This document shows positions 1 to 64,000 of a DNA stretch of 64,000 nucleotides, piece by piece. This stretch comes from Acidimicrobiales bacterium (lineage in GTDB: Bacteria > Actinomycetota > Acidimicrobiia > Acidimicrobiales > SZUA-35), in assembly GCA_965216655.1 (NCBI GenBank), contig CBDCGP010000056.1:68782-132781 (forward strand). The letters are read 5' to 3'. Position numbers and translations under genes: made by a program. How positions within the stretch are numbered: the stretch's first letter is position 1; every line of letters starts with the position of its first letter. Below the pieces are notes generated by a model. It did not search any database. It was not told the DNA's origin and saw only the letters and a list, made by a program, of their open reading frames with translations.

Positions 1-1
1 G

Positions 2-1765
2 CTGGTCGACGGGTTGCGAACCACGATCGCCATGGGATTCGGCGTCGCCATCGGCCGTCTGGTGATCCCGGTCCTCATCGAGCAGACGATCGACAACGGG
101 ATCGCCGTCGACGAGGCCGGCACGGCCAGCGGCGCAACGACCGGCGTCGTCGACCTGTCCTACGTCGCCCGCTCGGCGGTGATCGCCTTCCTGGTCATCC
201 TGGCGTCCGCGATCGTCAGCTGGCGGGCCCAACGTCGTCTCGTGCGCCAGGCCGAGCTGGCCATCACCAACCTTCGAATCCGCACCTTCGATCGCATCCA
301 CCGGTTCTCCATCGCCGATCACAACGAAACCCGCAAGGGTCTCCTCGTGTCGCGGGTCACCAGCGACGCCGAGACACTGGCCCGGTTCGCCCAGTGGGGT
401 ATGTACGTGTGGTCGATCGACCCGGTGATGATGCTCGGCATTCTGGCCGTCCTGACCTACTACTCGTGGCAGCTCGCTCTCGTCGTGCTCGTCGTCCATC
501 TGCCTGTCGTTCCGTTGTTGCGCTGGGTGCAGCGCCGGCAGATCACGGTCTACGACGCCTACCGGAATCGGGTGTCCGACATGCTGGCCGCGTTCTCCGA
601 GATGATCACGGGGACGCCGGTGGTCCGGGCCTACGGGGCCGAGGAGCGGTTCCGCGCCGAGCTCGACACGGCCATCGGCGCCCGCTACCGCACTCGGATG
701 CGGGCCAACAGCTACATGGCGTCGCTGTTCGTGATCGGAGACATCTTCGGGGCACTCTCGATGGCCGCCGTGCTTGTCATCGGGCTGTGGCAGCGGCAGG
801 CCTGGGGCCTCGATGCCGGGGATCTGGTGGCCGTCATGTTCCTCGCCAACCTGGTGCGGGAGCCGATCGGGTCGATCTCGGAGGTCTTGGACCAGACTCA
901 GGTGGCCGCCGCCTCCTGGAACAAGATCCTGTCCGTTCTCGACCACCCGATCGGGGTCGCCGAACCGTCCGACGACGAGGCCGTCGACCTGCCGCTCGGC
1001 CCGCTCGCCGTGCGTGCCGATCACGTCGACTTCGACTACGGAGACGGCGAGCGGGCGCTGACCGATGTGTCGGTTTCGATCCCGCCGGGGGTCAACGTCG
1101 CCGTGGTCGGGGAGACCGGATCGGGCAAGACGACGTTCGCCAAGCTCCTGTGCCGTCTGGCCGACCCGACCGACGGACGGATCCTCCTGGCCGATACCGA
1201 TCTCCGATCCGTGTCGGCCCGCTCGCGGATCCGGTCGGTTCGGATGGTGCCACAGGACGGCTTTCTGTTCGCGGGAACGATCGCCGAGAACGTCTCGTTC
1301 GGAGCCGATGGTGCCACGGACGCCGACATCGTCTCCGCCTTCGAACGCCTCGGCCTCGGGTGGTGGCTCGACAAGCACGGCCTCGATACCGAGGTGGGGG
1401 AGCGGGGCGAGAATCTGTCGGTCGGCGAACGCCAACTGGTCGCGCTGGCCCGGGCTCAGCTGGCCGACCCGGGTCTGTTGATCCTCGATGAGGCGACGTC
1501 GGCGGTCGATCCGGAGACCGACCAGGCCCTCACCCAGGCACTGCAACGGTTGGCCGAGGGCCGCACCATGGTGTCGATCGCCCACCGGCTGTCGACCGCC
1601 GAGGTCGCCGATCTGGTGTTGGTCTTCGACCGGAGTCGGCTGGTCGACGTCGGCCCCCACTCCGAGCTGGTCGCCCGCGGATCCGGGGTCTATCACGGCC
1701 TCCATCAGGCGTGGCTGGGCAATACCAGGACCGGGCCGATCCCGGCCGGTGAAGTCAGCAGCTGA
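2..1765 (+). CDS. ABC exporter, fused permease/ATP-binding protein; 5' end lies outside the window
   Basis: The frame is open back to base 2, so the listed TTG at 14 is internal. The N-terminal half is hydrophobic. The C-terminal NBD has Walker A GETGSGKTT, signature LSVGERQ and Walker B LLILDEATSAVD. Confidence 0.9.
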   Translation: MVDGLRTTIAMGFGVAIGRLVIPVLIEQTIDNGIAVDEAGTASGATTGVVDLSYVARSAVIAFLVILASAIVSWRAQRRLVRQAELAITNLRIRTFDRIHRFSIADHNETRKGLLVSRVTSDAETLARFAQWGMYVWSIDPVMMLGILAVLTYYSWQLALVVLVVHLPVVPLLRWVQRRQITVYDAYRNRVSDMLAAFSEMITGTPVVRAYGAEERFRAELDTAIGARYRTRMRANSYMASLFVIGDIFGALSMAAVLVIGLWQRQAWGLDAGDLVAVMFLANLVREPIGSISEVLDQTQVAAASWNKILSVLDHPIGVAEPSDDEAVDLPLGPLAVRADHVDFDYGDGERALTDVSVSIPPGVNVAVVGETGSGKTTFAKLLCRLADPTDGRILLADTDLRSVSARSRIRSVRMVPQDGFLFAGTIAENVSFGADGATDADIVSAFERLGLGWWLDKHGLDTEVGERGENLSVGERQLVALARAQLADPGLLILDEATSAVDPETDQALTQALQRLAEGRTMVSIAHRLSTAEVADLVLVFDRSRLVDVGPHSELVARGSGVYHGLHQAWLGNTRTGPIPAGEVSS

Positions 1766-2555
1766 GATCGAGAATCAGTGGAGCGTGGTCGGACGGCCGG
1801 TCGGCCGCCCGGGCCTCCCGGTCGACGTGGCAGCCTTCGATCTGCGGCCAGAGCGGCGGTGAGATCAGCGCCAGGTCGATCCGCAGGCCCCGGTCGTCGG
1901 CCAGAACCTGCCGGTAGTTCCACCACGTGAACTGCGGGGTGTCGGGATGAAGGGCACGGGCCGCGTCGACGAAGCCGAGATCGTACAGCGCCGCAATCGC
2001 CGCCCGTTCCGGCGGTGACGCATGTTTTCGTCCTCGCCACCGGCGGGGGTCGTAGACATCGGCGTCGGTCGGAGCCACGTTGAAGTCACCGGCCACGATG
2101 GCGGGCGTCGTCGGCCAGTCCCTGATGACGGCTTCGCCCCGCAGGCGTTCCAGCCATACGAGCTTGTACAGATAGTGGGGGTCGTCGAGCGCTCGGCCGT
2201 TGGGGACGTACACCGAAGCCACGGTGAGCGGCTGCTTGGCGTCGCCGACCTCGGCCGTGATCAGCCGGGCTTCGTCGAACGGCTGTTGTTGCCGCCCCCG
2301 GAAACCGCGTTCGACCGAGCGCAGGCCGATCCGCGAGGCGATCGCCACGCCGTTCCTTTGGTTGTGGCCGTGGTGGGCCACCGCGTATCCCCGCGCCGAG
2401 AAGAGGTCGTCCTGCACCTCTTCGAACTGCTCATCACGGCACTTCGTCTCCTGCAGGAGGACGACGTCGACCTGGCACCGGTCGAGCCAGCGGCCGACGA
2501 GTTCTGCCCGGGAGCGGAGTGAGTTGACGTTCCAGGTGGCGACGCGCATCGTCAC
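1755..2555 (-). CDS. xthA: Exodeoxyribonuclease III (AP endonuclease, EEP fold)
   Basis: [16 protein letters not shown]...VVLLQETK...GDFNVAP...[10 protein letters not shown] are typical ExoIII motifs; 266 aa. Overlaps the convergent ABC gene by 11 nt. Confidence 0.9.
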
Positions 2556-2680
2556 ACACGATACGAGGGCGGCCGTCTCGCCCCTTGGCTCGCCCGACGG
2601 TGAGCCGCCGCTCGGCCTGGTCAGCCGCTACGCTCGGGCGGGGAAACCACCGAAACGTCGGTGAGAAGGAGTTCGAGATC

Positions 2681-3673
2681 GTGTCCACAACGCCCGCCCG
2701 AGTCACCGTCACCGGCGCCGCCGGCCAGATCGGCTACAGCCTTCTGTTCCGCATCGCCTCCGGGCACCTGCTCGGACCCGATCGGCCGGTGATCCTGCAG
2801 ATGCTCGAGATCACGCCGGCACTCGGCGCGCTCGACGGTGTGGCCATGGAGCTGGAGGACTGTGCGTTCCCGCTGCTCGCCGGCATGGTCAAGACCGACG
2901 ACGCCGACGTTGCGTTCGGCGATGCCGATTACGCACTGCTCGTCGGCGCCATGCCCCGCAAGGCCGGTATGGAGCGCGCCGATCTGCTGGAAGCCAACGG
3001 CGGAATCTTCGGTCCGCAGGGCAAGGCGATCAACGACAGCGCGAACAAAGCCATCAAGGTGCTGGTTGTCGGCAACCCGGCCAACACCAACGCGCTCATC
3101 GCCATGCACGCCGCCCCCGACATCGACCCCCGCCAGTTCAACGCCATGACCCGCCTCGACCACAACCGGGCCATGAGCCAGCTCTCGGCCAAGGTCGACC
3201 GGCCGGTCACCGACATCAAGAAGATGACGATCTGGGGCAACCATTCGAGCACCCAGTACCCCGATCTCTTCCACTGCGAGGTCGGCGGAACGAACGCCGC
3301 CGAGATGGTCGGTGATCAGGCCTGGATCGAGAACGACTTCATCCCGACCGTGGCCAAGCGTGGTGCAGCCATCATCGAGGCCCGAGGTGCCTCGTCGGCC
3401 GCCTCCGCGGCCAATGCGGCGATCGATCACATGCACGACTGGGCGCTCGGAACCCCCGACGGCGACTGGGTGTCGATGTCGGTGCCGTCCGACGGATCCT
3501 ACGACGTACCGGAGGGCATCATCTCCAGCTTCCCGTGCACGGTGACCGACGGTGAGTACTCGATCGTCGGGGGCCTCGACATCGACGACTTCAGCCGGGC
3601 CCGCATCGACGCCTCGGCGGCGGAGCTGGTCGAGGAACGCGACACGGTCAAGGATCTCGGCCTGATCTCCTGA
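2681..3673 (+). CDS. mdh: Malate dehydrogenase (LDH-like type)
   Basis: [21 protein letters not shown] Rossmann motif, [34 protein letters not shown]. Start trimmed to the in-frame GTG at 2681, 9 nt after AAGGAG (2666-2671). The 2585 start would add an Arg-rich extension unrelated to Mdh. Confidence 0.9.
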
Positions 3674-3685
3674 CCCCATCGTTCT

Positions 3686-3785
3686 GTGCGCCCCAGCCCT
3701 CACTTTCGAGGCGCTGGGCGCACGGTTGACGGGCCCGTTGCTTCGGTGCGCTCCAGCCACCAGTTCCGAGGCGTGGGGCGCACGG
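3686..3785. repeat. Two tandem copies (3686-3725, 3746-3785; 60-nt period) of a 40-nt hairpin-forming element between convergent mdh and nei
   Basis: Copy 1 is GTGCGCCCCAGCCCTCACTTTCGAGGCGCTGGGCGCACGG and copy 2 is GTGCGCTCCAGCCACCAGTTCCGAGGCGTGGGGCGCACGG. In each, the GTGCGC..CAGC arm pairs with the GC..GGGCGCAC arm. Confidence 0.6.
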
Positions 3786-3796
3786 AACGACAGGGG

Positions 3797-4666
3797 CTAC
3801 TTGAGGAATTTGCTGGTCGTGTTGTCGGCGAGGATCTTTCCGTCGGTCTGCTCCGTCGGGCAGTAGAAGACGGTGTAGCGCCGGTATTCGACGGTGCGGA
3901 TCGTGTCGTCGCAGCCGAGGCAGGATTCGTCGGCCCGGTTGTGCACCTTCGACGGTCGATCGGCGCTCCTGCCGATGTCGTCGAGGGTTCGCTCATGCTC
4001 GGTGGCGGCCTCGACGACGGAGCCGATGGCAGCGTGCAGCCGGTCGATCTCCGCGTTGTCGAGCTTCGACGCGTTGGCGAACGGCGACAGCTTCGCCTCG
4101 TAGCAGATCTCGTTGGCCAGCATTCGACCGAGCCCGGCGATCACCGACTGCTCCCGGAGTAATCCGTGGATCCGGCGCGAGTGGTCGGCCAGCAGCCCGG
4201 CCAGCTCGCTGCGATCGAGCTCGGTGGCCTCGGGCCCGAGGCGGTCGAGTGGTTCCTCGGGCAGCGGATCGCCGTCGACCACCCAGATGCCCGCCTTGCG
4301 TTCGCTGCCGGCCTCCGTGAGGAGCCAGGCCTGGTCGTCGCCGTCGGAGTCTCCGTCGCCGTCGGAGCCGGCGAAGATCCAGCGGGCGAGACCGAACCTC
4401 GGTTTCCGAGAACGTTTCTCATCGGGGCGGAGACGTCCGCCCTGCATGAGGTGGACGACATGATGATGGCCGTTGTCGAACTCCATGATCAGATACTTCG
4501 CCCGCCGCTTGACCGCCACCAGGCGGTGTCCGACAGCCCCATCGGGAGGCGGGTTGAACGTCTTGAGCACGGCGAAGTTCAGCGGCTCGAATCGGCTGAG
4601 TTCCCGACCCGCCAGGGCGTCGGTCAGCCGTTCGCAGTGGGCCTGCACCTCCGGGATCTCCGGCAT
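3797..4666 (-). CDS. Fpg/Nei-family DNA glycosylase/AP lyase
   Basis: Starts MPEIPEVQ (catalytic Pro2/Glu3). Helix-two-turn-helix region LLREQSVIAGLGRMLANEICYEAKLSP. C-terminal zinc-finger-like CLGC-x16-CPTEQ. Confidence 0.85.
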   Translation of the reverse strand: MPEIPEVQAHCERLTDALAGRELSRFEPLNFAVLKTFNPPPDGAVGHRLVAVKRRAKYLIMEFDNGHHHVVHLMQGGRLRPDEKRSRKPRFGLARWIFAGSDGDGDSDGDDQAWLLTEAGSERKAGIWVVDGDPLPEEPLDRLGPEATELDRSELAGLLADHSRRIHGLLREQSVIAGLGRMLANEICYEAKLSPFANASKLDNAEIDRLHAAIGSVVEAATEHERTLDDIGRSADRPSKVHNRADESCLGCDDTIRTVEYRRYTVFYCPTEQTDGKILADNTTSKFLK

Positions 4667-4708
4667 GACGATCAGGCTAGCCCGGCCGTCACCCCATCGT
4701 TCGACCGG

Positions 4709-5116
4709 TCAGTAGCGGGTGCGAGCTCGTAGATCGCCGAGGCGGTCCTCGATCTCGGCCAGCTGAGCCTGGTTGCCGAGCAGCGCGGTGGTGTCGCCGC
4801 CGAGCCGCACGTGGCCGTCGAGGAACGCCCGCTGGGCGCCGATCTCGCCCCGAGCGATCGCGGCGGCCACGTCGTAGGCCATGGTGAGGCTGACGTCGCC
4901 GCCGGCCGCCCCGTCGGGCTCAGCGGCGAGAATGTGGACCCGGGCCGGGCCCAGCACGAGTCGATAGCTGACATCGGCCCGGTCCCGGGACAAGCCGTGT
5001 ACGTTCACCGCGACGGTCACCGCGCTCGGTATCGGGGTGAGCGCGGCCACGGCGTCGTCGGCCTCCCGGAACCATTCGGCACTCAGGTAGTCGACCGATT
5101 CGCCGGTGGCCGTCAT
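4709..5116 (-). CDS. SCP2 (sterol-carrier-like) domain protein
   Basis: 135 aa. SAEWFREADDAV... and ...IARGEIGAQRAFLDGHVRLGGDTTALL match the SCP2 C-terminal pattern. Its ATG overlaps the upstream GTPase stop (ATGA at 5113-5116). Confidence 0.7.
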   Translation of the reverse strand: MTATGESVDYLSAEWFREADDAVAALTPIPSAVTVAVNVHGLSRDRADVSYRLVLGPARVHILAAEPDGAAGGDVSLTMAYDVAAAIARGEIGAQRAFLDGHVRLGGDTTALLGNQAQLAEIEDRLGDLRARTRY

Positions 5117-6759
5117 GGCGCCCGTCCTGCTGCGGTGGTGAGAAGCGTCCGAAGCCTGCTGCGTACCTCGAGCTCCCGATCGACGGGCTCGATGACGAGT
5201 TCGCGGGTGAGGTCGGCCACGTCCTCCTGGGCCCGGCGTCGCACCGCGGCGGCTCGTCGTCGGGCGCCAACCGCCACGAGCCGGCGAAAGACGACGGCCA
5301 GCACCAAGCCGAGGATCAGGCCGCCGACGACCATCGCCGTGGGATAGGGGATCTGCGTGTCGGCGATGTCCGGTGTCGGGACATCAGGCAGTCGGAGATA
5401 GGCGCCGAACGCCAGCAACGCCAGCCAGACCGCTCCGGCGACGGCGGTGAGGGCCAGTGCGAGTTGCACCGCGTTGGCGGCCGTCCACCAGCGGGGCGAA
5501 CGGCTGCCGCCGGTGGCTCTGACCGCTTCGCTCACCACCGAGTCGAGGCGCTGGTCGAGCATGGCCTGGTCGGGCGTGCCCGCCCGGCGGATCCGCTCGG
5601 GCCAGGGCTCAGGAAGATCGGTGCTCACCACGGCCAGTGCCTGGCGGACGGCGTTTTCGGAGCGGGCGACCTGTATCCCGGACGGTTTGGGCAGCGAGGA
5701 CCGCCCACTCGAACCCTGGCCGAGGTGCAGGCGGCGAAGCGGATGCGGGCGCAGGCGTCGGGCCCAACGGGTGAACGGCCAGCCGACACGGCTGGACGCG
5801 TCACGGGCATGGCCTGCGGCCACGGCGTCGGTGACCACGGCGATGCCCGAGGCGCCGACCAATTCCGCCGCGAGCCGGTCGGTGACGCGGGCGGGCACGG
5901 CGTCGGGTCCGGCGGCCGGGCCGAGGTCGTCGAGAAGCGCCGAGGTCACGGCGGAGACGTCGGCGGCCAGCCGCTCGACCATGGCGTTGCGTTCGGCCAC
6001 CGCTTCGGCCAGCAGCGAACGAAGCTCGGCCATTCCCTGGCCGGTGGCGGCCGAAACCGCCAGCACCGGTGCCTGGGTGAGTCCGTCGGCGGCCAGAAGG
6101 CGTTGCAGATCGACCACGCACGCCTTGGCATCGGCTTCCGACAGCAGGTCGACCTTGTTGAGCACCATCGCGGTGACCGCTCCGTGGTGGGCCAGGCGCC
6201 GAAGGTACTCGTGCATCGCCTTGTCGCCGTACTTCTCGGCGTCGGTCACCCAGAGCAACAGATCGGCGTGGTCGGCGATACGTTCCATCTCCAGTCGATG
6301 GCCCACCTCGACCGAGTCGTGGTCGGGAACGTCGAGCAGCACCAATCCGTCGAGAGCGGAACCGGACGAGCCGTCGTCGGTCGTAGAACCCCCCGAGCCC
6401 GTGACCTTATGCCGGTTGGCGACCTCCAACCAGTCGAGCAGCGGTTGGGGGTCGTCGGGCCCCCAGTAGCAGGCCAGCGTGCTCGACGTCGTCGGGCGCC
6501 GCACGCCGGTGGTCGCCACGTCGGAGCCCACCAGGGCGTTGGCCAACGAGGACTTCCCGCCCCCGGTGGCGCCGAGTAGGGCGACGAGCGTGTGGGCCGT
6601 TCCGTGACGCAGCCGCTCACGGGACTTGGCCACCGTCTGGCCGGCCGACTCGAGGCGGTCGGGCGGGAGCCGACCGTCGCCCAGTGCGATCGCCTCGTCC
6701 AGTGCGTCGAGTCGGTCGGCGAGATCGACATCGTGCCGACCGAGGCGTTTCAGCTTCAT
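5113..6759 (-). CDS. Dynamin-like/HSR1-type GTPase with C-terminal transmembrane hairpin
   Basis: P-loop LLGATGGGKSSLANALVG, G3 LLDVPDHDS, G4 VLNKVDLL. Two hydrophobic helices lie near the C-terminus (WWTAANAVQLALALTAVAGAVWLALLAF; AMVVGGLILGLVLAVVF). ATGA overlap with the upstream paralogue. Confidence 0.8.
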   Translation of the reverse strand: MKLKRLGRHDVDLADRLDALDEAIALGDGRLPPDRLESAGQTVAKSRERLRHGTAHTLVALLGATGGGKSSLANALVGSDVATTGVRRPTTSSTLACYWGPDDPQPLLDWLEVANRHKVTGSGGSTTDDGSSGSALDGLVLLDVPDHDSVEVGHRLEMERIADHADLLLWVTDAEKYGDKAMHEYLRRLAHHGAVTAMVLNKVDLLSEADAKACVVDLQRLLAADGLTQAPVLAVSAATGQGMAELRSLLAEAVAERNAMVERLAADVSAVTSALLDDLGPAAGPDAVPARVTDRLAAELVGASGIAVVTDAVAAGHARDASSRVGWPFTRWARRLRPHPLRRLHLGQGSSGRSSLPKPSGIQVARSENAVRQALAVVSTDLPEPWPERIRRAGTPDQAMLDQRLDSVVSEAVRATGGSRSPRWWTAANAVQLALALTAVAGAVWLALLAFGAYLRLPDVPTPDIADTQIPYPTAMVVGGLILGLVLAVVFRRLVAVGARRRAAAVRRRAQEDVADLTRELVIEPVDRELEVRSRLRTLLTTAAGRAP

Positions 6760-8468
6760 CGGCTGCGCTCGAACCGGTCGAGTGCGGCGCGGAGGTCGTC
6801 GACGGTGCCGCCTTCCCCGACCAGCGCCGTCAACCGGGACCGGAAGCGATCGGCGTCGGCGTCCAACAGCGTATCGATCCGGTTGAGCAGCATCCGTTGT
6901 GCCTCGGCGGCCAGCTCCCGTACCGCCTGCTCGCCGAACAAGGCGCTGAGCAGGGTCTGGGAGATCCCCGCCGTTCCGGCACCGATGGCCACCTCCGCCC
7001 CGGTGAGACCTGCGGTCTGGGCGAAGATGACGAGCATCAGGGCGATACCAACGCTGTTGACACCGACGGCCAGGACCCGGGCGGTGGTTCGCTTGCTGGC
7101 CCCCTGCTCACGCACGAGTTCGAGGATGTCGTCCTGCCAGCCCTGGACCTCGGCGCCGACGCGGTCCCGAAAGGCGTCGGACGCCTGCTCCAACGTGCGG
7201 TCGTCGTCGAGCGCCTGTCGACCGCCGGGCAGGGTTCTCCAGGTCGTCGCGGTGGTCGAGGCGGCCCGGTCGGCGTGATCGATCAGCAGTTGTTCAAGGG
7301 TCGACGTGATCTCTCCCTGGACCTCCATCGTCTGGCCGGTCCGACCGGTGAGGAATGCGCCCAGCCGGTCCCTGATGAGTGAGATTCGTGACTGAACCGC
7401 TCGCATCAGCTCGGCCGTGCCGATGAGTTCCTGCCACCGCTCCAGCACCTCACCGCGGAGCAAGGTGCCCGAGCGGATGTCGGCGGCCAGCCGGCTGCGG
7501 GTGTCGTCGTAGGCCTGCTCGGTCGCTCCGAGGAGCTCGGACACGGCGCCCATCTGCTCGTCGCCGGCACTGATCACGACGTTCGTTCTCGGCCCGATGC
7601 TGTCCATCGCGCCGTCGAGCGTCCGCCGCACCACCTCGGACCGGCGTTCCGCATCGGTGGCCAGGCCGGTCAACAAACCGGTAAGGTCGGCGACGGCGTC
7701 CTCCGGCAGGGTCGTGACCTCGCCCGGTTGTTGTTCGATGGGGAACACGGCCACGTCGGTCAAGCCGGCGTCGGCCAGCATCGACGAGAAGTGTGACACG
7801 ATCTCACTGGTCGAGCCCGGTGGGATCCGGTTCACGATGCAGGCCAACGACGTGCCCCGGCTTTCGGCCTGCCGCAGGAAGTCCCAGGGAACGGCATCCG
7901 CGTAGCGAACGGCCGTGGTGGCGAACAGCCACAGATCGGCGGCCGACAGCAGCTGGGTCGCGAGCTCTCTGTTGGCTTCGGAGACCGAGTCGATGTCCGG
8001 AGCGTCGATCAGCGCCAGACCAGGTTGCAGCGAGTCGGTCGTGACCATGCGGAGGACCGTGCCGGTCGTGGTCGCCCCACCGCCGTTTCGACCGGTCACC
8101 CGCGGCAGGTCGGGGAGGACGTCGCCTCCCGCGAACCACTCGTTGTCGAAGGGGTTGCAGACGAGCACGGGAGAACGGGTCGTCGGGCGCAGGACGCCGG
8201 CCGGCGAGATCTCCTGGCCGACGATCGAGTTGGTGATCGTCGACTTGCCGGATCCGGTCGAGCCTCCGAGCACGACGAGCAGCGGTGCGTCGAGCCGTCG
8301 GAGCCTGGGAACGAGATAGTCGTCGATCTGGTGGGCCAACTCGTCGCGGACTCGCCGGGCCGACCTCACCGACCCGACGTCCAATTCCAGCGCTGTCGCC
8401 CGTAGTGTCTGGCCGAGTCCCTCGAGCTCTTCGGCTGTTTCCAGAGGGTTTGGTGACATCAGACTCAC
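6756..8468 (-). CDS. Dynamin-like/HSR1-type GTPase (paralogous partner)
   Basis: P-loop VLGGSTGSGKSTITNSIVG, ALIDAPDID, IVNRIPPG. Long helical stalk region. Hydrophobic segment VLAVGVNSVGIALMLVIFAQTAGL near the C-terminus. Confidence 0.8.
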   Translation of the reverse strand: MSLMSPNPLETAEELEGLGQTLRATALELDVGSVRSARRVRDELAHQIDDYLVPRLRRLDAPLLVVLGGSTGSGKSTITNSIVGQEISPAGVLRPTTRSPVLVCNPFDNEWFAGGDVLPDLPRVTGRNGGGATTTGTVLRMVTTDSLQPGLALIDAPDIDSVSEANRELATQLLSAADLWLFATTAVRYADAVPWDFLRQAESRGTSLACIVNRIPPGSTSEIVSHFSSMLADAGLTDVAVFPIEQQPGEVTTLPEDAVADLTGLLTGLATDAERRSEVVRRTLDGAMDSIGPRTNVVISAGDEQMGAVSELLGATEQAYDDTRSRLAADIRSGTLLRGEVLERWQELIGTAELMRAVQSRISLIRDRLGAFLTGRTGQTMEVQGEITSTLEQLLIDHADRAASTTATTWRTLPGGRQALDDDRTLEQASDAFRDRVGAEVQGWQDDILELVREQGASKRTTARVLAVGVNSVGIALMLVIFAQTAGLTGAEVAIGAGTAGISQTLLSALFGEQAVRELAAEAQRMLLNRIDTLLDADADRFRSRLTALVGEGGTVDDLRAALDRFERSR

Positions 8469-8783
8469 AAGGCTAATGGGATCGCACCATGGTGAACATC
8501 GTTACTGCTTCGATTTGGTGTCGTGTTGGTTGCAGGGCGGGCAAGTAGTTGAAAGTGGGATAATATGGGCGGAGCAATTTCGGCGAGGGGGGAAGTCGCA
8601 GCCAGCGATCGTCGACTATGCTGGATGATGATCGGCGCACCGGTCCGCTAGGGATGGGTCCCGATTGAAGTCTTGGAGATTTGATCGACTGAGGGAAAAA
8701 GTACGTAGTCGGTCCTGTTCGCAGGTCGGCGGCGGTTCAGTCGCCCGGACGGCCGCCGGCCTGCTCCTATCAGAACAGGTACC

Positions 8784-9470
8784 ATGTCCAAGACGTTCGG
8801 TGGGGCTGTCGTGAGCGACGGCCCTTTTCCGTTGTCCGATCCGGCGCTACCCGAGCCCGGCGGACGTGAAACCCATCGTTTGCTGATCGTGGGCGACGAC
8901 GGCGCTGTCGCCACATCGCTGGCCTTCCAGTTCGAGCAACGATCGGGGACCGCCGGGTTCCAGGCGGTCGTCTTCGGCCTCGAAACCGACGGGCCAGGCG
9001 CTTCGCTCCCGGTCGTGCTCACCACCACCGACGTCGTGCTCGGGCGGAGTTGGGAGCTTCGAACGTCGGGGCTGTGGGCCGAACAGGTCCGTGAGACGTC
9101 GTTCGAGCACTGGAGTTATGGACTCGAGGCGTTCGCCCTGGCCATCGATGAACCCGACGAACTGGTCCGGCGGGGATTCGGCCACCGTCTTCCCCTCGGG
9201 TGGGAGCTGGACTTCGTCGCCGTCGACCCCCCGACCGCGGCCGCCGACCACGGCTCCGGCTCGTTCGACCAGTGGGGAACGGTCGACGGGCTGCTCTTGT
9301 CACGCGACGGTGAGCGGGCGCTGAGCGGTCGGGCCCGACGCACGTACTGGACTGGGGACAGACCCTGCCATTCGGATCTCACCGACCTCGATCACAGCTC
9401 ACAGTCACAACCGGGATCAGTGGTGCTCCCCACGATGTGGGGACCGTGGACGGTTCGGTTGTCTCCCTGA
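8784..9470 (+). CDS. Hypothetical protein
   Basis: 228-aa ORF with GC-rich third positions like neighbouring genes. No motif recognised. Confidence 0.5.
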   Translation: MSKTFGGAVVSDGPFPLSDPALPEPGGRETHRLLIVGDDGAVATSLAFQFEQRSGTAGFQAVVFGLETDGPGASLPVVLTTTDVVLGRSWELRTSGLWAEQVRETSFEHWSYGLEAFALAIDEPDELVRRGFGHRLPLGWELDFVAVDPPTAAADHGSGSFDQWGTVDGLLLSRDGERALSGRARRTYWTGDRPCHSDLTDLDHSSQSQPGSVVLPTMWGPWTVRLSP

Positions 9471-9506
9471 CCAGATCGCAGGCACGACGAACAAAAGCTG
9501 TGAGGG

Positions 9507-10280
9507 CTAGGAGCGGCCGGCCATCCGGCGGTTGGCGATCTTCGACTTGACGTAGTCGCGGTTCATGTAGGCGATGAAGTCCTGGCTGATCTCCTTGGGG
9601 CAGGCCTCGGTGCATTCGCCGTGGTTGGTGCACGACCCGAAGAACTGCTCCATCGTCTCGACCATCGCCTCGCTCCGCCGGAACCGCTCCGCCTGACCCT
9701 GAGGCAGTGAGTTGAGGTGCCACAACTTGGCCGACGTGAACAACTGGGCCGCCGAGTTGGGGCACGCGGCCACGCAGGCACCGCACCCGATGCACGCCGC
9801 CGCGTCCATGGCCGAGTCGGCGACATCCTTGGGCACCGGAATCTCATTGGCATCGGGCGCCGAACCGGTGGGAGCGGTGATGTAGCCGCCGGCCTCGACG
9901 ATGCGGTCGAGCGGCGAGCGGTCGACCACCAGATCTCGGATCACGGGGAACGCGGCGGCCCGCCACGGCTCGATGACGATGGTGTCACCGTCGTTGAACT
10001 TGCGCATGTGGAGCTGGCAGGTGGCGGTGCCCTTCTCCTGGCCGTGGGCCCGACCGTTGATCATCACACCACACGTACCGCAGATGCCTTCCCGGCAGTC
10101 GTGGGGAAACTCGATCGGAAGCTGACCGTCTTCGATGAGGCCCTCGTTGACGATGTCGAGCATCTCGAGGAACGACGCATCGTCGGGGATGCCCTTGGCC
10201 TGGTAGGTCTCGAAGCGGCCTTTGGCCACCGGCCCGTCCTGCCGCCAGATGCTGAGGGTGAGGTTCAGTTTCTTCGACAT
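9507..10280 (-). CDS. sdhB: Succinate dehydrogenase/fumarate reductase iron-sulfur subunit
   Basis: Cys clusters [22 protein letters not shown] and [12 protein letters not shown]. Abuts sdhA, whose stop is adjacent to the sdhB start at 10280/10281. Confidence 0.95.
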
Positions 10281-12197
10281 TTACTTGTAGCTCCTCTGAG
10301 TCAGCGCGACTTCCTCGAAGGTCAGTTCCTCCGCGTGTTTGGTCTGCGGTGTGTCTGGTCCGTTCCACTCCCAGGCCGACACGTGGGCGAAGTTCTCGTC
10401 GTCGCGCAACGCCTCACCCTCGGCGGTCTGGCTCTCGACCCGGAAGTGCCCGCCGCACGACTCCTCCCGATCCAGGGCGTCACGGGCCATCAGCTCACCG
10501 AGTTCGAAGAAATCGGCGACCCGCCCGGCCTTCTCGAGTGAGCTGTTGAGCGACTCGTTGGTGCCGAGCACCCGCACGTCCGACCAGAAATCCTCCCGCA
10601 GTGCCTGGATCTCGCTGATCGCCTTCTCCAGGCCGTTGCGGTCGCGGGCCATACCGATGTATTCCCAGATGATCTTGCCGAGCTCCCGGTGGAAGTGCTC
10701 CGGCGAGCGGGTTCCCCCGGTGCTGAGGAAGCGCTGGATCTGGCCCTGGGCGTCGGCCTCCGCCTGGATGAACGCCGGGTCGTCGATCGACACCGGGTCG
10801 GTGCCGAGCAGCGGCGCCAGGTAGTTGCCGATGGTGTAGGGGAGTACGAAGTAGCCGTCGGCGAGGCCCTGCATCAGCGCCGAAGCACCGAGCCGGTTGG
10901 CCCCGTGGTCCGAGAAATTGGCCTCTCCGGCCGAGAAGCAGCCGGGGATGGTGGTCATCAGGTTGTAGTCGACCCAGAGGCCGCCCATCGTGTAGTGGGT
11001 GGCGGGGTAGATCCGCATCGGCACCGAGTAGGGATCCTCGCCGGTGATGCGGTCGTACATCTGGAACAGGTTGCCGTACTTCTCCTCGATGGTGTTGCGG
11101 CCGTCGCGGGCGATGGCATCGGCGAAATCGAGGTACACACCGTTCTTGAGCGGCCCGACACCCAGGCCCTGATCGACGACCGTCTTGGCGTTGCGGGAGG
11201 CCACATCGCGGGGCACGAGGTTGCCGAACGACGGGTACTTCTCCTCCAGGTAGTAGTAGCGCTCGGCCTCGGGAATCTCGGCCGCTCGGCGGGTCTCGTC
11301 GGGGTTGCGTGGCACCCAGATCCGGCCGTCGTTGCGCAGCGATTCCGACATCAGCGTCAGCTTCGACTGGAACTCGTCGGAGGCGGGAATGCAGGTCGGG
11401 TGGATCTGCGTGTAGCAGGGATTGGCGAAGTAGGCCCCTTTGCGGTGGGCCCGCCAGGCCGCCGTGACGTTGCAGGCCATGGCGTTGGTGCTGAGGTAGA
11501 AGACGTTGCCGTAGCCGCCGGTGGCCAGCACCACGGCATGGCCGGAATGGGACGAGATCTCGCCGGTCACCAGGTCGCGGCAGACGATGCCGACCGCCGC
11601 CCCGTCCTTCACCACCAGATCGACCATCTCGGTCTGGGTGTGCAGGGTGACCTTGCCCTCGTGGACCTGGCGCATCATCTGCTGGTAGGCGCCGAGCAGC
11701 AGCTGCTGGCCTGTCTGGCCGCGGGCGTAGAAGGTGCGTGAGACCTGGGCGCCGCCGAAGGAGCGGTTGTCGAGCAGCCCTCCGTACTCCCGAGCGAACG
11801 GAACGCCCTGGGCGGCCATCTGGTCGATGATGTTGACCGAGACCTGGGCGAGCCGGTAGACGTTGGCCTCACGGGAGCGGTAATCGCCTCCCTTGACCGT
11901 GTCGTAGAAGAGGCGGTAGATGCTGTCGCCGTCGTTCTGGTAGTTCTTGGCTGCGTTGATGCCGCCCTGGGCCGCGATCGAGTGCGCCCGGCGGGGGGAA
12001 TCGTGGAAGGTGAAGGCGTGGACGTTGTAGCCCAGTTCGCCGAAGGTGGCGGCCGCCGAGGCGCCGGCCAGGCCCGTGCCGACCACGATGATCTTGAACT
12101 TGCGCTTGTTGGCGGGGTTGACGAGCTTGATGTCGAAGCGGTGGTTGTCCCATTTGTCGGCCATCGGGCCTTCGGGGACGTGGGAATCGGGAAGCAT
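10281..12197 (-). CDS. sdhA: Succinate dehydrogenase/fumarate reductase flavoprotein subunit
   Basis: FAD-binding [25 protein letters not shown] (covalent-FAD His region HSIAAQGG), [10 protein letters not shown]. Confidence 0.95.
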
Positions 12198-12216
12198 GTG
12201 TCGTCTCCTCTCGGAC

Positions 12217-13035
12217 CTATCCCGCGCTCACGAGGCTTGGGTCGTAGTCGATGATTCCGGTGAGAACCGCAATCGGGAAGCTGACGTTGCCGACCAGGAT
12301 GATGACGGCCAGTGCGGTGGCCAGACCCCGGCGGACGCTGTTGTAGTTCGGGTTGTTGATGCCCAGGCTCTGGAACATCGAGTACACCCCGTGATAGATG
12401 TGCACCGCCAGCATGACGTTGGCCACGATGTAGATGATCGCCACCACCGGATTCGACAGCGAGTTCACGACATTGGCCTGCACCTCGCCCCGCTCCCAGT
12501 CGGTGTGGGGGAGCCAGCCCCAGGTCAGGTCGGCCAGGTGGAAGATGATGTAGGCCAGCACGATCACGCCGGTGTAGCGCATCGAGCGGGAGGCGAAATT
12601 GGCGGCGAGCCAATCACGCTTCGACTGGTAGGCCACGTTGGCCTCCGCGTTCATCCTGGTGAGGCTGTAGGCGGAGTGGATGTGCAGGACGAAGGCGGCG
12701 ATCAGGCCGCCGCGCAGCGCCCACAGGAGCCAGGTGCGGGGGAAGATCGGGGTGAACAGCTCCCGGAGTCCCTCGGCGTAGATATCGATGTCGTAGAGCA
12801 TCTCGCCGTCGTGCTCGATCACGCCGAGGTACAGCTTGATGTTGCCGAACATGTGGAACAACACGAAGCCGAGGAGAGCGATGCCGGTTGCGGCCATCAC
12901 CCACTTCTTACCGACCGCCGTCTGGTAGAGGCTGAGCGGGAAGGGGGCCTGACGGCGAGGGGACCGGATCGGGCGATCCGCGCTCCGTGCCGGTTGCGAT
13001 GGTTGGGAATCTCTGGCAGCAGCTGGCGCAGCCAT
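12217..13035 (-). CDS. sdhC: Succinate dehydrogenase cytochrome b (b558-type, five TM helices)
   Basis: Multi-TM protein with conserved His residues ([31 protein letters not shown]) directly upstream of sdhA. Start trimmed to ATG 13035; the 13197 start adds a non-membrane Pro/Ser-rich extension. Confidence 0.85.
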
Positions 13036-13284
13036 GTCGGGGCGACCTCCGCGAGACGTTGATGGCAGCGAGCGAGTCGAACCCGCTGGAACCGAAGCCC
13101 CCGGCTCGGTCGTTGTCGGAGGCAGCTCAGTGGAGTCGCATCCGATCGGCAGACCGGGGGAACGCCACTGAATCGCTGCGGCTGCGGCCGCGACCAATCG
13201 CGGGTTGCAATCAGTACAGCGGCAACGATAGCGGGCGCTGATCGTCGTGGGCCATCCGCGCCGGGTTTTCGGCCGGAGTCGGGG

Positions 13285-15474
13285 TCAGGCCAGTTCGGCG
13301 TCTGCCGGCACGACCAGTGTCCGGTATCGGCGGTCGGCGGCTCGGGTCTCGTCACCGTCGCGGGCGTGGATCGAGAGCTCGACGTCGAGCGGACCCACGA
13401 CGTCGGGCACGGTGAACACGAGGTCGGCCACTTTCACGCAGGCGTCGGCGTCGAGTCCGGATCGCCACGCTTTGGCATCGCAAGCCACCGGGTTGCCGGT
13501 TGCGTCGTTGATTCGGGCGGTGACGGTGGCCTGCTCGATGCCGTGCGGCAGGTCGCTTACCGCGTGTATCGCGGCGGCAACCGTCTGGCCGGGAACGACC
13601 ATCGCCGGCAGCGGTTCGAGCAACACGATGACCGGCAGGCAGGCTCCTCGCACTCTATGCCATGCCGGCTTTGGCGTGCGATCGAGTTCGACGAGGCCGA
13701 ATCCGCCCTCCGGCTCGATGTCGGCCAGCGCGAACAGGCAGAACCCGCCGGCCGGCGAGTACTTGACGCGGCGTAGTGTCTCGATGTGGAAGGTCAGCAG
13801 GTCGCCCTGATAGCGGCGGGTGGCCTCGGCCCACGATTCGCCGTCGTCGTGGTCGCTCCGGGCGACGTAGCGATCGAACGACGGCCGCTCGGCGGTGACC
13901 CATCGGGGTTCGTCCTCACCCCAGGCTCGCACCGCAACGCTTTGACTGCCGATCCCGCCGGGGAAGGCGCCGAGGCGGGGCCAGCTGGCCACCGCGTCGG
14001 CGAAGTCGGTGACGAGGCCCGCCCGCCAACCGAACCACAGGAAGGTGTCGGAGCCGGCCGGGTCGGCGAGGCTGGGGAGCGAGGCGGAGCGGGTGACGAT
14101 GGGCCTCGTCGGATCGGCCGCCTTGAGCTCGCGCCCGATGATCGAGTCGAGAACCTCTCGATTCCACGACGGCGTGACGTGTCGGGCGAACCTCCGAAGG
14201 ATGGCCCGTGGTCGCTCCTGACGATCTCCGGTCGGAAGTTCGACCGCGGCGCCGTTTGGCTGCAGGTGGCCGCCCCAGACCGCCACCGACGGGTGCGCGC
14301 CCAGGTGGTCGACGATTTCCCGCACGATCGTCTTCGTGGCGCGGCGGATCTTGGACGAGTACCCACCGATCAGTGGGAGATCCTGCCAGATGAGCACTCC
14401 AGTTTCGTCGGCCGCATCGTAGACCTCCTGTCGGGTGACGTGGGCGTGCACCCGCATCATGTCGAGGCCGGCGTCGGCCACCAGCGCAACGTCGTCCCGC
14501 AGCCGGTCGGCCGACACGTCGTTCAGCCACGGTCCGGCCGGACCGTAGGCGACGCCCTTCACGAACATCCGCCGGCCGTTTACCCGCCAGATGAAGTTGT
14601 TCATCCTCACGGTGCGCAGGCCGGTGCGCCACTGGCGGCGGTCGGACTCGACGCCGTCGCAGAGCACCGAGACGGCAACCTCGTACAGCGGCTGCTCACC
14701 CAGCGAACGCGGCCACCACAACTCGGGATCGTCGACGTTCACCTCCCATTCCAGGCGGTTCTCACCGGCTGCGAGCCGATGGGTCGACTCGGAGCCGGCA
14801 ACCCGGTCGCCGCGGCGGGTGACATCGGCGACCACGGTGATCTCGTCATGGCCGACACTGTCGACCACCAGCCGGACGGACAACATCGCGGTTGCTTCGT
14901 TCGCCGACGTGCAGAGCAGGCGGCCGTGGCGGATGGCCACCGGCCCGGTGGCGTCGATGTGAACGGGCCGCCAGATGCCGCCCGGATTGCCGGGAGGCGC
15001 CAGCGAGCCGGTCTGGAGCGAACCGGTGAGCGACGTGTTGTCGCGTACGTCGGCCCGCCGCCCCCCACCTGGCGGGCAGAACACGTCGACCGCGAGGTCG
15101 TGGTCGTTGCGGGCCTTCAACTGCTCGGTGATCTCGAACCGGTGGGGGGCGAAGTAGCCGACGGTGTCACCGAGGTACCCGCCGTCGAGCCACACCTCGG
15201 CGCTGCTGAGCACGCCGTCGAAACACAGCCAGTGGCGGGTTCCGTCGTCGGACCGGGCGGCGGCTCCCAGGTCGTCATTGTGGAATCGACGGCGGTGCAG
15301 CACGGGACCCCGCTCGCCGGCAAGTTCCGGATACTGCGCCCAATGGCCCGGGACGTCCACCGTCGGCCAGGCGCTGTGATCGAGGTCGGGGGCCACGCCG
15401 GTCCGAAGCAGCTCCTGATCCACCGGCCGGGCGCACCATTGGCCGTTGAGGTCGTGAACCGTCCCACGACTCAT
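13285..15474 (-). CDS. Glycoside hydrolase family 2 protein (beta-mannosidase/beta-galactosidase-like)
   Basis: LNGQWCARPVD...WPTVDVPGHW, EVWLDGGYLG, NFIWRVNGRRMFVKGV, GLDMMRVHAH, VLIWQDLPL. Start trimmed to ATG 15474 because the longer ORF overlaps the divergent ATPase gene. Confidence 0.8.
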   Translation of the reverse strand: MSRGTVHDLNGQWCARPVDQELLRTGVAPDLDHSAWPTVDVPGHWAQYPELAGERGPVLHRRRFHNDDLGAAARSDDGTRHWLCFDGVLSSAEVWLDGGYLGDTVGYFAPHRFEITEQLKARNDHDLAVDVFCPPGGGRRADVRDNTSLTGSLQTGSLAPPGNPGGIWRPVHIDATGPVAIRHGRLLCTSANEATAMLSVRLVVDSVGHDEITVVADVTRRGDRVAGSESTHRLAAGENRLEWEVNVDDPELWWPRSLGEQPLYEVAVSVLCDGVESDRRQWRTGLRTVRMNNFIWRVNGRRMFVKGVAYGPAGPWLNDVSADRLRDDVALVADAGLDMMRVHAHVTRQEVYDAADETGVLIWQDLPLIGGYSSKIRRATKTIVREIVDHLGAHPSVAVWGGHLQPNGAAVELPTGDRQERPRAILRRFARHVTPSWNREVLDSIIGRELKAADPTRPIVTRSASLPSLADPAGSDTFLWFGWRAGLVTDFADAVASWPRLGAFPGGIGSQSVAVRAWGEDEPRWVTAERPSFDRYVARSDHDDGESWAEATRRYQGDLLTFHIETLRRVKYSPAGGFCLFALADIEPEGGFGLVELDRTPKPAWHRVRGACLPVIVLLEPLPAMVVPGQTVAAAIHAVSDLPHGIEQATVTARINDATGNPVACDAKAWRSGLDADACVKVADLVFTVPDVVGPLDVELSIHARDGDETRAADRRYRTLVVPADAELA

Positions 15475-15625
15475 GATCTTTGGGCCGCAGTCGGGACCAC
15501 CGAACGAAACATACCCGAGAACGGTACCGCCCGCCGGTTGGATGCGACGCGAACCCGCACGGCCGCACCCATGGCGGCCGAGGGTGAGTCGTCGCCGGGG
15601 GTGCGGTGGTTGTAGTGTCGAGTAG

Positions 15626-17089
15626 GTGCCTCGACAACCCGAATCCGCCCCCGCAGCAAAAACCATCGGTGAGCTGAAGTCATCCGGCTGGGTTTCCCGC
15701 TCGGTCAAGGAGGAGCTGCGAGCCAACGCCGTGGCCCGGATCCGGGCCGGCGACGACCTGTTCACGGGCATCATCGGCTACGGCGAAACCGTGCTTCCTC
15801 AGCTGGAGCACGCTGTCCTGGCCGGCCACGACATGATCTTCCTGGGCGAGCGGGGCCAGGCCAAGACCCGTATGATCCGAGCGCTCACCGGCCTGCTCGA
15901 CGAATGGATGCCGATCGTCGCCGGATCGGAGATCAACGACGACCCCTACAACCCGATCTCCCGCTACGCCATCGATCTCGTCGCCGAACACGGCGACGCA
16001 ACCGAGGTGACCTGGGTCCACCGGGATCGCCGTTTCGGTGAGAAGCTGGCGACACCCGACACGTCGATCGCCGATCTGATCGGTGAAGTCGATCCGATCA
16101 AGGTGGCCGAGGGCCGCTATCTGTCCGACGAGCTGACCCTCCACTACGGGCTCGTGCCCCGCACCAACCGCGGGGTGTTCGCCATCAACGAACTGCCGGA
16201 TCTGGCCGAGCGGATCCAGGTCGGCCTGCTCAACATCCTGGAGGAGCGCGACGTCCAGATCCGTGGCTACAAGGTGCGCCTGCCGCTCGACGTGATGCTG
16301 GTGGCATCGGCCAACCCGGAGGACTACACGAACCGGGGTCGGATGATCACACCACTGAAGGATCGGTTCGGCGCCCAGATCCGCACCCACTATCCGCTCG
16401 ATGTCGACACCGAGATCGCCATCGCCCGCCAGGAGGCCGTCCTTCCCGGCATGGCAGGGTCCGACCAGGCGTCGGATGCCGGGATCGACGTGGCGGTGCC
16501 GGGGTTCATGGAGAACCTGGTCGCCACCTTCACCCAGCTGGCTCGACAGAGCAGCCACATCAACCAGCGGTCCGGTGTCTCGGTTCGCCTCACCGTGGCC
16601 AACCTCGAAACCCTGGTGGCGGCCGCCACTCGTCGGGCCCTGCGGCTCGGCGAAGACGAGGCCGTTCCCCGGATCAGCGATCTCGACGCCCTGATCGCGT
16701 CGACCGCCGGCAAGATCGAGGTGGAGTCGCTCGACGACGATCGCGACGCCGAGGTGATCGACCACCTGCTGCGGGGTGCGGTGCTCACCGTGTTCAAGAA
16801 CGAGGTCGACCCCGAACTGATCCGATCGATCGTCGAGGAGTTCGAGGGTGAGCTGGTGGCCAACGTCGGTGACGACCTGCCGGCCGCCAACTACGTGGAG
16901 CTCGTCCAGCGAAGCCCGGCCATGGCGGCAGCCGTCGACAGCCTCACCGGTGACGCTACGACCGCCGGGTTCAAGGCGTCGGCTGTCGAGTTGCTGCTCG
17001 AGGGCCTCCATCTGTCGAAGCGGCTCAACAAGGACACCATGGCGGGGCACGGCCGTTCCTCCGGCTCGGCGACGTACCGTGGCCGTTGA
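15626..17089 (+). CDS. AAA+ ATPase, ChlI/MoxR (Mg-chelatase-like) family
   Basis: Walker A-like FLGERGQAKTRM, Walker B GVFAINELPDL, arginine-finger region ASANPEDYTNRGRMITPLKDRFG; 487 aa. This is the type that pairs with a large vWA protein. Confidence 0.8.
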   Translation: MPRQPESAPAAKTIGELKSSGWVSRSVKEELRANAVARIRAGDDLFTGIIGYGETVLPQLEHAVLAGHDMIFLGERGQAKTRMIRALTGLLDEWMPIVAGSEINDDPYNPISRYAIDLVAEHGDATEVTWVHRDRRFGEKLATPDTSIADLIGEVDPIKVAEGRYLSDELTLHYGLVPRTNRGVFAINELPDLAERIQVGLLNILEERDVQIRGYKVRLPLDVMLVASANPEDYTNRGRMITPLKDRFGAQIRTHYPLDVDTEIAIARQEAVLPGMAGSDQASDAGIDVAVPGFMENLVATFTQLARQSSHINQRSGVSVRLTVANLETLVAAATRRALRLGEDEAVPRISDLDALIASTAGKIEVESLDDDRDAEVIDHLLRGAVLTVFKNEVDPELIRSIVEEFEGELVANVGDDLPAANYVELVQRSPAMAAAVDSLTGDATTAGFKASAVELLLEGLHLSKRLNKDTMAGHGRSSGSATYRGR

Positions 17090-17256
17090 GAGCGGCCCCG
17101 TTCCGAAGCAGGATTTCTGTGGCGTCGTCGTCACGGCGCCCATCGACGGGCGTTACATCCGATGAGGAGAACGATGGGAACCGCTCCAGGGATCAGTTGG
17201 GATCAGCAGGGATGATGAGGGTGGAGTCGACGGAGTGACCGCGGATTGAGTGTGTT

Positions 17257-17832
17257 GTGGCCCGGATACTGATCCGACCCGAGGATCTGGCGCGGCTGGC
17301 CCAGCGGTTCGACGCCGCGGCCGACGATCTGGCGCGCTCCGGCCGCCGCCTCCTCCGTGAACGCCACGAGGTCCAACTCAACCCGGCCGACGAGACGTTC
17401 CCGGCCGGCCGGTTCGCAGAGCGGTCCGGGCTGATCGAGTCGAACCTACGCAGGCTCGGTGACGAGTTCCGGCTCGACGCAGGGCTGATGGCTCAGACGG
17501 TCGACGATGCCGAGTTCGACTCCCAGTCCCGGTGGGTGGCCGGTTTTCGTGAAGGTACGTCCGGTGGGCCGGTGGGGGCTTGGGGTCTGGTGTCGGGAGC
17601 CCTGATCGCCCTGGCCGGCGGCCCAAGGAGTGACGCGCCGGCGCCTCTGGTCGCCTCCTCGACCGGGCCCGGGGGTCTGTTCGCAGCGGCCGCAACAAGT
17701 GAGGCCGCCGGGGCGGTCGTGCTCGAACGCCTCATGGGCCGCCTCGCCGGGTCGGCAGCGCCGCCCCCGGGCGGCGGCGCGCTCTGGTCGCACATCGTCG
17801 GTCAACTGTTCGAGGCGGAAGATGATTCCTGA
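17257..17832 (+). CDS. Hypothetical protein (helical N-terminus, Gly/Ala/Pro-rich C-terminus)
   Basis: 191-aa ORF with a GTG start. The N-terminal IRPEDLARLAQRFDAAADDL pattern weakly recalls WXG100-like helical hairpins. No firm motif. Confidence 0.4.
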   Translation: MARILIRPEDLARLAQRFDAAADDLARSGRRLLRERHEVQLNPADETFPAGRFAERSGLIESNLRRLGDEFRLDAGLMAQTVDDAEFDSQSRWVAGFREGTSGGPVGAWGLVSGALIALAGGPRSDAPAPLVASSTGPGGLFAAAATSEAAGAVVLERLMGRLAGSAAPPPGGGALWSHIVGQLFEAEDDS

Positions 17833-17865
17833 CCTCCGGCTGTCGGCCCGTCGGGATCCGATGCC

Positions 17866-18816
17866 ATGACCGTCGGTCTGCTCGTCACCTCGCTGGTACT
17901 GGGGCTGCGGCACGGCGTCGACTGGGACCACATTGCCGCCATCGCCGATCTGAGCGGCGCGGCCGACGATCGCCGCCGTGGTTTCCGGTTGGCGCTCCTC
18001 TACGCCGTCGGCCACGCCGTCGTCGTGTTTGCTCTCGGCTGTCTGGCCATTGTCGCCGGTTCCGCCATTCCCGAGTCGCTTGACCGGTGGATGGGGCGGA
18101 TCGTCGGTCTGACGCTGATCTGGCTCGGAATCTGGGTCATCGTCGAGCTGGTTCGCCATGGGCGGGATTTCCGCCTGCGGAGCCGGTGGATGCTGGTGCT
18201 CGACGGCGCGTTCGCCGGAATCAGACGGGTCGGCCGGCGGGCCGATCACCGCCTGATCGAGATCGAGCACGAACACGAGCACGATCACCCGGATCACGGT
18301 GACCACAGCTCCGACCATCACCATCGCCACGACGCTGCGGTCGAGCCGGACGGGTCGCCGCTCGCGGTTTCAGGAGCGCCGGCCGAGCCGGTTCCTGCCG
18401 GGCGGGTGCAGCGGCTGCTGGCTCGTCGGGTCCGGCATTCCCACGTTCACCGTCACACGGTGCAGCTGCCCGATCGTCTCGACGGCGGAGCGGGGGCCGG
18501 TACCGGAGCGGGTACCGCGGCCGGCATCGGCATGCTCCACGGCGTCGGGGTCGAGAGCCCCACGCAGATCGCGGTCTTCGTCGCCTCAACCTCGGTGGTT
18601 GGCTGGAGTGCAGGGCTGGCCATTCTCCTGGCCTGGTGCGTCGGTCTCATCATCGCCAACTCGGCCCTCGCCGTGCTCGCCGGTTTCGGTCTGCTGGAAG
18701 CCCGTCGAAACTTCACCCTCTACGCTGTGATCGCCGCCCTCGTGGCGGTCGGCTCGATCACGATGGGTGTGCTCTACCTGTTCTCCTTCGACGTGTTGCC
18801 GGCCATCACGCTGTAG
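17866..18816 (+). CDS. NiCoT/UreH-like nickel-cobalt transporter with a histidine-rich loop
   Basis: LGLRHGVDWDHIAAI (H-x4-DH signature), second-half motif GMLHGVGVESPTQ, central loop EIEHEHEHDHPDHGDHSSDHHHRHD, multiple TM helices. Confidence 0.75.
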   Translation: MTVGLLVTSLVLGLRHGVDWDHIAAIADLSGAADDRRRGFRLALLYAVGHAVVVFALGCLAIVAGSAIPESLDRWMGRIVGLTLIWLGIWVIVELVRHGRDFRLRSRWMLVLDGAFAGIRRVGRRADHRLIEIEHEHEHDHPDHGDHSSDHHHRHDAAVEPDGSPLAVSGAPAEPVPAGRVQRLLARRVRHSHVHRHTVQLPDRLDGGAGAGTGAGTAAGIGMLHGVGVESPTQIAVFVASTSVVGWSAGLAILLAWCVGLIIANSALAVLAGFGLLEARRNFTLYAVIAALVAVGSITMGVLYLFSFDVLPAITL

Positions 18817-18856
18817 CCGCCGCACCGCCGATCGGGTGGGGCAGGCTCCTCGCTCG

Positions 18857-19954
18857 TTACACAGGCATCCCGAGGCGGTCGTGAACGGGAGCCATGGCTT
18901 GCAGGTCCGGCATCACCTCGGCGGCGAACAGTCGGGCGTTCCGCTCGGCCTCCTCCGGCGGCATGCCGGCGTAGCCGAACACCCCCATGTAGGCATCCAT
19001 GTAGGTGTTGTCCTGGAGATGGACGATCCGTTCCTTCACCTGGTCCGGTGTGCCCCAGATCTGCAGGTCGACGAAGAAGTCGGCCATCTTCTCTCGGCCG
19101 CCGGGGGCGGTCAACAGGTCGTACATCTGCCCGTGGAACTCGTAGCCGGGCGTGTTCTTCAGGTGGTCCTGGTCGAATTCGTAGTGTTCGATGACGGAGT
19201 CCCAGTAGCCGCCGATCCAGCGGCGGGCCATCGTCTCGGCCCGGTCGGCCGATTCGTCGACAAACGTCCACCCGGCCACATACGGTGGCGGGGCCTCCTC
19301 GCCGGTGGCGCCCCGGAACGTCGCCCGATAGGTGGCCAGCTCCTCCCGCACATGCTTCCAAGGCTTCTGGGGGATGATGAGGATCCCGACGCCCATCTTC
19401 GCCATGATCGCCGCCGACTCGGTGGAGACGGCGGCAGCGTAGGTCCTGCCCCGGAACGACTTGTGTGGCCGAGGGCGGATGTCCTTGCGGGGTTGACGCA
19501 CGAACTCGCCGTCGTACTCGACCCAACCCCGCTCGAGGCCGGTGAGGATCATGTCGGCCGACTCGGCGAATCGAGCTCGCGCCTCCGGCATGGCCACACC
19601 GAACCCCTCGAACTCGACCCGGCCGGTGCCGCGACCGATCCCGAGGATGACCCGGCCGCCGGACATGGCGTCGAGCATGGCGACCTCCTCGGCGACTCGA
19701 ACCGGGTCGTGCCAGGGGAGCACGCAGACCATCGATCCGAGCTGGATCGATTCGGTGCAGCCTGCCATGTAGCTGAGGAACTGGAAGACGTCCGGACACA
19801 TCGTGTAGTCGGTGAAGTGATGCTCCACGCTCCAGATCGACTCGAACCCGAGCGGTTCGGCCAGGCGGGCGAGGGCCAGATCCTGGGCGTAGACCTGCTC
19901 ATCGGGCAGGGATCCGTTGGGATTCTGGAAGATTACCGACATTCCGACGTGCAT
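18857..19954 (-). CDS. LLM-class (luciferase-like) flavin-dependent oxidoreductase
   Basis: LGFESIWSVEHHFTDY, GRVILGIGRGTGRVEF; 365 aa. Confidence 0.85.
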   Translation of the reverse strand: MHVGMSVIFQNPNGSLPDEQVYAQDLALARLAEPLGFESIWSVEHHFTDYTMCPDVFQFLSYMAGCTESIQLGSMVCVLPWHDPVRVAEEVAMLDAMSGGRVILGIGRGTGRVEFEGFGVAMPEARARFAESADMILTGLERGWVEYDGEFVRQPRKDIRPRPHKSFRGRTYAAAVSTESAAIMAKMGVGILIIPQKPWKHVREELATYRATFRGATGEEAPPPYVAGWTFVDESADRAETMARRWIGGYWDSVIEHYEFDQDHLKNTPGYEFHGQMYDLLTAPGGREKMADFFVDLQIWGTPDQVKERIVHLQDNTYMDAYMGVFGYAGMPPEEAERNARLFAAEVMPDLQAMAPVHDRLGMPV

Positions 19955-20012
19955 GGCTCAAGGGTAGTTGTGGCCGCTCGATCGCGGAAAATGCCGTGGC
20001 GGCACCGGGTGG

Positions 20013-20774
20013 TCAGCCCGTGTCGGCCCCACTGTCGTCGATACGGATGCCGTCGCCGATCGTCACGAGTCCGGGTTGTGGCACCACGGCGCCTATTCCG
20101 AGGAATGTGGCCCTCTCGGCGTTGATCGTCTTGAGCACCGACAGGTCTCGCTCCAAGGAGGGCTCGCCGTCGTGGGCGGCCTGTGGGCGCGTCGTCATGA
20201 CACAGCGGTCGATGGGCCTGGTGACGTCGAGGATGGCTCCGCCGAGCCCGACCGTTCGGCCGACCAGATCATCCTCGCCGTCGCCGTCGAGTATCACGTT
20301 GATGCGGAAGCGTCGCCGATCCCAGTCGCGAAGTGTCGTGGCCGAGACCAGCGAGACCATGCGTCGGGTCGAGTCGTGGAACGAGCCACTCGGTCCTTCC
20401 CACCGGATCCATTCGCCGGTTTCGCTCGCGTCGGCCTGCGTTTCGAAGGTTCCGGTGCGGTCGGGGGCGGCGGCCCGGAGTTCTACCGGCCGGCCGAGCC
20501 AGGCCGAAAGTGCCTCGTCGTCGTCGGTCTCGGTGCCGTCGGGCAGGGTGATGATCACGCCGTCGGCCACGGTCGGGCCGGCGAGGCGGGCCGACGCGAG
20601 CAGCAGCTCGGGTTCACGGCGGGCCGTGAGGTTGGCTCCCGACTCCACATCGACCAACGACCAGGCCCGGTCGCCGGTGATGCCGTGCAAACCGATGTGT
20701 GCGCTCGGTAAGCGCTCGCCCAGCATCGACTTGACGGGATACCGCCACAGCTCGGTCACGGTGAGATCGGTCAT
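20013..20774 (-). CDS. MOSC domain protein
   Basis: MTDLTVTELWRYPVKSMLGERL is the typical MOSC N-terminal beta-barrel start. Start taken at ATG 20774; an alternative lies at 20804. Confidence 0.75.
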   Translation of the reverse strand: MTDLTVTELWRYPVKSMLGERLPSAHIGLHGITGDRAWSLVDVESGANLTARREPELLLASARLAGPTVADGVIITLPDGTETDDDEALSAWLGRPVELRAAAPDRTGTFETQADASETGEWIRWEGPSGSFHDSTRRMVSLVSATTLRDWDRRRFRINVILDGDGEDDLVGRTVGLGGAILDVTRPIDRCVMTTRPQAAHDGEPSLERDLSVLKTINAERATFLGIGAVVPQPGLVTIGDGIRIDDSGADTG

Positions 20775-20906
20775 GGCGGGCGAGCGTAGTCGACCCTTCG
20801 GCATTCTTCAGATCGCCCGTCTGAGCAGCGTACCGGCGGCTGCGGCCGACGTTTTCGGTGGGTTGGGGCCGCCGGAATGCAGTGGTGCGGGCTCGGTGGG
20901 CGCGGC

Positions 20907-21698
20907 TCAGCGGCCCTTCCACTCAGGAGGGCGCTTCTCGGCGAACGCCTTTGGTCCCTCCACGAAGTCGTCGGAGTCGATCATCGCCTTGACCGCCCGA
21001 TACCGGGCGCTGTACGCCTCTCGCAGCGAGGTGTGGTCGAGGCCCTGGTAGGCGGCCTCCTTGGTGGCCCGGATCGACATCGGGGAGCAGGCGAGGATCA
21101 TGTCGGCCCACTCCCGGGTTCGGGCCATGAGCTCGGCCGCCGGTACCACGTCGTTGACGAAGCCCAGTTCGCGCCCCTCGGCAGCCGACACGTGGCGCCC
21201 GGTGAGCATCATGCCCATGGCCCGCTTCATGCCGATCTGGCGGGGGAGGCGGTGGATGCCGCCGGCGAGCGCGGCAAGCCCGACCGTCGGCTCCGGCAGT
21301 GCGAATCGGGCGTTGTCGGCCGCGATGATCAGGTCGCAGGCGAGCGCGATCTCGAAGCCGCCTCCCATCGCTACACCGTTGACGGCCGCGATCACCGGCT
21401 TGTTGAGGTCCCAACGGTTGGTCAGCCCGGCGAATCCGGTGTCGGGGTGATCGGGTCGTTTGTCCGATGACGCCTGGAACTTGAGGTCGTTGCCGGCCGA
21501 GAAGGCCCGATCGCCGGCTCCGGTGATGATGGCGACCCACAGCTCCGGGTCGGACTGGAACTCGTCGACGAGGGCCGCCAGCTCGGCGTTGGCCATCGGG
21601 TGAAGGGCGTTCATCACCTCCGGGCGGTTGATGGTGATGATGAACAGATGCCCGTCGCGCGCGGACAGCGAGAATTCACCCATTGGCTGCTCCGCCAT
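20907..21698 (-). CDS. Enoyl-CoA hydratase/isomerase (crotonase) family protein
   Basis: ITINRPEVMNAL, ITGAGDRAFSAGNDL, AAVNGVAMGGGFEIALACDL. Confidence 0.9.
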   Translation of the reverse strand: MAEQPMGEFSLSARDGHLFIITINRPEVMNALHPMANAELAALVDEFQSDPELWVAIITGAGDRAFSAGNDLKFQASSDKRPDHPDTGFAGLTNRWDLNKPVIAAVNGVAMGGGFEIALACDLIIAADNARFALPEPTVGLAALAGGIHRLPRQIGMKRAMGMMLTGRHVSAAEGRELGFVNDVVPAAELMARTREWADMILACSPMSIRATKEAAYQGLDHTSLREAYSARYRAVKAMIDSDDFVEGPKAFAEKRPPEWKGR

Positions 21699-22608
21699 CG
21701 GTGGGGGGTCGTGGTATCAGTACGGGTGTGCGTGCCTTGTAGGCCTCGTAGTCGTCGTCGCCGCCCCATCGTCTGTCGGCCCGGCGTTCGAGCATTGGGA
21801 GGCCGCTGATCCTGGTCAACAGGAGATACACGAAGACGGGTGACAGCAGCGTCACGTATTGCCAGCCCGACAGCGCGGGAGCGGCGATCACCGCCACGCC
21901 GACCCAGAGCAGGATCTCGCCGAAGTAGTTGGGGTGGCGCGACCAGGCCCAGAGACCGCTGGAGATGAACCGGCCGTCGTTGGCCGGGTCCGACCGGAAC
22001 GCGCTCTTCTGCGCATCGGCCACCGCCTCCATCCCGAAGCCGATCAACCACAGTACGAGGCCGATGACGGCCCAGATGCCGAACGGGGCGCGGTCTGCGC
22101 TGGCGATGGCGGCGTGGGCGGCCGCTGCAGTGAAGATGACCCAGAGGCCCTGGGTGGTCCAGGCAACGAGAAAGCGGGGAGCGCTCTGTTTGATCTTGTC
22201 GAACCGGCCGTCCTTGCCCGCCGAACGTACTCGTCGGAACAGGAACACCCCCAGCCGCCCGGACCACACGAGCACGAGGATGACCAGCAGCCATCCCCGT
22301 GCGTCGAGGGGGCTGGCCAGTATGGCGGCCAGCACCGTGGTGCTCAGATAGGTGAGGCTGCCGACGAGGTCGTAGTAGTGCTCGGTGCGGTTCAGAAAGG
22401 ACGGAACGAAGGCGATCCAGTTGACGGCGAACGCAACGATCGCCACCCACCAGTGCACGCCGATCCCGGCGGCGGTCACCGCCCCCGACGAACCCGCCCA
22501 GGCGACGAGGGCGCCGATGACGACGGCCGCCACGATCGCCCCCAGGGCCTGGCCGCTGCTTCGCTCGGATCCGGATGTTTCGCCTGGTGCTTCGCTTGGG
22601 GAGGTCAC
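21676..22608 (-). CDS. DUF1295/steroid-5-alpha-reductase-like membrane protein
   Basis: Polytopic membrane protein with C-terminal GLWAWSRHPNYFGEILLWVG. Confidence 0.75.
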   Translation of the reverse strand: MTSPSEAPGETSGSERSSGQALGAIVAAVVIGALVAWAGSSGAVTAAGIGVHWWVAIVAFAVNWIAFVPSFLNRTEHYYDLVGSLTYLSTTVLAAILASPLDARGWLLVILVLVWSGRLGVFLFRRVRSAGKDGRFDKIKQSAPRFLVAWTTQGLWVIFTAAAAHAAIASADRAPFGIWAVIGLVLWLIGFGMEAVADAQKSAFRSDPANDGRFISSGLWAWSRHPNYFGEILLWVGVAVIAAPALSGWQYVTLLSPVFVYLLLTRISGLPMLERRADRRWGGDDDYEAYKARTPVLIPRPPTDGGAANG

Positions 22609-22647
22609 GGCGCCAACGGTAGTCGCCCGCCGCGTGGCGTCGCCCTA

Positions 22648-23001
22648 TCAGCCGGCGACACGGGAGGCCTCGGCGATGAGCTCCTCCAGATCGATCCCGG
22701 CCTCCTCCCGAATGACCCGCCGGAGCACACCGGGAACCGCGTCGAGGCAACGGCTGATGGACCGCAGCGTCGACCGCATCTCCTCGAGATGGGCCACGTC
22801 GTCGGCTCTGGTTCGCAGGTCGTCGGCGATGGCCCGCTCCGAGCGGGAGGCGATCATGGCGTCCGGGCGGCCCCTGACCCAGACCAGTGCCCGTCGCCCG
22901 GGGCCGCGGTCTTCGACGATCGGTTCGATCGCGGTGACGTCGTCGGAACGGACGTATCGTTCATAGCCGAGGCTGATCAGTTGGTCGGACTGGATGGTCA
23001 T
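22648..23001 (-). CDS. Small conserved-looking hypothetical protein (117 aa)
   Basis: Trimmed to ATG 23001. LISLGYERYVRSDDVTAI and GRRALVWVRGRPDAMIASRSERAIADDL loosely parallel RemA/DUF370 ([36 protein letters not shown]). This rests on recall only. Confidence 0.5.
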   Translation of the reverse strand: MTIQSDQLISLGYERYVRSDDVTAIEPIVEDRGPGRRALVWVRGRPDAMIASRSERAIADDLRTRADDVAHLEEMRSTLRSISRCLDAVPGVLRRVIREEAGIDLEELIAEASRVAG

Positions 23002-23078
23002 GGCCCGGAACCTCCCTGGATGTACATCCCACACTAGTGATGCACAGTGACAGCCAAGAAGGCGCGCCACGGGCGCGT

Positions 23079-23540
23079 TCAGTGGGCGAGCATGGTGCCG
23101 AGCAGCACGATCACCAGTGAGGCCAGGAAGGCGATGCCGGCCGTTGCGCCCCGGACCGACGCCTTGTCGGTTCGCTGGTGGGCGAAGGTGGCCAGCCCGG
23201 CGATGACGACGAGCACCAGTTTGATGCCCAACACCGCGTTGTAGCCGGAGCTGACGTCGGCCATCGGAATGGCCAGGATGTTCCAGATACCGGTGACCAC
23301 GGCCAGCCCGAATGCCGGCCACGCCACTCGGCTGAAGGCCCGAGCAGCCTTCGGCGCCACACCGTCGAACTCACGCAACACGGGCAACAGCGCCATCATC
23401 GTGATCTGACCGCCGATCCACACCGCCATGGCCAGCAGATGCAGCCCGATGCGGATCGAATCCACATCAAGAGCCGCGCTGTTGGTCGAGGCGAGGATCG
23501 AACCGGGAGTCGAAGTGGTGAACATGTGGCCAATACCCAT
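23079..23540 (-). CDS. CopD-like four-TM membrane protein
   Basis: IRIGLHLLAMAVWIGGQITMMALLP, then three more hydrophobic helices. Start at ATG 23540 or 23525; the 23732 start overlaps the divergent gene. Confidence 0.6.
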   Translation of the reverse strand: MGIGHMFTTSTPGSILASTNSAALDVDSIRIGLHLLAMAVWIGGQITMMALLPVLREFDGVAPKAARAFSRVAWPAFGLAVVTGIWNILAIPMADVSSGYNAVLGIKLVLVVIAGLATFAHQRTDKASVRGATAGIAFLASLVIVLLGTMLAH

Positions 23541-23582
23541 GGGGCCGAGGCTACCTCGCCACCGCCGTCGTACGCTGTTCGG

Positions 23583-24032
23583 GTGGAGCTTCCGCTGTTC
23601 GACGAGGTGGCCGACCTGGTGCACACCATGGTTCCCGACCAACTGGGGACGTTGAGAACGCGGAGTCATCGGCGAGGTCTCAAACTGTGGTTCGACACCG
23701 AGAAGCCCGGTCGCGAGCACTACGAGGCCCAACTGCTGTCACGCCGCCACGTCGATGACTCCGACGGCATGGCCGTCGAGATCGGATTTCACTCGGAACA
23801 CCGCGATGAGGGTCGCAATGACGAGGTGGCGGCCACACTCGGCCGTTGCGAAGCGACGTGGCGGGCCGAACTGGGGGAGGAGGCGGAGCTCGGACCGTTC
23901 CTGGGCGCGACCAATTGGCGTCGCCTGTCGGAATGCTGGATCGAACCCGATCTCGACGATCCCGAGCTGGCGTTCGAGTTGGCCGCCCGCCTCGTCGACT
24001 ACGTTTCGATCATCGAGCCGCTGCGCCGCTGA
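23583..24032 (+). CDS. Hypothetical protein
   Basis: Coding-looking part of ORF 23178-24032 begins near the in-frame GTG at 23583 (VELPLFDEVADLV...). No motif recognised. Lies immediately upstream of the vWA gene. Confidence 0.45.
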   Translation: MELPLFDEVADLVHTMVPDQLGTLRTRSHRRGLKLWFDTEKPGREHYEAQLLSRRHVDDSDGMAVEIGFHSEHRDEGRNDEVAATLGRCEATWRAELGEEAELGPFLGATNWRRLSECWIEPDLDDPELAFELAARLVDYVSIIEPLRR

Positions 24033-24085
24033 CGACGGCAGCGGGCGATGGGACCGAGGTGGGGATCGGCCAGTAGTGTGGAGTC

Positions 24086-26113
24086 ATGGTTGGCCAGCGA
24101 TTCCGCTACTCCCGATGGGACGGCAGTCAGAGCGGCTTCGACTTCGACGCGCTCGACGTGCTGGCCGAGCTGTCCGATGACCTGATGTACCACGGGGATC
24201 CGTCGTCGGCTCTGCGGCGCCTCATGCATGACGGCTTCTCCGACCGTGACGGCCGTGAGATCGAGGGTCTGCGGGAGATCCTGCGCAAGCTCCGTGAGGA
24301 GCGCCAGGAGCGGCTGGAGAACTATGACCTCGGCGGCGTCTACGACGAGATCAACGAGGAGCTGAACGATCTCGTTGCCTCGGAACGGCAGTCACTCGAC
24401 GATCGCTCGGCCCTGGCCGACATCGAGCTGGCCGACCCCGAGCTGGGCGACGACGGCCGCCGAGCCGCGGAGAACGCCAAGGCCGCGACCGCCCAGAAGC
24501 ACATGCAGCTCGACATGTTGCCCCACGATCTGGCGGGGAAGGTCCGGGGTCTGCAGAACTACGAGTTCGAATCCCAGCAGGCCCAGCAGCGGTTCGAAGA
24601 ACTGCTCGATCGGTTGCGTCAGGAACTGGTCAACCAGCAGTTCGGGCAGATGGCCGACGCCATGTCCAACATGAGCCCGGAAGACATGGCTCGGATGAAG
24701 GACCTGATGGCCGAGCTCAACCGGATGCTGGAGCAGCGGGCCAACGGAACCGAGCCCGACTTCGACGCCTTCATGGACGAATACGGCGATTTCTTCCCCA
24801 ACAACCCGCAGACCCTCGACGAGCTGTTGGAGGACATGGCTCGACAGATGGCGGCCATGCAGGCCCTGCTGAACTCGATGACCCCGGAGCAGCGGCAGCA
24901 GCTGATGGAACTGTCGAATCAGCTCATGGAGGACATGGACCTCAACTTCGAGGTCTCGAGGCTGGGGCAGAATCTCCAGCAGATGTTCCCCGACGCCGGC
25001 TGGCAGCAGGGCTACGACTTCTCCGGATTCGACCCGCTCGGGCTGGCCGACGCATCGTCGATGATGCGGGACCTGAGTGATCTCGATCAGCTGGAGCAGT
25101 TCCTGCGCCAGATCACGAGCCCGCAGGCGCTGGCCGAAGCCGACATGGACCAGGTCAGGCGCCTACTGGGTGACAGCTCGGCCGCCAGCCTGGAGCGGAT
25201 CGCCGAGCTCACCCGGATGTTGGAGGAACAGGGCCTGATCCACAACAAGGAGGGCCGCCTCGAGCTCACCCCCCGAGGCCTGCGGAGGCTCGGTCAGCAG
25301 GCGCTGGGCGAGTTGTTCAAACGGCTGTCGGCCGACAAGCTCGGTCAGCACAACATCGACGTGACCGGGATCGGCCACGAACGTAACTATTCGACCAAGC
25401 CCTACGAGTTCGGGGACCCGTTCAACCTCAACATCGAGCGCACGGTCGGCAACGCCATCCGGCGTTCCGGCGGTGGCACACCGGTTCGCCTCACCCCGGA
25501 CGATTTCGAGATCGAGCGCACCGAACGTCAGGTCCGGTCGAGCACGGTGTTGATGCTGGACCTGTCACTGTCGATGCCGATGCGCGACAACTTCCTGCCG
25601 GCCAAGAAGGTGGCCATGGCGTTGCACGCATTGATCACGAGCCAGTATCCCCGGGACTATCTGGGCCTTGTGACCTTCGCTGCTCTGGCCCGAAAGCTGA
25701 AGGCGTCCGATCTGCCCGAGGTGTCGTGGGACTACGACTACGGAACCAACATGGCGCACGGCTTCATGCTGGCCCGTCAGATGCTGTCGCAACAGAGCGG
25801 TACGAAGCAGATCATCATGATCACCGACGGTGAGCCGACGGCCCATCTGCTACCGGACGGAAGTCCCTACTTCAGCTATCCGCCCACCATGGAGACGATC
25901 AACCACACGATGGCCGAGGTCCTGCGGTGCACGAAGGCCGACATCACGATCAACACGTTCATGCTCGATCCCGACTCGGGCCTTCGGGGATTCGTGGAAC
26001 GGCTCACGGAGTTGAACAAGGGTCGGGCGTTCTACACGAATCCGGAGACGCTCGGTGACTACGTGCTCGTCGATTTCATCGAACACAAGCGTTCGATCGT
26101 GCGGGGCCGCTGA
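24086..26113 (+). CDS. von Willebrand factor A (vWA) domain protein, partner type of the ChlI/MoxR ATPase
   Basis: 675 aa with a long helical, acidic N-terminal part. C-terminal vWA domain with MIDAS LMLDLSLSM and IIMITDGEPTA. Confidence 0.85.
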   Translation: MVGQRFRYSRWDGSQSGFDFDALDVLAELSDDLMYHGDPSSALRRLMHDGFSDRDGREIEGLREILRKLREERQERLENYDLGGVYDEINEELNDLVASERQSLDDRSALADIELADPELGDDGRRAAENAKAATAQKHMQLDMLPHDLAGKVRGLQNYEFESQQAQQRFEELLDRLRQELVNQQFGQMADAMSNMSPEDMARMKDLMAELNRMLEQRANGTEPDFDAFMDEYGDFFPNNPQTLDELLEDMARQMAAMQALLNSMTPEQRQQLMELSNQLMEDMDLNFEVSRLGQNLQQMFPDAGWQQGYDFSGFDPLGLADASSMMRDLSDLDQLEQFLRQITSPQALAEADMDQVRRLLGDSSAASLERIAELTRMLEEQGLIHNKEGRLELTPRGLRRLGQQALGELFKRLSADKLGQHNIDVTGIGHERNYSTKPYEFGDPFNLNIERTVGNAIRRSGGGTPVRLTPDDFEIERTERQVRSSTVLMLDLSLSMPMRDNFLPAKKVAMALHALITSQYPRDYLGLVTFAALARKLKASDLPEVSWDYDYGTNMAHGFMLARQMLSQQSGTKQIIMITDGEPTAHLLPDGSPYFSYPPTMETINHTMAEVLRCTKADITINTFMLDPDSGLRGFVERLTELNKGRAFYTNPETLGDYVLVDFIEHKRSIVRGR

Positions 26114-26145
26114 AACAACTTCACGGGCGTTGATGGCCAGAAACA

Positions 26146-26161
26146 TGTGACGGCGGTCACG
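26146..26161. promoter_or_regulatory. CRP/FNR-type palindrome TGTGA-N6-TCACG
   Basis: catGTGAcggcggTCACgat matches the TGTGA-N6-TCACA consensus at 9 of 10 positions. It lies at the start of the ~620-nt non-coding gap upstream of the WhiB gene. Confidence 0.3.
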
Positions 26162-26733
26162 ATTTCGCGCAAAAATGTGCGCCTCGGGGAAAATTGCCCG
26201 ACAGGACCGCATCGGCCGGAATCGGTCATGAATCTACACCGCGCGGTCGGCCGGGTGGGGGATGGTCGTGCTTCGGTTCGGGTTGTACCAATGCTGGCGG
26301 GCGATCCGTCGTCACTCTCACTCAGCGTGGTCGTCCCGGTGGTTGATGGCACCAAACTTCCGCCTGACCAGGGACTTTCGGTTTACTTGTCGGTCAACTC
26401 TCGGCCACTCCGGGTGGTCGGCCCGTGTGGTCGCCAACGGTGTACCGTGCACCGATGTCGGCCTCCCCGATACCTCCCCCGACGCTCCAGCCGCATCGAT
26501 GATCAACGAGAAACCCGCTTGAACAGCGGCCGTTTCGGGATATTTACTTGGGTTTCGGGGTTGCCAGGAGCGAGATCACAGTGTTGTAATTACAGCGGCA
26601 GAAGTTTCACGGGCTGTCTTTGGTGGATGAATTCTCAACAAAGTCGGGAGCCACAGTGAACACACAAGTCGTACCCACGATGATCGAAGAACCAGATTCA
26701 CGCCCTCCGCTAGGCGAGGCGCGAGGAGGAACC

Positions 26734-27027
26734 ATGCGCATAGGTCGCAAGCACCTCATGCTCGATACCAGCTGGCAAGAATACGCAAACTGTCTTGGTG
26801 TCGACCCGGACCTCTTCTTCCCCGAGCGTGGCGCGTCCACGAAGGAGGCGAAGGAAGTGTGCCGGGGCTGCGTCGTCCGTGAGGACTGCCTCGAATTCGC
26901 GCTCGCCAACGGCGAGAAGTTCGGGATCTGGGGCGGGATGAGCGAACGGGAGCGTCGCCGCATCCGCCGTCAACGGGCCCTGGAACGCCAGGCGGCCGCC
27001 GCGGCATACGCGGGGGAGAGTGCCTGA
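26734..27027 (+). CDS. WhiB-family transcription factor (WhiB/WhiB2-like by motif recall)
   Basis: WQEYANCLGVDPDLFFPERGASTKEAKEVCRGCVVREDCLEFALANGEKFGIWGGMSERERRRI carries four Cys and the GIWGG turn. ATG 26734 follows GAGGAGGA (26723-26730). GTG 26656 is an alternative start. Confidence 0.85.
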   Translation: MRIGRKHLMLDTSWQEYANCLGVDPDLFFPERGASTKEAKEVCRGCVVREDCLEFALANGEKFGIWGGMSERERRRIRRQRALERQAAAAAYAGESA

Positions 27028-27112
27028 ACGGCGGTTCCAGCACCTTCGACCGGCCACGGCCGACAAAATCGAGTGCATGGCACTGACGGTTCGATGCCGG
27101 TAGCATTACGTC

Positions 27113-27289
27113 ATGCTCGCAATTCTTCAGCCCAATGAGATGATCATGATCGTGGTGGTCGTGCTCGTCCTCTTCGGCGGATCGCAGATCCCCAAGCTGG
27201 CTCGCAGCCTTGGGCAGGCCCAGAAGGAGTTCAAAGAGGGTCTGCAGGAAGGCGCTGAGGCCGAGGACGACGTGGAGGAGAAGGCCTAG
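27113..27289 (+). CDS. tatA: Twin-arginine translocase subunit TatA/E (58 aa; absent from the ORF track)
   Basis: Hand translation gives MLAILQPNEMIMIVVVVLVLFGGSQIPKLARSLGQAQKEFKEGLQEGAEAEDDVEEKA. TM helix, then FGG hinge, then amphipathic helix with KEFK. TAG at 27287-27289. Confidence 0.85.
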   Translation: MLAILQPNEMIMIVVVVLVLFGGSQIPKLARSLGQAQKEFKEGLQEGAEAEDDVEEKA

Positions 27290-27327
27290 GGGCCTTTCGC
27301 CGAACCGCCCACATCAACAGATGAATA

Positions 27328-27368
27328 CGAAGACTCGGCTCACGACGTGGGCCGAGTCGTCTTGTTTC
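27328..27368. terminator. Probable bidirectional terminator between tatA and the convergent WhiB gene
   Basis: GACTCGGC (27332-27339) pairs with GCCGAGTC (27351-27358). The 3' flank is GTCTTGTTTCGG, and the opposite strand also has a T-rich flank. Confidence 0.45.
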
Positions 27369-27416
27369 GGAACCCAGCTGTGCGAACCAGCTGTGTCGGG
27401 ATCAGCTTCGGCGAAA

Positions 27417-27683
27417 CTACCGGGGGACCGATTCGTGGACCCGGGCCTCGGCGAGGCGGGCTTCCTTGCGAGCCTTCAGGATGCGCCGGCGCTGCCGTTC
27501 CGAGGTGCCGCCCCAGACCCCGTGGTCGATGCGGTGGGCGAGCGCGTATTCGAGGCACGGCTCCTTTGAAGGGCACTCGGCGCAGACCTTCTTCGCCACT
27601 TCGACGCCAACGCCATCGCTGGGAAAGAACAGCTCTGGTGGTTTGTCGCTGCAGTTGCCGATCGCCATCCAATTGCTCTCCAT
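27417..27683 (-). CDS. WhiB-family transcription factor (second paralogue)
   Basis: MESNWMAIGNCSDKPPELFFPSDGVGVEVAKKVCAECPSKEPCLEYALAHRIDHGVWGGTSERQRRRI. Start at ATG 27683; alternatives at 27710 and 27668. Confidence 0.85.
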   Translation of the reverse strand: MESNWMAIGNCSDKPPELFFPSDGVGVEVAKKVCAECPSKEPCLEYALAHRIDHGVWGGTSERQRRRILKARKEARLAEARVHESVPR

Positions 27684-27865
27684 GGAAATAGAGACGCACC
27701 AGTAGGCCATTTGGTTCCCTTTGGGCCGAAAAACCTGGGAAATTTTACTTTTTGTTCGGAGTCGAGTGCCGTCAACCGGCTTTTCGTCCGCCCGGACGCC
27801 GCCTTTCGGCGCCTCGATCGATTCCTGAACATGATTCCCATCAAGCGAAACTAGGATGAACAGCC

Positions 27866-28372
27866 ATGACCGATGTCGAACTGCAAGAGGATCTCCCACC
27901 CGTCGCCCACGTGACGATCGTCTACACCGGCCCGATCGCCCCTCACTGGGAGTTGCGGGTTCGGTACGGCGACCAGAAGATGCTCGACGACTTCTGGGCC
28001 CGGGTGAACGCCCGCCTCCTGCTGTTGCCGAAGCACGATCCGCAGTTCCGCCGCAACAAGGAGCGGGTCAACCGCGACGCCGAGCGGGAGCGCATCACCT
28101 GCGACTGGGACCTCGGTGAGGATGACGCCGACACGTCGATCACCCCCGTGGCCGAGACCGCACCGGCCGAGGCCCAACCGGTGGTCGACGAGGCACCGGC
28201 GGCCACCGACGCCGAGCCGGCACCGGACCCGGCGCCTACCGCCGACCCCGAGCCGGAGCCTGAAACGACGGAGGCCACCGCCGCATCGGAAGGGGAAGAC
28301 GCCGGCGAGACGGCGGTGGAACCGGAGGCGGAGCCTGAGCCGGAGAGCGTCGAGCAGCCGGCAGAGCTCTAG
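27866..28372 (+). CDS. Hypothetical protein with an acidic Pro/Ala/Glu-rich tail
   Basis: 168 aa. The ordered N-terminal ~85 aa (VTIVYTGPIAPHWELRVRYGDQKMLDDFWARV) is followed by the low-complexity stretch PAEAQPVVDEAPAATDAEPAPDPAPTADPEPEPE. Divergent from the WhiB gene. Confidence 0.55.
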   Translation: MTDVELQEDLPPVAHVTIVYTGPIAPHWELRVRYGDQKMLDDFWARVNARLLLLPKHDPQFRRNKERVNRDAERERITCDWDLGEDDADTSITPVAETAPAEAQPVVDEAPAATDAEPAPDPAPTADPEPEPETTEATAASEGEDAGETAVEPEAEPEPESVEQPAEL

Positions 28373-28384
28373 GAACCTCGTTCG

Positions 28385-29341
28385 TTGAACAGCGAAGCCG
28401 GGGTGGCGCACCGACTTGTTGGCGTCGATGTCGGCGGTAGCAAGATCCTCGCCCGCGCTGTCGACCCGGCGACCGGGGCGGCGCACGGTCGAGTCAAGAA
28501 CCGCACACCGATCGACGGCCCGGCGGCCGTGATCGACAAGATCGTCGCCACCGTGCAGAGCCTCGAGGGCCATGCCGACGCCTCGGCGGTCGGCGTGGGG
28601 GTCCCCGGGCCGGTGACGCCCGACGGCACCGCCGGACCGTGCCCCAACATCGTCGGCTGGGATGAGCCGGTCGAACTGGCCGGCGAGCTGGCCGAGCGCC
28701 TCGACAAACCGGTCGTGGTCAGCAACGACGTCAACTGCGGTGCCGTCGCCGAGCACCGCATCGGCTCCGGCCGGGGCCATGCCGACATGTTGGCGATCTT
28801 CGTCGGAACCGGGGTCGGCGGTGGGCTCATTCTCGACAACCGGCTCGTCGTCGGCCAACGGGGCATGGTCGGCGAGATCGGCCACATGACGGTCGAACCG
28901 GGCGGGCGGCTGTGTGGCTGCGGCGGCCGCGGCCACCTCGAGACCTACGCCGGTCGGGCCGGCATCGACAACGAGATGCGTCGCCGGACGGACGACGGCG
29001 CCAACAGCTTTCTGCTGTCGCTTGTCGGCGACTCGCCCCTGAAGTCACGCCACATCGCAGCCGGGCTCGAGGCGGGCGACGAACTGTCCGCCCAACTCGT
29101 GGCCGAGGCGGCCGATGCGCTCGCACGGATCATAGGCAATGCCGCCACACTTCTCGATCTCCCTCTGGTCGTGCTCGGTGGTGGCATCGTCGATCGGCTC
29201 GGTCAGCCGTTCCTCGATCAGATACGTACCTCGGACGACTTCGGCGGAGCCGGTGCCGAGTTCACCGAACTGGTCCTGGCCCGGCGGCTCGACGACGCCG
29301 GTGCCGTCGGTGCTGCGCTACTGGTGGCCGATTCGGTCTGA
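28385..29341 (+). CDS. ROK-family sugar kinase (probable glucokinase)
   Basis: VGVDVGGSKI ATP motif, ROK region GVGGGLILDNRLVVGQRGMVGEIGH, zinc motif CGCGGRGHLE. TTG start. Confidence 0.85.
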   Translation: MNSEAGVAHRLVGVDVGGSKILARAVDPATGAAHGRVKNRTPIDGPAAVIDKIVATVQSLEGHADASAVGVGVPGPVTPDGTAGPCPNIVGWDEPVELAGELAERLDKPVVVSNDVNCGAVAEHRIGSGRGHADMLAIFVGTGVGGGLILDNRLVVGQRGMVGEIGHMTVEPGGRLCGCGGRGHLETYAGRAGIDNEMRRRTDDGANSFLLSLVGDSPLKSRHIAAGLEAGDELSAQLVAEAADALARIIGNAATLLDLPLVVLGGGIVDRLGQPFLDQIRTSDDFGGAGAEFTELVLARRLDDAGAVGAALLVADSV

Positions 29342-29354
29342 CGTCGCGTAGCCT

Positions 29355-29807
29355 GTGGGGATCGACGGCAATCTCGACAATGACGTGATACGGGCCGCAG
29401 GTTGCCTCGTCTACCGCGCCACGCCCGAAGGTCTCGAGGTGCTGGTCGTCCACCGTCCTCGCTACGACGACTGGGATCTCCCGAAGGGGAAACGGGAGCC
29501 TGATGAATCTGATCTCGAGTGCGCAGTCCGGGAGACCGAGGAGGAGTCGGGATTCCGGGGTGAGATCGAGGCCGAATTGGCCGCCGATTCCTACCGTGTT
29601 CGGGGGCGGGACAAGGTCGTCCGCTGGTTCTTGATGCGGTGCACAGGCGGTTCGTTTCAGCCCAATGACGAGGTCGACGAGATCAGGTGGCTGGATCCCG
29701 CAGAGGCCCAGGAAATCCTTTCCTACGGCCACGCCCGTTCGCTGGTCGAGGCACTACCGGGTGTTGCCGGCTCTACGAGTCCTCGAACTTGTAACCGACG
29801 CCCCTGA
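29355..29807 (+). CDS. NUDIX hydrolase
   Basis: Nudix box GKREPDESDLECAVRETEEESG. The 3' end overlaps the convergent response-regulator gene by 35 nt. Confidence 0.85.
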   Translation: MGIDGNLDNDVIRAAGCLVYRATPEGLEVLVVHRPRYDDWDLPKGKREPDESDLECAVRETEEESGFRGEIEAELAADSYRVRGRDKVVRWFLMRCTGGSFQPNDEVDEIRWLDPAEAQEILSYGHARSLVEALPGVAGSTSPRTCNRRP

Positions 29808-30474
29808 CCGTGATGATCAGGTCCGGGTTGGACGAGTCGGTTTCGATCTTGGATCGTAGGCGCTTGATGTGTACGTCGAGCGTCTTCGTGTCGCCCACGT
29901 AGTCGAAGCCCCAGACCCGGTCGATCAATTCATCGCGACGAACGACGTAGCCGGCATTGGCCATGAGATGGCTCAGCAGCTGGAACTCCTTGAGCGGCAT
30001 GGGCACCTGGGTGCCTCGAACCCACACCTCGTGACGAAGCGGATCCAGCCGCACAGGACCGGCGGTGATGCCCTCGTCGGGTTGAGAGGGAGGCGCCGTC
30101 GGAGTCGAGCGACCTCGCCGCAGTGCCGAACGCATGCGAGCCACCAGCTCGCGAATACGGTAGGGCTTGGTGATGTAGTCGTCGGCCCCCACCTCGAGGG
30201 CGACGACGGTATCGACCTCCTCCGATCGAGCCGACACCATGATGATCGGCGTGTCGGAGACCGAGCGGATGCTGCGGCAGACGTCGATCCCGCTCATGGC
30301 CGGCAGCATCACGTCTAGCAGGACGATGTCGAAAGACTTGCTGGAGAACAACTCGAGGGCGTCCTCCCCATCGGCGGCCGTCGTCACCTCAAACCCCTCG
30401 GTGGCCAGGGCCTGACGAAGCGCAAGCAGGAACGACGGTTCGTCGTCCACCACCAGAACCGAGATCCGACTCAC
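29773..30474 (-). CDS. OmpR/PhoB-family response regulator
   Basis: Receiver domain VLVVDDE...DIVLLDVMLP, plus a winged-helix output (LKEFQLLSHLM...VWGFDYVGDTKTLDVHIKRLRSKIE...ITVRGVGYKF). GTG start overlaps the kinase stop (GTGA at 30471-30474). Confidence 0.9.
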   Translation of the reverse strand: MSRISVLVVDDEPSFLLALRQALATEGFEVTTAADGEDALELFSSKSFDIVLLDVMLPAMSGIDVCRSIRSVSDTPIIMVSARSEEVDTVVALEVGADDYITKPYRIRELVARMRSALRRGRSTPTAPPSQPDEGITAGPVRLDPLRHEVWVRGTQVPMPLKEFQLLSHLMANAGYVVRRDELIDRVWGFDYVGDTKTLDVHIKRLRSKIETDSSNPDLIITVRGVGYKFEDS

Positions 30475-31985
30475 GATTCGCCGACCCCGTCGACGTCGGC
30501 CGGTTCGTCGTCGGTCTCGATTGGCAGCTGTACGACAAATGTCGATCCCTCGCCGAGCTTCGAGTCGACGATGACGTGGCCCCCATGGTTCTCGGCGACA
30601 TGACGGACAATGGAGAGCCCGAGACCCGTGCCGCCGGTCTTGCGGCTGCGGGCCGGGTCGACCCGGTAGAACCGTTCGAAGATACGCTCCAGTTCGGGAC
30701 GGGCGATCCCAACGCCGGAATCGGCAACAGCGAGGTCGACAGTCGGGCCCATCGGGCTCACCGTCAACCTGATCTCCGAGTTCTTCGGGCTATACCTGAT
30801 TGCGTTGTCCAGGAGGTTCACCAGAGCCCGAACCAGCTGGCGCTGCTCGCCCCGCACCGTGACGTCGCTCGGGATTCCGGCGATCGTGACGGTGAGGCCG
30901 GAGGCGTGGGCCAGCCCCGACACGATGTCCATAGCCTGCCGCGCCACGTCGTCCACGGCGACGCTGCTGTACTCTTCGCGGTCGGCGCTTGGTGGCTCCT
31001 CCAAGCGGGCCAGTTCCAGAAGGTCGTCGATAATGGCATCGATCCGGCCGACCTCGCGACCTATCTGGCCGACGATCTCGGCTCCGGTGTTGTCGTCGGA
31101 TTCGGCGTCGTCACCGGTCGTAACGGTGCCGACCAGCGCCTCGGCCAACAGGGCGATAGCGGCCACAGGAGTCTTGAGTTCGTGGCTCACGTTGGCCACG
31201 AAATCGCGCCGGGTGACGTCGATCCGACGTTCCTCGGCCAGCCGGTCGATCACGGCCAGACCTCGAGCCGGCCTGGCCACCGCATCGTCGCCGGCCTCCT
31301 GCCGAGCCCGTTCGGCTGCGACCTGTTCCGGGGTCCAACCGTCGACAATGTACCGGATACGTTCGCCCATGTTCTCGGCGTGATCGCCGATGCGTTCGTA
31401 GAACCGTCCGATCAGTGCCAGCTGCAGTGTCTGGTGGGGGTGGAGAACCACCTGTTGAGACTTGGTGATGACGGTGGTGATGTAGGTCTTGTGGAGTTCA
31501 TCGAGGACATCGTCGAGCTGGTCGATCGCGGCCGCCTTCGCTCCGTCGAGCTCACGGTAGGCCTCCGCCGCCTTGCGGAACAGGAACGCGGCCTGGGCCG
31601 CCATCTGCAGGATGAGTGCTCGGATGTCGTCATCGGTCTTGGTCCCTTGAAGGCGCCCGACGGCTTTGGCGATGTTCGTCGTGAGATCGCCTGATCGCTC
31701 GATATCGCTGTTCATGTGCAGGGCGGCGACGATCGCTCGCAGGTCGCTCGCCACCGGCTGCTCGCGGAGCAGGATCTCGATACAGAGCTGTTCGGCGTTT
31801 CTCGACATCAGGTCGAGTTCGTCGTCCTCGGCGATCAGGGTGTCGGCGCGCCCCACATCACGTTCCAGTAACGCGGCGGTGACCTCATCGATACGATCGG
31901 ACACGATCTCAGACATCTCCAGCAGGATGCCTCGGACCTTGCTCAGGCGTTCATCGAGTTCGGATCGGACGTGGGTGTGGGCCAT
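30471..31985 (-). CDS. Cytoplasmic sensor histidine kinase with an N-terminal PhoU domain (PhoU-HisKA-HATPase_c)
   Basis: Start at ATG 31985, with AGGAGC 8 nt upstream. N-terminal ~215 aa carry two PhoU repeats (NSDIERSGD; GRFYERIGDHAENM). H-box FVANVSHELKTP, N-box NLLDNAIRYS, G1 DSGVGI, G2 GGTGLGLSIV. No hydrophobic helix is seen in the trimmed protein. Confidence 0.8.
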   Translation of the reverse strand: MAHTHVRSELDERLSKVRGILLEMSEIVSDRIDEVTAALLERDVGRADTLIAEDDELDLMSRNAEQLCIEILLREQPVASDLRAIVAALHMNSDIERSGDLTTNIAKAVGRLQGTKTDDDIRALILQMAAQAAFLFRKAAEAYRELDGAKAAAIDQLDDVLDELHKTYITTVITKSQQVVLHPHQTLQLALIGRFYERIGDHAENMGERIRYIVDGWTPEQVAAERARQEAGDDAVARPARGLAVIDRLAEERRIDVTRRDFVANVSHELKTPVAAIALLAEALVGTVTTGDDAESDDNTGAEIVGQIGREVGRIDAIIDDLLELARLEEPPSADREEYSSVAVDDVARQAMDIVSGLAHASGLTVTIAGIPSDVTVRGEQRQLVRALVNLLDNAIRYSPKNSEIRLTVSPMGPTVDLAVADSGVGIARPELERIFERFYRVDPARSRKTGGTGLGLSIVRHVAENHGGHVIVDSKLGEGSTFVVQLPIETDDEPADVDGVGES

Positions 31986-32046
31986 AGTTGGGTTGCTCCT
32001 ACCGCTAGACCGTATGGCGCAAGCCAAAAATGTGCCTGCCACCAAG

Positions 32047-32063
32047 ATTAACGGTAGGTGAAC
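32047..32063 (-). promoter_or_regulatory. PHO-box-like pair of direct repeats upstream of the kinase gene
   Basis: The minus strand reads GTTCACctaccGTTAAT, two hexamers 11 nt apart, about 60-80 nt upstream of ATG 31985. Confidence 0.35.
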
Positions 32064-32142
32064 ACTTCGCCCGTGTCCGACCTCGACGACGCAGTCCCGC
32101 GTCCCATCGTTGCCGCTTGTCGACCCGAGGTGTTCCCCGAAC

Positions 32143-33969
32143 CTAGCTCCCGACGATGCCGCCGTCCTTCCGTCGCAGGACGAACGTGCAATCCCGGGGC
32201 ACGGTGACACCGTCGGGAACGGCGTTCATCACGGGGAAGTTGGTGAGCGTCGGATCGCCGTTACCCGGGTGCTGGGTGTTGGCGAACAGCACCCGCCGGT
32301 CCGGGGTGACGGTGAGCCCGGTGATCTCGTCCGAGGTGACGCCGGTCAGCAGGCGGCGCAGGTCGCCCGAGGCCGGATCGGCGACCAGCATCTGGTTGTT
32401 GAGGTCATCCTTCTGTCCGCCGTCGGTCTGGATGAAGATGCGACCGTCGGGATCGGCCCAGAGGCCATCGGGATCCGAGAACGTGTCCTCGGTGCCGTGG
32501 GTGTCGCCGGCGATGATGAAGATGTCCCATTCGAAACCGGTTCCGACGTGGCGGTCGGTGTCGACCCACCGGATGATGTGCCCGTCGGGGTTCGGCGCCA
32601 GCGGGTTGGCGGCGTCGGCTTCGGTCCGACGCGAGTTGTTGGTCAACGTGCAGTACACGGTGCCGTCAGGAGCGACGGTGGTCCACTCCGGTCGATCCAT
32701 AGGCGTGGCCCCGAGGATGTCGGCGGCGAGCCGGGCGTAGGTCAGCACCTCGGCCTGATCGGCGAAGCGAGCGGCCAGCGCCGGGTTGTCGATGGTCAGC
32801 TCGAGCCATTGTCCGGTACCGTCGTCGTCGAATCGGGCCACGTACAGGCGGCCCTCGTCGAGCGGGCTCTTGCCCCGGGCCAGCATCGACCTGTAGTTGG
32901 AATCGGAAACGAACTTGTAGATGTAGTCGAACCGTTGGTCGTCGCCCATGTAGGCAACGATGCGGCCACCACGGCCCACGGCGAAGGCCACGCCTTCGTG
33001 CTTGAACCTACCCATGGCCGTTCGCTTCACGGGTGTTGCCTGCGGCATCATGGGATCGATCTCGACACACCAGCCGAAACGGTTGTGCTCGCCGGCATAG
33101 TCGGCGTTCGACAGATCGAAACGGGGATCAAAGTTCTCCCAGCCGTAGCCGAATCCGCTGTCGGTGAAGCCGTAGCGCTCCTGATCCTCGGTCGGTGTCC
33201 ATTCGCCGGTCGAACCGAAGTAGCCGTTGAAGTTCTCCTCGCAGGTCACGTAGGTGCCCCACGGGGTGTACCCGCTCGAGCAGTTGTTGACGGTGCCGAA
33301 CGACGGTCGGGCCGGATCCCCGAGGAGGGGATGCCCGGCGGCCGGTCCCGAGAAGGTGACCGGCGTGTTGACGTGGATGCGACGGTTGAGTCGGTCCCGG
33401 ATCACCTGCCATCGGCCGTTGCGTTCGGCCACCTCGACGACCGAGACACCATGGGCGGCCTGGGACAGTCGGACGTCCTCCAGCGACTCGGGGGCGTCCT
33501 TGCCGTACACGTGGGTGTTGCGTCCGAACTCGTGGTTGATGCAGATCACGCCGTGGTCACGGCCGAGCGGGTAGTACCACATGCCGTCGTGCCCGATGCC
33601 GATCTGCTTCTCCTGATCGACGGCGGACTTCGAGCCGTTCACGTGCTCCGGGTAGGGGGCGAGGATCGGCTCACCCCACGGGATGAGAACCTGGTATTCG
33701 TAGTCCGACGAGATGGCCGGAAGCGGGCCGGTTCCGGCGGCGACCGGGACGGGAGTGAAACCGACGAGCGGGTTCCGCTTGTTCCTTCCCCGGGAACGTT
33801 CTGCCCGGTACTGTCCGGTCAACGCGCCGGCTGATCCGGCGGAGAAGAAGACGGTGGCACCGGTGGCCAGACTTCCGCCGAGAACCTTCCGGCGGGAGAT
33901 CCTGGCGTTCAGCACCTTCTCGAACGGTCGATTGGGAGATGGGTTCGTCGCTTGTTCGTCGACTGGCAT
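32143..33969 (-). CDS. phoX: PhoX-family (DUF839) alkaline phosphatase with a Tat signal
   Basis: Tat motif ISRRKVLGGSLATGATVFF; beta-propeller-type body with NRFGWCVEIDP and GDDQRFDYIYKFVS. AGGAGG RBS lies upstream. Confidence 0.85.
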   Translation of the reverse strand: MPVDEQATNPSPNRPFEKVLNARISRRKVLGGSLATGATVFFSAGSAGALTGQYRAERSRGRNKRNPLVGFTPVPVAAGTGPLPAISSDYEYQVLIPWGEPILAPYPEHVNGSKSAVDQEKQIGIGHDGMWYYPLGRDHGVICINHEFGRNTHVYGKDAPESLEDVRLSQAAHGVSVVEVAERNGRWQVIRDRLNRRIHVNTPVTFSGPAAGHPLLGDPARPSFGTVNNCSSGYTPWGTYVTCEENFNGYFGSTGEWTPTEDQERYGFTDSGFGYGWENFDPRFDLSNADYAGEHNRFGWCVEIDPMMPQATPVKRTAMGRFKHEGVAFAVGRGGRIVAYMGDDQRFDYIYKFVSDSNYRSMLARGKSPLDEGRLYVARFDDDGTGQWLELTIDNPALAARFADQAEVLTYARLAADILGATPMDRPEWTTVAPDGTVYCTLTNNSRRTEADAANPLAPNPDGHIIRWVDTDRHVGTGFEWDIFIIAGDTHGTEDTFSDPDGLWADPDGRIFIQTDGGQKDDLNNQMLVADPASGDLRRLLTGVTSDEITGLTVTPDRRVLFANTQHPGNGDPTLTNFPVMNAVPDGVTVPRDCTFVLRRKDGGIVGS

Positions 33970-34094
33970 GTAGTCCTCCTGGGTTCACGTAGCGTCACGA
34001 GTGGACGGTAAACAAGCCGGTTGTCCGCTCGGTTTCACCCAGGTGGACGGGTCGTTGCCATTGCCTGAAACCTCTGTCGGCGGACGGCGAAAAC

Positions 34095-34133
34095 GTTCAC
34101 CTGTCGTTCATCTTGGTTCTCACTGCGGGTCAC
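34095..34133 (+). promoter_or_regulatory. PHO-box-like array of four phased direct repeats in the phoX/pstS divergent region
   Basis: GTTCAC (34095), GTTCAT (34106), GTTCTC (34116) and GGTCAC (34128) have 10-12 nt spacing and lie ~95-135 nt upstream of the pstS ATG. Confidence 0.5.
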
Positions 34134-34228
34134 CGGCGACTCGTATCGTCGGAGTTGTCCAGCTGGGAGAGGTCCGGCGGGCCGTGTCCCAGGGAGGGAC
34201 GCGAAGCACAACCAACGGAGATCAACGC

Positions 34229-35356
34229 ATGAAGCAACTGATCAAACTGATCGCTCTGGGCATTGTCTTTGCCCTGATCGCGGCGTCTTGTGGTGACGAC
34301 TCGGATACCGAGGCCGGTCCCGAGACCACAGCGCCGCCCGCTGCCGAGGAGACCGAGGAGCCGGCAGAGGCCGAAGAAGATGAGGCCGAGGATGAAGCCA
34401 TGGAGGACGAGGAAGATGCCATGGAGGAAGACTCCGAGATGACCGACATGGGTCTTCCGGTCGTCGACCCACTTTCGGTCGACGCTGGTGATGTCGCCAT
34501 CGCCGGTTCGTCCACCGTGTTCCCGCTCTCGACCGCCGTGCTGTCACAGTGGATCGACGAGGGCGGCCCGGAGTACTCGATCGACTCAATCGGCTCCGGT
34601 GGTGGTTTCGAGCGGTTCTGCGTCGAAGGCGCTTCCGACATATCCAACGCCTCCCGTCCGATCAAGGACGAGGAATTCGCCGCCTGTACGGAGACCTGGG
34701 GCGACGAGCCCATCGAAATCCGCGTCGGTACCGACGCGCTCTCGGTGGTCATCTCCAACGGCAACTACTTCGCCTCCGAGCTGACCATCGAAGAGCTCAA
34801 CACCGCCTTCGCACTGGCCGACTCCGGCGCCACCTGGTCCGATGTGAATCCCGATTTCCCGGCTCACCCCATCGTGCTCTACAGCCCCGGCGAGGATTCC
34901 GGCACCTTCGACTACTTCAACGAGGTCGTGTTCGAGGAAGCCGAGCCGTCGCCGATCTCCTCGTCGATCGCCGAGATCGTCGGTGAGGACGACAACGTGA
35001 CCGTGCGTGGTGTGGCCGACGACGGCTGTACCGAAGGCGATCTCAGCACCAGCTGCGCCATCGGCTACTTCGGCTACGCCTTCTTCCAGCAGAACGCCGG
35101 CGAACTGGTCGCCGTGTCGGTCGACGGCGTCGAGCCCAACGCCGAAACGGTCGACGCCGCCGAGTACCCGCTGGCCCGTCCGCTCTACATGTACACCGCC
35201 CCCAGCATCGTGGCCGAGAAGCCGCAGGTGGCGCAGTTCATCGCCTACTACTTGAACAACGTCAACGACGTCATCGGTGAGGTCGGCTACTTCCCGGCGC
35301 CGGCCGACGCGTTGCAGGGCGCAGCCGACAACATCAGCGCCGCCGCCGGATTCTGA
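34229..35356 (+). CDS. pstS: Phosphate ABC transporter substrate-binding lipoprotein
   Basis: Start trimmed to ATG 34229. Signal peptide MKQLIKLIALGIVFALIAASCG with a lipobox. PBP body with IAGSSTVFPL, IGSGGGFERF and PLARPLYMY. Confidence 0.9.
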   Translation: MKQLIKLIALGIVFALIAASCGDDSDTEAGPETTAPPAAEETEEPAEAEEDEAEDEAMEDEEDAMEEDSEMTDMGLPVVDPLSVDAGDVAIAGSSTVFPLSTAVLSQWIDEGGPEYSIDSIGSGGGFERFCVEGASDISNASRPIKDEEFAACTETWGDEPIEIRVGTDALSVVISNGNYFASELTIEELNTAFALADSGATWSDVNPDFPAHPIVLYSPGEDSGTFDYFNEVVFEEAEPSPISSSIAEIVGEDDNVTVRGVADDGCTEGDLSTSCAIGYFGYAFFQQNAGELVAVSVDGVEPNAETVDAAEYPLARPLYMYTAPSIVAEKPQVAQFIAYYLNNVNDVIGEVGYFPAPADALQGAADNISAAAGF

Positions 35357-35391
35357 TCCGGCGTTAGACACCGTTGAACCGTTTGGGTACC

Positions 35392-35424
35392 GTGGCCCGG
35401 CCTCAGATTGTGCGGCCGGGCCAC
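35392..35424 (+). terminator. Strong intra-operon hairpin between pstS and pstC
   Basis: GTGGCCCGGCC (35392-35402) and GGCCGGGCCAC (35414-35424) form a perfect 11-bp stem with an 11-nt loop. No U-tract follows. Confidence 0.5.
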
Positions 35425-35488
35425 AGCCCCGAAACAACACAGTGACAGGAACAGGCGACCCGGCAACGTACGAGGTGGACACCGAACA

Positions 35489-36466
35489 ATGACGACTTCC
35501 ATGCCCGACGCGCAGGCTGAGCGTGCCGCCATCGCGGCCTCGTTGACGAAGAAGTCCCGTCCGGGTGAATCGGTCATCCGGGCCCTACTCTTCGTTTGCG
35601 GGGCCATATCGGTCGCCACCACGCTCGGTATTCTCTACGAACTGGGCAAGGAAGCCCTACTCTTTTTCCGCGACGACCGGGTGTCGATCGCCGAGTTTCT
35701 GACCGGCACCACCTGGCAACCTCAAGCGGGATCGTTCGGCATCTGGGCCCTCATCCTCTCGACGCTCTACATCGCCCTCATCGCCATGCTGGTGGCCGTG
35801 CCCATGGGATTGGCGTCGGCCATCTACCTCTCGGAATACGCATCCGAACGGGCGCGGTCCATACTGAAACCGCTCCTGGAGGTTCTGGTCGGCATCCCCA
35901 CCGTCGTCTACGGGTTCTTCGCCCTGACGTTCATGACCCCGGTGCTTCGCTCGCTGTTCGGTTCCACCGTCGGCTTCTTCAATATCGCGTCGGCCGGAAT
36001 AGTGGTCGGCATCCTCATCGTCCCGCTGGTCAGTTCACTGTCCGAAGACGCCCTCCACGCGGTTCCCGACGCGCTGCGCCAGGCGGCCTACGGGATGGGA
36101 GCCACGAAACTGGAGGTCTCGCTCCGGATCGTTGTTCCCGGCGCACTGTCGGGCATAGCGGCGGCCGTCGTCGTGGCGTTGTCGAGGGCGGTCGGCGAGA
36201 CGATGGTGGTCGCCCTGGCCGCCGGTGCGTCTCCCCGCAACTTCACACTGGGCGAGGACTCCGTGTTCGGCTACATCCTCAACCCGTTCATCGGCGGTGA
36301 GGCCATGACCGGTCACATCGTCCGCATTTCGAGCGGCGACCTCAGCTACAACACCATCGACTACAACTCGATCTTCTCCATCGGCCTGACGTTGTTCTTC
36401 ATGACGCTGATCCTCAACATCATCAGCCGCCGCCTGGTGAGACGCTTCCGGGAGGAGTACGAGTAA
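35489..36466 (+). CDS. pstC: Phosphate ABC transporter permease
   Basis: Start trimmed to ATG 35489, with GAGGTGG upstream. Polytopic, with the EAA-type loop LSEDALHAVPDALRQAAYGMGATKLE. Confidence 0.9.
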   Translation: MTTSMPDAQAERAAIAASLTKKSRPGESVIRALLFVCGAISVATTLGILYELGKEALLFFRDDRVSIAEFLTGTTWQPQAGSFGIWALILSTLYIALIAMLVAVPMGLASAIYLSEYASERARSILKPLLEVLVGIPTVVYGFFALTFMTPVLRSLFGSTVGFFNIASAGIVVGILIVPLVSSLSEDALHAVPDALRQAAYGMGATKLEVSLRIVVPGALSGIAAAVVVALSRAVGETMVVALAAGASPRNFTLGEDSVFGYILNPFIGGEAMTGHIVRISSGDLSYNTIDYNSIFSIGLTLFFMTLILNIISRRLVRRFREEYE

Positions 36467-36567
36467 TGGCTGCCGTCGTGTCGGAGACCCGACTAACCGA
36501 GTTTCGCCTGACGGCGAAACGTCGTCCGCTCGAATCTTCCGTATGGGATCAGAAGGTGGTCGGGTAA
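36466..36567 (+). CDS. Mini-ORF 1 (33 codons), TAATG-coupled to pstC; possibly a relic rather than a gene
   Basis: Hand translation gives MAAVVSETRLTEFRLTAKRRPLESSVWDQKVVG. Its first ~40 nt are a near copy of mini-ORF 2 and resemble the pstA start. Confidence 0.25.
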   Translation: MAAVVSETRLTEFRLTAKRRPLESSVWDQKVVG

Positions 36568-36614
36568 TGGCTGCCGTCGTGCCGGAGATCCGACAAATCG
36601 AGGTGGACGAATAA
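36567..36614 (+). CDS. Mini-ORF 2 (15 codons), TAATG-coupled on both sides
   Basis: Hand translation gives MAAVVPEIRQIEVDE. Its stop overlaps the pstA ATG (TAATG at 36612-36616). Confidence 0.25.
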   Translation: MAAVVPEIRQIEVDE

Positions 36615-38044
36615 TGGCTGTTGACGCGCCGGAGCGGTCCACCGAGCTGCCCGGGCCGGGCGGCCAGGATTGGTTCCCCGACGAAGCCGAATTCGACCGG
36701 CTCCTCAACCGCCGGACCCGGAAGGCGCAGATGAGCCAGCTCGCCTTCCTCTCGGCGCTCGTCGTCGCCGTGCTGGCCCTTGCGACCCTGCTCTACACCA
36801 TCATCAACGACGCCTTCGGCCTGGTTGCCATCGTCAACGAGAACAACCCCGAAGAGGTCGTGGCCGAAGCGGGCTATGATCCTGCGACCGTCGATCTCGA
36901 GGATCTGACCCGGGACCAACTCGTGACGCTGCTCGAGGGCGCGGTGTCCCGCAATGTGGGGCGGCGCCTCGAACGGGAGCAGCGTTTCTACGACGACCGC
37001 TATGTGTTCGAGGATCCGGCCGTCTACGAGGAGCTGTGCGCCTCGGACGACCCGGTCGACGGATGCGGTCTCGGGGCCCGCGACAAGGCGAACGTCTTCG
37101 CCCTCGTCCAAGAGCGGGTTGTCGTCCCGGATGTGATCGCAGCCGAGGAGTTGGTGCCGTCGCTGCTGGCCCCCGACGCCTTCGAGGAGGACGTCCTCCA
37201 GGCCTTCGTCGACTCACCGGAACGATTCCCCGACTACACGGCCGACCAGGTCCGGTTCGAGTGGCGTTCGTGGGTGTCGACCGCGTTCCTCCGTACGCCG
37301 GCCAGTGCCACACCGGAGGTTGCCGGTATCCGCACGGCCGCGCTGGGAACACTGTGGATCGCTGTCATCACGATCCTGTTCGCCGTGCCGGTCGGTGTGG
37401 GCGCCGCCGTGTATCTGGTCGAGTTCGCAAAGCCCTCCCGCTTCAACGATTTCATCCAGACCAACATCAACAATCTGGCCGGCGTGCCGTCGGTCATCTA
37501 CGGCATGCTCGGCCTGGCCGTGCTGGTGAGAACGTTCGAGCCGGTGACGTCCGGTGATGTGTTCACCTCGGGTCCGCCGCCGTCCGAGAACGGCCGAACC
37601 GTTCTGGCGGCCGGCATCACGCTGGGGTTGCTCGTGCTGCCGATCATCATCATTTCCGCCCAGGAGGCGTTGAAGGCCGTCCCCAATTCGCTTCGGCAGG
37701 CCGGAATGGGTCTCGGGGCCACGAAATGGCAGACGGTCCGCAGCCAGGTTTTGCCGGTCGCGCTTCCCGGCATCCTCACCGGTGTGATCCTGTCCGTGGC
37801 CCGGGCCATCGGTGAGACGGCTCCCCTGATCGTCGTCGGCGCCGCAAGTTTCATCACCGCCGACCCGTCGGGCCCGTTCTCGAAGTACACGGCCATGCCG
37901 ATTCAGATCTTCCAGTGGACCAGCCTGCCCCAGGCCGAATGGCGTCACCTTGCGGCCGCCGCCATCATCGTCCTGTTGGTGATCCTGCTCGTCCTGAACG
38001 CAACGGCCGTCATCTTGAGAAACCGCTATTCGAGAAGAGTATGA
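36614..38044 (+). CDS. pstA: Phosphate ABC transporter permease, long form with an N-terminal extension
   Basis: 476 aa. One N-terminal TM helix and a ~170-aa extracytoplasmic insert, then a PstA core with SAQEALKAVPNSLRQAGMGLGATKWQ. Confidence 0.9.
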   Translation: MAVDAPERSTELPGPGGQDWFPDEAEFDRLLNRRTRKAQMSQLAFLSALVVAVLALATLLYTIINDAFGLVAIVNENNPEEVVAEAGYDPATVDLEDLTRDQLVTLLEGAVSRNVGRRLEREQRFYDDRYVFEDPAVYEELCASDDPVDGCGLGARDKANVFALVQERVVVPDVIAAEELVPSLLAPDAFEEDVLQAFVDSPERFPDYTADQVRFEWRSWVSTAFLRTPASATPEVAGIRTAALGTLWIAVITILFAVPVGVGAAVYLVEFAKPSRFNDFIQTNINNLAGVPSVIYGMLGLAVLVRTFEPVTSGDVFTSGPPPSENGRTVLAAGITLGLLVLPIIIISAQEALKAVPNSLRQAGMGLGATKWQTVRSQVLPVALPGILTGVILSVARAIGETAPLIVVGAASFITADPSGPFSKYTAMPIQIFQWTSLPQAEWRHLAAAAIIVLLVILLVLNATAVILRNRYSRRV

Positions 38045-38047
38045 GAG

Positions 38048-38977
38048 ATGAGCGTGAACGAAACCATGACCGGCAATACAACGAGCGGGAAAGCGAATGC
38101 CATGACCTCCGATGAGCAGAAGCCGGGCCTGAAGATGCCGGCTATCGATCTCACGGAGAGTGGTAGGGTCTCTGATATGGGCTCGACGGATCTCGAGACG
38201 ATCATTTCGACCGAGGACATGGACGTCTACTACGGCGATTTTCGTGCGGTGCGGAACATCACCATGAACTACGCCGACAACGAGATCACGGCGCTCATCG
38301 GGCCCTCCGGCTGCGGCAAATCGACCGTCCTCCGAGCGTTGAACCGGATGAACGACCTCATCCCCACGGCCAGGGTCACCGGTGCCGTGAACTATCATGG
38401 CCGCAACATCTATGAGTCGAACGTGGATCCGGTCGAGATCCGGCGTCGGATAGGCATGGTCTTCCAGAAGCCGAACCCGTTCCCCAAGTCGATCTTCGAC
38501 AATGTGGCCTGGGGGGCCAAGATCAACGGGTTCAAGGGCTCGAAGTCGGACCTGTCGGACCTGGTCCAACGAGCGCTGACCAAGGCCGCATTGTGGGATG
38601 AGGTCAAAGACAAGCTGAACGAGAGCGGCTACTCGCTTTCGGGAGGTCAGCAGCAGCGGCTCTGTATCGCCCGGGCGGTGGCTCCCAGCCCCGATGTCCT
38701 GTTGATGGACGAGCCGTGTTCGGCCCTCGATCCGATCGCCACGTTGCGGATCGAGGAACTGATGCTCGAACTCAAGCAGGACTACACGATCATCATCGTC
38801 ACCCACAACATGCAACAGGCGGCCCGAGTCTCCGACAAGACAGCCTTCCTGTCCGTCGACGTCAACGACAGAGGCCAGCGAACCGGTCGGCTGGTCGAAT
38901 ACGCCCCGACGGACCGGATTTTCACCTCCCCCGAAAACGACGAAACCGAGCAATACATCACCGGCCGGTTCGGATAG
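38048..38977 (+). CDS. pstB: Phosphate ABC transporter ATP-binding protein
   Basis: Walker [10 protein letters not shown], signature LSGGQQQRL, Walker [14 protein letters not shown]-loop VTHNMQQA. The true start may be an internal Met because the N-terminus is ~45 aa longer than usual. Confidence 0.9.
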
Positions 38978-38983
38978 GTCGGC

Positions 38984-39667
38984 ATGACTGATCAGCGAAG
39001 TCATTTCCACCACGAGATCGAGGGGCTCGAGACATCGATTCGCGAGGTCGCGGAGCGTGCTGAGCGTATGGTCGGCACGGCCGTCGATGCCCTGCTCTCG
39101 ACCGACGACGACATGGCCACTGCAGTGATCCAGGAGGGAGCTCGGCTGGCCGAGGTTTACGTCGACATTCACAGTCGGTGGCTGAACTTGATGGCACTGC
39201 AGCAACCGATGGGCAGCGATCTGCGCACCCTATCGGCGCTCCTTCATCTCAACGTAACGCTGGAGCGAACAGCGGCGCAGTGTGTGAATATCGCGAAGCT
39301 GGCCGGTCTCGCCGCCGGCCTCCCGAGAAGCGACCGGATACGTCGTCAGGTCGAGGAGATGGCCGACCTCGTCCGTCCCATGATTCGGTTGGCTGTGCGG
39401 GCGTTCGAGCATCGTGACGCCGACGAGGCCCGCCTGCTGCCCGCCATGGACGAACCGGTCGATCGGATCAACCGGGCCATGTACCGGGAGGTCGTCGCCT
39501 GCGCTCCCGATGAGCGCCTCGTCGAATGGGCTACGCACATGATGATGGCGGCTCGTGCCTTGGAGCGGATCGGCGACCAGGCAGTCGACATCGGCGAACA
39601 AGTTGCGTTCCTCGACACCGGGGACTATCACGGCTTTGCGGAAGACGGCATCACCAACCGTCGTTAG
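38984..39667 (+). CDS. phoU: Phosphate-signalling accessory protein PhoU (stand-alone)
   Basis: 227 aa with two PhoU repeats (LNVTLERTAAQCVNI; ARALERIGDQAVDIGEQV), directly after pstB. Confidence 0.9.
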   Translation: MTDQRSHFHHEIEGLETSIREVAERAERMVGTAVDALLSTDDDMATAVIQEGARLAEVYVDIHSRWLNLMALQQPMGSDLRTLSALLHLNVTLERTAAQCVNIAKLAGLAAGLPRSDRIRRQVEEMADLVRPMIRLAVRAFEHRDADEARLLPAMDEPVDRINRAMYREVVACAPDERLVEWATHMMMAARALERIGDQAVDIGEQVAFLDTGDYHGFAEDGITNRR

Positions 39668-39696
39668 TCGGGCTTCAGCAGTACCATTGAATCATC

Positions 39697-41250
39697 GTGA
39701 CCGAAGGCCAGTCGCTGGGCGGAGCCACCGAAGCCGCATCCGGAGAGGGGGGTAACGGTACACGCGCCGCCGACGGCCGAAACACCGGGCCGACGGTCGA
39801 CGCCCGGGGTCTGCTCACCAGCCTGACGAACCGATCCCGAAACGCCGGCGCCGAGGCGTTCACGGTCACGCCCTTCCAGCGGCTCGCCCGCACCCACGCC
39901 CTGTCGGTGGCCGGAGACACACTTCTCGCCATCGCCCTCGCCGACTCGTTGTTCTTCGACGTCGACCCGAACGCCGCCCGGTGGAGGGTCGGCGCCTACC
40001 TGCTGTTGACCATCGCACCGTTCGCGTTCGTGGCGCCGTTCCTCGGTCCGTGGATGGACCGAATTCAAGGCGGCCGGCGGTTCATGATCATCGGTTCGGC
40101 GTTCGTGCGGGCGATGGTGATGGCCGCCCTCGTGTTCTACGTCCAGGACTGGCCGCTGTTCCCCCTCGCGTTCACGATGCTGGTCATGGGCAAGACCTAC
40201 GCCGTGGCCAAGAGCGCCGTGGTGCCCACCACGGTCGACAGTGAGGAGGCCCTGGTCCGTTCGAACTCCCGCCTCGCCGTGCTGTCGGCCATCTCCGGCG
40301 GGGTGGCCGGAGTTCCCGGTGTTCTCCTGCTCCGATTGGGGGGCGCGCCGTGGGTTCTCGGCCTCGGAGTGGTGGTGTTCCTGACGGCGGCCGTCGTCGG
40401 CTTCGGCATCCCCTCCACCAGAGTGGCGAACCAGGCCGAGCGGGCCGAGGAGCGGGAGGAGCTGAGGGGAGCCCAGATTCTGGTCTCGTCGAGCGCCATG
40501 GGCTACCTGCGGGGTGTCTCGGGGTTCGTGACGATGTTGTTGGCCTTCGCACTGCGAGGCGGGATCGACCCGGGGCCCACGGCGGCCGGAGTGGAACTCG
40601 GCCACCGCGTCCGTGAATCGCTGGGCTTCGACCGCCTCGACCTCACGTCGGGCGGCGCACCGCCATGGCACTTCGGCGTTGCCCTCATCGGCGTCGGTCT
40701 GGGCGGCTTCCTCGGTTCGGGTGGCGTGCCCCGACTGAGGGCCCGGTTGCGGGAGGAGCGGATTCTGGCCTACGCGCTCATCGTGTTGACCGGGTTGTCG
40801 CTGCTGGCCGCCCTCTCGACCGGCCTGGCCGGCGCGTTCATCATGGCGTTCGGTATCGCCCTGGCCGCTCAGGGCGCGAAGCAGGCCTTCGACGCCATCG
40901 TCCAGCGCGACGCGCCGAAGGCCAACCTGGGCCGCACGTTCAGCCGCTACGAGAGCCGGTTCCAGCTCATCTGGGTGATCGGCGCGTTGATCCCCGTGGT
41001 GCTCCCGCTCCCGGCCCGCATCGGCTACCTGATGATCGCGGCCTCGGCGGCGTTCGTCGCCACCACCTACTGGATCGGACGCACCCCCAATCCGGCGGCC
41101 ATCGTCTCGGAGGGGCTACTCGACGACGGCCTCGACCAGCTCGCCCGTCGCCTGCCGGCGCCGCTGCGACGCCGGCTGGAGAACCGCACGTGGTCACGAT
41201 CGCTGCGCAAGCGAATGAACGGCGGCGACGTCCCGGCCGACACCGTCTAG
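39697..41250 (+). CDS. MFS-type transporter (about 12 predicted TM helices)
   Basis: 517 aa and hydrophobic throughout. Resembles MFS in length and in its charged inter-helix loops; no specific signature recognised. Confidence 0.6.
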   Translation: MTEGQSLGGATEAASGEGGNGTRAADGRNTGPTVDARGLLTSLTNRSRNAGAEAFTVTPFQRLARTHALSVAGDTLLAIALADSLFFDVDPNAARWRVGAYLLLTIAPFAFVAPFLGPWMDRIQGGRRFMIIGSAFVRAMVMAALVFYVQDWPLFPLAFTMLVMGKTYAVAKSAVVPTTVDSEEALVRSNSRLAVLSAISGGVAGVPGVLLLRLGGAPWVLGLGVVVFLTAAVVGFGIPSTRVANQAERAEEREELRGAQILVSSSAMGYLRGVSGFVTMLLAFALRGGIDPGPTAAGVELGHRVRESLGFDRLDLTSGGAPPWHFGVALIGVGLGGFLGSGGVPRLRARLREERILAYALIVLTGLSLLAALSTGLAGAFIMAFGIALAAQGAKQAFDAIVQRDAPKANLGRTFSRYESRFQLIWVIGALIPVVLPLPARIGYLMIAASAAFVATTYWIGRTPNPAAIVSEGLLDDGLDQLARRLPAPLRRRLENRTWSRSLRKRMNGGDVPADTV

Positions 41251-41398
41251 CTCCAGCTCGGAAATCCGGCGTCGAATCGGCCGAGCACTCCGAATCGCCC
41301 AACCACATGCGCGTTCGCGGGTGACAACGACCGCTTTTGACCGTTTTCGCCCGTGAACGACACCGGACCGGGGGTGGACGGCGGTGAGCCGGGCGGTG

Positions 41399-42655
41399 TT
41401 AGAGGTCCTCGAGGCCGGAGAGATCGTCGGGGATCTCCAGGTCGAGTTTCGAGGCGTCGTCGTCGAGCCCGATTCTGGCCAGCCACAGACCGGGGGCGTC
41501 GACCTCTGCCGCGGTCGGGATGTCGAGCTCATCGGACCACAGTCGTCGCAGGCCCTCATCTCCGGCTCGGGCCACGACCCCGCCGATGAACTCGTCGCCC
41601 CGGCTCAACGTGTTCTCGTCGATCTCGAGCCCGAGGAGGCGCTCCATGAACCGGTCGGCGGGGGCGACGTCGATCAGGCGCTCCTTCATTCGGTCCTCGA
41701 TGATCGGGGCGGCCCGGATCAGCCCGTCCGAGATGGTGCGCACGGTGTGGCCGACGAAGCCCAGCACGGCGGCGACCATGGCGTCGACCTGGGGAACGAG
41801 GAGATCATGGGCCGGAGAGCGCATGAGCGAGAGCACCACATCGGGGTCGCTCATCGTCTCCGCCATCTGCTGCATCTCCGCCATGTCGGTCACCGCGCCG
41901 AACTTCTCGCCGATGGCCTCGGGGTCGGGACGGAAGGCGGCGGCGAAGTCGATGAACAACGCGTCGAGGCGAGCCTTGACGTGGGGTACCGAGAGCACCG
42001 AATGGGCCACCAACTCGTGGATGAGGAGCCACAGTCGAAGGTCGTTGACCGGGACGTCCCACTCGCCGGCCGCAGTGTCGATGTTGGCCGGGACCACGAG
42101 GATCTCCGACGTCGACCGGGGAACAGGCAGCTCGTACTGGCCGAGCGCCTGCTGACCGAGATGACCGAGCATCGCCCCGGCGCTGGTGGCAACCAGCATC
42201 GGGCCGAGCGTTGCGAACAGCTGACCCATGATGTGGGCGGGGAACAAGCCGGCCAGCGGGTCGTCGGGATCGAGCCCGAGGTCCTCGGTCGACTCCAGCT
42301 CCGACGAACCCGACTGGATTCCCGCCGACAACGCCTCTCCGAACCGCTCGAAGAACGGCCGGTAGGCAGTGACACTCTGGCCGGTCCAGACCGAGCGGGT
42401 CACGGCCGTCACCTTGGTGTCCGACGGCAGAGTCACGCCGACGGCCTGTTCGACGTGAAGCTCGGCCACGCGTGCCAGATCCTCGATGGCGATGCGCACC
42501 GCCGGATCGACGTTGGGCTCGGCGCCGCCGTCGGACGCGATGGAGGCGGCCATATCACCGGCCGCCTTCCAAGGATCGGTTCCGCCCAGCCCACCGAGAA
42601 GGGCGTTGAAGTCGAAAAACGGGAACTGACCGCCGGGTGGATTACTACTGCTCAC
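41399..42655 (-). CDS. DUF2342-type putative zinc metalloprotease
   Basis: HExxH in LWLLIHELVAHSVL; 418 aa. Its position near the PDZ-Lon and UPF0182 genes mirrors mycobacterial Rv3193c-Rv3195 (recalled). Confidence 0.7.
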   Translation of the reverse strand: MSSSNPPGGQFPFFDFNALLGGLGGTDPWKAAGDMAASIASDGGAEPNVDPAVRIAIEDLARVAELHVEQAVGVTLPSDTKVTAVTRSVWTGQSVTAYRPFFERFGEALSAGIQSGSSELESTEDLGLDPDDPLAGLFPAHIMGQLFATLGPMLVATSAGAMLGHLGQQALGQYELPVPRSTSEILVVPANIDTAAGEWDVPVNDLRLWLLIHELVAHSVLSVPHVKARLDALFIDFAAAFRPDPEAIGEKFGAVTDMAEMQQMAETMSDPDVVLSLMRSPAHDLLVPQVDAMVAAVLGFVGHTVRTISDGLIRAAPIIEDRMKERLIDVAPADRFMERLLGLEIDENTLSRGDEFIGGVVARAGDEGLRRLWSDELDIPTAAEVDAPGLWLARIGLDDDASKLDLEIPDDLSGLEDL

Positions 42656-42672
42656 AAAGGCATCGTAGAGGG

Positions 42673-43713
42673 GTGCGATCGATTCTGGTAACCGGCGCCG
42701 CCGGAGCGGTTGGTGGGCGGGTGACGAAAATGCTGACCGAGACGGCCGCGGTGAGCCGCGTTGTCGCCCTCGACCGGGCGCCGATCCCGGGCCACGATCC
42801 CGAGGACGGCTCGGGAGTCACGGTGGAGTGCATCGAGGCCGATCTGTCGTCGATCGATCTCGCCGAGGCCATGAACGGCGTCGACACGGTGGTGCATCTC
42901 GCCGAGGACAGGAGCCGCAAGGCCAATGCCCGGGATGCCCGAGGTCTCCTCGATCGGTTGACCACCGCGGTGGCCACCGGTTCGGTCGATCAGCTCGTCA
43001 TCCTGTCATCGGCACTCGTGTACGGGGCGCACAGCGACAACCCCGTCCCCATCACCGAGAACCGCCCGCCACGACCGTCGAACCTCGCCCACGCCCGGCT
43101 GAAGGCCGAACTGGAGACGCTGGCCACTGCCTGGGCCGCCGACCACCCGGACGTCGGCCTGACGATTCTTCGACCGGCCGTGGCCCTGTCGGAGGGCGAC
43201 AGCAGCTGGATCGCATCGGCGTTGCGGGCCGCCATGGCGGTCCGGCCCGAGCAGGTCGACCCCCCCGTACAGTTCGTCCACCATGACGACCTGGCCGGCG
43301 CGATCGTGCACGTCGTCGAGCATCGACTCGACGGTGTGTACAACGTGGCCTCCGACGGCTGGATCGGAGCCGATGACTTCCGATCGCTTCGAGGCGAGAC
43401 CGAGGTCAGGCTGCCGGAACGGGCGGGAAGGATCCGCCACCGGGCGGCCAAGGTGTTCGCCGACCGGGCGCTGCTGGACGGCCTGCAGCCCTATGTCACC
43501 CATCCGTGCGTGGTGGCCACCGACAAGCTCAAAGCGACCGGCTGGCAGGCCCGCTACACGAACGAGGAGGCCTACATCCTGGGAACGTCGGCTCCGTTGC
43601 TCAACTCGCTCGGCCCCCAGAAGCGGCAGCAGCTGGCATTGGGGGTTGCCGGGGCGGCCGGCGCCGCCCTTCTCGGTGGTGCGGCATGGGCCGCCCGCCG
43701 TCTCACCCGCTGA
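42673..43713 (+). CDS. NAD-dependent epimerase/dehydratase-family protein with a C-terminal TM anchor
   Basis: Rossmann ILVTGAAGAVGGRV, SSALVYG. C-terminal hydrophobic LALGVAGAAGAALLGGAAWAA. Start uncertain (GTG 42673 or 42637). Confidence 0.7.
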   Translation: MRSILVTGAAGAVGGRVTKMLTETAAVSRVVALDRAPIPGHDPEDGSGVTVECIEADLSSIDLAEAMNGVDTVVHLAEDRSRKANARDARGLLDRLTTAVATGSVDQLVILSSALVYGAHSDNPVPITENRPPRPSNLAHARLKAELETLATAWAADHPDVGLTILRPAVALSEGDSSWIASALRAAMAVRPEQVDPPVQFVHHDDLAGAIVHVVEHRLDGVYNVASDGWIGADDFRSLRGETEVRLPERAGRIRHRAAKVFADRALLDGLQPYVTHPCVVATDKLKATGWQARYTNEEAYILGTSAPLLNSLGPQKRQQLALGVAGAAGAALLGGAAWAARRLTR

Positions 43714-43737
43714 GCGCTGAGGTCGTGAGACCCTGGA

Positions 43738-45024
43738 TCACTGCGCGGCTGGGACGGAGGCCGGGCGAATGCTGAGCGCCTCCGTGTCGCCATCGCGCTC
43801 GACGACGAAGGTGGCATCGGATTCAGTGCCGATGCCACGAACCAGATGCACGAGATGATCCGGGTTCTCGACCGGCTGACCGTCGACCGAGACGATCACA
43901 TCATCGGCCATCAGCACGTCGGCTGCCGGGCCGTCGGGGGTCACCTCGATCAGCCGGGTTCTTCCGGTTCCGTCGGCGGCGGCCTCGATGCCGATCCAGT
44001 TGGCGGTGGGGGAGCCGAACTCGGTCATCGAGCGGGCGATGTCGGTCACGATCGACATCGGTACGACGGCGGCCGTCGGCTCGTAGGTGGAGATCGTCAT
44101 GCCGATGATCGCGCCGTCGTCGTCGATGATCGCCGAGCCGGGGGGTGTCGACGACGCGTCGAGCGTGATCGTGAACGCGCTGTAGCAGTGACGGTTCAGC
44201 GACGTCATGACCCCTTCGCCGGGTTGGCCGATCAACCCGCGCCGAGCGGATTCGCCGCGGACGGCGGCGTCGATCGGAGCGATCTGCAAGGTGACCTCGC
44301 GACCGGCCTCCGGCTGATCGGTCGAGATCGAGGGTATTGAGAGGTCGTCGGGTAATGGTTCCTCTGTGGTCAGAACGGCAACGTCGGTGTAGGGATCGGC
44401 CATGGCCAGCGTGGCCGACGTCCACCGTCCGGCAACCCGTAGCCAGAGTCTCTCGTGGTCGCTCACCGCGGCCGCGCTCGTCACGACAATGTCGTCGTGC
44501 ACGATGAACGACGCCAGGCGGGCGTCGGCCTTCGGGGCGGCGAATACGCCGTAGGTCATGAGTTCGATCTGTGCGATGTCGGTGTTCGGGTTGGTGGCCG
44601 ACCAGACCTCGATCTCCGGTGGCACAACGCCCGAAGGGGCGATGGCCAGGGTGGTCGACGTCGACATCGGCGCCGAGGTCGACGTCGTCGACGCGGTCCC
44701 TGCCGAGGTCTGCCCGCCGGCGTCGCGCCGCGATTCGACGTGCTGGCGAATGGCGACTTCGGCCAGGTCCCCGTCGGCGACCGTCAGGCCGCTGTCGCCG
44801 AGGAACTGGTTCCAGCCGAGTGTCGTCGCCACGAGGGCGCCCGACACCGCGCCGACCGTCAGAACCCCGAACAGCATCAGGGGACCGAGGCCCGACTCGC
44901 GCATCGTGGGTGGCGCGGCCTGCCCCGGCATCACTGCGCCGAGCTCGGACGGGTGACGCCAGTGGCGAGCTGCGGGGTCGGGTATCGGCCCCCCGTGGGA
45001 AGACTCCTCACCATTGAACGACAC
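43738..45024 (-). CDS. Membrane-anchored trypsin-like (S1C/HtrA-like) protease with a PDZ domain
   Basis: N-terminal TM LGPLMLFGVLTVGAVSGALVATTL. Protease-like core with DVAVLTTEE and TPPGSAIIDDDGAIIGMT (degenerate GNSGG). C-terminal PDZ RLIEVTPDGPAADVLMADDVIVSVDGQPV. Confidence 0.7.
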   Translation of the reverse strand: MSFNGEESSHGGPIPDPAARHWRHPSELGAVMPGQAAPPTMRESGLGPLMLFGVLTVGAVSGALVATTLGWNQFLGDSGLTVADGDLAEVAIRQHVESRRDAGGQTSAGTASTTSTSAPMSTSTTLAIAPSGVVPPEIEVWSATNPNTDIAQIELMTYGVFAAPKADARLASFIVHDDIVVTSAAAVSDHERLWLRVAGRWTSATLAMADPYTDVAVLTTEEPLPDDLSIPSISTDQPEAGREVTLQIAPIDAAVRGESARRGLIGQPGEGVMTSLNRHCYSAFTITLDASSTPPGSAIIDDDGAIIGMTISTYEPTAAVVPMSIVTDIARSMTEFGSPTANWIGIEAAADGTGRTRLIEVTPDGPAADVLMADDVIVSVDGQPVENPDHLVHLVRGIGTESDATFVVERDGDTEALSIRPASVPAAQ

Positions 45025-45169
45025 GGGCTACAGCGTACTACTAAGTAGTCGGTGAGTATCCGCGGCGGGCTCGCTGAACGGTCCGTTTGGGTTGTATTCC
45101 CCGGGGGTCCGAGCGGCACCGTCGGTCGGGCCGTCATCGTCGTCGATCCGGGCCGGTAGGCTGTGGCCA

Positions 45170-45700
45170 GTGGAGAACCTCACGACCGAGCCAGGCGGAT
45201 CGGCCCCAGACACCACGCCGGTAGACGAGCCGTTGTGTCCCCCTCAGACGGGCGACACCTGGACGGGCCTTTCGTCGCGGGCGCTGCCGGTCCAACAGGC
45301 TGCAGATTGGGTGGTCGATCCCGGTTGTGGCGCAGTGGTCGTGTTCACCGGCACGGCCCGCGACCATTCGACGGGACGCGCCGGGGTTACCCGCCTCGAA
45401 TACGAGGCGTACGAGTCGCAGGTGGTGCCCAGGTTGTCCGAGATCGCCGAGCGGGCCCGCCGGCAGTGGTCGGGTCTGGCCCGGATGGTGCTGCTGCATC
45501 GCATCGGCGAGGTGCCGCTCACCGAGGCGGCGGTGGTGGTGGCCGTCTCGGCTCCACATCGCGACGAGGCATTCGAGGCCGCCCGGTTCGGCATCGACAC
45601 CCTGAAGGCCACCGTGCCGATCTGGAAGCGGGAGGACTGGTCGGAGGGCTCGAGCTGGGGCCTCGAAGCCCAGCACATCGTCGACGTCGACGAGATCTGA
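45170..45700 (+). CDS. moaE: Molybdopterin synthase catalytic subunit
   Basis: VVVFTGTARDHS...LEYEAYESQ...LLHRIGEVPLTEAAVVVAVSAPHRDEAFEAARFGIDTLKATVPIWKRE. Start uncertain (GTG 45170, or further upstream at 45092). Confidence 0.85.
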   Translation: MENLTTEPGGSAPDTTPVDEPLCPPQTGDTWTGLSSRALPVQQAADWVVDPGCGAVVVFTGTARDHSTGRAGVTRLEYEAYESQVVPRLSEIAERARRQWSGLARMVLLHRIGEVPLTEAAVVVAVSAPHRDEAFEAARFGIDTLKATVPIWKREDWSEGSSWGLEAQHIVDVDEI

Positions 45701-45745
45701 CGGCATCTGACTGCATCGGACGACGCGTCTGCTGTCTGCCGCAGG

Positions 45746-46351
45746 CTACGGCTCGATCGACAGCAGATCCTCGGCGGCCTGACGAACCTGCCAGTCCCGG
45801 TCCTCGAGTGCCGTGTTGAGTGCCGCGTCGACCTCCGGACCGTCGAACGGAGCGAGCGCCAGTACCGCCCGCCGGCGGACGGTGGCTACATCACCACACG
45901 CCGACAGTATGGCCTCGAGCCCATCGCCCAGGGCTCCGAGTGCAGCCACCGCCGATTCCCGACACAAGGCGTCGTCGTGTTGGGTGGCCTGCCGGCTCAG
46001 CGCCTCGACCACCCGTGTGCGCGCCTCGCCGACCGGTTCGATCTCGCCGAGGGTGAATGCCGCGAGCTCGGCCAACGTCTCGTGGTCGAGGAGTGCGGTC
46101 ACGGCATCGGTGATGGTCGCCCGGTCCTCGAGTTTCGGCAGCTCCTCGAGCGCGCGATGGCGAACGTCGACACTGTCGTCGTCGAGGAATTCGGCGATGC
46201 GATCGGCGTCGAGAAGACCGAGCCGCGTCGCAGCCCCGATCGCCACCACCCGGGCCCGCGCGTCGGACGCGGTCAGGGCTTCTGAAACCAGTTCGCGATC
46301 ACCGGTGTGGCCGGCGACGGCGATGCGTCGATAATCGGGGGTTCCGTCCAT
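45746..46351 (-). CDS. HEAT-repeat protein
   Basis: Repeated D-x2-VR-x2-A-x2-AL units (DVRHRALEEL, ESAVAALGAL, TVRRRAVLAL, DWQVRQAAEDL). Start trimmed to ATG 46351. Confidence 0.65.
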   Translation of the reverse strand: MDGTPDYRRIAVAGHTGDRELVSEALTASDARARVVAIGAATRLGLLDADRIAEFLDDDSVDVRHRALEELPKLEDRATITDAVTALLDHETLAELAAFTLGEIEPVGEARTRVVEALSRQATQHDDALCRESAVAALGALGDGLEAILSACGDVATVRRRAVLALAPFDGPEVDAALNTALEDRDWQVRQAAEDLLSIEP

Positions 46352-46475
46352 AGGGGTTTTCTTTGCCGCTTCGATCTGGAATGCTGGTTGACGGTCGGTT
46401 TGCGACCGCCGCATGTCTCCTGCCGAGAACCGGAAGGTTGGTGGGGGCACGAACCAGGCCAGCAGAGGAGATTCC

Positions 46476-46955
46476 ATGTCACACATGGTTATTTATCGTG
46501 GTTCCGACGGTAAGCCGGGATACCACCAAACGGACGACATCCATGATGCCGTGGGATTTGTCGAGCAGATGCGAAACGACCAGGGCGTCGAACACGCCCG
46601 CATCTTCCGCCTCGAGGAGGTCGTGTTCCAGTACAAGCCGTACTACCGCGTCGAGCTGGCGGAATCCGGCGGAGCCGGCGAGTTGGCGGTCCCCGGCGAT
46701 GGAGCCGCGAACGGCACGAACGGGATGGCTTCTGCTGAATCGCCGTCATCCTCATCCGGAGGTTTTGTGCCCAGCCCGGGCAAGGACGAGGTGACGATAA
46801 CGACCAACGGAGGCGGTTCCGCATTGGTGAACGGTGGCAGCGGCTCGTCCGAATCGCCCGCGGCCGTCGGAACGGGATCGACAACGTCGACCTCATCGAC
46901 CTCCGATGCCGACGATGACAACGGTTCTTCGAAGCGCGGTCTGTTCGGGCGCTGA
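46476..46955 (+). CDS. Hypothetical protein (ordered ~60-aa N-domain plus a Gly/Ser-rich tail)
   Basis: ATG 46476 follows AGAGGAG (46464-46470). MSHMVIYRGSDGKPGYHQTDDIHDAVGFVEQMRNDQGVEHARIFRLEEVVFQYKPYYRVEL, then low complexity. Confidence 0.55.
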   Translation: MSHMVIYRGSDGKPGYHQTDDIHDAVGFVEQMRNDQGVEHARIFRLEEVVFQYKPYYRVELAESGGAGELAVPGDGAANGTNGMASAESPSSSSGGFVPSPGKDEVTITTNGGGSALVNGGSGSSESPAAVGTGSTTSTSSTSDADDDNGSSKRGLFGR

Positions 46956-46988
46956 CCGGCGAGGGCGGGGTTGCCGCGGCCTGCCGGC

Positions 46989-47174
46989 TCAGGCGATGGC
47001 CTGCTCCAACAGGTAGAGCACCAACAACAACGTGAGCGTGATCATCCCGGCCAGGAACAGACCGGCGATCACCACCATCGAACTCAAGGTGAAAACGGCG
47101 GTGATCCGCCGCCACCACGGCGTGCGGACCCGGCTCTCGCCGGTGCTGGATTGATCCTTGGTGAGCTGGGCCAT
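46989..47174 (-). CDS. Small single-pass membrane protein (61 aa)
   Basis: Basic RTPWWRR precedes a ~35-aa hydrophobic stretch ITAVFTLSSMVVIAGLFLAGMITLTLLLVLYLL. Divergent from the PDZ-Lon gene. Confidence 0.45.
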   Translation of the reverse strand: MAQLTKDQSSTGESRVRTPWWRRITAVFTLSSMVVIAGLFLAGMITLTLLLVLYLLEQAIA

Positions 47175-47365
47175 TCTCGGTTGGTCCTGATCTCGGCGTT
47201 CGGAGGTTTCTTCTTGGTCAGATGCCTACATCGCGGCGTCCGACATCATGTCGTTCGGCTTCGCTCCCGGCCCTGGACCCCCTGTTTGCCAATTTGCGGC
47301 CAACTTTCACGGGTCTTTCGGTCCCTGCCTGTAGTTTTTAGGCTGGCTGGACCGACAGGAGGACG

Positions 47366-48586
47366 ATGGAGAACGACGACGCCAGTGTACCCCGGCCCGG
47401 ATTCGAATCTGAGCCGCCCCAATCGTCGTCGCCCGCCGTCCGACCCACCCATGGAGCCGATTCCGGCGCCGACACCCCGCTGATCGCCCGCTGGCAGCCG
47501 GAAACGCCGGCCCAGGCCCGACGATCCATCACCCGCTGGGTGGGAGGAATGGCCGCCGTCGTCCTGGTGGCCGCCGTCGTCGGCGGGTTGCTGCTCAACG
47601 TGCCCTACGTGGCGCTGGTTCCGGGATCGGCCCGAGACACCGAACCTCTTCTCGCCGTCGAGGGAATCGATGAGTTCCCGAGCGAGGGCGAGCTCCTCCT
47701 GCTCACCGTGAGATTCCGTACCCGACCCAACCTCTGGGAGTACCTGTGGCTGCGGATGGACGGCGACGCCGAGGTGGTTCCCGAACAGAACATTTTCGGC
47801 GATCGTACCCCTGAGGAGAATCGCGAGTTCAACCTCAACCTCATGAACGACTCGAAGCAGGTCGCTGTGGCCGTTGCTCTCGAACAGCTCGGCTACGACG
47901 CCGTCCAGACCGACGCGGTGGTGGTGCAACAGTTGGAGGCCGGCGAGGCGGCCGACGGGATATTGGAGCCGGGTGATTCGATCATCGCGATCAACGGCCG
48001 CACGACCGCCGACACCGCAACGCTGGTGGAGATCCTGGGTGGGTTCGTTCCGGGGGACGAGGTCGAGTTGGTGATCGAGCCGTTCACCGCCGAGGAGACC
48101 CGCACCGCCTCGGTCGTACTGGGCGACCATCCCGACAAACCGGGCACCGGGTTTCTCGGAATCCGCCCTGCCGACCGCCTCAAGTTCAACGACGAGTTCG
48201 ACTTCGTCGTCGAGATCGACTCCGGGTCCGTCGGCGGGCCGTCGGCCGGTCTCGCGTTCACCCTCGCCGTGCTCGACCAGCTGACCGAAGGAGAGCTCAC
48301 CGGCGGCCGAAAGGTTGCGGTGACGGGCACGATCAACGCCGCAGGCGACGTTGGTGCGGTCGGCGGGGTCGTTCAGAAGACGGCCGTCGTCCGGGATCTC
48401 GGCGTCGACACCTTCATCGTGCCCGACGGTCTGGGCGAAGCGGAGATGGCCGAGGTGGCCGAACGGGCCGCCGGCGAGGTCGAGATCATCCCCGTGTCGA
48501 ACATCGAGGAGGCCCTGGCCGCCCTGGCGGATATCGGCGGAGATGTGGGCGCAATCGACGAATTCGCCACGGTGAACCGGCCCTGA
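47366..48586 (+). CDS. PDZ domain protein with a Lon-protease C-terminal (S16) domain, YlbL/Rv3194c-like
   Basis: AGGAGG RBS, N-terminal TM, PDZ (GILEPGDSIIAINGRTTAD), Lon catalytic motif VGGPSAGLAFTLAVLD. Confidence 0.85.
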   Translation: MENDDASVPRPGFESEPPQSSSPAVRPTHGADSGADTPLIARWQPETPAQARRSITRWVGGMAAVVLVAAVVGGLLLNVPYVALVPGSARDTEPLLAVEGIDEFPSEGELLLLTVRFRTRPNLWEYLWLRMDGDAEVVPEQNIFGDRTPEENREFNLNLMNDSKQVAVAVALEQLGYDAVQTDAVVVQQLEAGEAADGILEPGDSIIAINGRTTADTATLVEILGGFVPGDEVELVIEPFTAEETRTASVVLGDHPDKPGTGFLGIRPADRLKFNDEFDFVVEIDSGSVGGPSAGLAFTLAVLDQLTEGELTGGRKVAVTGTINAAGDVGAVGGVVQKTAVVRDLGVDTFIVPDGLGEAEMAEVAERAAGEVEIIPVSNIEEALAALADIGGDVGAIDEFATVNRP

Positions 48587-48662
48587 GCCCCTGATCCGGC
48601 CCGAACAGCGCCCTTTGGGGAGGGTCCAGCACTCGAAGCTCGAAGCGTCGTAGCATCGTGGT

Positions 48663-51041
48663 ATGTCTATGCAGAGTGACCACGAGTTCGCTCCGACGCA
48701 GATCGCCGCCGCTGAGTTCCCAACCGCCTTTCGCGGATACGACCAGGACGCCGTTCGCCACTATCTGACCAGGTTGTCCGCCGCACTCTCCGAAAACGGT
48801 GGAGATGCGTTGGCCGCCCTGGCCCGAACCACCAGCCTCGACCGTATCGAGGAGCTGGAGGAGGAGAACGACACCCTCAGAGCCGAAGTGCGCGACCTGG
48901 AGTTGGAACTGGTTCAACGTTCCGTCGAGGGTCCGGCCGAAGGCCGCTCCTCCCAGCGTGCCGGTGAGCATTCGTCCGAGGACGGCGATGGACTCGACGG
49001 CGATGCCGGCGGGTCGGCCTTCGACGAGCATCGGGCCATCGAACTGCTCGGCCAGGAAACGGCACGGGTGTTGGAATCGGCTCGGTCGGCCGCCGCCGAC
49101 ATCGTCAAGAAAGCCGAGCGGCACGCCAAGGAGATCGAGAAGGACGCCAGGACCGATCTGGCCGATGCCCGCCGCAAGGCGCGGCGAATCGTGGCCGAGA
49201 AGCAGGCCGAGGCCGAGGAACTCGTGGCCAAGGTGGCGTCCGAAGCCGAGGAATCCGCCGTCACGCTGCGGACCGAGGCGGAACAGCATCGGGAGATGGT
49301 GCTCGCGGAGTCGAAGAAGATCATGGCCGACGCCGAGGAGCAGGCCGCCGCCGACGAGAAGTGGGCCCAGGATCGGGCCGAGCAGATCGTCGCCGACGCC
49401 GAGGCGCTCCGTCAGCAGTTGCTGTCGGAGTTGGTGGTCGAGCGGACGAAGATTCGTACCGATCTCGAGGAGATGCTGTCGACTCGGGACCGACTCGTGA
49501 TGGCGCTCGTGGTCGCCCGATCCGAGATGGACGATCTGTCGGCCCGTCTCGACGAGGCCTCCGTCAAACCGTCATCGGGTACCCCTGACATCGAGGTCGA
49601 TGAGGCCGAGACGAGTGCGCAGGTCGACGAGCTTGTCGCGCAGCTCGATGAACAACTCGACCCGGACCCGGGGCCGGCGAAGTCGTCGAAATCGTCGAGG
49701 CCGGCGAAGGCGAAGCCGAAAGCGAAGCGCGACGACAACGCCGACAATGCCGACAACACCGACGAGGGTGACGATGCCGGCGACGGTCTCGAGGTCATCG
49801 ACTTGACCGAGGCTGACGGGTCGCCCGGCGACGACGACGGAGGCGGATCCGGCGGCGGTTCGGCCACCAAGACGAAACGTTCCACCTCGCGGTCACGGGG
49901 TAAGAGCCGGAAGAAGTCCCGCAGCCGAAGCTCTGGTTCGCAGAGCCGCTCCGGTCAATCGGCCAAGGCCGCAGCCACCTCGACGACGGCCACTGCGGTG
50001 GCGGATGCAGAGGATACGACGCCACGGGACGACGAGACCGCTTCCGACGAGATCGCCGACGACACGACCGAAATCGAGGTCGAAGCCGACGTCACCGAGG
50101 ATGAGGCGACCGAGGCGGTGGACCGGTCCGACACCGAGGAAACGGACGACGCCGTCGAGACCGATGACGGCGACGACCCGTCGATCGAGTTGAGCCTCAT
50201 CGAGGGATTCAACACCATCGAGTTGTCCGAGGCCGATCTCGGATTCGCCCGGGAGGTCGCCGCCGGTGGCCGGCCCGGTGAGGAGCCGGAGGATTTCGGC
50301 GATCAGATCCTGGTGACGGTCGCTTCCCGTGAAACCGGAACTGACATGGAAGGCAACCGCGGCGACCTGCTCATCGACGAGGAGTATCGGGGCCGCCTGC
50401 CGTCGGCTGTCGCCGCCAGGGACGCCGCCCTCGGTACAGCCGACGATTTCCACCGCTCGCTGCGACGAGCACTGAACGACGATCAGAGCGAGGTGTTGGA
50501 TCGGCTGCGTGTCGGAAGGGGCGCGGTCGAGGTGTCTGAACTGCCGAAGTTCACCGATCAGATCGAGCGATATCTGTCACCACTCCGTGACGGTCTGGCG
50601 CCGGTGGCGTTGGCCGGGGCCAAGGCCGGCGGCCGCCGCGAGGTCTCGTCAACCGTGCTCGACAACCTGGTAAAGCAACTGGCCAAGTACATCGTCGACA
50701 AGGTGAGGATCCCGGTTATCCGCGAGGTCGAGCACGCCGCCGACCACGACAGGGAGAAGCTGTTCGAGCCGATCCGCAGTGTCTATCGCGACTTCCGCAA
50801 CGGCGGTCTACTCGACCTGGCCGACGACGCCCTGTACGAGTCCTTCGCCATCGGTCTGTACGGTGCCATACCGGCCGGATCCGAGGTGACCTGGCTGCTC
50901 GATCCCCGTCACGATCCCGATCCGGTCTGTGAGATCAACGCCGGCCGCGCCGGGCTGGTCAAGGGCGAGAAGTTCCCGAGCGGGCACACTCGGCCCCTGG
51001 CGCTTCCCAATTGCCGCTGTCTCGTCATCGCCGAGCAATAA
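48663..51041 (+). CDS. DivIVA-domain protein with a coiled coil, a long acidic disordered spacer and a distinct C-terminal domain
   Basis: N-terminal DivIVA motif IAAAEFPTAFRGYDQDAVRHYLTRL. Heptad-rich region 80-300. Lys/Ser/Asp/Glu low-complexity region ~330-520. The C-terminus ends GEKFPSGHTRPLALPNCRCLVIAEQ. Confidence 0.75.
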   Translation: MSMQSDHEFAPTQIAAAEFPTAFRGYDQDAVRHYLTRLSAALSENGGDALAALARTTSLDRIEELEEENDTLRAEVRDLELELVQRSVEGPAEGRSSQRAGEHSSEDGDGLDGDAGGSAFDEHRAIELLGQETARVLESARSAAADIVKKAERHAKEIEKDARTDLADARRKARRIVAEKQAEAEELVAKVASEAEESAVTLRTEAEQHREMVLAESKKIMADAEEQAAADEKWAQDRAEQIVADAEALRQQLLSELVVERTKIRTDLEEMLSTRDRLVMALVVARSEMDDLSARLDEASVKPSSGTPDIEVDEAETSAQVDELVAQLDEQLDPDPGPAKSSKSSRPAKAKPKAKRDDNADNADNTDEGDDAGDGLEVIDLTEADGSPGDDDGGGSGGGSATKTKRSTSRSRGKSRKKSRSRSSGSQSRSGQSAKAAATSTTATAVADAEDTTPRDDETASDEIADDTTEIEVEADVTEDEATEAVDRSDTEETDDAVETDDGDDPSIELSLIEGFNTIELSEADLGFAREVAAGGRPGEEPEDFGDQILVTVASRETGTDMEGNRGDLLIDEEYRGRLPSAVAARDAALGTADDFHRSLRRALNDDQSEVLDRLRVGRGAVEVSELPKFTDQIERYLSPLRDGLAPVALAGAKAGGRREVSSTVLDNLVKQLAKYIVDKVRIPVIREVEHAADHDREKLFEPIRSVYRDFRNGGLLDLADDALYESFAIGLYGAIPAGSEVTWLLDPRHDPDPVCEINAGRAGLVKGEKFPSGHTRPLALPNCRCLVIAEQ

Positions 51042-51092
51042 GCTTCGCGGCGAAGCCGCCTTGACGCCTGCGGCGACTACCCTCAACAGATA

Positions 51093-53999
51093 ATGCGCAC
51101 TATTCGCGACCGTCGTGGGTCGTCCCGCCTCCGTCTCGGCATCGCCGTCATCGCCGGAACCGCGTTCGCCCTCTTCCTGTCGGCCAACGGGATCGCCAGC
51201 CTGTACACCGATTGGCTGTGGTTCGATCAGTTGGGCGTCGGCTCGGTGTGGACCACCCATCTCGGCACCCAGATCGTCATGGCGGTCATGTTCGGGCTGC
51301 TGTTCTTCGCGATCTTCTGGGGCAACCTCACCCTTGCCGACCGGATCAAGCCGGCGGTGCGTCCCAGTTCAGCCGAGGAGGAGCTCGTCGAGCGTTATCA
51401 CGAGATGGTCGGCGCCCAGGCCGGCCGGGTTCGCCTGGGGCTGGCGGCCCTGTTCGCCCTGATCTTCGGGGCCAACACGTCGGCTCAGTGGCAGACATGG
51501 CTGCTGTACCGAAACTCCCAGGACTTCGGGCAGACCGACCGGTTGTTCAACCAGGATGCCGGCTTCTACGTGTTCGAGCTGCCGCTCTACACCTTCCTGA
51601 TCGACTGGTTCTTCGCCGCCCTCGTTCTGACCCTGATCGTCGTGCTGATCGCCCACTACCTCAACGGCGGAATCCGGGCCTCGGTGCTCGATCAGCGGGT
51701 CAGCACCCCGGTCAAGCTCCACGTCTCGGTGATCATGGCCCTGCTGGCGATTCTGCGGGCCGTCGACTACTGGCTCGATCGCTACCACCTGGTCACGTCG
51801 AATCGTGGTGCGTTCGATGGAGCGCTCGCCACCGACGTGCTGATTCAGGAGCCCGCCTTCAAGCTGTTGGCCTTGATCTCGTTGTTCTGCGCCGCGCTGA
51901 TCCTCTACAACATCCGGCGTCCCGGTTGGGGCCTGCCGATGGTGGCCGTCGGCATCTGGCTCGTCTCGCATTTCGTGATCGGCAACGCCTTCCCGCTCGC
52001 CTATCAGCGGCTGCGGGTTGCGCCCGTGCAGTCCACGAGGGAAGCCGAATTCGTCGAGCGCAACATCGAGGCCACCCGGTTCGCCTACGGCCTCGACGGT
52101 GATCGGGTCACCCGGGTCAGCCTCCCGTACCAGGTCGGCCTGACCGACGAGGATGTCAGCGCCAACCAGGATGTCCTCGACAACGTGCCGGTCGTCGACC
52201 CCGTGCTCGCCGTCGACGAGGTCGTCCGCTCCGAAGCCGACCGCCGCCTGTTCAGCTTTACGTCGCCGCTCGACGTCGACCGCTACCTGATCGACGGCGA
52301 GCTCCGCCCGGTGGTGCTGTCGGCCCGTGGCCTCAACATCAACGAGGTGGGCAGCGGCTGGGAGCAACAGCACGTGATCTTCACGCACGGGTACGGCCTG
52401 GCCATGGCCGCCGCGTACGACGACGGAATCTCCCTCGGCCCAACCGACACCCGCGCCCTCGACTTCCTGATCCGTGGCCTGGCCAACATCGAGGTCGACG
52501 AGGACCTCGGTACCGACCTCGACCAGCCCCGCATCTACTACGGCGACGACTTCGGCGGCTACGCCATCGTCGGCAACGAGCGCGAGGAGGTCGACTACCC
52601 GACCGACAGCGGATCGCAGTTCTTCCGCTACGACGGCACCGGCGGCGTGGCCATCGACTCCTTCCTCCGCCGGTTTGCGTTCTCGCTACGATTCCGGCAG
52701 CTCGACCCCCTGATCTCCAATACGATCACCGATCAGTCCAAGGTGATCTACAACCGGGACGTCGTTGATCGAGTACGGGAGATGGCGCCGTTCCTCAGGT
52801 TCGACAGCGACCCGTATCCGGTTGTCGCCGATGGCCACGTCTTCTGGATTCTCAACGGGTACACCACCACCTCCGACTACCCGTACTCGCAGTCGGTTTC
52901 GACGGAGCTGATCGGCGCCGACCTGTCGCGGGGTTACAACTACGTGCGCAACTCCGTCAAGGTCGTGGTCGACGCCTACGACGGCGACGTCGACATGTAC
53001 GTGACCGACGAGACCGATCCGGTCATCCGGGCATGGCGGGGAGCGTTCCCCGATCTGTTCACCGACGAAGCCGAGGTGCCCGACGAGATCCGGAGACACT
53101 TCCGCTATCCGAGCGATTTGTTCACGGTCCAGACCGACATGTGGTCCGACTACGTCGTCGACGATCCGGTCGACTTCATTCAGGGCAACCTGGCCTGGTC
53201 CGTGGCCGCACAGCCGGCCATCGAGGCCGAGACAGAGGAGAGCGACACCGTCGCCGCCCCACCGATGGCGCCTCAGTACCTCATGGCCCGACCGCCGGGC
53301 GCGGAAAGCGCCGAGTTCGTGCTCCAACGGGCCTTCGTGCCGCAGTCCGGAGTCGACTCCAACACCACCCGCCCGGAGTTGACCGGCCTCATGATGGCCC
53401 GCTCCGACCCCGAGAACTACGGGGAACTCATCCTGGTGACGCTTCCGCCGGGCCAGATCGACGCGCCCGACCTCGTCCACGCCCAGATCCGGCAGAGCCC
53501 TGTCATGACCGCATTCGTGCTCGAGAAGCGGGGAGCGAAGGTCGAATTCGGCGAGATGAGCATTGTGCTCGTCGACGACACCATCGTGTACATCCGACCG
53601 GTCTATGTCGAGTCGAACAGCCAGACCGCCATTCCCGAGCTCCAACGCATCGTGGCGGTCAACGGTGATCGGATCTTCATGGATTCCACGATCGGTGGCG
53701 CGATTCAGGGAGTGGTGAGTGGTCAGGCGGTACCGGTGGAGGCCGGTCCGGAGCCGCCCGACAGCGACGACGACACCGAGAACCCGTCGGTCGACGGCGA
53801 TTTCGATCCGTCAGTGTTGTCCGTTGTGGAACTCGTGGCCTTGGCCGACGCTTGGTTGGTGCAGGCCGACGGCCTCGAAGACACCGCTCCGGATGAGGCT
53901 GATGCGCTCCGGGAGCAGGCTCGGATGGCTCTCAGCGAGGTGCAGAGAAAACTCGGTGGCGTCGCTCCGACGGCCTCTGTCGAGACCTCAGGCACCTGA
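51093..53999 (+). CDS. UPF0182-family large membrane protein (Rv3193c-like)
   Basis: 968 aa. N-terminal polytopic region starts LYTDWLWFDQLGVGSVWTT, followed by a large extracytoplasmic domain; size and start match UPF0182. Confidence 0.85.
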   Translation: MRTIRDRRGSSRLRLGIAVIAGTAFALFLSANGIASLYTDWLWFDQLGVGSVWTTHLGTQIVMAVMFGLLFFAIFWGNLTLADRIKPAVRPSSAEEELVERYHEMVGAQAGRVRLGLAALFALIFGANTSAQWQTWLLYRNSQDFGQTDRLFNQDAGFYVFELPLYTFLIDWFFAALVLTLIVVLIAHYLNGGIRASVLDQRVSTPVKLHVSVIMALLAILRAVDYWLDRYHLVTSNRGAFDGALATDVLIQEPAFKLLALISLFCAALILYNIRRPGWGLPMVAVGIWLVSHFVIGNAFPLAYQRLRVAPVQSTREAEFVERNIEATRFAYGLDGDRVTRVSLPYQVGLTDEDVSANQDVLDNVPVVDPVLAVDEVVRSEADRRLFSFTSPLDVDRYLIDGELRPVVLSARGLNINEVGSGWEQQHVIFTHGYGLAMAAAYDDGISLGPTDTRALDFLIRGLANIEVDEDLGTDLDQPRIYYGDDFGGYAIVGNEREEVDYPTDSGSQFFRYDGTGGVAIDSFLRRFAFSLRFRQLDPLISNTITDQSKVIYNRDVVDRVREMAPFLRFDSDPYPVVADGHVFWILNGYTTTSDYPYSQSVSTELIGADLSRGYNYVRNSVKVVVDAYDGDVDMYVTDETDPVIRAWRGAFPDLFTDEAEVPDEIRRHFRYPSDLFTVQTDMWSDYVVDDPVDFIQGNLAWSVAAQPAIEAETEESDTVAAPPMAPQYLMARPPGAESAEFVLQRAFVPQSGVDSNTTRPELTGLMMARSDPENYGELILVTLPPGQIDAPDLVHAQIRQSPVMTAFVLEKRGAKVEFGEMSIVLVDDTIVYIRPVYVESNSQTAIPELQRIVAVNGDRIFMDSTIGGAIQGVVSGQAVPVEAGPEPPDSDDDTENPSVDGDFDPSVLSVVELVALADAWLVQADGLEDTAPDEADALREQARMALSEVQRKLGGVAPTASVETSGT

Positions 54000-54311
54000 G
54001 GAGCAACGGTTTCTTCATCAAAGCGTCGCATCCGCGCCAGAGTTTGCATCATTTGTAGCAATCCTGACTACCTGGATCGACAAGTTTGCGGCTACTATAC
54101 GAGGTAAGGCCCGATCGATGCTTGAGTTCTTCGCGGCGGAAGGCTTCTCAGGCAGCGGTCGGGCCGTCTTGTGCCCGGAAACAGGTCGGAATCCGGCCGT
54201 GGGTTGGAACGAAATCGGGTTCGGTCTGGTTTGAGTAGGCTGAGACGGACCGACGGTCCGCTGTAGCCGGGTATGGCCCGGCCGCATCCCCAGCGAAATG
54301 GAGTTACCTCA

Positions 54312-54966
54312 ATGTTCCGCCGAGTAGACCCCTCGACCCTCACGGTCCCGGCTCCCGAAGACACCCTTCCGGGCCGTCTCGAAGCGATGCCCGTTCCGGA
54401 CGCCCACTACGTCAACGGCAATCCCCTGATCGGGCCGTTCCCCGAGGGTACCGACACCCTGATCGTCGGCATGGGCTGCTTCTGGGGAGCGGAACGCTTC
54501 TACTGGCAGCAGCCGGGCGTGTTCACGACCGCCGTCGGTTACAGCGGAGGCACCACTCCCAACCCCCACCTATCAGGAGACGTGCACGGGCATGACCGGT
54601 CACACCGAGGCCGTGCTCATCGTGTTCTTCCCGGAGCAGGTCAGCATCGAGACGTTGTTCAAGATCTTCTGGGAGAATCACGACCCGACCCAGCACATGG
54701 GTCAGGGCAACGACATCGGCACGCAGTACCGGTCGGCGATCTACGCCAACTCACCACAACAACTCGAGGCGGCACTCAAGAGCCGTGACGTCTATCAGCG
54801 GCAGCTGACCGAAGCCGGATACGGCGACATCACCACCGAGATCGCCACGGCCGGTCCGTTCTACTACGCCGAGGAGTACCACCAGCAGTACCTGGCCAAG
54901 AATCCCGGCGGGTACTGCAACCACGGCTTTTGTCAGATCGGCTACACACCGGAACCGGCCGGGTGA
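54312..54966 (+). pseudogene. msrA: Peptide methionine sulfoxide reductase A, interrupted by a +1 frameshift (or a sequence error)
   Basis: Frame 1 reads ...[33 protein letters not shown] and then nonsense. Frame 2 resumes ...[16 protein letters not shown]...FWENHDPTQ...GTQYRSAIY...[14 protein letters not shown]. The sequence has AACCCCCACC (54561-54570) where an intact frame needs AACCCCACC. Confidence 0.85.
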
Positions 54967-55796
54967 CGACAGCGAGCGGGCGCACGTTCCGGCAGCTCCA
55001 CGAACCGGGTAATCCGTTCGTGTTGCCAACGCGTGGGACGTCGGTTCGGCGAAGGTTCTGGAAGCGCTGGGCGCCGAGGCGATCGGAACATCGTCGGCGG
55101 CCCATGCGTTCACGCTCGGACTGCCGGACATGGGCCATGTGAGCCGTGACGAGGCCCTGGCTCACGCGGCGTCGGTCGCCGACGCCGTATCAGTGCCGAT
55201 CTCCGGTGACCTCGAGAACGGCTACGGGCACCGTGGGTCCGACGTGGCCGAAACCATCACACGGGCGGCCGCGGCGGGCCTCGCCGGCTGCTCGATCGAA
55301 GACACCGCTCTGCCCGACAGCGCTCCGTATGCCCGTGCCGAGGCCGTCGCCCGGATCGAGGCGGCCGTGAGTGCCACTCGAGCACTTTCCGACGATTTCG
55401 TGCTCGTCGCCCGAGCCGACGGTGTCATGAACGGTCAGTACGACGTCGCCGAGGCCATCGCCCGGATCCAGGCGTTTGAAAGCGGTGGGAGCCGATTGTG
55501 TCTATGTGCCGATGCCCCCATCGTTCGACGACCTGGCTCGAATCTGCGAATCGGTCGATGTGCCCGTCAACGCCTTGGTCGCGGGGCCGTTCACCCGATA
55601 CAGCCGTGCCGACTTCGCCGGCATCGGTGTGGCTCGCCTGTCGCTCGGATCGGCGCTGGCCCGGGCCACCCACCGCACCTTGATCGAGGTGGCGCGTGAC
55701 GTGCTGGGAGCCGACGCAGACTTCGAAGGACTCGGTCGTGGTGTTCCGGGTGCCGAGGTCGATGACCTGCTCGGTGCCGGACCTCCCGACGACTGA
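54963..55796 (+). pseudogene. Isocitrate lyase/PEP mutase-family protein, broken by two frameshifts
   Basis: Three pieces in frames 0, 2 and 0. Piece 1: [21 protein letters not shown]. Piece 2: [29 protein letters not shown]...SGDLENGYG...IEDT...LVARADG...RIQAFE. Piece 3: AVGADCVYVPMPPS...NALV. Breaks at ~55025 (one G missing) and ~55480 (extra A). GTG overlaps the msrA stop. Confidence 0.75.
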
Positions 55797-55879
55797 CCAT
55801 CGTGCTGCTGCCATGGCTTCCCCCACGTCGGGTGCGTGGCGGTAGGGCGACGGCGTGAGTTTTTTACTACGGTGGAACC

Positions 55880-58800
55880 GTGGACCGGGAGCTGATCTCC
55901 GTGCAGTTGCTCGGTGGTTTCACCATTCGCTGTGAAGCGGGAACCATCGATTCTCTGCCGCGCCGGTCGGCCTCCCTACTGGCGTATTTGGTCATGAACC
56001 GGCACCGACCCCAAACCCGGGACCTTCTCGCCGGTCGCTTCTGGTCGGATCTGCCCGAGGACAAGGCCCGAAAAAGGCTGAGCAACACCCTGTGGCAGAT
56101 CCGTAGCGCGCTCAGCGAGATCGGTCTCGACGACCTGATCGTTTCCACCAGTACAACCATCCAGCTCGCACCGGGATGGCCCCTCGAGATAGACGTCGAG
56201 GAGTTCGAGCGTCGATTCGACGACATCGATCGGGAATGGGCCCAGCATGCGGCCCGCGCCCCTCTCGCCGACAAACTCCACCGCACTGATCGACGAGTAT
56301 CCGGGCGATCTGCTGGCCGGCCATTACGACGACTGGATCGAGGCCGAGCGGGCGGCGGTCAAGGACCGCTACACGAACGCAATCTGGCAGGCCATCCGGC
56401 TGTTCAAGGGGCGTTCCGACTACGTCACCGCGCTCCGGTACGCCCGCCAGCTCGTCGGTTACGATCCGCTGGCCGAGGAGAACCACCGGGAGGTCATGCG
56501 GCTGTGCGCGTTGCTGGGCCAGCCCGCAGCAGCCGAGCGCCAGTATCGGAGCTGCTCGGAGGTCCTGGCCGAGGAACTGGGAGTCGAACCGTCCTGGGAG
56601 ACAGCGGAGCTCCACGACCGGATCCAGAGCGAGGCCTCGAACGCCGCTGCTCCGATGGTCGCCCTCGGCGAACTGGACACGCCGATCATCGGTCGCTCGA
56701 GAGAACGTGCGGTGCTCCTGGGCCGCATCGACGAGCTGCTCAATGGACAGGGCGGCCTGATACTGATCGAAGGCGATCCGGGGATCGGCAAGTCCCGGCT
56801 GGTGGAGGATCTGGCCGACGCCGCTGACTGGCGGGGTGTTCGGCTCCTGTCGACCGCCAACACCGAGGTCAGCCGGATGCGGCCGTACCACGCGATCCAA
56901 TCCGTGTTGTCGCCGGCAGTCACCGGGCTCCGGGGCGAGCACCTGGCCGAGGTCACCGATCAGATCTGGCTTCAGCACGCTGCAGAGGTGCTGCCCGACT
57001 TGCGCCAGTACGTCACGGTGCCGACCGCCCGATCCTTGCTCCCGGAAGAGGAGGCGACTCGGATGACGGAGGCGCTGGCCCGGGTGCTGTTGGCCCAAGG
57101 CGGGCTCGGGCCAACCCTCGTTGTGTTGGAGGACGTGCATTGGTGCGACGACGACTCGATGCGGGTCTTCACCAATCTCGGCAAACGGCTGAGCCGAAGC
57201 GGAGTTCTCGTCTGCCTCACCTACCGCCGATTCGAGGCCGAACAGAACGAGGGCATCTGGTCGGTCATCTCCCGTCTCGAAGGAATGGCTTCGTCGACCA
57301 GGGTCGTACTCGCCGCGTTGAACCGCTCCGAGATCCGTGAACTGGTGTCGGCCGAGCTCGGGCCTGGCGCATTGCCGGCCAGCGTGCAGGAGAGGCTGGT
57401 CGATGAGTCCGGCGGCAATCCGCTGTTCGTCCTCGAAGCCCTACAAGATCCTGAGGCTCTGCTGTCGAGCGACACCGAGGCACGTGATCCCCACGAACAC
57501 CCCGACCGTTTCCCGGCCACGGTTGCCCGGGCCCTGCAACATCGCTTGGACTCAATGCCGGCCGATGTGCGAACGGTGCTACGGGGCATGGCCGTCCTTG
57601 CCGAACCGTGCTCATCGCAACTGGTGTCGAACATCACCGGCCTCGAGCGGCGGCGGACGCTCGGTGGCTTGAACGAGGCCGTCAACCGAGGGTTCCTGGT
57701 CGAGATCGGGGCCGGCATCTGTCGGTTCTGCCACGATCAGACGCGACGCGCCGTCTATCACGCGATGCCCGACGAGGAGATCCTCGGCTGGCACCGACAG
57801 ATCTATCAGGCGCTGATCGCCGAGGAACGCCCCCAGCCGGAGCAGGTTGCCTACCACTGCCGATCTTGCCGAGATGTGGTCCGAATCGGTCCACTGGCAC
57901 ACGGTCGCCGCCCGATCCGCGGAGGCGGTCGACGCACTTGGCGTCGCCGCCGAACACTACAACGAGGCGGACAAGGCAGCGCAGCTTGCCGGGATCGGCG
58001 AGATCGACAGGTTCGGTGATCTCCTGAGTCACGAGCGGGCACTCGACATCCTCGGTCGGCGCGATGAGCAGGAGTTGCTGCTGAAGCGTCTACTCAACCT
58101 CGACCTTGGTCTCGAGGAACGGGTCGACCTCGCCGAGCGGCAGGCCTGGCTCATGGGTCATACCGATCGCCACGACGAGGCGGCTCATCTTGCGTCCGAG
58201 TGGGCCCAACGAGCATTGGAGGCCGGCCTTCCGAACATACCGTCTCCTGACTGTGCTCGGTGTCGTTCGCTATTGGAATGGCAGCTTGTTCGAGGCGATC
58301 GAGGCACTGCGGTTGGCCTTGAAGGCGGCGCCTGACGACCAGGCCGACGTCACCATCAAGAACCACCTGGGTCGCGCCCTTATCGACGTCTCGGAATTCG
58401 ATGAGGGTGACGACCTGGTCGCGCAGGCGCTGGCAACCGCTGAGAATCTCGGTGACGTTCGAGGTCAGGTGGAGGCGATTATTCATCAGGCGATCTCCGC
58501 GCTGCGCCGAGGGCACAACGACGAGGCAATGACCCGGGCCGAGGCATCGCTGCCTCTGAGTAGGTCGATCGGTTATCGGTACGGCGAAGGCGTGTCACTC
58601 ATTGAACCTGGCCACTCTGCGGGCAATCCGAGGCCAGGCTGGGGTTGCATTGGAGCTGTTCGACGAAGCGGCCGAGATGTTCGACGTGCTCGGGATCACC
58701 CGGACCAAGGCGATCGTTCGAACCAATCTGGCGGAGATCTACCGCCGGCTTTCTCGGCGAGTATCATGAGGCTTGCCAAGCTCTACAGCCATGCGGCGGC

Positions 58801-59132
58801 CAGCTTTCGAAGCCTCGGCGATGAGCGACGTGAACCTTCGCTGCATGAGCCGGCTCTCCGGAATCGACTGGGAGAGCGGGGCGCCGCCGACTGGCCCGCC
58901 GCCGGCTGCAACGCACCTCATCGAGCGGGCGGGGCAACTCTCCGATCCTCTCGTTGAACTGGAGGCGCGCCGGGTGGTTGCCGCTTGCCTGAGCCAGAAC
59001 GGTGACTACGCCGACGCAATCCCTCGACCGGCACGTCGAACGCTCACTCGACGCGTTGCACCCTACCATCGAGGAAAACTCGTTGGCACTACGCCATACC
59101 CGAGTCTGTTGGCCACGCTACCGATTGTCTGA
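55880..59132 (+). pseudogene. AfsR-like regulator (SARP wHTH + BTAD + P-loop NTPase + TPR), readable only through about seven +1 frameshifts
   Basis: wHTH ISVQLLGGFTIR...LLAYLVMNRHRPQTRDLLAGRFW. BTAD YPGDLLAGHYDDWIEAER...VMRLCALLGQPAAAERQY. P-loop LIEGDPGIGKSRL, Walker B LVVLEDVHWCDD. TPR-like repeats continue in successive frames. Breaks near 56281, 57858, 58237, 58604, 58749, 58774 and 58843. Confidence 0.75.
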
Positions 59133-59510
59133 TCGGTGCCGAGCCTGCGACGCTAATCCGGCGAACTTGACCTGACCGCTTGGGCGCAGTACTCAGCAAT
59201 CGGGCCGTAAACTTCCGCGCATATACCGGAATCCGCGACCTTGGTTTCCTGCCCGCTTGGCGTGCAGGCTGCATCTATCGATCCGCGGGTCGTGACGAGG
59301 ATGCAGCCGACCAGTGCGCCCTGGCCGTTCAATCTGCTCAATTCGAATCTCGATCGGTGTCGAGAGCTGAACGGGCTGCCGCTCGCGTCGGTTGCCGGCC
59401 GCAGTTCGCCGTCGATAGCCGAGGAATATGAGCGGTATCACCCTCGCGTGGTTGAGGCCAGACTCACCGTCGAATCGGCTCTTACTGGTCGTACCACTCA
59501 GATCGGATGA

Positions 59511-59867
59511 GTACACGAGGTCGTCGCCTGGACGGCGTCCGATCCGGACGACTGGAGGGTTGAAGACGCGGCGGAAAGGCGTCAGCGACGTGTGCTGAGG
59601 CTCTGCGAGAGGGCTCAGGAGCAGGGCGCATTGGCCTGAGTTCACGATCTGTCCGAAGTGCTCGGGGTCAGCGAACGGACGGTAAAGCGGGATTTGGCCG
59701 AGCTCAGACTCGACGGAGGAGAAGCCGACAACCCGACGATCAGTGTGACAGGTAGATCGATCTCGAAGTTTCTTGCGGCACGAACCGGCTACAAATCCCC
59801 AGGTCAGAGGCTATTCGGGCGCGTTGTCCCCATAGTTTGGCCTCAAACTTTCACCAAGACTGGATAG
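59511..59867 (+). pseudogene. Small HTH regulator relic with an in-frame TGA
   Basis: ...ERRQRRVLRLCERAQEQGALA-TGA(59637-59639)-VHDLSEVLGVSERTVKRDLAEL. The stop falls just upstream of a helix-turn-helix motif (HDLSEVLGVSERTVKRDL). Confidence 0.5.
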
Positions 59868-59957
59868 GACAGGACAGAGACGGCGGGGACACACTTGGGA
59901 CATCAGCTTGATCAACAAGCTACCTCAGTCGTCGTCAAGCGTGTTGGAGTTATTGTA

Positions 59958-60053
59958 ATGTCTCGTCGCCTGTTTGTCCTCCTGTCGCCAGTCGTCTTTG
60001 CTGCCGCCACCGCTCTTCCTGTCGTGAGCGCCGTGGCCTGGGAGTTCGGCTGA
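59958..60053 (+). CDS. 31-codon signal-peptide-like ORF (absent from the ORF track)
   Basis: GGAG (59946-59949) lies 8 nt before the ATG. Hand translation gives MSRRLFVLLSPVVFAAATALPVVSAVAWEFG. A hairpin follows 15 nt downstream. Confidence 0.3.
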   Translation: MSRRLFVLLSPVVFAAATALPVVSAVAWEFG

Positions 60054-60067
60054 TCCCCGTTCGAGGT

Positions 60068-60101
60068 CCTTCTCAGTCCTCTTCCGCCGTGGCTGAGAAG
60101 G
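60068..60101 (+). terminator. Hairpin downstream of the 31-codon ORF
   Basis: CCTTCTCAG (60068-60076) pairs with CTGAGAAGG (60093-60101): a perfect 9-bp stem with a 16-nt loop. Confidence 0.4.
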
Positions 60102-60130
60102 ATCTTCCTGCTGACATGGTTAGCAGGGCA

Positions 60131-60181
60131 CCAGGGTGTGACCGTCGCAGAATCCTAGCGCTGCGACGGTTACACCCTTGG
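60131..60181. repeat. About 20-bp imperfect inverted repeat (long hairpin)
   Basis: CCAGGGTGTGACCGTCGCAG (60131-60150), 10-nt loop, CTGCGACGGTTACACCCTTGG (60161-60181). The core 13-bp stem has one mismatch. Confidence 0.6.
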
Positions 60182-60402
60182 TTTCACATAGAAACTCACC
60201 GCTCATCCCTCCATTCTCCTGAGAGTGCGTGAGATCCGAGGCTTCCTCAGACCCACGGTCTTTACCCCACCGCCTTTTGATCGGGGCGATGCCACCGGGG
60301 GATGGGGAAGTACTCGGTTTTGGCCGCCGTTGATGTGGACAGGTGATTCGGCCGGATTCAGCGTGGCGACCGAGTGGCGACGCGCTAGGATGAAGATCCC
60401 AA

Positions 60403-60476
<74 letters not shown>

Positions 60477-60492
60477 CTAGAGCTTTTCGGAA

Positions 60493-60515
60493 GATCCCGC
60501 TCTCAGAGCGGGATC
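60493..60515 (+). terminator. Hairpin immediately downstream of the tRNA
   Basis: GATCCCGCTC-tca-GAGCGGGATC: perfect 10-bp inverted repeat, extendable with one mismatch to 60489-60519. Confidence 0.5.
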
Positions 60516-61216
60516 CTCCGCGCCTCGTCGGCTCTGCCGACTCATGACACGTCGGGCGACGCCGTTGGTTGTCTGCGGGCGGAGTGTCCTTCCAGGAATC
60601 TCGAGTCAGCCGTCCGGCTCAACGTCACGCTTTGTTGCTGGAGTACGCCCGAAGTCAGTCAGTGACATCGACTCACGTTCGCTCCGTTCGCGATAGCTCC
60701 CTACATCCTCGATCATGCTGCCGCCCCTTCGGCTGCCTCTCGGTCGGCCGGCTGTGGTCAGGGTCAACAGAAGCATGATCTCGAGAGGGAGTGCCTCCCG
60801 AGGGGTGTTATGTCATGTGAGAAACCATGAAACTCCACCTCGGGAGGTCCTCCTCGTGGACGCCGCCCCGGCGATACGATCTAGATTGACGATCCAAACT
60901 CCTGACGCCTGGTTGGAAGAGGTCATAGCCAGGATTCCGATAGCCCACATCGCTGCTGAGACTGTTATTCGGTAGGCCACGGAAATGCTCTCTGACACTC
61001 TGGCCATCAATCTTTGACCACGTATGTCCCAGAACTGTCCCAGTGTCGAAAACCGGGCGCTGGCCTTGAGTATCTGCAGCGGGTCAGACGATCTACAGCT
61101 CGGCAGCGGTCGGCTCTCTGGCGGCGGTGGGTGACCGATGCCACGCTATAGTGAGCCACCGGCGGCGGAGACTGGTGGTTCCAGAGTGGTGATGCGAATC
61201 GGCGGGTTCGGAGATT

Positions 61217-63416
61217 TTGGTGGCATCTGAGAGGGACATCGTCGAGATTCGTGCGTTCGGCAAGTGGCTGATCAGCGTCAATGGTGTCGAGGCTCCTTCA
61301 GTCCAATCCCGTTTTGCTCGACAGATCCTCGTCGCTCTTTCTTTGACAAGTGGATGGATCGCGCGTGAAAAGTTGATCGATGACTTGTGGTCATCGTCTT
61401 CCGATATCGGGATGTCACGACGTCGACTCTCGAAGGAATTGTCGCGCATACAGGGCTGCATTGGCATCCGGCTGTGGTCAGGAGATCGCGAGAGTGTGCG
61501 AGTTGATCCAGGTGTTCACCTTGTCAGCGACGTCAGCGTGTTGATCGACGACCTCGGCGCCGCGCCGCCATCCGCGGATCCCGTCCGCGAAGCGGCACGT
61601 CTCCAGGAGCACGTGCGAGTCGTGGAGCGCGGTATGTTGCTGCCGGGACACTTCGACCCGTGGACCTGCGATCTGCGCAGTCGAGTCGAACAGTTGGAAA
61701 TAGGAATTCGCCGATCGTTGGTCGAGCTTCTGGGGCGTTGCGGACGGCCTGACCGCGTTGAGGCACGCCCGTCGGTGGGCGGAGCTCGACTCGTTCTCGG
61801 ACGAGGCGCACGCCACCGTCATCCACCTCACACGGCTCTACGTCGGATCGGCGGCGGCCCGATCAGTACCAGGCGCAAGCAGAAGAGCTGTACCGGACGG
61901 AGTTGGAGGTCGACCCTGCGGGCCGGTTCGATGCTTCACCGACGACTGCACTGGTTGCGCTCAAAGAATGTGAGGAGCCGTTGCTTCCGGCCAAGGTGCG
62001 CCGACTCAAACAGAAGTTGGAGGGTTGCGACATGAAACCTCCAGACCGGATAGCGCTCGTACTTGAGTTGGATGACACTCTGCGATGGATTGGTCACCAC
62101 CACGAACGGGCAAAGTTTCTGTCGGTTCTCGAAGATCAAGACGTTGCTCTCGACGTCAGGGGCTGGCGTGAGGTAGAGGTGGCGACCGTTGCTGGGGAGC
62201 TGCAAAGAGCGCGTGCACTCACCGAAGAGATCCGGATGATAGAAGGGTCGACCGACCGTACTTCGGCTTCGATGCTCGATCTGATGGAAGCGCTCCGACT
62301 TCATGCGACGGGGAAAGGACAGGCGGGCGATCGAGATTTTGGAGTCCGTGGTCACGGGCCGACACGTCATTGACCGTCGAGACCGAGGCCCGGCAACTGA
62401 TGGCGTCGATCTACGATGCCTTGGGGAAAGTGGATGTTGCCCGCGAGCACGCCGTAACTGCGCTGGAAGGGGTTCTTCGGGGGGAACTACACGAATACGA
62501 GTCCAGCGCACTCGCCTCGCTTAGCTTCGCACTTGCCCGCGGTATCCATGCGGCCGAAGCGGAACTCCACGCCGAGCGTGCTCTCGAGTTGGCCAGGGAA
62601 TCAGGAAGTGATCGCGACCTCGGTGCCGTCAACCATGCGTTGGCCTACGTCCACTACATCAGTCGGCGTTTTACGACCTCGTATTCGTACGCAACGGCCG
62701 CTGCCGACATCTATCGGCGATCCGGCAATGTGCATCTGCTTGCGAGATCGGCCCACTGCGCAGGCTTGTCGGCACGGGTCTATGGGGATCTTGATGGCAT
62801 GGGGTATCACGTCGATGCGCTACGTTCCTTGGGTGAGGCATCGGCACTCCCGATCATTCAGGTTCGGACGGAGATCCTTGAGGCCTGCATCAGTTTCGGA
62901 CGACGTAGTTTTGAACAGTCGGCGATCCATCTCGAGAAGGCACTCGAACTGCTCTGCGGTACGGAGTTGGAGCTGTGGCGGATCTATACAACCTCGATGT
63001 TGATCCGTAGCAAGCTTCAGATGAATCAACAACACGAAGCGCTCCAACTGGCAGAAGCCAATGTAGTGAGAGCGCACAAAGTTGGGCTTCCTCCCCGACA
63101 GGTGGAATTGTTTGAAGGTGATCTTGGCTGCGCGCTCGTTGCCACCGGCGATGTACGCCGCGGCTTTGATGTGCTCAACGGAATACTCGGTCACGGCAAC
63201 CCAAGCCAGATTCTGTTCGCTCATCCACATGTGTTCCGATTCGAGGCAGCCCGATCCCTCGGGGATACCGAGACGGCCACCGCAACGCAGCGGACCGCTT
63301 GGCTCATGCTCGACACGCTGCGGAAAGATCTCACTCCAGGCCAATGGGATCTGGCCAGACGCAACTCGGAGTTCGTGCGACCGTTGCTGGCCATCGTGGA
63401 CGATGACCCGATGTGA
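61217..63416 (+). pseudogene. SARP-type regulator (wHTH + BTAD + TPR, no P-loop), readable only through four +1 frameshifts
   Basis: wHTH VEIRAFGKWLISVNG...ILVALSLTSGWIAREKLIDDLW. BTAD MLLPGHFDPWTCDLRSRVEQLEIGIRRSLVELLG / VADGLTALRHARRWAELDSFSDEAHATVIHL / PDQYQAQAEELYRTELEVDP. TPR continues to 63416. Breaks near 61736, 61857, 62326 and 62370. Confidence 0.7.
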
Positions 63417-63515
63417 CACAGAGTAGGCGCAGCGATCCGAGGTTGCTCAAGGTCGACTGCCAGTCGTGCCGATAGGCCTCTTGAACCCGAGGGTCGATTG
63501 TCGGCGAGGTCTTTC

Positions 63516-64000
63516 ATGAAATCCATTCGTAGTATCGCCATCGCGCTGCTTCTCGTTCTGGTTGCCGGGGCATGTCAGTCATCGGGCGGCGATGCCGCCG
63601 TCATTGCTTCGAGTGGCGATGTTGATGTTGACGGCACGTCGGCGGTGGAATCACCCGCCGACGCTTCAGCGGACGCAGCGCTCGACGACGATGAAGAGCC
63701 CCAAAACGACACAGAAGCCGACGAGGACAGTGAGACCGAGGACGATGATGCGCCGCCGGCCGATGAATCGGAGTCGAATGACGTCGACACGGCAGGATCG
63801 GCCCTGCTGGCGCGGGTTTCCGACGCCACCATGGACGCTTCAACGGCACGATTCGAGGCCCGATTGTCGGTCGCTGGCGGCCCCGGGTCGGACGCCACCG
63901 ACTTCGAGCTGACGATGTCCGGGGCCTACGACCTCGACCTCGGGGCGTCCGACATCGTCGTCGACCTGTCCGGGATCGTCCCGCTCATCGCCGCCGAGGC
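63516..64000 (+). CDS. Lipoprotein with an acidic low-complexity tether; 3' end outside the window (absent from the ORF track)
   Basis: GAGG lies 6 nt upstream of ATG 63516. MKSIRSIAIALLLVLVAGAC (lipobox LVAGAC), then DDDEEPQNDTEADEDSETEDDDAPPADESESND. The frame stays open to base 64000. Confidence 0.7.
   Translation, partial: MKSIRSIAIALLLVLVAGACQSSGGDAAVIASSGDVDVDGTSAVESPADASADAALDDDEEPQNDTEADEDSETEDDDAPPADESESNDVDTAGSALLARVSDATMDASTARFEARLSVAGGPGSDATDFELTMSGAYDLDLGASDIVVDLSGIVPLIAAE

Follow-up and report, generated by a model that had tools for sequence, protein, structure and literature searches.

How the Pho system perceives phosphate has been an open question for decades, and it is disputed whether transporter activity is relayed by PhoU or whether PhoU itself binds intracellular phosphate. 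In Streptomyces, phoU is divergently transcribed and the kinase PhoR is membrane-anchored. The Streptomyces PHO boxes are 11-nt direct repeats, with GTTCACC as the core in S. coelicolor (PMC4415409), and phoU is a separate gene beside the two-component genes (PMC4415409, PMC2275107). In E. coli and Salmonella, PhoR–PhoB follows a seven-component logic with a pstSCAB-phoU operon, PhoU as a negative regulator, PHO boxes, and autoregulation (PMC4423584, PMC9239213, PMC13577022). Their PhoR has two transmembrane (TM) helices, PhoU docks on its PAS domain, and E. coli PhoU, a separate protein, interacts with both PstB and PhoR (PMC4423584) and so bridges the two. Closest by phylum is SenX3–RegX3 of Mycobacterium smegmatis and M. 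tuberculosis, in which a HisKA kinase and an OmpR-family regulator stand over the pst and phosphatase genes together with PhoU1/PhoU2 (PMC12301784). In M. smegmatis, purified PhoU1 plus phosphate (Pi) shifts soluble SenX3 to the phosphatase state, with Pst and membrane anchoring both dispensable, and the motif RxxERxxD(R/H) in helix alpha6 of PhoU is the proposed Pi site (PMC12301784). The PAS domain of the kinase is required for PhoU to act in all three organisms in which this has been studied, namely E. coli, Salmonella, and M. smegmatis (PMC4423584, PMC13577022, PMC12301784).

The locus described here joins PhoU and the kinase in one chain. It lies in a 64-kb stretch of DNA, called the window, and the gene (30471..31985, minus strand) codes for 504 amino acids (aa) plus a stop. 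An earlier note made from the sequence had read it as a PhoU-HisKA-HATPase fusion with no hydrophobic helix and no PAS segment, and the domain searches bear this out. Pfam places PhoU (PF01895) on two stretches of the product (111.5 bits against a cut-off of 23.5, E 2.5e-32), HisKA at residues 259-330 (60.8 bits, E 1.3e-16), and HATPase_c at residues 380-490 (103.7 bits, E 1e-29), while the full-length PhoU model of NCBIfam, TIGR02135, matches residues 9-216 at 151.9 bits, over its cut-off of 130.25. The PhoU module, two three-helix repeats at residues 1-216 (31338..31985), is thus the N-terminal part of a 504-aa kinase rather than a stand-alone PhoU of about 210-240 aa. The kinase half (residues ~243-488) has PnpS and PhoR as its top NCBIfam models, all under their cut-offs; the PhoR models TIGR02966 (219 bits against 334) and NF008235 (142 bits against 390) align over their C-terminal halves alone.

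The PhoU module is followed by a linker at residues 217-241 (31263..31337), which consists of PhoU's own C-terminal tail (GWTPEQVAAERARQ) and then a variable stretch; only about 50 aa separate the end of PhoU from the H-box. Next come a vestigial last PAS beta-strand (RGLAVID) and the DHp/HisKA domain (30996..31262), with the phospho-acceptor His268 at 31182-31184, and the catalytic ATP-binding (CA) domain (30516..30968), which carries an N-box, G1, F-box, and G2. In an alignment of 20 family members, the H-box SHELKTP with the H-E-x-x-T motif beside the phospho-acceptor, the N-box NLLDNAIRYS, the G1 box DSGVGI, the F-box FERFYRVD, and the G2 box GGTGLGLSIV are all invariant, as are the PhoU motifs D94-I-E-R-S-G-D100 and R194-F-Y-E-R-I-G-D-H202. 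The acidic cores of the latter, E96-R-S-G-D100 in alpha3 and E197-R-I-G-D201 in alpha6, are common to fused and unfused orthologues. No TM helix was found in the 504 aa, the highest KD19 window (1.61) lying in the amphipathic DHp helix that follows the H-box; Pfam gave no PAS match, and the protein lacks the PAS with FGPP that unfused kinases carry. These searches confirm a predicted soluble PhoU-HisKA-HATPase protein without TM helix or PAS.

The absence of a membrane segment depends on where the protein starts. A GTG at 32210 would add the sole TM-like stretch, which falls inside that extension, upstream of the ATG at 31985. This start was rejected: the extension has a non-coding GC profile by codon position (0.56/0.65/0.65, compared to 0.71/0.42/0.80 in the body of the gene), and it overlaps the 3' end of phoX. 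The conserved PHO box, a -10-like hexamer, and AGGAG all lie inside it. All 19 aligned homologues begin 1-20 aa ahead of the sequence IRSELDERL, which points to the ATG at 31985, and the ribosome-binding site AGGAGC (31995..32000, minus strand) stands 9 nt before it, with AGGAG also present in L081 and L082, the other two loci of the window's sub-clade. On this combined sequence evidence ATG 31985, the start that had been proposed, is well supported.

The gene sits in a Pho cluster, as the earlier note had held, with one start in need of correction. The stop of the kinase overlaps (GTGA) the GTG start of an OmpR/PhoB-family response regulator (29773..30474, minus strand; Response_reg and Trans_reg_C), which scores 210 bits against the PhoB model TIGR02154, under its cut-off. 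Upstream lies the alkaline phosphatase gene phoX (32143..33969, minus strand; PF05787, E 2.3e-139), which separates the kinase operon from pstS in the window genome only and is missing from this position in L081 and L082. The transporter genes run on the plus strand: pstS (34230..35356; PBP_like_2), pstC (35408-36466; BPD_transp_1), pstA (36614-38044; BPD_transp_1), and pstB (38048-38977; ABC_tran). The start of pstS was moved from 34001 to the ATG at 34230, which is followed by the lipoprotein signal MKQLIKLIALGIVFALIAASC; the resulting 375-aa protein compares with 375 aa in L081 and 369 aa in L082. A stand-alone, divergent PhoU paralogue of 227 aa follows pstB (38984..39667, plus strand). 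Its first motif is degenerate (LERTAAQ) and its alpha6 keeps ERIGDQ; L082 has an orthologue after pstB, at 74% identity and with its first motif degenerate in the same way, and L081 has no phoU after pstB. No canonical PhoR or SenX3 is present in the 64-kb window. A scan of the window with Rfam found one tRNA and no rRNA.

Regulation of the kinase gene by its own system would follow from the sequences upstream. PHO-box-like direct repeats (GTTCACCTACC GTTAATCTTGG; 32042..32063, minus strand) are located 57-78 nt before the kinase ATG, and a second PHO box (GTTCACCTGTC GTTCATCTTGG, with a third unit TTCTCACTGCG; 34095..34127, plus strand) lies between phoX and pstS. The 22-mer pattern GTTCACCnnnnGTTnATCTTGG has exactly two sites in 64 kb compared to none expected, and they are found only upstream of the kinase gene and pstS. 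In L081 and L082, the box of the kinase gene is at the same position, and equivalent boxes face pstS. A -10-like hexamer, TACGGT (TAnnnT; 32009..32014, minus strand), recurs as TAC[GC]GT in the three loci and may serve as a promoter element; a scan for sigma-70 consensus promoters found none, a result that carries no information for an actinobacterial promoter dependent on an activator. The kinase gene would, by its PHO box, be an autoregulated member of the Pho regulon, with binding of the regulator predicted.

The origin of the fusion can be read from its relatives. Across 80 Acidimicrobiia loci, the common order is pstSCAB-phoU-kinase-regulator; phoU is separate in 57 and part of a single fused open reading frame (ORF) in 20. 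In 71 of these loci the kinase is followed by a regulator, and most of the remainder run out within ~2 kb beyond the phoU match. In most of the 57 unfused loci, the kinase gene begins within a few nucleotides of the phoU stop, often with a 4-nt overlap. These neighbouring kinases have a PAS with the FGPP motif and, in most cases, an N-terminal hydrophobic segment; no TM segment was seen among the fused homologues. Unfused PhoU orthologues end in the same tail, GWLPEhxGAARxxAR, before their stop codon, and the sequence ahead of the H-box in the fusions aligns with a 33-letter stretch of the unfused kinases that is their last PAS strand. Since the PhoU tail is joined directly to the last PAS beta-strand, the fusion is best described as an in-frame deletion. 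As the alignments show, it evidently took the phoU stop, the N-terminal membrane segment, and nearly all of the PAS from adjacent, translationally coupled genes, with ~150 codons missing at a conserved junction.

In bootstrapped neighbour-joining trees, a simple distance method, the fused kinases nest among unfused kinases that are adjacent to phoU. The main fused clade is recovered in 99 of 100 replicates and a second fused clade in 100 of 100, and all PAS-less fusions group as one clade in 0 of 100, which indicates that such fusions arose independently at least twice. The earlier suggestion that the fusion hard-wires a PhoU-kinase link holds as well. Because synteny across the 80 loci and the tree make the DHp-CA part orthologous to the kinase found beside pst-phoU and upstream of the regulator, the fusion kinase is, on these comparative grounds, the Pho-regulon sensor kinase of the locus. 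The stand-alone PhoU of the window was considered as the donor of the fused module and rejected: the two are 26% identical, compared to 38-49% for the kinase-adjacent phoU of unfused genomes. Fusions that retain the PAS are P0126 and P0127 only, and P0126 is found on two independent contigs, between pstB and the regulator gene. Long tblastn spans in L035, L040, L042, and others were rejected as PhoU-PAS-kinase fusions, their ORFs being separate phoU and kinase genes.

Members of this family are common among Acidimicrobiia metagenomes and uncharacterised in the literature searched. The best 120 clusters at 90% identity are fusions without exception, 453-516 aa long, and come from many independent assemblies, including Mb-scale contigs. 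The family is also compact, with about 6-8 fused clusters at 50% identity among the top matches listed. Where fusions could be placed on named contigs, all belong to metagenome-assembled genomes (MAGs) labelled Acidimicrobiia, except for one locus labelled Gammaproteobacteria; more divergent PhoU-kinase fusions may exist in other phyla. The only database name of the family is "phosphate signaling complex protein PhoU", which describes half of the protein. No description of a PhoU-kinase fusion was found in a search of mostly open-access literature. The concern that this might be a common and already characterised family thus holds for the first part, in Acidimicrobiia MAGs, and does not hold for the second within that literature.

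The predicted structure agrees with the domain reading. In the AlphaFold2 (AF2) model, the PhoU part forms helices at residues 2-41, 44-74, 79-111, 119-145, 148-177, and 183-215, with pLDDT mostly 83-95; these are followed by a tail helix (219-230), a low-confidence stretch (232-241), the DHp helices (242-289 and 298-329), and the CA domain (340-490). The linker and DHp have a pLDDT of 37-68, and the model is a monomer, silent on communication between the domains. Among solved PhoU structures, the sequence matches 4q25 (E 5.4e-25), 1xwm, 1t72, and 2i0m; no solved PDB chain covers both the PhoU and kinase halves.

The fusion is probably a Pho sensor kinase, born of the in-frame phoU-kinase deletion, whose PhoU module supplies the phosphate input in cis. 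When cytoplasmic phosphate is plentiful, it would bind, along with metal, to the alpha3 and alpha6 motifs of the six-helix bundle, notably R-x-x-E-R-x-x-D-H at residues 194-202. Since alpha6 would run through the tail into the DHp helix, binding is proposed to push the dimeric kinase to the phosphatase state. Under phosphate scarcity, the protein would by default act as a kinase and phosphorylate the co-transcribed OmpR/PhoB-type regulator, which would bind the GTTCACC direct-repeat PHO boxes and activate its own operon as well as pstSCAB(-phoU) and probably phoX. Contact between the PhoU module and PstB may add information on the state of the transporter without being required, and the separate, divergent PhoU after pstB would mainly throttle the transporter. 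By analogy, the M. smegmatis data favour direct sensing of intracellular phosphate by PhoU, and the RxxERxxD(R/H) motif is invariant in the fused family and kept in unfused orthologues. The coupling to the DHp must differ from that of the studied systems because the fusion has no PAS. A broader version can be offered tentatively: PhoU would be a cytoplasmic phosphate receptor able to drive the DHp directly, without PAS, membrane, or transporter, a capacity that Acidimicrobiia would have used at least twice to make a soluble single-chain sensor kinase. The window's sub-clade would then split the jobs, the fused copy signalling and the divergent pst-linked copy throttling transport.

One could also consider that the PhoU module docks on PstB and recruits the kinase to Pst, so that the transport cycle of PstB, rather than free cytoplasmic phosphate, sets the balance of kinase and phosphatase activities. 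The two ideas are compatible and differ over the input that would prevail. Of the 20 fused loci, 17 have the fused gene immediately after pstB and the P0122 locus has it ~450 nt downstream, and no other phoU was seen in those pstB-linked operons, so the fusion would be their sole pst-linked PhoU. The dual partners of E. coli PhoU and the tendency of PhoU-family regulators to pair with a cognate importer (PMC13170248) point the same way. However, the fused operon has separated from pstB in the sub-clade to which the window belongs, and there pstB is followed by a different PhoU in two of the three genomes and by none in the third. Pst is also unneeded for signalling in M. smegmatis, a fellow actinobacterium. 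As the dominant input, transporter contact is unlikely. The earlier note had set transporter contact, as a possibility, against a periplasmic loop, a contrast that is not a real one, as a significant periplasmic sensory domain is missing from canonical PhoR (PMC4415409).

Far less probable is a fused PhoU that acts as a constitutive brake, or as a dimerisation scaffold replacing the PAS, with the signal supplied in trans by the stand-alone PhoU, by a metabolite, or through cross-talk. The second PhoU after pstB in the window and L082 would suit such a role, and in S. aureus PhoU proteins are reported to form dimers and to interact among themselves (PMC11705898). Yet a second phoU close to the pst operon is lacking in L081 and in the majority of fused loci, and it is the fused module that keeps every conserved PhoU motif and the stand-alone copy that has lost part, the opposite of a decayed scaffold. 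Finally, one might suppose that misassembly, a frameshift, or decay to a pseudogene had joined phoU to the kinase gene, since the two parental genes lie side by side, in many cases overlapping by 4 nt, and a one-base error could bridge them. This is effectively refuted: after a frameshift the codons for TM and PAS would still be there, the same architecture recurs across the independent assemblies, and the ORF is strongly conserved from end to end with coding-type GC3 throughout.

Marine and freshwater Acidimicrobiia live under chronic phosphate scarcity. In these abundant bacteria, proteins named "PhoU" are sensor kinases, and their annotation should be corrected. A natural and recurrent PhoU-kinase fusion is independent, Rosetta-stone-type evolutionary evidence for direct action of PhoU on the kinase, and it suggests that the PAS, essential in the studied systems, would be dispensable once PhoU is tethered. 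As the protein is a soluble single polypeptide, Pi-dependent switching between kinase and phosphatase could be reconstituted, and the structure solved, without membranes.

The fusion is a variant of the known Pho system that is absent from the literature searched. Among NCBIfam models, the kinase half scores best with PnpS of Streptococcus pneumoniae (NF046044; 241 bits, residues 243-488). This falls well short of the cut-off of 400 bits, the match takes in only 237 of the model's 390 positions, at its C-terminal end, and PnpS lacks a PhoU module. With Streptomyces PhoR–PhoP the locus shares the form of its PHO boxes and a phoU beside the two-component genes, there a separate gene. The E. coli and Salmonella system has the same overall logic and autoregulation; unlike the fusion, its PhoR keeps both TM helices and the PAS on which a separate PhoU docks. 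The likeness to SenX3–RegX3 is closest, with PhoU as the negative input, a soluble kinase that suffices, and the shared alpha6 motif (PMC12301784), and the unfused Acidimicrobiia kinases, directly after phoU, have the same TM-PAS-DHp-CA layout as SenX3. Compared to SenX3, the fusion has PhoU covalently joined and has lost the TM segment and all but one strand of the PAS, though the PAS is essential for Pi sensing by SenX3. The other described covalent PhoU-like fusion in phosphate homeostasis is the C-terminal domain of the Na+/phosphate importer NptA of the S. aureus type (PMC13170248), in which the partner is a membrane transporter, whereas here it is a signalling kinase.

The minus-strand open reading frame at 30471-31985 encodes a histidine kinase of 504 residues whose N-terminal half is a PhoU module; the observation is genuine and well supported. 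The domain order that the earlier note proposed, PhoU followed by HisKA and HATPase_c, is borne out by Pfam, which recognizes PhoU in two stretches (E 2.5e-32), HisKA at residues 259-330, and HATPase_c at residues 380-490. The NCBIfam equivalog for full-length PhoU, TIGR02135, covers residues 9-216 at 151.9 bits, above its cut-off of 130.25, which confirms the N-terminal part as PhoU. The NCBIfam PhoR and PnpS models match only residues ~243-488, at scores far under their cut-offs. The protein belongs both to the PhoU domain family and to the HisKA kinases.

Two starts are available to the frame that ends at 30471: GTG 32210 (579 aa) and ATG 31985 (504 aa). The longer version was rejected because the extension is flat in codon-position GC (0.56/0.65/0.65, compared to 0.71/0.42/0.80 in the body), overlaps the end of phoX, and contains the sole membrane-helix-like stretch of the long product. 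Also, the N-termini of all 19 aligned homologues lie 1-20 residues ahead of the conserved IRSELDERL. The shorter start is further supported by the PHO box, a -10-like hexamer, and AGGAG, since all of these fall inside the rejected extension. Within the 504 residues, the only hydrophobic window scoring at least 1.6 is the amphipathic DHp helix past the H-box, and just ~50 residues separate the PhoU module from the H-box, so a PAS domain cannot fit. The start, and the lack of a membrane helix and a PAS domain, therefore stand as first described.

The gene order was also described correctly: a GTGA overlap with an OmpR-type regulator, phoX upstream, a divergent pstSCAB, and a second, stand-alone phoU; no further kinase, regulator, or PhoU was found within the 64-kb window. 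The homologous locus L001, which is 80% identical from PhoU to the H-box, retains the fused gene directly after pstB. The window and its two closest relatives, L081 (81%) and L082 (77%), have the fused kinase-regulator operon transcribed divergently from pstSCAB. In the window only, and not in L081 or L082, phoX (32143-33969, minus strand) lies between the kinase operon and pstS, which suggests that this Pho-regulon phosphatase gene was recently inserted into the divergent promoter region.

The stand-alone phoU follows pstB at 38984-39667 (plus strand), as does its 74% identical counterpart in L082 (4599-5285, minus strand); in L081 there is no PhoU after pstB, and the next gene is an MFS transporter. 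The first acidic motif of the window's copy is degenerate (LERTAAQ), and its alpha6 helix has ERIGDQ where the fusion has ERIGDH. This copy was rejected as the source of the fused module, with which it is just 26% identical, whereas the kinase-adjacent phoU of unfused genomes is 38-49% identical to it. The fused module is therefore a descendant of the kinase-adjacent PhoU, and the stand-alone protein is a distinct paralogue, which may be specialized for transporter control. Several unfused Acidimicrobiia have pstB and the kinase separated by a tandem phoU pair, 29-39% identical to the fused module, with the extra copy upstream of the match at 8001 (about 7300-7950) in L027, L033, L053, and L058 and downstream in L034, L039, L052, and L061; PhoU duplication is therefore common in the class. 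Farther away, at 59000-64000, GC falls from about 0.66 to 0.59-0.61, with only short open reading frames of weak codon bias and a tRNA-Met gene (60403-60477, plus strand), possibly marking an integrated element or island.

The 64-kb window has exactly two copies of the pattern GTTCACCnnnnGTTnATCTTGG, where 0 are expected: one at 32042-32063 on the minus strand, 57-78 nt ahead of the kinase ATG, and one at 34095-34116 on the plus strand, upstream of pstS and followed by a third repeat unit. In Streptomyces, the PhoP regulator's PHO box is GTTCACC in 11-nt direct repeats (PMC4415409, PMC2275107). The pstS copy sits in a falsely "coding" stretch (34001-34229) of the mechanical open reading frame from GTG 34001 (451 aa), which is over-extended and was rejected for ATG 34230, the start of a lipoprotein signal peptide (MKQLIKLIALGIVFALIAASC). 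Around 33982-34045 there are further GTTCAC-like half-sites. Upstream of the fused gene in L081 and L082, the PHO box, a TAC(G/C)GT -10-like hexamer, AGGAG, and ATG are retained in register, with inverted PHO-box copies facing pstS. Because of these conserved boxes before both kinase and pstS, the fused operon is very probably autoregulated and a member of the Pho regulon. A consensus scan found no sigma-70 promoter, a result consistent with a promoter that needs an activator.

The fused PhoU module is proposed to be the cis input of the kinase, by analogy with Mycobacterium smegmatis. In that organism, purified PhoU1 with phosphate (Pi) shifts the kinase to a phosphatase, a truncated soluble SenX3 still senses phosphate, and Pst is dispensable for signalling (PMC12301784). 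The alpha6 motif RxxERxxD(R/H) is the Pi site proposed there (PMC12301784), and in the fusion it is invariant (R194-F-Y-E-R-I-G-D-H202). The Pi-bound module would favor the phosphatase state and the Pi-free module the kinase state, with the signal plausibly passing from alpha6 through the tail to the DHp helix. The predicted structure has a high-confidence six-helix bundle (residues 2-215), a short tail helix (219-230) followed by a segment of low confidence, and then DHp as a long hairpin and the CA domain; no solved structure covering both halves was found. What this proposal chiefly has to explain is the loss of the PAS domain, which PhoU action requires in E. coli, Salmonella, and M. smegmatis (PMC4423584, PMC13577022, PMC12301784). 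As a conjecture, tethering may substitute for its docking function.

The earlier note had phosphate read through contact of PhoU with the transporter, via PstB. Most fused genes do lie directly after pstB in an operon without another phoU, but the detachment from pstB in the window's sub-clade, together with the mycobacterial data, weakens this model, which is compatible with direct Pi sensing. A PhoU module serving as a passive scaffold fits poorly with its complete motif conservation: it is intact with all family motifs, and its core motifs are equally conserved in fused and unfused orthologues. The kinase half is likewise intact and of the bifunctional type, with invariant H-E-L-K-T-P, N, G1, F, and G2 boxes in the homologue alignment.

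The evolutionary origin of the fusion is resolved in this analysis. A GTDB scan of one genome per species returned 80 loci with the order pstS-pstC-pstA-pstB-phoU-kinase-regulator on a single strand. In 57 of them, phoU is separate and the kinase mostly starts within a few nt of its stop, frequently with a 4-nt overlap; most of the unfused kinases have a strongly hydrophobic N-terminal segment, and they carry a PAS domain with an FGPP motif and an H-box at about residue 150-200. One continuous frame without a hydrophobic segment is found in 20 of the 80, its H-box lying 51-61 residues past the PhoU module. Unfused PhoU orthologues end in GW(L/T)PEhxGAARxxAR and a variable acidic stretch, and after alpha6 the fusion carries exactly this tail (GWTPEQVAAERARQ...). 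Its RGLAVIDxxAEERRIDAxRRDFVANVSHELKTP then aligns to a 33-residue segment of unfused kinases that covers the final PAS beta-strand and the beginning of the DHp helix. With both sides of the junction readable, the fusion is an in-frame deletion from the PhoU tail through the membrane segment and most of the PAS domain. An assembly artefact is excluded by this junction, as a frameshift would have kept the membrane and PAS codons, and by recurrence of the architecture across many assemblies.

Among 5.8 billion clusters at 90% identity, 8000 relatives were scored, and the best 120 all combine PhoU, HisKA, and HATPase_c (453-516 aa, 54-100% identity); where named, they are [quoted passage not shown] or similar. 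When 1.84 billion 50%-identity representatives were searched exhaustively with HMMER, only a handful of the best 150 matches proved to be fused: P0121, P0122, and P0125 share the architecture of the window's protein, P0126 and P0127 (577-585 aa) retain a PAS segment between PhoU and HisKA, P0130 carries a single hybrid PhoU repeat, and the remainder are ordinary kinases matched in the C-terminal half only. The family is therefore common yet phylogenetically compact. In P0130 (396 aa, on a 3.6-kb NCBI contig), the first ER(x)GD motif runs directly into the second repeat's GDHAVNIGERV, as if ~100 residues were lost by inter-repeat recombination; this could be real or an assembly collapse. All 80 GTDB loci are labelled Acidimicrobiia or Actinomycetota save L018 (CAXMSE010000014.1, 7977-9422), labelled "uncultured Gammaproteobacteria," yet its fusion nests within the main fused clade of Acidimicrobiia. 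The label is probably a binning error, horizontal transfer being less likely.

Bootstrapped neighbor-joining on the concatenated PhoU and DHp-CA regions recovers the main fused clade, whose 23 sequences include the window's, in 99 of 100 replicates and a second fused clade (L026, L038, P0125) in 100 of 100; the two form a single clade in 0 of 100. P0126 (two independent contigs, between pstB and a regulator gene) and P0127 fall elsewhere, beside different unfused groups; P0122, present on 11 contigs, lies ~450 nt past the end of pstSCAB. On this simple distance method, the simplest reading is at least two independent fusions, perhaps four. Compared to unfused orthologues, the main clade has fixed R to G at 110 and Y to Q at 113 (where alpha3 ends) and, in alpha6, V to E at 204 (DHAEN for DHAVN), encoded at about 31374-31658. 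Fusion does not depend on these changes, since the second clade retains the unfused residues.

The only PhoU-domain fusion found described in the literature is that of the NptA importer (PMC13170248). No description of a PhoU-kinase fusion was found, including in a 2026 survey of PhoU-family regulators, in a search mainly of papers outside subscription journals. The domain combination is surely listed in domain-architecture databases; the family itself is uncharacterized and makes a useful case for the unsettled question of phosphate sensing. For phosphate, the fusion system works like the PhoR/SenX3-PhoU two-component systems, but the protein differs from PhoR and SenX3 in all three of their defining features, having no membrane anchor, no PAS domain, and a score under the equivalog cut-off.

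Follow-up and report, generated by a model that had tools for sequence, protein, structure and literature searches.

The junction between pstC and pstA in the window, by which we mean the whole 64-kb stretch of DNA analysed here, is present in three copies: the stop codon of pstC overlaps the start of a short open reading frame, the stop of this frame overlaps the start of a second one, and the second stop overlaps the start of pstA. We consider this arrangement a lineage-specific triplication of a stop/start junction, which is most likely a tolerated scar rather than an evolved regulator. It is a clean natural example of a duplicated stop/start overlap, and since an SD, a start and an overlapping stop are restored in every copy, the duplication can be regarded as a mutation that is self-buffering with respect to translational coupling. 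The finding concerns a single gene junction of an uncultured genome and carries no sign of function; its main practical value lies in annotation, where the 148 nt between pstC and pstA should be taken neither for a missing gene nor for an RNA element.

The pst operon and its triplicated junction

The genes pstS, pstC, pstA, pstB and phoU are adjacent and co-directional in the window and form a pstSCAB-phoU phosphate ABC transporter operon. PstC (NCBIfam TIGR02138, 252.8 bits against a cut-off of 196.45; Pfam BPD_transp_1), PstA (NCBIfam TIGR00974, 239.9 bits against 193.45) and PstB (NCBIfam TIGR00972, 387.1 bits against 343.2) were recognized above their cut-offs; the PstS-family NCBIfam match reached 193.1 bits, slightly under the subfamily cut-off of 206.6, and the Pfam domains PhoU and PBP_like_2 were also found in the operon. 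The genes and short frames of the junction are the following.

35486 to 36466, forward strand: pstC, 326 aa from the ATG at 35486 (the longest open reading frame opens at the TTG at 35408)
36466 to 36567, forward strand: mini-ORF1, 33 codons, MAAVVSETRLTEFRLTAKRRPLESSVWDQKVVG; GC3 0.67, CAI 0.46
36567 to 36614, forward strand: mini-ORF2, 15 codons, MAAVVPEIRQIEVDE; GC3 0.73, CAI 0.65
36614 to 38044, forward strand: pstA, 476 aa, TIGR00974, with a MAVDAPE... start orthologous to the starts of its relatives

Orthologues of pstC are 325-326 aa long. A database protein that is 100% identical to PstA (P0001) also has 476 aa, and the PstA proteins of the relatives align with that of the window from residue 1; judged from these alignments, the pstA start at 36614 is correct. 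An N-terminally extended or frameshifted pstA was ruled out, as the orthologous PstA start is homologous to 36614 and stop codons separate the frames.

Each of the three junctions is a TAATG. The TAA of pstC (36464-36466) overlaps the ATG of mini-ORF1 (36466-36468; TAATG at 36464-36468), the TAA of mini-ORF1 (36565-36567) overlaps the ATG of mini-ORF2 (36567-36569; TAATG at 36565-36569), and the TAA of mini-ORF2 (36612-36614) overlaps the pstA ATG at 36614 (TAATG at 36612-36616). The resulting distance of -1 nt lies, in all three cases, within the range of -8 to about +6 nt that defines a pair coupled by termination-reinitiation (TeRe). The first-pass annotation had described exactly this chain, in which pstC, a frame of 33 codons, a frame of 15 codons and pstA are linked by TAATG, and the triplicated junction is confirmed as real, every feature of the chain lying where it had been placed. 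It had also reported a near copy 101 nt downstream with identity at about 36 of 40 positions; the spacing held, and the recounted identity is 35/40.

Mini-ORF2 has a second in-frame ATG upstream, at 36543, which would give an ORF of 23 aa and lacks an SD-like site (-0.9 kcal/mol). Mini-ORF1 was looked up among recorded genes and corresponds to no called gene there.

Origin of the copies

The array was detected by a repeat search combined with manual alignment, and it consists of a 35-nt sequence that occurs three times in register, at 36452, 36553 and 36600, with spacings of 101 and 47 nt. Over these 35 nt copies 2 and 3 share 83% and 77% identity with copy 1, and copies 1 and 2 can be aligned over 49 nt with 84% identity. 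The best ungapped self-repeat score in the region 36400-36700 was 59, whereas none of 200 shuffles scored above 24, and the array is the top local direct repeat within the whole 64-kb window. Tandem Repeats Finder did not report it, because the unit lengths differ by 54 nt. The consensus of the 47-nt unit is TAATGGCTGCCGTCGTGCCGGAGAYCCGACWAAYCGAG, and the units are composed as follows.

36452 to 36552, forward strand: repeat unit 1, 101 nt, the pstC 3' end, TAATG, a diverged copy of the pstA 5' end and a 54-nt spacer
36502 to 36555, forward strand: the 54-nt spacer, 18 codons, in frame and found only in unit 1
36553 to 36599, forward strand: repeat unit 2, 47 nt, a diverged copy of the pstC 3' end, TAATG and a diverged copy of the pstA 5' end
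36600 to 36646, forward strand: repeat unit 3, a diverged copy of the pstC 3' end, TAATG and the authentic pstA 5' end

Upstream of TAATG the units match the end of pstC, and 25-26 of 36 positions in units 1 and 2 agree with the pstA 5' end both of the window and of the relative L081. This homology supports the earlier proposal of a tandem duplication of the pstC/pstA junction in which the stop-start overlap was kept. Furthermore, the halves before TAATG in units 2 and 3 share a derived GGTGG where pstC has GGAGT, and the halves after it in units 1 and 2 share derived CC, T and T together with a +3-nt indel relative to pstA; such shared derived bases are the pattern expected from duplication, divergence and then unequal crossover.

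We infer the following order of events. The ancestral state, seen in the relatives, would have been a pstC stop overlapping or abutting the pstA start, with the SD in the last pstC codons. A segment of about 44 nt, bounded by GAG microhomology and reaching from a GAG of the pstC end (...GAG GAG TAC GAG TAA) to a GAG about 11 codons inside pstA, would have been tandemly duplicated, after which the halves freed from coding constraint, namely the pstA 5' copy of unit 1 and the pstC 3' copy of the second unit, could diverge. An unequal crossover would then have turned two units into three, and a 54-nt in-frame insertion would have entered unit 1.

The source of this spacer was sought in several ways. 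Placed against the contiguous pstA and pstC sequences, 36502-36555 gave only 15/54 and 9/54 identities; local alignments to the flanks and to the entire pst operon, under strict and under lenient settings, gave at best a stretch of 14 nt whose score was reached in 8/300 shuffles, which is non-significant after three tests; and blastn-short against the window and all loci found no source. That no source emerged for the spacer counts against the history outlined above.

The homology of the units to the flanking genes also bears on two other origins. Instead of a local duplication, a mobile intercistronic repeat of the MIRU kind, which inserts at start codons and brings its own coupled mini-ORF, might have entered the junction. 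The actinobacterial host agrees with this, as do the tandem units of 101 and 47 nt with mini-ORFs of 33 and 15 codons overlapping stops and starts inside an operon, which fit the MIRU description in PMC12548453 (citing Supply et al. 1997). A metagenome scan with the unit core returned one contig only, an unrelated soil contig with an exact 23-nt match, partly extendable, to the core of unit 2. However, this match lies off gene junctions, beside an LRR gene on a contig of 58% GC, and fits chance in a very large collection; a scan of viral contigs for the unit core found nothing, and neither the 64-kb window nor the 83 fetched loci hold the further dispersed copies that a MIRU family would have. 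The units are also not independent of their surroundings, since they align to the pstC 3' and pstA 5' ends of the window and of the orthologues. We regard a mobile insertion as very improbable.

The second is an assembly or polishing artefact of a metagenome-assembled genome (MAG) whose real junction is single-copy. The window is apparently a MAG contig, given that the 100%-identical PstA lies on just one contig, of 197 kb, and that its closest relatives are MAGs; the insert was seen in no second assembly. Mis-assembly normally gives identical or collapsed repeats, whereas the copies here are diverged (84% and 77%), carry structured shared derived changes and enclose a unique 54-nt block, and both flanking genes are intact and in frame. 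We consider an artefact highly unlikely.

Direct junctions in the relatives

When the junction was aligned in related genomes, pstC and pstA were found to adjoin directly in 45/45 cases, with spacings between -4 and +1 nt and without any remnant of the 148-nt insert. This includes the four closest by PstA identity, which are L081 (92%, TAGATG), L001 (91%, TAATG), L002 (88%, TAAAGTG) and L082 (83%, ATGA), as well as 41 more distant loci. The comparison covers readable junctions, so that L014 (95% identical), which ends before the junction, stands outside it; the cluster of P0001 contains only L001 and L014. Exact look-ups of mini-ORF1, PstA and P0001 yielded no closer relative bearing the insert. 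On the junctions compared, the 148-nt insert is specific to the lineage of the window, with the qualification that it is known from one genome and that, among relatives whose junction can be read, even the nearest are close to saturation at synonymous sites. Divergence between the free halves of units 1 and 2 amounts to 0.13 substitutions per site, against 0.62-0.95 at four-fold sites between the window and its nearest relatives; therefore the triplication is younger than the splits from these relatives. Of the two functional readings offered in the first-pass annotation, a neutral scar and a relay that tunes the PstA:PstC stoichiometry, the evidence favours the former over the latter. Direct junctions without the insert in close relatives are also one of the two observations which that annotation had itself named as refuting.

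Possible translation across the chain

SD-like sites were evaluated with an assumed canonical anti-SD (CACCUCCUUUCU), which may not be that of the host, and background 22-mers gave -4.6 +/- 2.75 kcal/mol. Under this assumption all three starts are preceded by such a site within the 3' end of the upstream frame, a feature that is common, though not universal, in TeRe-coupled pairs; the first is encoded by the last codons of pstC (REEYE).

36450 to 36457, forward strand: SD-like site 1, GGGAGGAG, inside the pstC 3' end before the mini-ORF1 ATG; duplex -11.5 kcal/mol
36553 to 36559, forward strand: SD-like site 2, AAGGTGG, in unit 2; duplex -9.4 kcal/mol
36600 to 36606, forward strand: SD-like site 3, GAGGTGG, in unit 3 before pstA; duplex -10.4 kcal/mol

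Ribosomes that end translation of pstC could in principle reinitiate at mini-ORF1, then at mini-ORF2 and then at pstA. Such a relay through the units is mechanically plausible, because no copy has lost its SD-like site, its ATG or the in-frame stop overlapping the ATG that follows. Each ATG is in frame with the next TAA because the unit lengths of 101 and 47 nt are both 2 mod 3. The 9-nt core TAATGGCTG is unchanged in 3/3 copies, about 40% of the flanking repeat positions vary, and by a rough estimate P is about 0.05 for zero change at 17 unconstrained core sites, which hints weakly at selection or gene conversion acting on the start modules.

These features could also be read as those of a selected translational relay or attenuator, whose two mini-ORFs are retained to control PstA output. 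Two extra reinitiation steps, each less than 100% efficient and running through rare codons, would set PstA against PstC, holding it below PstC, in a fixed ratio to PstC or tied to the ribosome recycling state. The SD-like sites and TAATG overlaps kept at 3/3 starts, the invariant core amid variable flanks and the frame compatibility at both units and across the 54-nt insertion argue for it, as does the strong phylum-spanning selection for pstC-pstA coupling, evident in the tight spacing of all 45 junctions. However, no relative has the insert and the direct overlap suffices for the same heterodimer in all of them, the occurrence in a single genome means that the conservation evidence is nil, and the good SD-like site of pstA itself (GAGGTGG) may allow de novo initiation independent of the relay. 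The Pst permease is expected to contain PstC and PstA at 1:1, a ratio at which attenuation brings no obvious benefit. A relay maintained for control is thus rather unlikely, and its fullest form, a selected serial termination-reinitiation relay built of two bicistronic-design-like couplers in tandem, must be called quite improbable. If it were true, the relay would fix how much PstA is made per PstC or render PstA synthesis less sensitive to mRNA structure, and local duplication of stop/start overlaps would be a route to new translational control in operons.

It was also considered whether the mini-ORFs encode functional micro-peptides, e.g. small regulators acting on the Pst transporter. Each has its SD-like site, ATG and open frame, and small proteins are often missed by annotation. 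Against this, the homologous parts of the two peptides differ by non-synonymous changes only (4/4; S/P, T/I, L/Q, T/I), and codon usage is poor, with GC3 0.69 and CAI 0.51 for the mini-ORFs versus 0.83 and 0.70 in the neighbouring genes; in the middle of mini-ORF1 GC3 is about 0.56 (own count), typical of non-coding sequence. The peptides have no hydrophobic segment and are missing from 45/45 relatives. Micro-peptides of this kind are extremely unlikely, and a conserved small protein gene was rejected on their absence from the relatives, the purely non-synonymous differences and the missing gene call.

At the RNA level a hairpin had been pointed out in mini-ORF1.

36501 to 36520, forward strand: perfect 8-bp hairpin, GTTTCGCC-tgac-GGCGAAAC, single copy

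The hairpin exists, but such hairpins are no more frequent than expected by chance: the window holds 17 perfect 8-bp hairpins with loops of 3-8 nt, against 10-19 in composition-matched shuffles, and because its frequency is that of chance it has no evidential weight. No T-run follows it and no terminator was called there; the 211-nt region folds no better than its shuffles (z = -0.22), an Rfam scan of the insert region matched no family, and neither a promoter nor a terminator was predicted in the insert. The hairpin was rejected as a functional element on its chance frequency, the fold score, the lack of a terminator-like tail and the lack of an Rfam match; a leader-peptide transcription attenuator was likewise rejected, with no terminator-like site, the same fold z-score and no Rfam family. 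We see no indication that selection has acted on the peptides or on an RNA element.

We return to the tolerated scar, which would be neutral and whose mini-peptides would be by-products of translation through the chain. A stop/start overlap with an SD encoded upstream is the standard arrangement by which two subunits of the same complex are coupled through termination-reinitiation. Had the duplication led ribosomes out of frame across the pstA start, or left about 150 nt untranslated, it would have harmed PstA synthesis and been purged. According to PMC10666635 and PMC6728339 termination-reinitiation coupling is enriched in heteromeric complexes and collapses at an untranslated spacer of about 20 nt, so that a duplication could be tolerated only if its geometry left the chain intact. 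It is likely that this coupling-compatible geometry explains the survival of the duplication. A counter-point is that unit lengths of 2 mod 3, a stop-free in-frame 54 nt and intact ATG and TAA codons are jointly unlikely (few percent) if unfiltered; this improbability therefore implies some selection for upkeep of the chain, and here the scar overlaps with the relay view.

Comparison with known systems

The pstC-pstA junction resembles the TeRe pairs described by Huber et al. (2019, PMC6728339; 2023, PMC10666635) in the co-directional stop/start overlap, here TAATG, in the SD within the 3' end of the upstream ORF, and in the fact that the genes encode subunits of one heteromeric complex. The canonical TeRe form is found at the pstC-pstA junction itself in all 45 relatives. 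Unlike the single junction of those pairs, the window has three in series with two non-conserved mini-ORFs between them, and a serial relay of this kind is not described in the parts of the two papers available.

Microhomology-bounded short tandem duplications are mutational scars that are usually removed or disrupt genes. The array resembles them in its 3-nt GAG bounds, in a copy number that would have grown by unequal exchange and in the decay of its unconstrained copies; it differs from the usual scars in that the duplicated segment sits exactly on a stop/start overlap, which is regenerated in each copy.

Nearest to the array among known systems are the mini-ORFs of mycobacterial MIRUs and the synthetic bicistronic design. 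As regards MIRUs (Supply et al. 1997, in the summary given by PMC12548453), the actinobacterial host, the tandem units of 40-100 nt inside operons and the short ORF per unit, which overlaps the stop and start of its neighbours and leaves a minimal impact on downstream expression, are shared features. MIRUs are, by the same summary, a dispersed and apparently mobile family with a common consensus and a -4 nt coupling, whereas the units of the window derive from the flanking genes, overlap by -1 and occur nowhere else in the sequences searched.

The synthetic bicistronic design (BCD; PMC5995908, PMC6302717, the review being taken as cited by PMC12548453) uses a leader of about 15 codons in which the SD of the next gene is embedded and whose stop overlaps the ATG of that gene, and the step from mini-ORF2 to pstA has exactly this geometry. 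BCD is engineered and placed after a 5' UTR, whereas the present arrangement would have arisen by duplication inside an operon and would be fed by an upstream gene. The triplicated junction may be taken as the local-duplication counterpart both of MIRU insertion at start codons in mycobacteria, which is presumed to be harmless, and of engineered bicistronic cassettes, and it offers a simple system to test if ribosomes can be relayed via several very short ORFs.

The pst operon and its repeated pstC-pstA junction

The junction lies in an operon with the order pstS, pstC, pstA, pstB, phoU, preceded by phoX on the opposite strand. The identities of the operon genes were confirmed by Pfam and NCBIfam, PstC, PstA and PstB passing the curated equivalog cut-offs of the latter, and the closest database relatives are metagenome-assembled genomes of Acidimicrobiales/Acidimicrobiia.

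Features of the pst operon and of the pstC-pstA junction
32143-33969, - strand (opposite): phoX
34001-35356, + strand: pstS
36464-36466, + strand: pstC stop TAA, overlapping the ATG of ORF1
36466-36567, + strand: ORF1, 33 codons, MAAVVSETRLTEFRLTAKRRPLESSVWDQKVVG
from 36567, TAA at 36612-36614, + strand: ORF2, 15 codons, MAAVVPEIRQIEVDE
36614-38044, + strand: pstA, 476 aa
38048-38977, + strand: pstB
38984-39667, + strand: phoU

The chain of TAATG overlaps described by the first-pass annotation was recovered in the sequence read-out: the final A of the pstC stop is the A of the ATG opening ORF1 (mini-ORF1), the TAA of ORF1 overlaps the ATG of ORF2 (mini-ORF2) at 36567, and the TAA of ORF2 shares a base with the pstA ATG. 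The likeness of the first two copies had been given as 36/40 and was 35/40 on recount. A repeat search defined three in-register modules at 36452, 36553 and 36600 (83% and 77% identity over 35 nt; spacings 101 and 47 nt), the similarity of the first two reaching 49 nt at 84%. Each unit consists of about 12 nt of pstC 3' end, TAATG and about 30 nt of pstA 5' end. The self-repeat score of the region was 59 (at most 24 in 200 shuffles), and the array is the top local direct repeat of the entire 64-kb window; it was not reported by Tandem Repeats Finder because the unit lengths are unequal. A further ATG at 36543 is upstream of and in frame with ORF2, and anti-Shine-Dalgarno (anti-SD) duplex scoring found no SD-like site for it. 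The second-best local direct repeat of the window (55321-55363 and 55432-55474; 43 nt, 79% identity) has a spacing of 111 nt, divisible by 3, and probably lies inside a coding sequence as an internal repeat.

Several features of the neighbouring genes were also observed. PstA of this clade (window and L001-L020, related pst loci) is unusually long, 465-476 aa against about 272-295 family-model positions, with the permease core match limited to residues 221-472 and about 190 additional residues after the first hydrophobic segment; the Acidimicrobiia and Chloroflexota relatives share this form. PstS has 451 aa with its binding-protein domain confined to residues 161-432, and its N-terminal extension contains a tandem repeat (34382-34428, 21-nt period, 2.2 copies, consensus GAGGACGAGGAAGAAGCCATG) coding for an acidic stretch. 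The longest pstB ORF reaches about 50 residues N-terminally beyond the family model, which matches from residue 53; translation may truly begin downstream of 38048, which would alter the apparent 3-nt pstA-pstB spacing. The PhoX-type alkaline phosphatase gene is divergent and directly upstream of pstS, forming a compact Pho-regulon cluster, and the longest ORFs are 30 nt apart, a gap that points to true starts of phoX and pstS, and a shared regulatory region, further in.

Distribution and origin of the insert

A PstA scan of species-representative genomes gave 80 loci, and junctions were extracted from the 43 where the 3' end of pstC and the 5' end of pstA could both be located; L081 (92% PstA identity) and L082 (83%) were added through exact-protein look-ups. 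In all 45 junctions the stop codon of pstC overlaps the start codon of pstA or lies at most 1 nt from it (ATGA/GTGA, TAATG/TGATG, TAGATG, TAAATG, TAAAATG, TAAAGTG), and none carries an insert. Direct overlap is thus the ancestral state, and it is conserved across two phyla.

Junctions of the four closest loci
L081: GAGTAC GAG TAG ATG GCT GTC GAC GCT CCG GAA
L001: GAG TAATG GCG GTT GAC GCC CCG GAA
L002: GAA TAA A GTG CTC GAA GCC CCG GAA
L082: GAATGA GCG TG GAC GCA CCG GAA

The 148 nt at 36466-36613 are specific to the lineage of the window, as judged against these 45 loci, of which the four nearest are 0.62-0.95 apart from the window at four-fold sites. Exact look-ups gave no second assembly with the insert, and the sequence of the only closer relative, L014 (95%), ends at PstA residue 174, before the junction. 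A viral scan for the unit core found no match, and a metagenome scan with the 23-nt core found a single contig, L083 (JGI Ga0126376_10136708), an unrelated soil contig of 58% GC. There the unit 2 core TAATGGCTGCCGTCGTGCCGGAG is matched exactly and extended in part by CCGACA (1887-1939); the match would likewise encode MAAVVPEPRQN... and stands beside an LRR-protein gene, away from any gene junction. In a very large collection this is probably a chance hit, though the extension is slightly above random.

Across the 45 loci, in Acidimicrobiia and Chloroflexota, PstC ends in conserved codons (F-R-E/Q-x-Y-E/D), and the DNA there reads GGGAGG or GGAGG, 8-12 nt ahead of the pstA start; the same bases therefore encode the PstC C-terminus and the pstA SD.

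The proposed tandem duplication of the junction was supported by shared derived bases, which refine it to a duplication followed by divergence, unequal crossover and an insertion. Before TAATG, unit 1 (GAGGAGTACGAG) is the genuine pstC end, constrained to encode EEYE, while units 2 (AAGGTGGTCGGG) and 3 (GAGGTGGACGAA) have a derived GGTGG in common. After TAATG, unit 3 (GCTGTTGACGCGCCGGAG-CGGTCCACCGAG) is genuine, constrained pstA, and units 1 and 2 (GCTGCCGTCGTG(T/C)CGGAGA(C/T)CCGAC(T/A)AA(C/T)CGAG) are united by four derived substitutions and a 3-nt indel. Units 1 and 2 match the pstA 5' end at 25-26/36 positions, equally for L081 and the window, which supports a local origin from pstA. A 44-nt tandem duplication with GAG microhomology at its ends (GAG|GAG TAC ... 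ACC GAG|CTG) would have come first; the two halves freed of coding constraint would then have diverged, an unequal crossover of the two copies would have given pre0-J-postX / preX-J-postX / preX-J-post0, and a 54-nt (18-codon) insertion would have entered unit 1. This order, inferred from the shared derived bases, predicts the pattern that they show. No source of the 54-nt block was found in the pstC/pstA flanks, the rest of the window or the related loci. Divergence between the free halves of units 1 and 2 is 0.13 substitutions per site, while at pstA four-fold degenerate sites the window is 0.62-0.95 apart from its four nearest relatives. The triplication is thus far more recent than these splits, and its absence from the four relatives agrees with that.

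Translational coupling and tests for a selected function

Both unit lengths, 101 and 47 nt, are 2 mod 3, therefore each ATG is in frame with the next TAA. All three starts retain SD-like complementarity to an assumed canonical anti-SD, their duplexes scoring -11.5, -9.4 and -10.4 kcal/mol (background -4.6 +/- 2.75), and the chain could mechanically act as a relay. According to published experiments (PMC6728339; PMC10666635), overlapping gene pairs are usually strictly coupled through termination-reinitiation, an untranslated spacer of about 20 nt nearly abolishes coupling, and stop/start overlaps occur preferentially between genes for subunits of heteromeric complexes. PstA synthesis would therefore be expected to suffer if the 148 nt were left untranslated or if a mini-ORF ran over the pstA start out of frame, but not from a TAATG chain; the intact chain thus has a simple survivorship explanation. 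Rough estimates are 1/3 for each unit length being 2 mod 3, 1/3 for the 54-nt insertion being in frame, about 0.45 for no stop in 33 codons at 66% GC and 0.15-0.6 for 9 unconstrained ATG/TAA bases staying unmutated. The joint chance of a few percent points to some selective filtering on pstA expression, not to an adaptive new function.

Nothing in the peptides, codon usage, hairpin, fold, Rfam matches or promoter/terminator sites of the insert pointed to a selected function of its own. All four differences between the homologous parts of the mini-peptides are non-synonymous (S/P, T/I, L/Q, T/I). Codon usage of the mini-ORFs (GC3 0.69, CAI 0.51) is intermediate between genes (0.83, 0.70) and out-of-frame sequence (0.55, 0.40), as expected of a decaying copy of a real start; GC3 of the 54-nt block is about 0.56. 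The 8-bp hairpin is no more frequent than chance, the region is no more stable than shuffles and shows no unusual RNA fold, and it holds no Rfam match and no promoter-like or terminator-like site. The sole hint of a selected function is the 9-nt core TAATGGCTG, identical in each of the three copies, against variation at about 40% of the remaining repeat positions (P about 0.05, a rough estimate), and gene conversion between the copies would account for it equally well. The suggested relay tuning PstA:PstC stoichiometry is a possible but unlikely reading, not supported by any available evidence.

Comparison with known systems

The array is most likely a duplication scar that buffers its own effect on translational coupling at the junction, present in one uncultured genome. 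Judged by its sequence, the architecture would be ordinary termination-reinitiation coupling in series. ORF2-pstA resembles the synthetic bicistronic design, being a short leader ORF which contains an SD and ends in TAATG. The closest natural analogue is the mycobacterial interspersed repetitive unit (MIRU), a short tandem intercistronic unit of another actinobacterial group; each MIRU has a short ORF overlapping neighbouring stops and starts, and its insertion therefore hardly affects downstream expression (Supply et al. 1997, via PMC12548453). Unlike MIRUs, the pstC-pstA unit is not dispersed, neither the window nor the fetched loci containing a further copy, and its units are derived from the flanking genes themselves; the array would work like a MIRU array but, on these two counts, is none.

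Follow-up and report, generated by a model that had tools for sequence, protein, structure and literature searches.

Genes and features of the affected locus

The window, meaning the whole 64,000-nucleotide stretch of DNA that was analyzed, carries near its 3' end four adjacent plus-strand genes that are interrupted by frame breaks. The first is msrA (54312 to 54966), predicted to encode a peptide methionine sulfoxide reductase of 217 amino acids once one extra C is removed. The extra base lies at 54563 to 54567, where a run of five C occurs and four are expected; frameshift-aware alignment with the orthologues from loci L001 and L005 (88% identity) places a single +1 at 54565, and the nucleotide alignment also has a private 1-nt insertion at 54563. 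Once corrected, the protein aligns to PF01625 over positions 2 to 153 of 153 and scores 200.7 bits, whereas the two fragments reach 43.7 and 128.4 bits; it contains the active-site motif GCFWG in the context GMGCFWGAE. The second gene (54963 to 55796) encodes a 277-amino-acid protein of the PEP-mutase/isocitrate-lyase superfamily after two corrections, a -1 at 55025 and a +1 (extra A) at 55479 to 55485, on which orthologues from L003, L004, L006, and L008 agree. Judged by its sequence, the product is a PF13714 superfamily member, as the full-length domain scores above the gathering score (positions 1 to 240 of 240, 231.5 bits, while the largest fragment reaches 100.3 bits). L001 lacks this gene, so it is dispensable in at least one relative.

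The third gene, here called regulator 1, encodes a large SARP-type regulator of about 1281 amino acids. Because its seven orthologues, all intact, range from 1264 to 1295 amino acids, we assign it to 55880 to 59748, with the stop codon at 59746 to 59748. It aligns to them from end to end with up to 84% identity, but only when frame corrections are allowed. The corrected protein contains BTAD (residues 104 to 249), AAA_16 (269 to 444), TPR_12 (around 905 to 975), and a C-terminal helix-turn-helix (DUF1670/HTH_DeoR-like, 1196 to 1272) that falls inside the zone where the breaks are densest. An N-terminal Trans_reg_C domain (an OmpR-type winged helix) normally sits ahead of BTAD; residues 1 to 103 precede BTAD here, and no Trans_reg_C match was found in regulator 1 at E ≤ 0.001. 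Compared with the large SARP regulators of Actinomycetota (BTAD plus AAA ATPase plus TPR), the corrected protein has BTAD, AAA_16, and TPR_12 in the usual order but differs in its extra C-terminal helix-turn-helix and in the lack of a Trans_reg_C domain detectable by Pfam at that threshold. An earlier sequence-only reading of the window had identified msrA, the PEP-mutase family gene, and the product of regulator 1 correctly.

Between regulator 1 and a tRNA gene lies a highly conserved, hairpin-rich noncoding element (60050 to 60345, plus strand) for which no Rfam family was matched. Since it carries private changes of its own, among them the loss of 1 nt at about 60118, one additional T at about 60225, and 26 inserted nucleotides at 60326, the disturbed stretch evidently reaches into noncoding DNA. 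The tRNA gene (60403 to 60477, plus strand) was identified by Infernal/Rfam (63 bits) and ARAGORN as an initiator-type tRNA-Met with anticodon CAT; in the Infernal alignment it shows GGG/CCC flanking the anticodon loop and a C/C mismatch at positions 1 and 72. Its sequence is identical to those of L003 to L008. These 75 nt are error-free within the disturbed stretch, an outcome expected about one third of the time at an error rate of 1 to 2%.

Synteny with the relatives ends right after the tRNA, with blastn matches stopping at 60477 to 60479, and the fourth gene, regulator 2 (61217 to 63416, plus strand), sits in a stretch of about 3 kb that has no match in the relatives' loci. Neither a repeat of the tRNA 3' end nor any other flanking repeat was found around 60480 to 63480, and we rejected the idea of an integrated element on these grounds; no integrase or att repeat was found flanking the segment either. 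Once corrected, regulator 2 has about 731 amino acids, with a weakly SARP-like N terminus and a TPR_MalT-like body. It aligns to the 598-amino-acid homologue P0002, which carries TPR_MalT, at 46% identity with exactly four +1 corrections (61740, 61861, 62324, and 62361), and needs none from 62361 to 63413; the N-terminal part from 61238 to 61732 is unbroken against a homologue on the public metagenome contig L079. The sequence-only reading had called this gene a SARP-TPR regulator with four breaks. The four breaks are real, but the SARP assignment is weak: tblastn detects a weak resemblance to the part of the regulator 1 orthologues that holds BTAD, whereas the profile search found no BTAD/SARP domain, nor any other Pfam family, in the corrected protein at E ≤ 0.001.

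Number and direction of the frame events

Frame events were located with our own protein-to-DNA aligner, which allows +1, +2, -1, and -2 frame changes, using as queries intact orthologues from related Acidimicrobiales genomes (loci L001 and L003 to L008) together with protein P0002. About 27 events were found in the four genes between 54,563 and 62,361 (7.8 kb): one in msrA, two in the PEP-mutase-like gene, about 20 in regulator 1, and four in regulator 2. All but one are insertions, that is, extra bases in the window (26 of 27; binomial p = 4e-7), and the lone base loss is the -1 at 55025 in the PEP-mutase-like gene. In an independent nucleotide alignment, the window has 17 insertions of 1 nt that are private to it, and each of four relatives has one or two.

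The sequence-only reading had listed about 14 breaks in a single predominant (+1) direction. Every one of them was recovered within a few bases, the one-directional pattern holds with no balanced mix of insertions and deletions, and the counts for msrA, the PEP-mutase-like gene, and regulator 2 are unchanged; the total was nevertheless too low. The shortfall lies in regulator 1, where about seven breaks had been counted before the count ended ahead of the gene's 3' part. Here 17 events are +1 and three are +2, one of the latter possibly a -1. The +1 events at 56280, 57859, 58238, 58604, 58744, 58775, and 58836 match those already listed, and about 13 more follow at 58879, 58916 (+2), 59030, 59090, about 59100 to 59160, 59236 (+2), 59328, 59356, 59369, 59412, 59494, 59519 (+2 or -1), and 59719. 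A claim that no nonsense codons interrupt the corrected frames was nearly right: regulator 1 has one clear in-frame stop in its 1281 codons, a TGA at 59637 where the orthologues have CGG, and one to three more lie in a poorly alignable linker (59130 to 59210).

Distribution and sequence context of the events

Along the sequence, break density follows a bell shape. From about 1 per kb at the edges (0 to 2 per 500 bases) it climbs to a peak of about 15 per kb at 58.5 to 59.5 kb, and it is zero after 62.4 kb. In 500-base bins, 58500 to 58999 holds six events and 59000 to 59499 holds nine, and all other bins have between zero and two; about 17 of the 27 events lie in a core at 58600 to 59720, to which no strand is assigned. 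From 58545 onward, a Viterbi coding model no longer detects a coding signal. The profile disregards gene boundaries and spans the four genes plus the noncoding element. A ramp of errors towards the end of the window was rejected, as no break occurs in regulator 2 from 62361 to 63413 and the gene that follows (63483 to 63998) aligns in one frame.

Among 17 located insertions, eight differ from both neighboring bases, five create runs of two, and four lie in runs of at least three, so that the run lengths resemble the background run-length distribution. Slippage or a phase-variable tract was rejected since about half of the inserted bases lie outside any homopolymer. At the codon level, regulator 1 shows clean single extra bases within conserved codon contexts, a view that does not fit merged strain alleles in which the consensus has retained both variants of a SNP. 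A proposed link of the breaks to lower GC content is weak, the 3' half of the regulator being 2 to 3 points under its orthologues.

The remainder of the window served as a control, and the observation that the first 54 kb are free of breaks was borne out by two methods. The same aligner found no real breaks at 41.4 to 54.0 kb, where its few calls fall in over-extended N termini of query ORFs, and none in control runs of orthologue against orthologue. Codon-position Viterbi segmentation of positions 1 to 54 kb placed frame changes at gene boundaries only, with none inside genes. A gap in the ORF map at 26.1 to 27.4 kb was considered as a site of broken genes and rejected, as it contains short genes (two WhiB-like genes and tatA); the remaining ORF-map gaps over these 54 kb were dismissed as gene-boundary effects.

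Selection and comparison with relatives

In L001 and L003 to L008, all copies of msrA, the PEP-mutase-like gene, and the regulator gene that are present are intact. Substitutions private to the window number 54, 26, and 73 at codon positions 1, 2, and 3, and private codon changes are synonymous to nonsynonymous in a ratio of 36:17, compared with 24:14 for the functional L005 orthologue and 45:11 for an intact control gene. The substitution pattern indicates that the affected genes are still under purifying selection. Divergence per bin is no higher than among the relatives, except in one bin that covers a variable linker.

All of the nearest relatives are MAGs. The searches yielded no second assembly of the same species: the best match in a scan of genome contigs had 89% amino acid identity; the protein database returned an identical protein and then a next best of 89%, and JGI matches were at 53% or lower. 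Proteins identical to P0001 and P0003 lie on a single contig of 197,097 nt. Two other public metagenome contigs with homologues also carry frame breaks: in L080 the same regulator gene is broken by four or five +1 shifts, and breaks occur as well in L079, which has a coverage of 3x.

Origin of the frame breaks

The sequence-only reading had named two candidates without committing to either: sequencing or assembly error, and a mutational mechanism specific to this segment. All the indirect evidence favors the former, while the latter found no support. The breaks are very probably residual single-base insertion errors from the consensus, most likely absent from the organism's DNA. We favor this artefact because the breaks are private, selection is unrelaxed, there is no excess of substitutions, half of the insertions are not in homopolymers, and the bell-shaped profile crosses genes. 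Once the extra bases are taken out, the PMSR, PEP_mutase, and BTAD domains are full-length again and the C-terminal helix-turn-helix is recovered.

The setting would be a long-read or hybrid metagenome assembly with poor support over about 8 kb (54.5 to 62.4 kb) of a 197-kb contig, a stretch that was probably built from very few noisy single-molecule reads or poorly polished. This stretch straddles a strain-variable spot, where the tRNA-fMet gene is followed by the 3-kb segment missing in relatives, and read depth for this configuration could plausibly dip there. If consensus quality tracks depth, such low coverage would be expected to yield a bell-shaped density. The error profile resembles insertion-type single-molecule noise more closely than the homopolymer deletions typical of Nanopore assemblies, which points to a platform only tentatively; literature reports on the insertion or deletion bias of platforms conflict. 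Low-coverage, long-read, or hybrid assemblies yield spurious frameshift pseudogenes (PMC11017572, PMC12007338, PMC8574707), and what is reported to remain after polishing of Nanopore assemblies, and in high-GC PacBio assemblies, is chiefly homopolymer deletions (PMC12007338, PMC8574707). Because of this, the insertion-only, non-homopolymer profile seen here is not the textbook residue of either platform.

An alternative is that the four genes are genuine pseudogenes: msrA, the PEP-mutase-like gene, and both regulators would have lost their function in this lineage and would now be decaying neutrally. Such a history could account for four adjacent genes all being broken, for one or two in-frame stops, for the dispensability of the PEP-mutase-like gene in L001, and for the position of the segment at the border of a variable region after a tRNA. 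In bacteria, neutral decay favors deletions and shows mixed indel sizes and about ten substitutions per indel, many of which are nonsense. Here, 26 of the 27 events are insertions of 1 or 2 nt, half of the insertions lie away from slippage-prone runs, and only one clear stop occurs in 1281 codons. Substitutions are not in excess, they change codon position 2 least and favor synonymous changes (36:17), and the same kind of change hits a near-invariant element that is noncoding. Pseudogene decay is therefore very unlikely.

A real and recent burst of mutation in vivo, for example by error-prone repair or integration beside the tRNA-fMet gene, would have to place about 30 untemplated single bases within 8 kb. 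The uniform direction, tight clustering, and density peak would suit a burst, as would the proximity of a tRNA-linked variable segment, and unrelaxed selection is compatible with an event so recent that it has left no trace in selection or substitutions. Break-associated mutagenesis by Pol IV, however, gives mainly -1 deletions in runs together with substitutions, and we are aware of no process in bacteria that would insert dozens of single bases outside homopolymers and cause no substitutions. The 3-kb segment has no integrase or att repeat beside it, and cells that had lost msrA and two regulators would have had to dominate the sampled population. The similar +1 breaks in L080, an unrelated metagenome contig, point instead to technology, and a burst in vivo seems very improbable. 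Programmed recoding, in which ribosomal frameshifting or transcriptional slippage would allow expression despite the breaks, would explain why the corrected frames are nearly stop-free but has a negligible chance of being right, as the sites share no slippery motif, none is conserved in any orthologue (all are single-frame), and twenty recoding sites in one gene are to our knowledge unheard of.

Consequences for the public record

Read as consensus errors, the breaks have no biological importance, because the organism itself almost certainly carries intact genes, but they do affect the annotation. In the public record the regulator of about 1281 amino acids is split into fragments such as the 590-amino-acid P0003, and the 731-amino-acid protein into pieces such as the 338-amino-acid P0001; msrA and the PEP-mutase family gene would be annotated as pseudogenes or fragments. 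Pseudogene counts, completeness estimates, and regulator mining based on this contig would be misled. A long contig that is clean elsewhere can conceal a short island with up to about 1.5% insertion error, and genome-wide quality statistics would miss such an island.

Comparison with known systems

Pseudogene clusters of the Mycobacterium leprae type, as generally known, resemble the locus in that adjacent genes are frameshifted while their orthologues elsewhere are intact. True decay, however, is biased towards deletions, larger ones included, and brings nonsense codons and a relaxed dN/dS, and the window does not carry such a decay signature. The locus also resembles spurious frameshift pseudogenes (PMC11017572; Kastor, PMC12007338; ARAMIS, PMC8574707). 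In those reports, as here, single-base indels split genes that are intact in orthologues, relatives reveal the indels, and correction gives full-length proteins; the effect is worst at low coverage, as would probably be the case here. Two differences stand out: the reported residual errors are genome-wide and mostly homopolymer deletions (Nanopore and high-GC PacBio), whereas here they are confined to a single island of 8 kb and the other parts of the 64 kb are clean, and the errors in this island are almost all insertions, half of them outside homopolymers.

Gene order in the window and its relatives

Relatives were sought by scanning one genome per species with the window's intact UPF0182 protein (51093-53999). 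The close relatives were solely metagenome-assembled genomes of Acidimicrobiales/Acidimicrobiia, and the best matches (loci L001-L005 and L013) showed 85-89% amino-acid identity. Gene order is shared with the relatives from 41 kb to 60,477. Two window ORFs have identical protein matches in NCBI/ENA (P0001 and P0003), both encoded on one contig of 197,097 nt. The sequence-only reading had suggested comparing related loci, and downstream of UPF0182 these carry msrA (~217 aa), a PEP-mutase-family gene (~277 aa), and a regulator (1264-1295 aa) as single intact ORFs, while the window counterpart is a patchwork of short ORFs. The PEP-mutase-family gene (54963-55796 in the window) is variably present in the group, since it is missing from L001 (L001:13857-14063), where the regulator directly follows msrA. 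The window is GC-rich, with values of 0.64-0.71 for the most part and 0.60-0.62 beyond 58 kb.

Frame breaks in four consecutive genes

Breaks were located by aligning orthologous proteins to the DNA with a purpose-written dynamic-programming aligner in which the frame may shift by +1, +2, -1, or -2. It reproduced every break coordinate of the sequence-only reading and raised the count from ~14 to ~27. All four affected genes lie on the (+) strand. In msrA (54312..54966) there is one +1 event in a C5 run at 54563-54567, and the PEP-mutase-like gene (54963..55796) has a -1 at 55025 and a +1 at ~55480. Regulator 1, a large SARP-type regulator (55880..59748), requires ~20 corrections according to all seven orthologues rather than the seven or so first proposed, because the earlier reading stopped at 58843 and missed the densest part. 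Its +1 events fall at 56280, 57859, 58238, 58604, 58744, 58775, 58836, and 58879 before 59 kb, and at 59030, 59090, ~59100-59160, 59328, 59356, 59369, 59412, 59494, and 59719 beyond it; +2 events occur at 58916, 59236, and 59519, of which the one at 59519 may instead be a -1. The poorly conserved linker at 59020-59240 is ~50 bases longer in the window, with window-private insertions of 7, 12, 12, 6, 8, and 4 nt, and the number and type of events within it are uncertain.

Regulator 2, which is weakly SARP-like (61217..63416), was aligned to P0002, its sole useful homologue (47% identity in the database search). Four +1 events were found (61740, 61861, 62324, and 62361), the number originally read; its N-terminus is unbroken in frame, no correction was needed in this alignment over the 1050 bases after 62361, and the next gene (63483-63998) aligns in a single frame.

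The absence of breaks from the first 54 kb also held. With four different relatives, the aligner found no real frameshift in any gene from 41.4 to 54.0 kb, the few calls there falling within over-extended N-termini of query ORFs, and when the whole window was segmented by a Viterbi model of codon position, the frame switched before 54 kb solely at gene boundaries. One relative's regulator aligned to the DNA of six others gave no frameshift. When 54.3-60.5 kb was independently aligned to four relatives at the nucleotide level, 17 window-private 1-nt insertions emerged, compared with 1-2 in each relative.

The sole sizeable ORF-poor patch before 54 kb (26.1-27.4 kb) consists of short genes. Two divergently placed WhiB-like genes (26620-27027, plus; 27417-27899, minus) flank a tatA-like gene (27113-27289), and no convincing ORF was found in the ~500 bases at 26114-26620. 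GC is lower over 26100-27900 (0.61-0.62).

Spectrum and distribution of events

As first read, the breaks are not a balanced mix: insertions account for 26 of the ~27 events (p = 4e-7), and at the codon level every event is a single extra base within an otherwise conserved codon context. For the 17 insertions placed by nucleotide alignment, the inserted base is unlike both neighbours in 8, makes a run of two in 5, and lies in a run of three to five in 4, which is near the run-length distribution of the background; the bases themselves (7 C, 4 G, 3 A, 3 T) approximate genomic composition.

Counts per 500 bases from 54.0 to 60.0 kb are 0, 1, 2, 0, 1, 0, 0, 1, 1, 6, 9, and 2, followed by 2 and 2 at 61.5-62.5 kb and zero afterwards. 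The profile is thus a peak centred near 59 kb, and a ramp towards the window end was rejected, as density is zero past 62.5 kb. It spans four genes and extends into a near-invariant non-coding element (60050-60345), where single-base changes and a 26-nt insertion occur in the window alone.

The tRNA-fMet locus and its conserved element

This hairpin-rich element (~270-300 nt, (+) strand) lies just upstream of tRNA-fMet (60403-60477) and is also found in L004 (L004:12735-13000), L003, L005, L006, and metagenome contig L080, and partly in L007, L008, L012, and L026. It is the most conserved section of 54-60.5 kb (distance to L004 0.109, versus 0.14-0.31 in gene-holding bins), contains the motif GAUCGGGGCGAUGCC, and includes an 18-bp hairpin (60133-60178) whose pairing is preserved by compensatory changes in more distant relatives. 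The predicted fold of the L004 copy has an energy of -131 kcal/mol (z-score -8.1), and no Rfam family matched. The element may be a structured RNA not described before, or else a leader of the tRNA. Directly upstream lies a conserved 31-codon ORF, MSRRLFVLLSPVVFAAATALPVVSAVAWEFG (59958-60053, (+)), with a GGAG ribosome-binding site and a start region invariant in 7 sequences.

In the initiator tRNA-Met, C1 and C72 are mismatched and the 3' CCA is not encoded; a terminator-like hairpin (60488-60520) follows the gene. Synteny with all relatives stops exactly after this tRNA. The next 3 kb, to 63480, hold regulator 2 and are unique to the window sequence; neither an integrase nor an att repeat was found in this segment.

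Selection and the effect of correction

Drift long enough to accumulate ~20 indels is expected to leave roughly two hundred neutral substitutions together with numerous stop codons, and natural bacterial indels are deletion-biased and concentrated in runs. We saw no sign of real decay in substitution positions, codon changes, divergence, or stops. Window-private substitutions in regulator 1 number 54/26/73 at codon positions 1/2/3, and at sites where the four other sequences agree, 36 of the window's private codon changes are synonymous and 17 non-synonymous, compared with 24:14 in the functional L005 orthologue and 45:11 in the window's intact UPF0182 gene. Divergence from L004 per 500 bases does not exceed the relative-versus-relative level except in the one bin over the variable linker (59.0-59.5 kb). 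The sequence-only reading had reported no nonsense codons, which nearly holds: the exceptions are a TGA at 59637 (CGG in orthologues), a clear in-frame stop, and several uncertain ones in the best-fit frame of the unalignable linker. Spectrum, selection, and stops all being contrary, we reject the explanation that these are genuine pseudogenes.

Within regulator 1, the window-L004 distance falls abruptly from 0.22 to 0.15 over 58000-59000, where the L005 distance climbs to 0.29 against both; this suggests past within-gene recombination among these lineages.

After correction, msrA encodes a full PMSR domain (200.7 bits), the PEP-mutase-like gene a full PEP_mutase domain (231.5 bits), and regulator 1 a complete BTAD plus AAA_16 and TPR_12. 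Regulator 1 also gains a C-terminal HTH (residues 1196-1272; 59400-59745), coded inside the densest error zone. Its DUF1670/HTH_DeoR/HTH_11 matches point to a second DNA-binding-like module, which would be an unusual addition to a BTAD-ATPase-TPR architecture.

A consensus artefact as the best explanation

The island of frame breaks is best explained as a consensus artefact. The stretch was probably backed by few noisy single-molecule reads or missed by polishing. Low depth is plausible at the unique 3-kb segment because strain-specific configurations would draw fewer metagenome reads, and the island's place across the end of synteny, reaching into that segment, is suggestive. Two other public metagenome contigs that carry homologues have similar breaks: L080:9369-13046 (ENA contig_57351) carries 4-5 +1 events in its regulator 1 orthologue, in short runs, and L079:2944-3440 (ctg276790_3x_l, labelled 3x coverage) switches frame immediately upstream of P0002.

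The sequence-only reading had offered sequencing or assembly error and a mutational mechanism specific to the segment. The former is supported; the latter, taken as a genuine event in which untemplated bases were inserted locally in a burst, is very improbable: it fits no known mechanism, and the same pattern elsewhere is accounted for by technology. Programmed recoding is a negligible prospect, the break sites having neither conservation nor a common motif.

As biology, then, the island is no real feature, and its value is as a caution over the annotation of this record. Spurious frameshift pseudogenes arise in low-coverage, long-read, and hybrid assemblies (PMC11017572, PMC12007338, PMC8574707). 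The artefacts published there are mostly homopolymer deletions, whereas the profile of the window is insertion-only and non-homopolymer, and so atypical of them.
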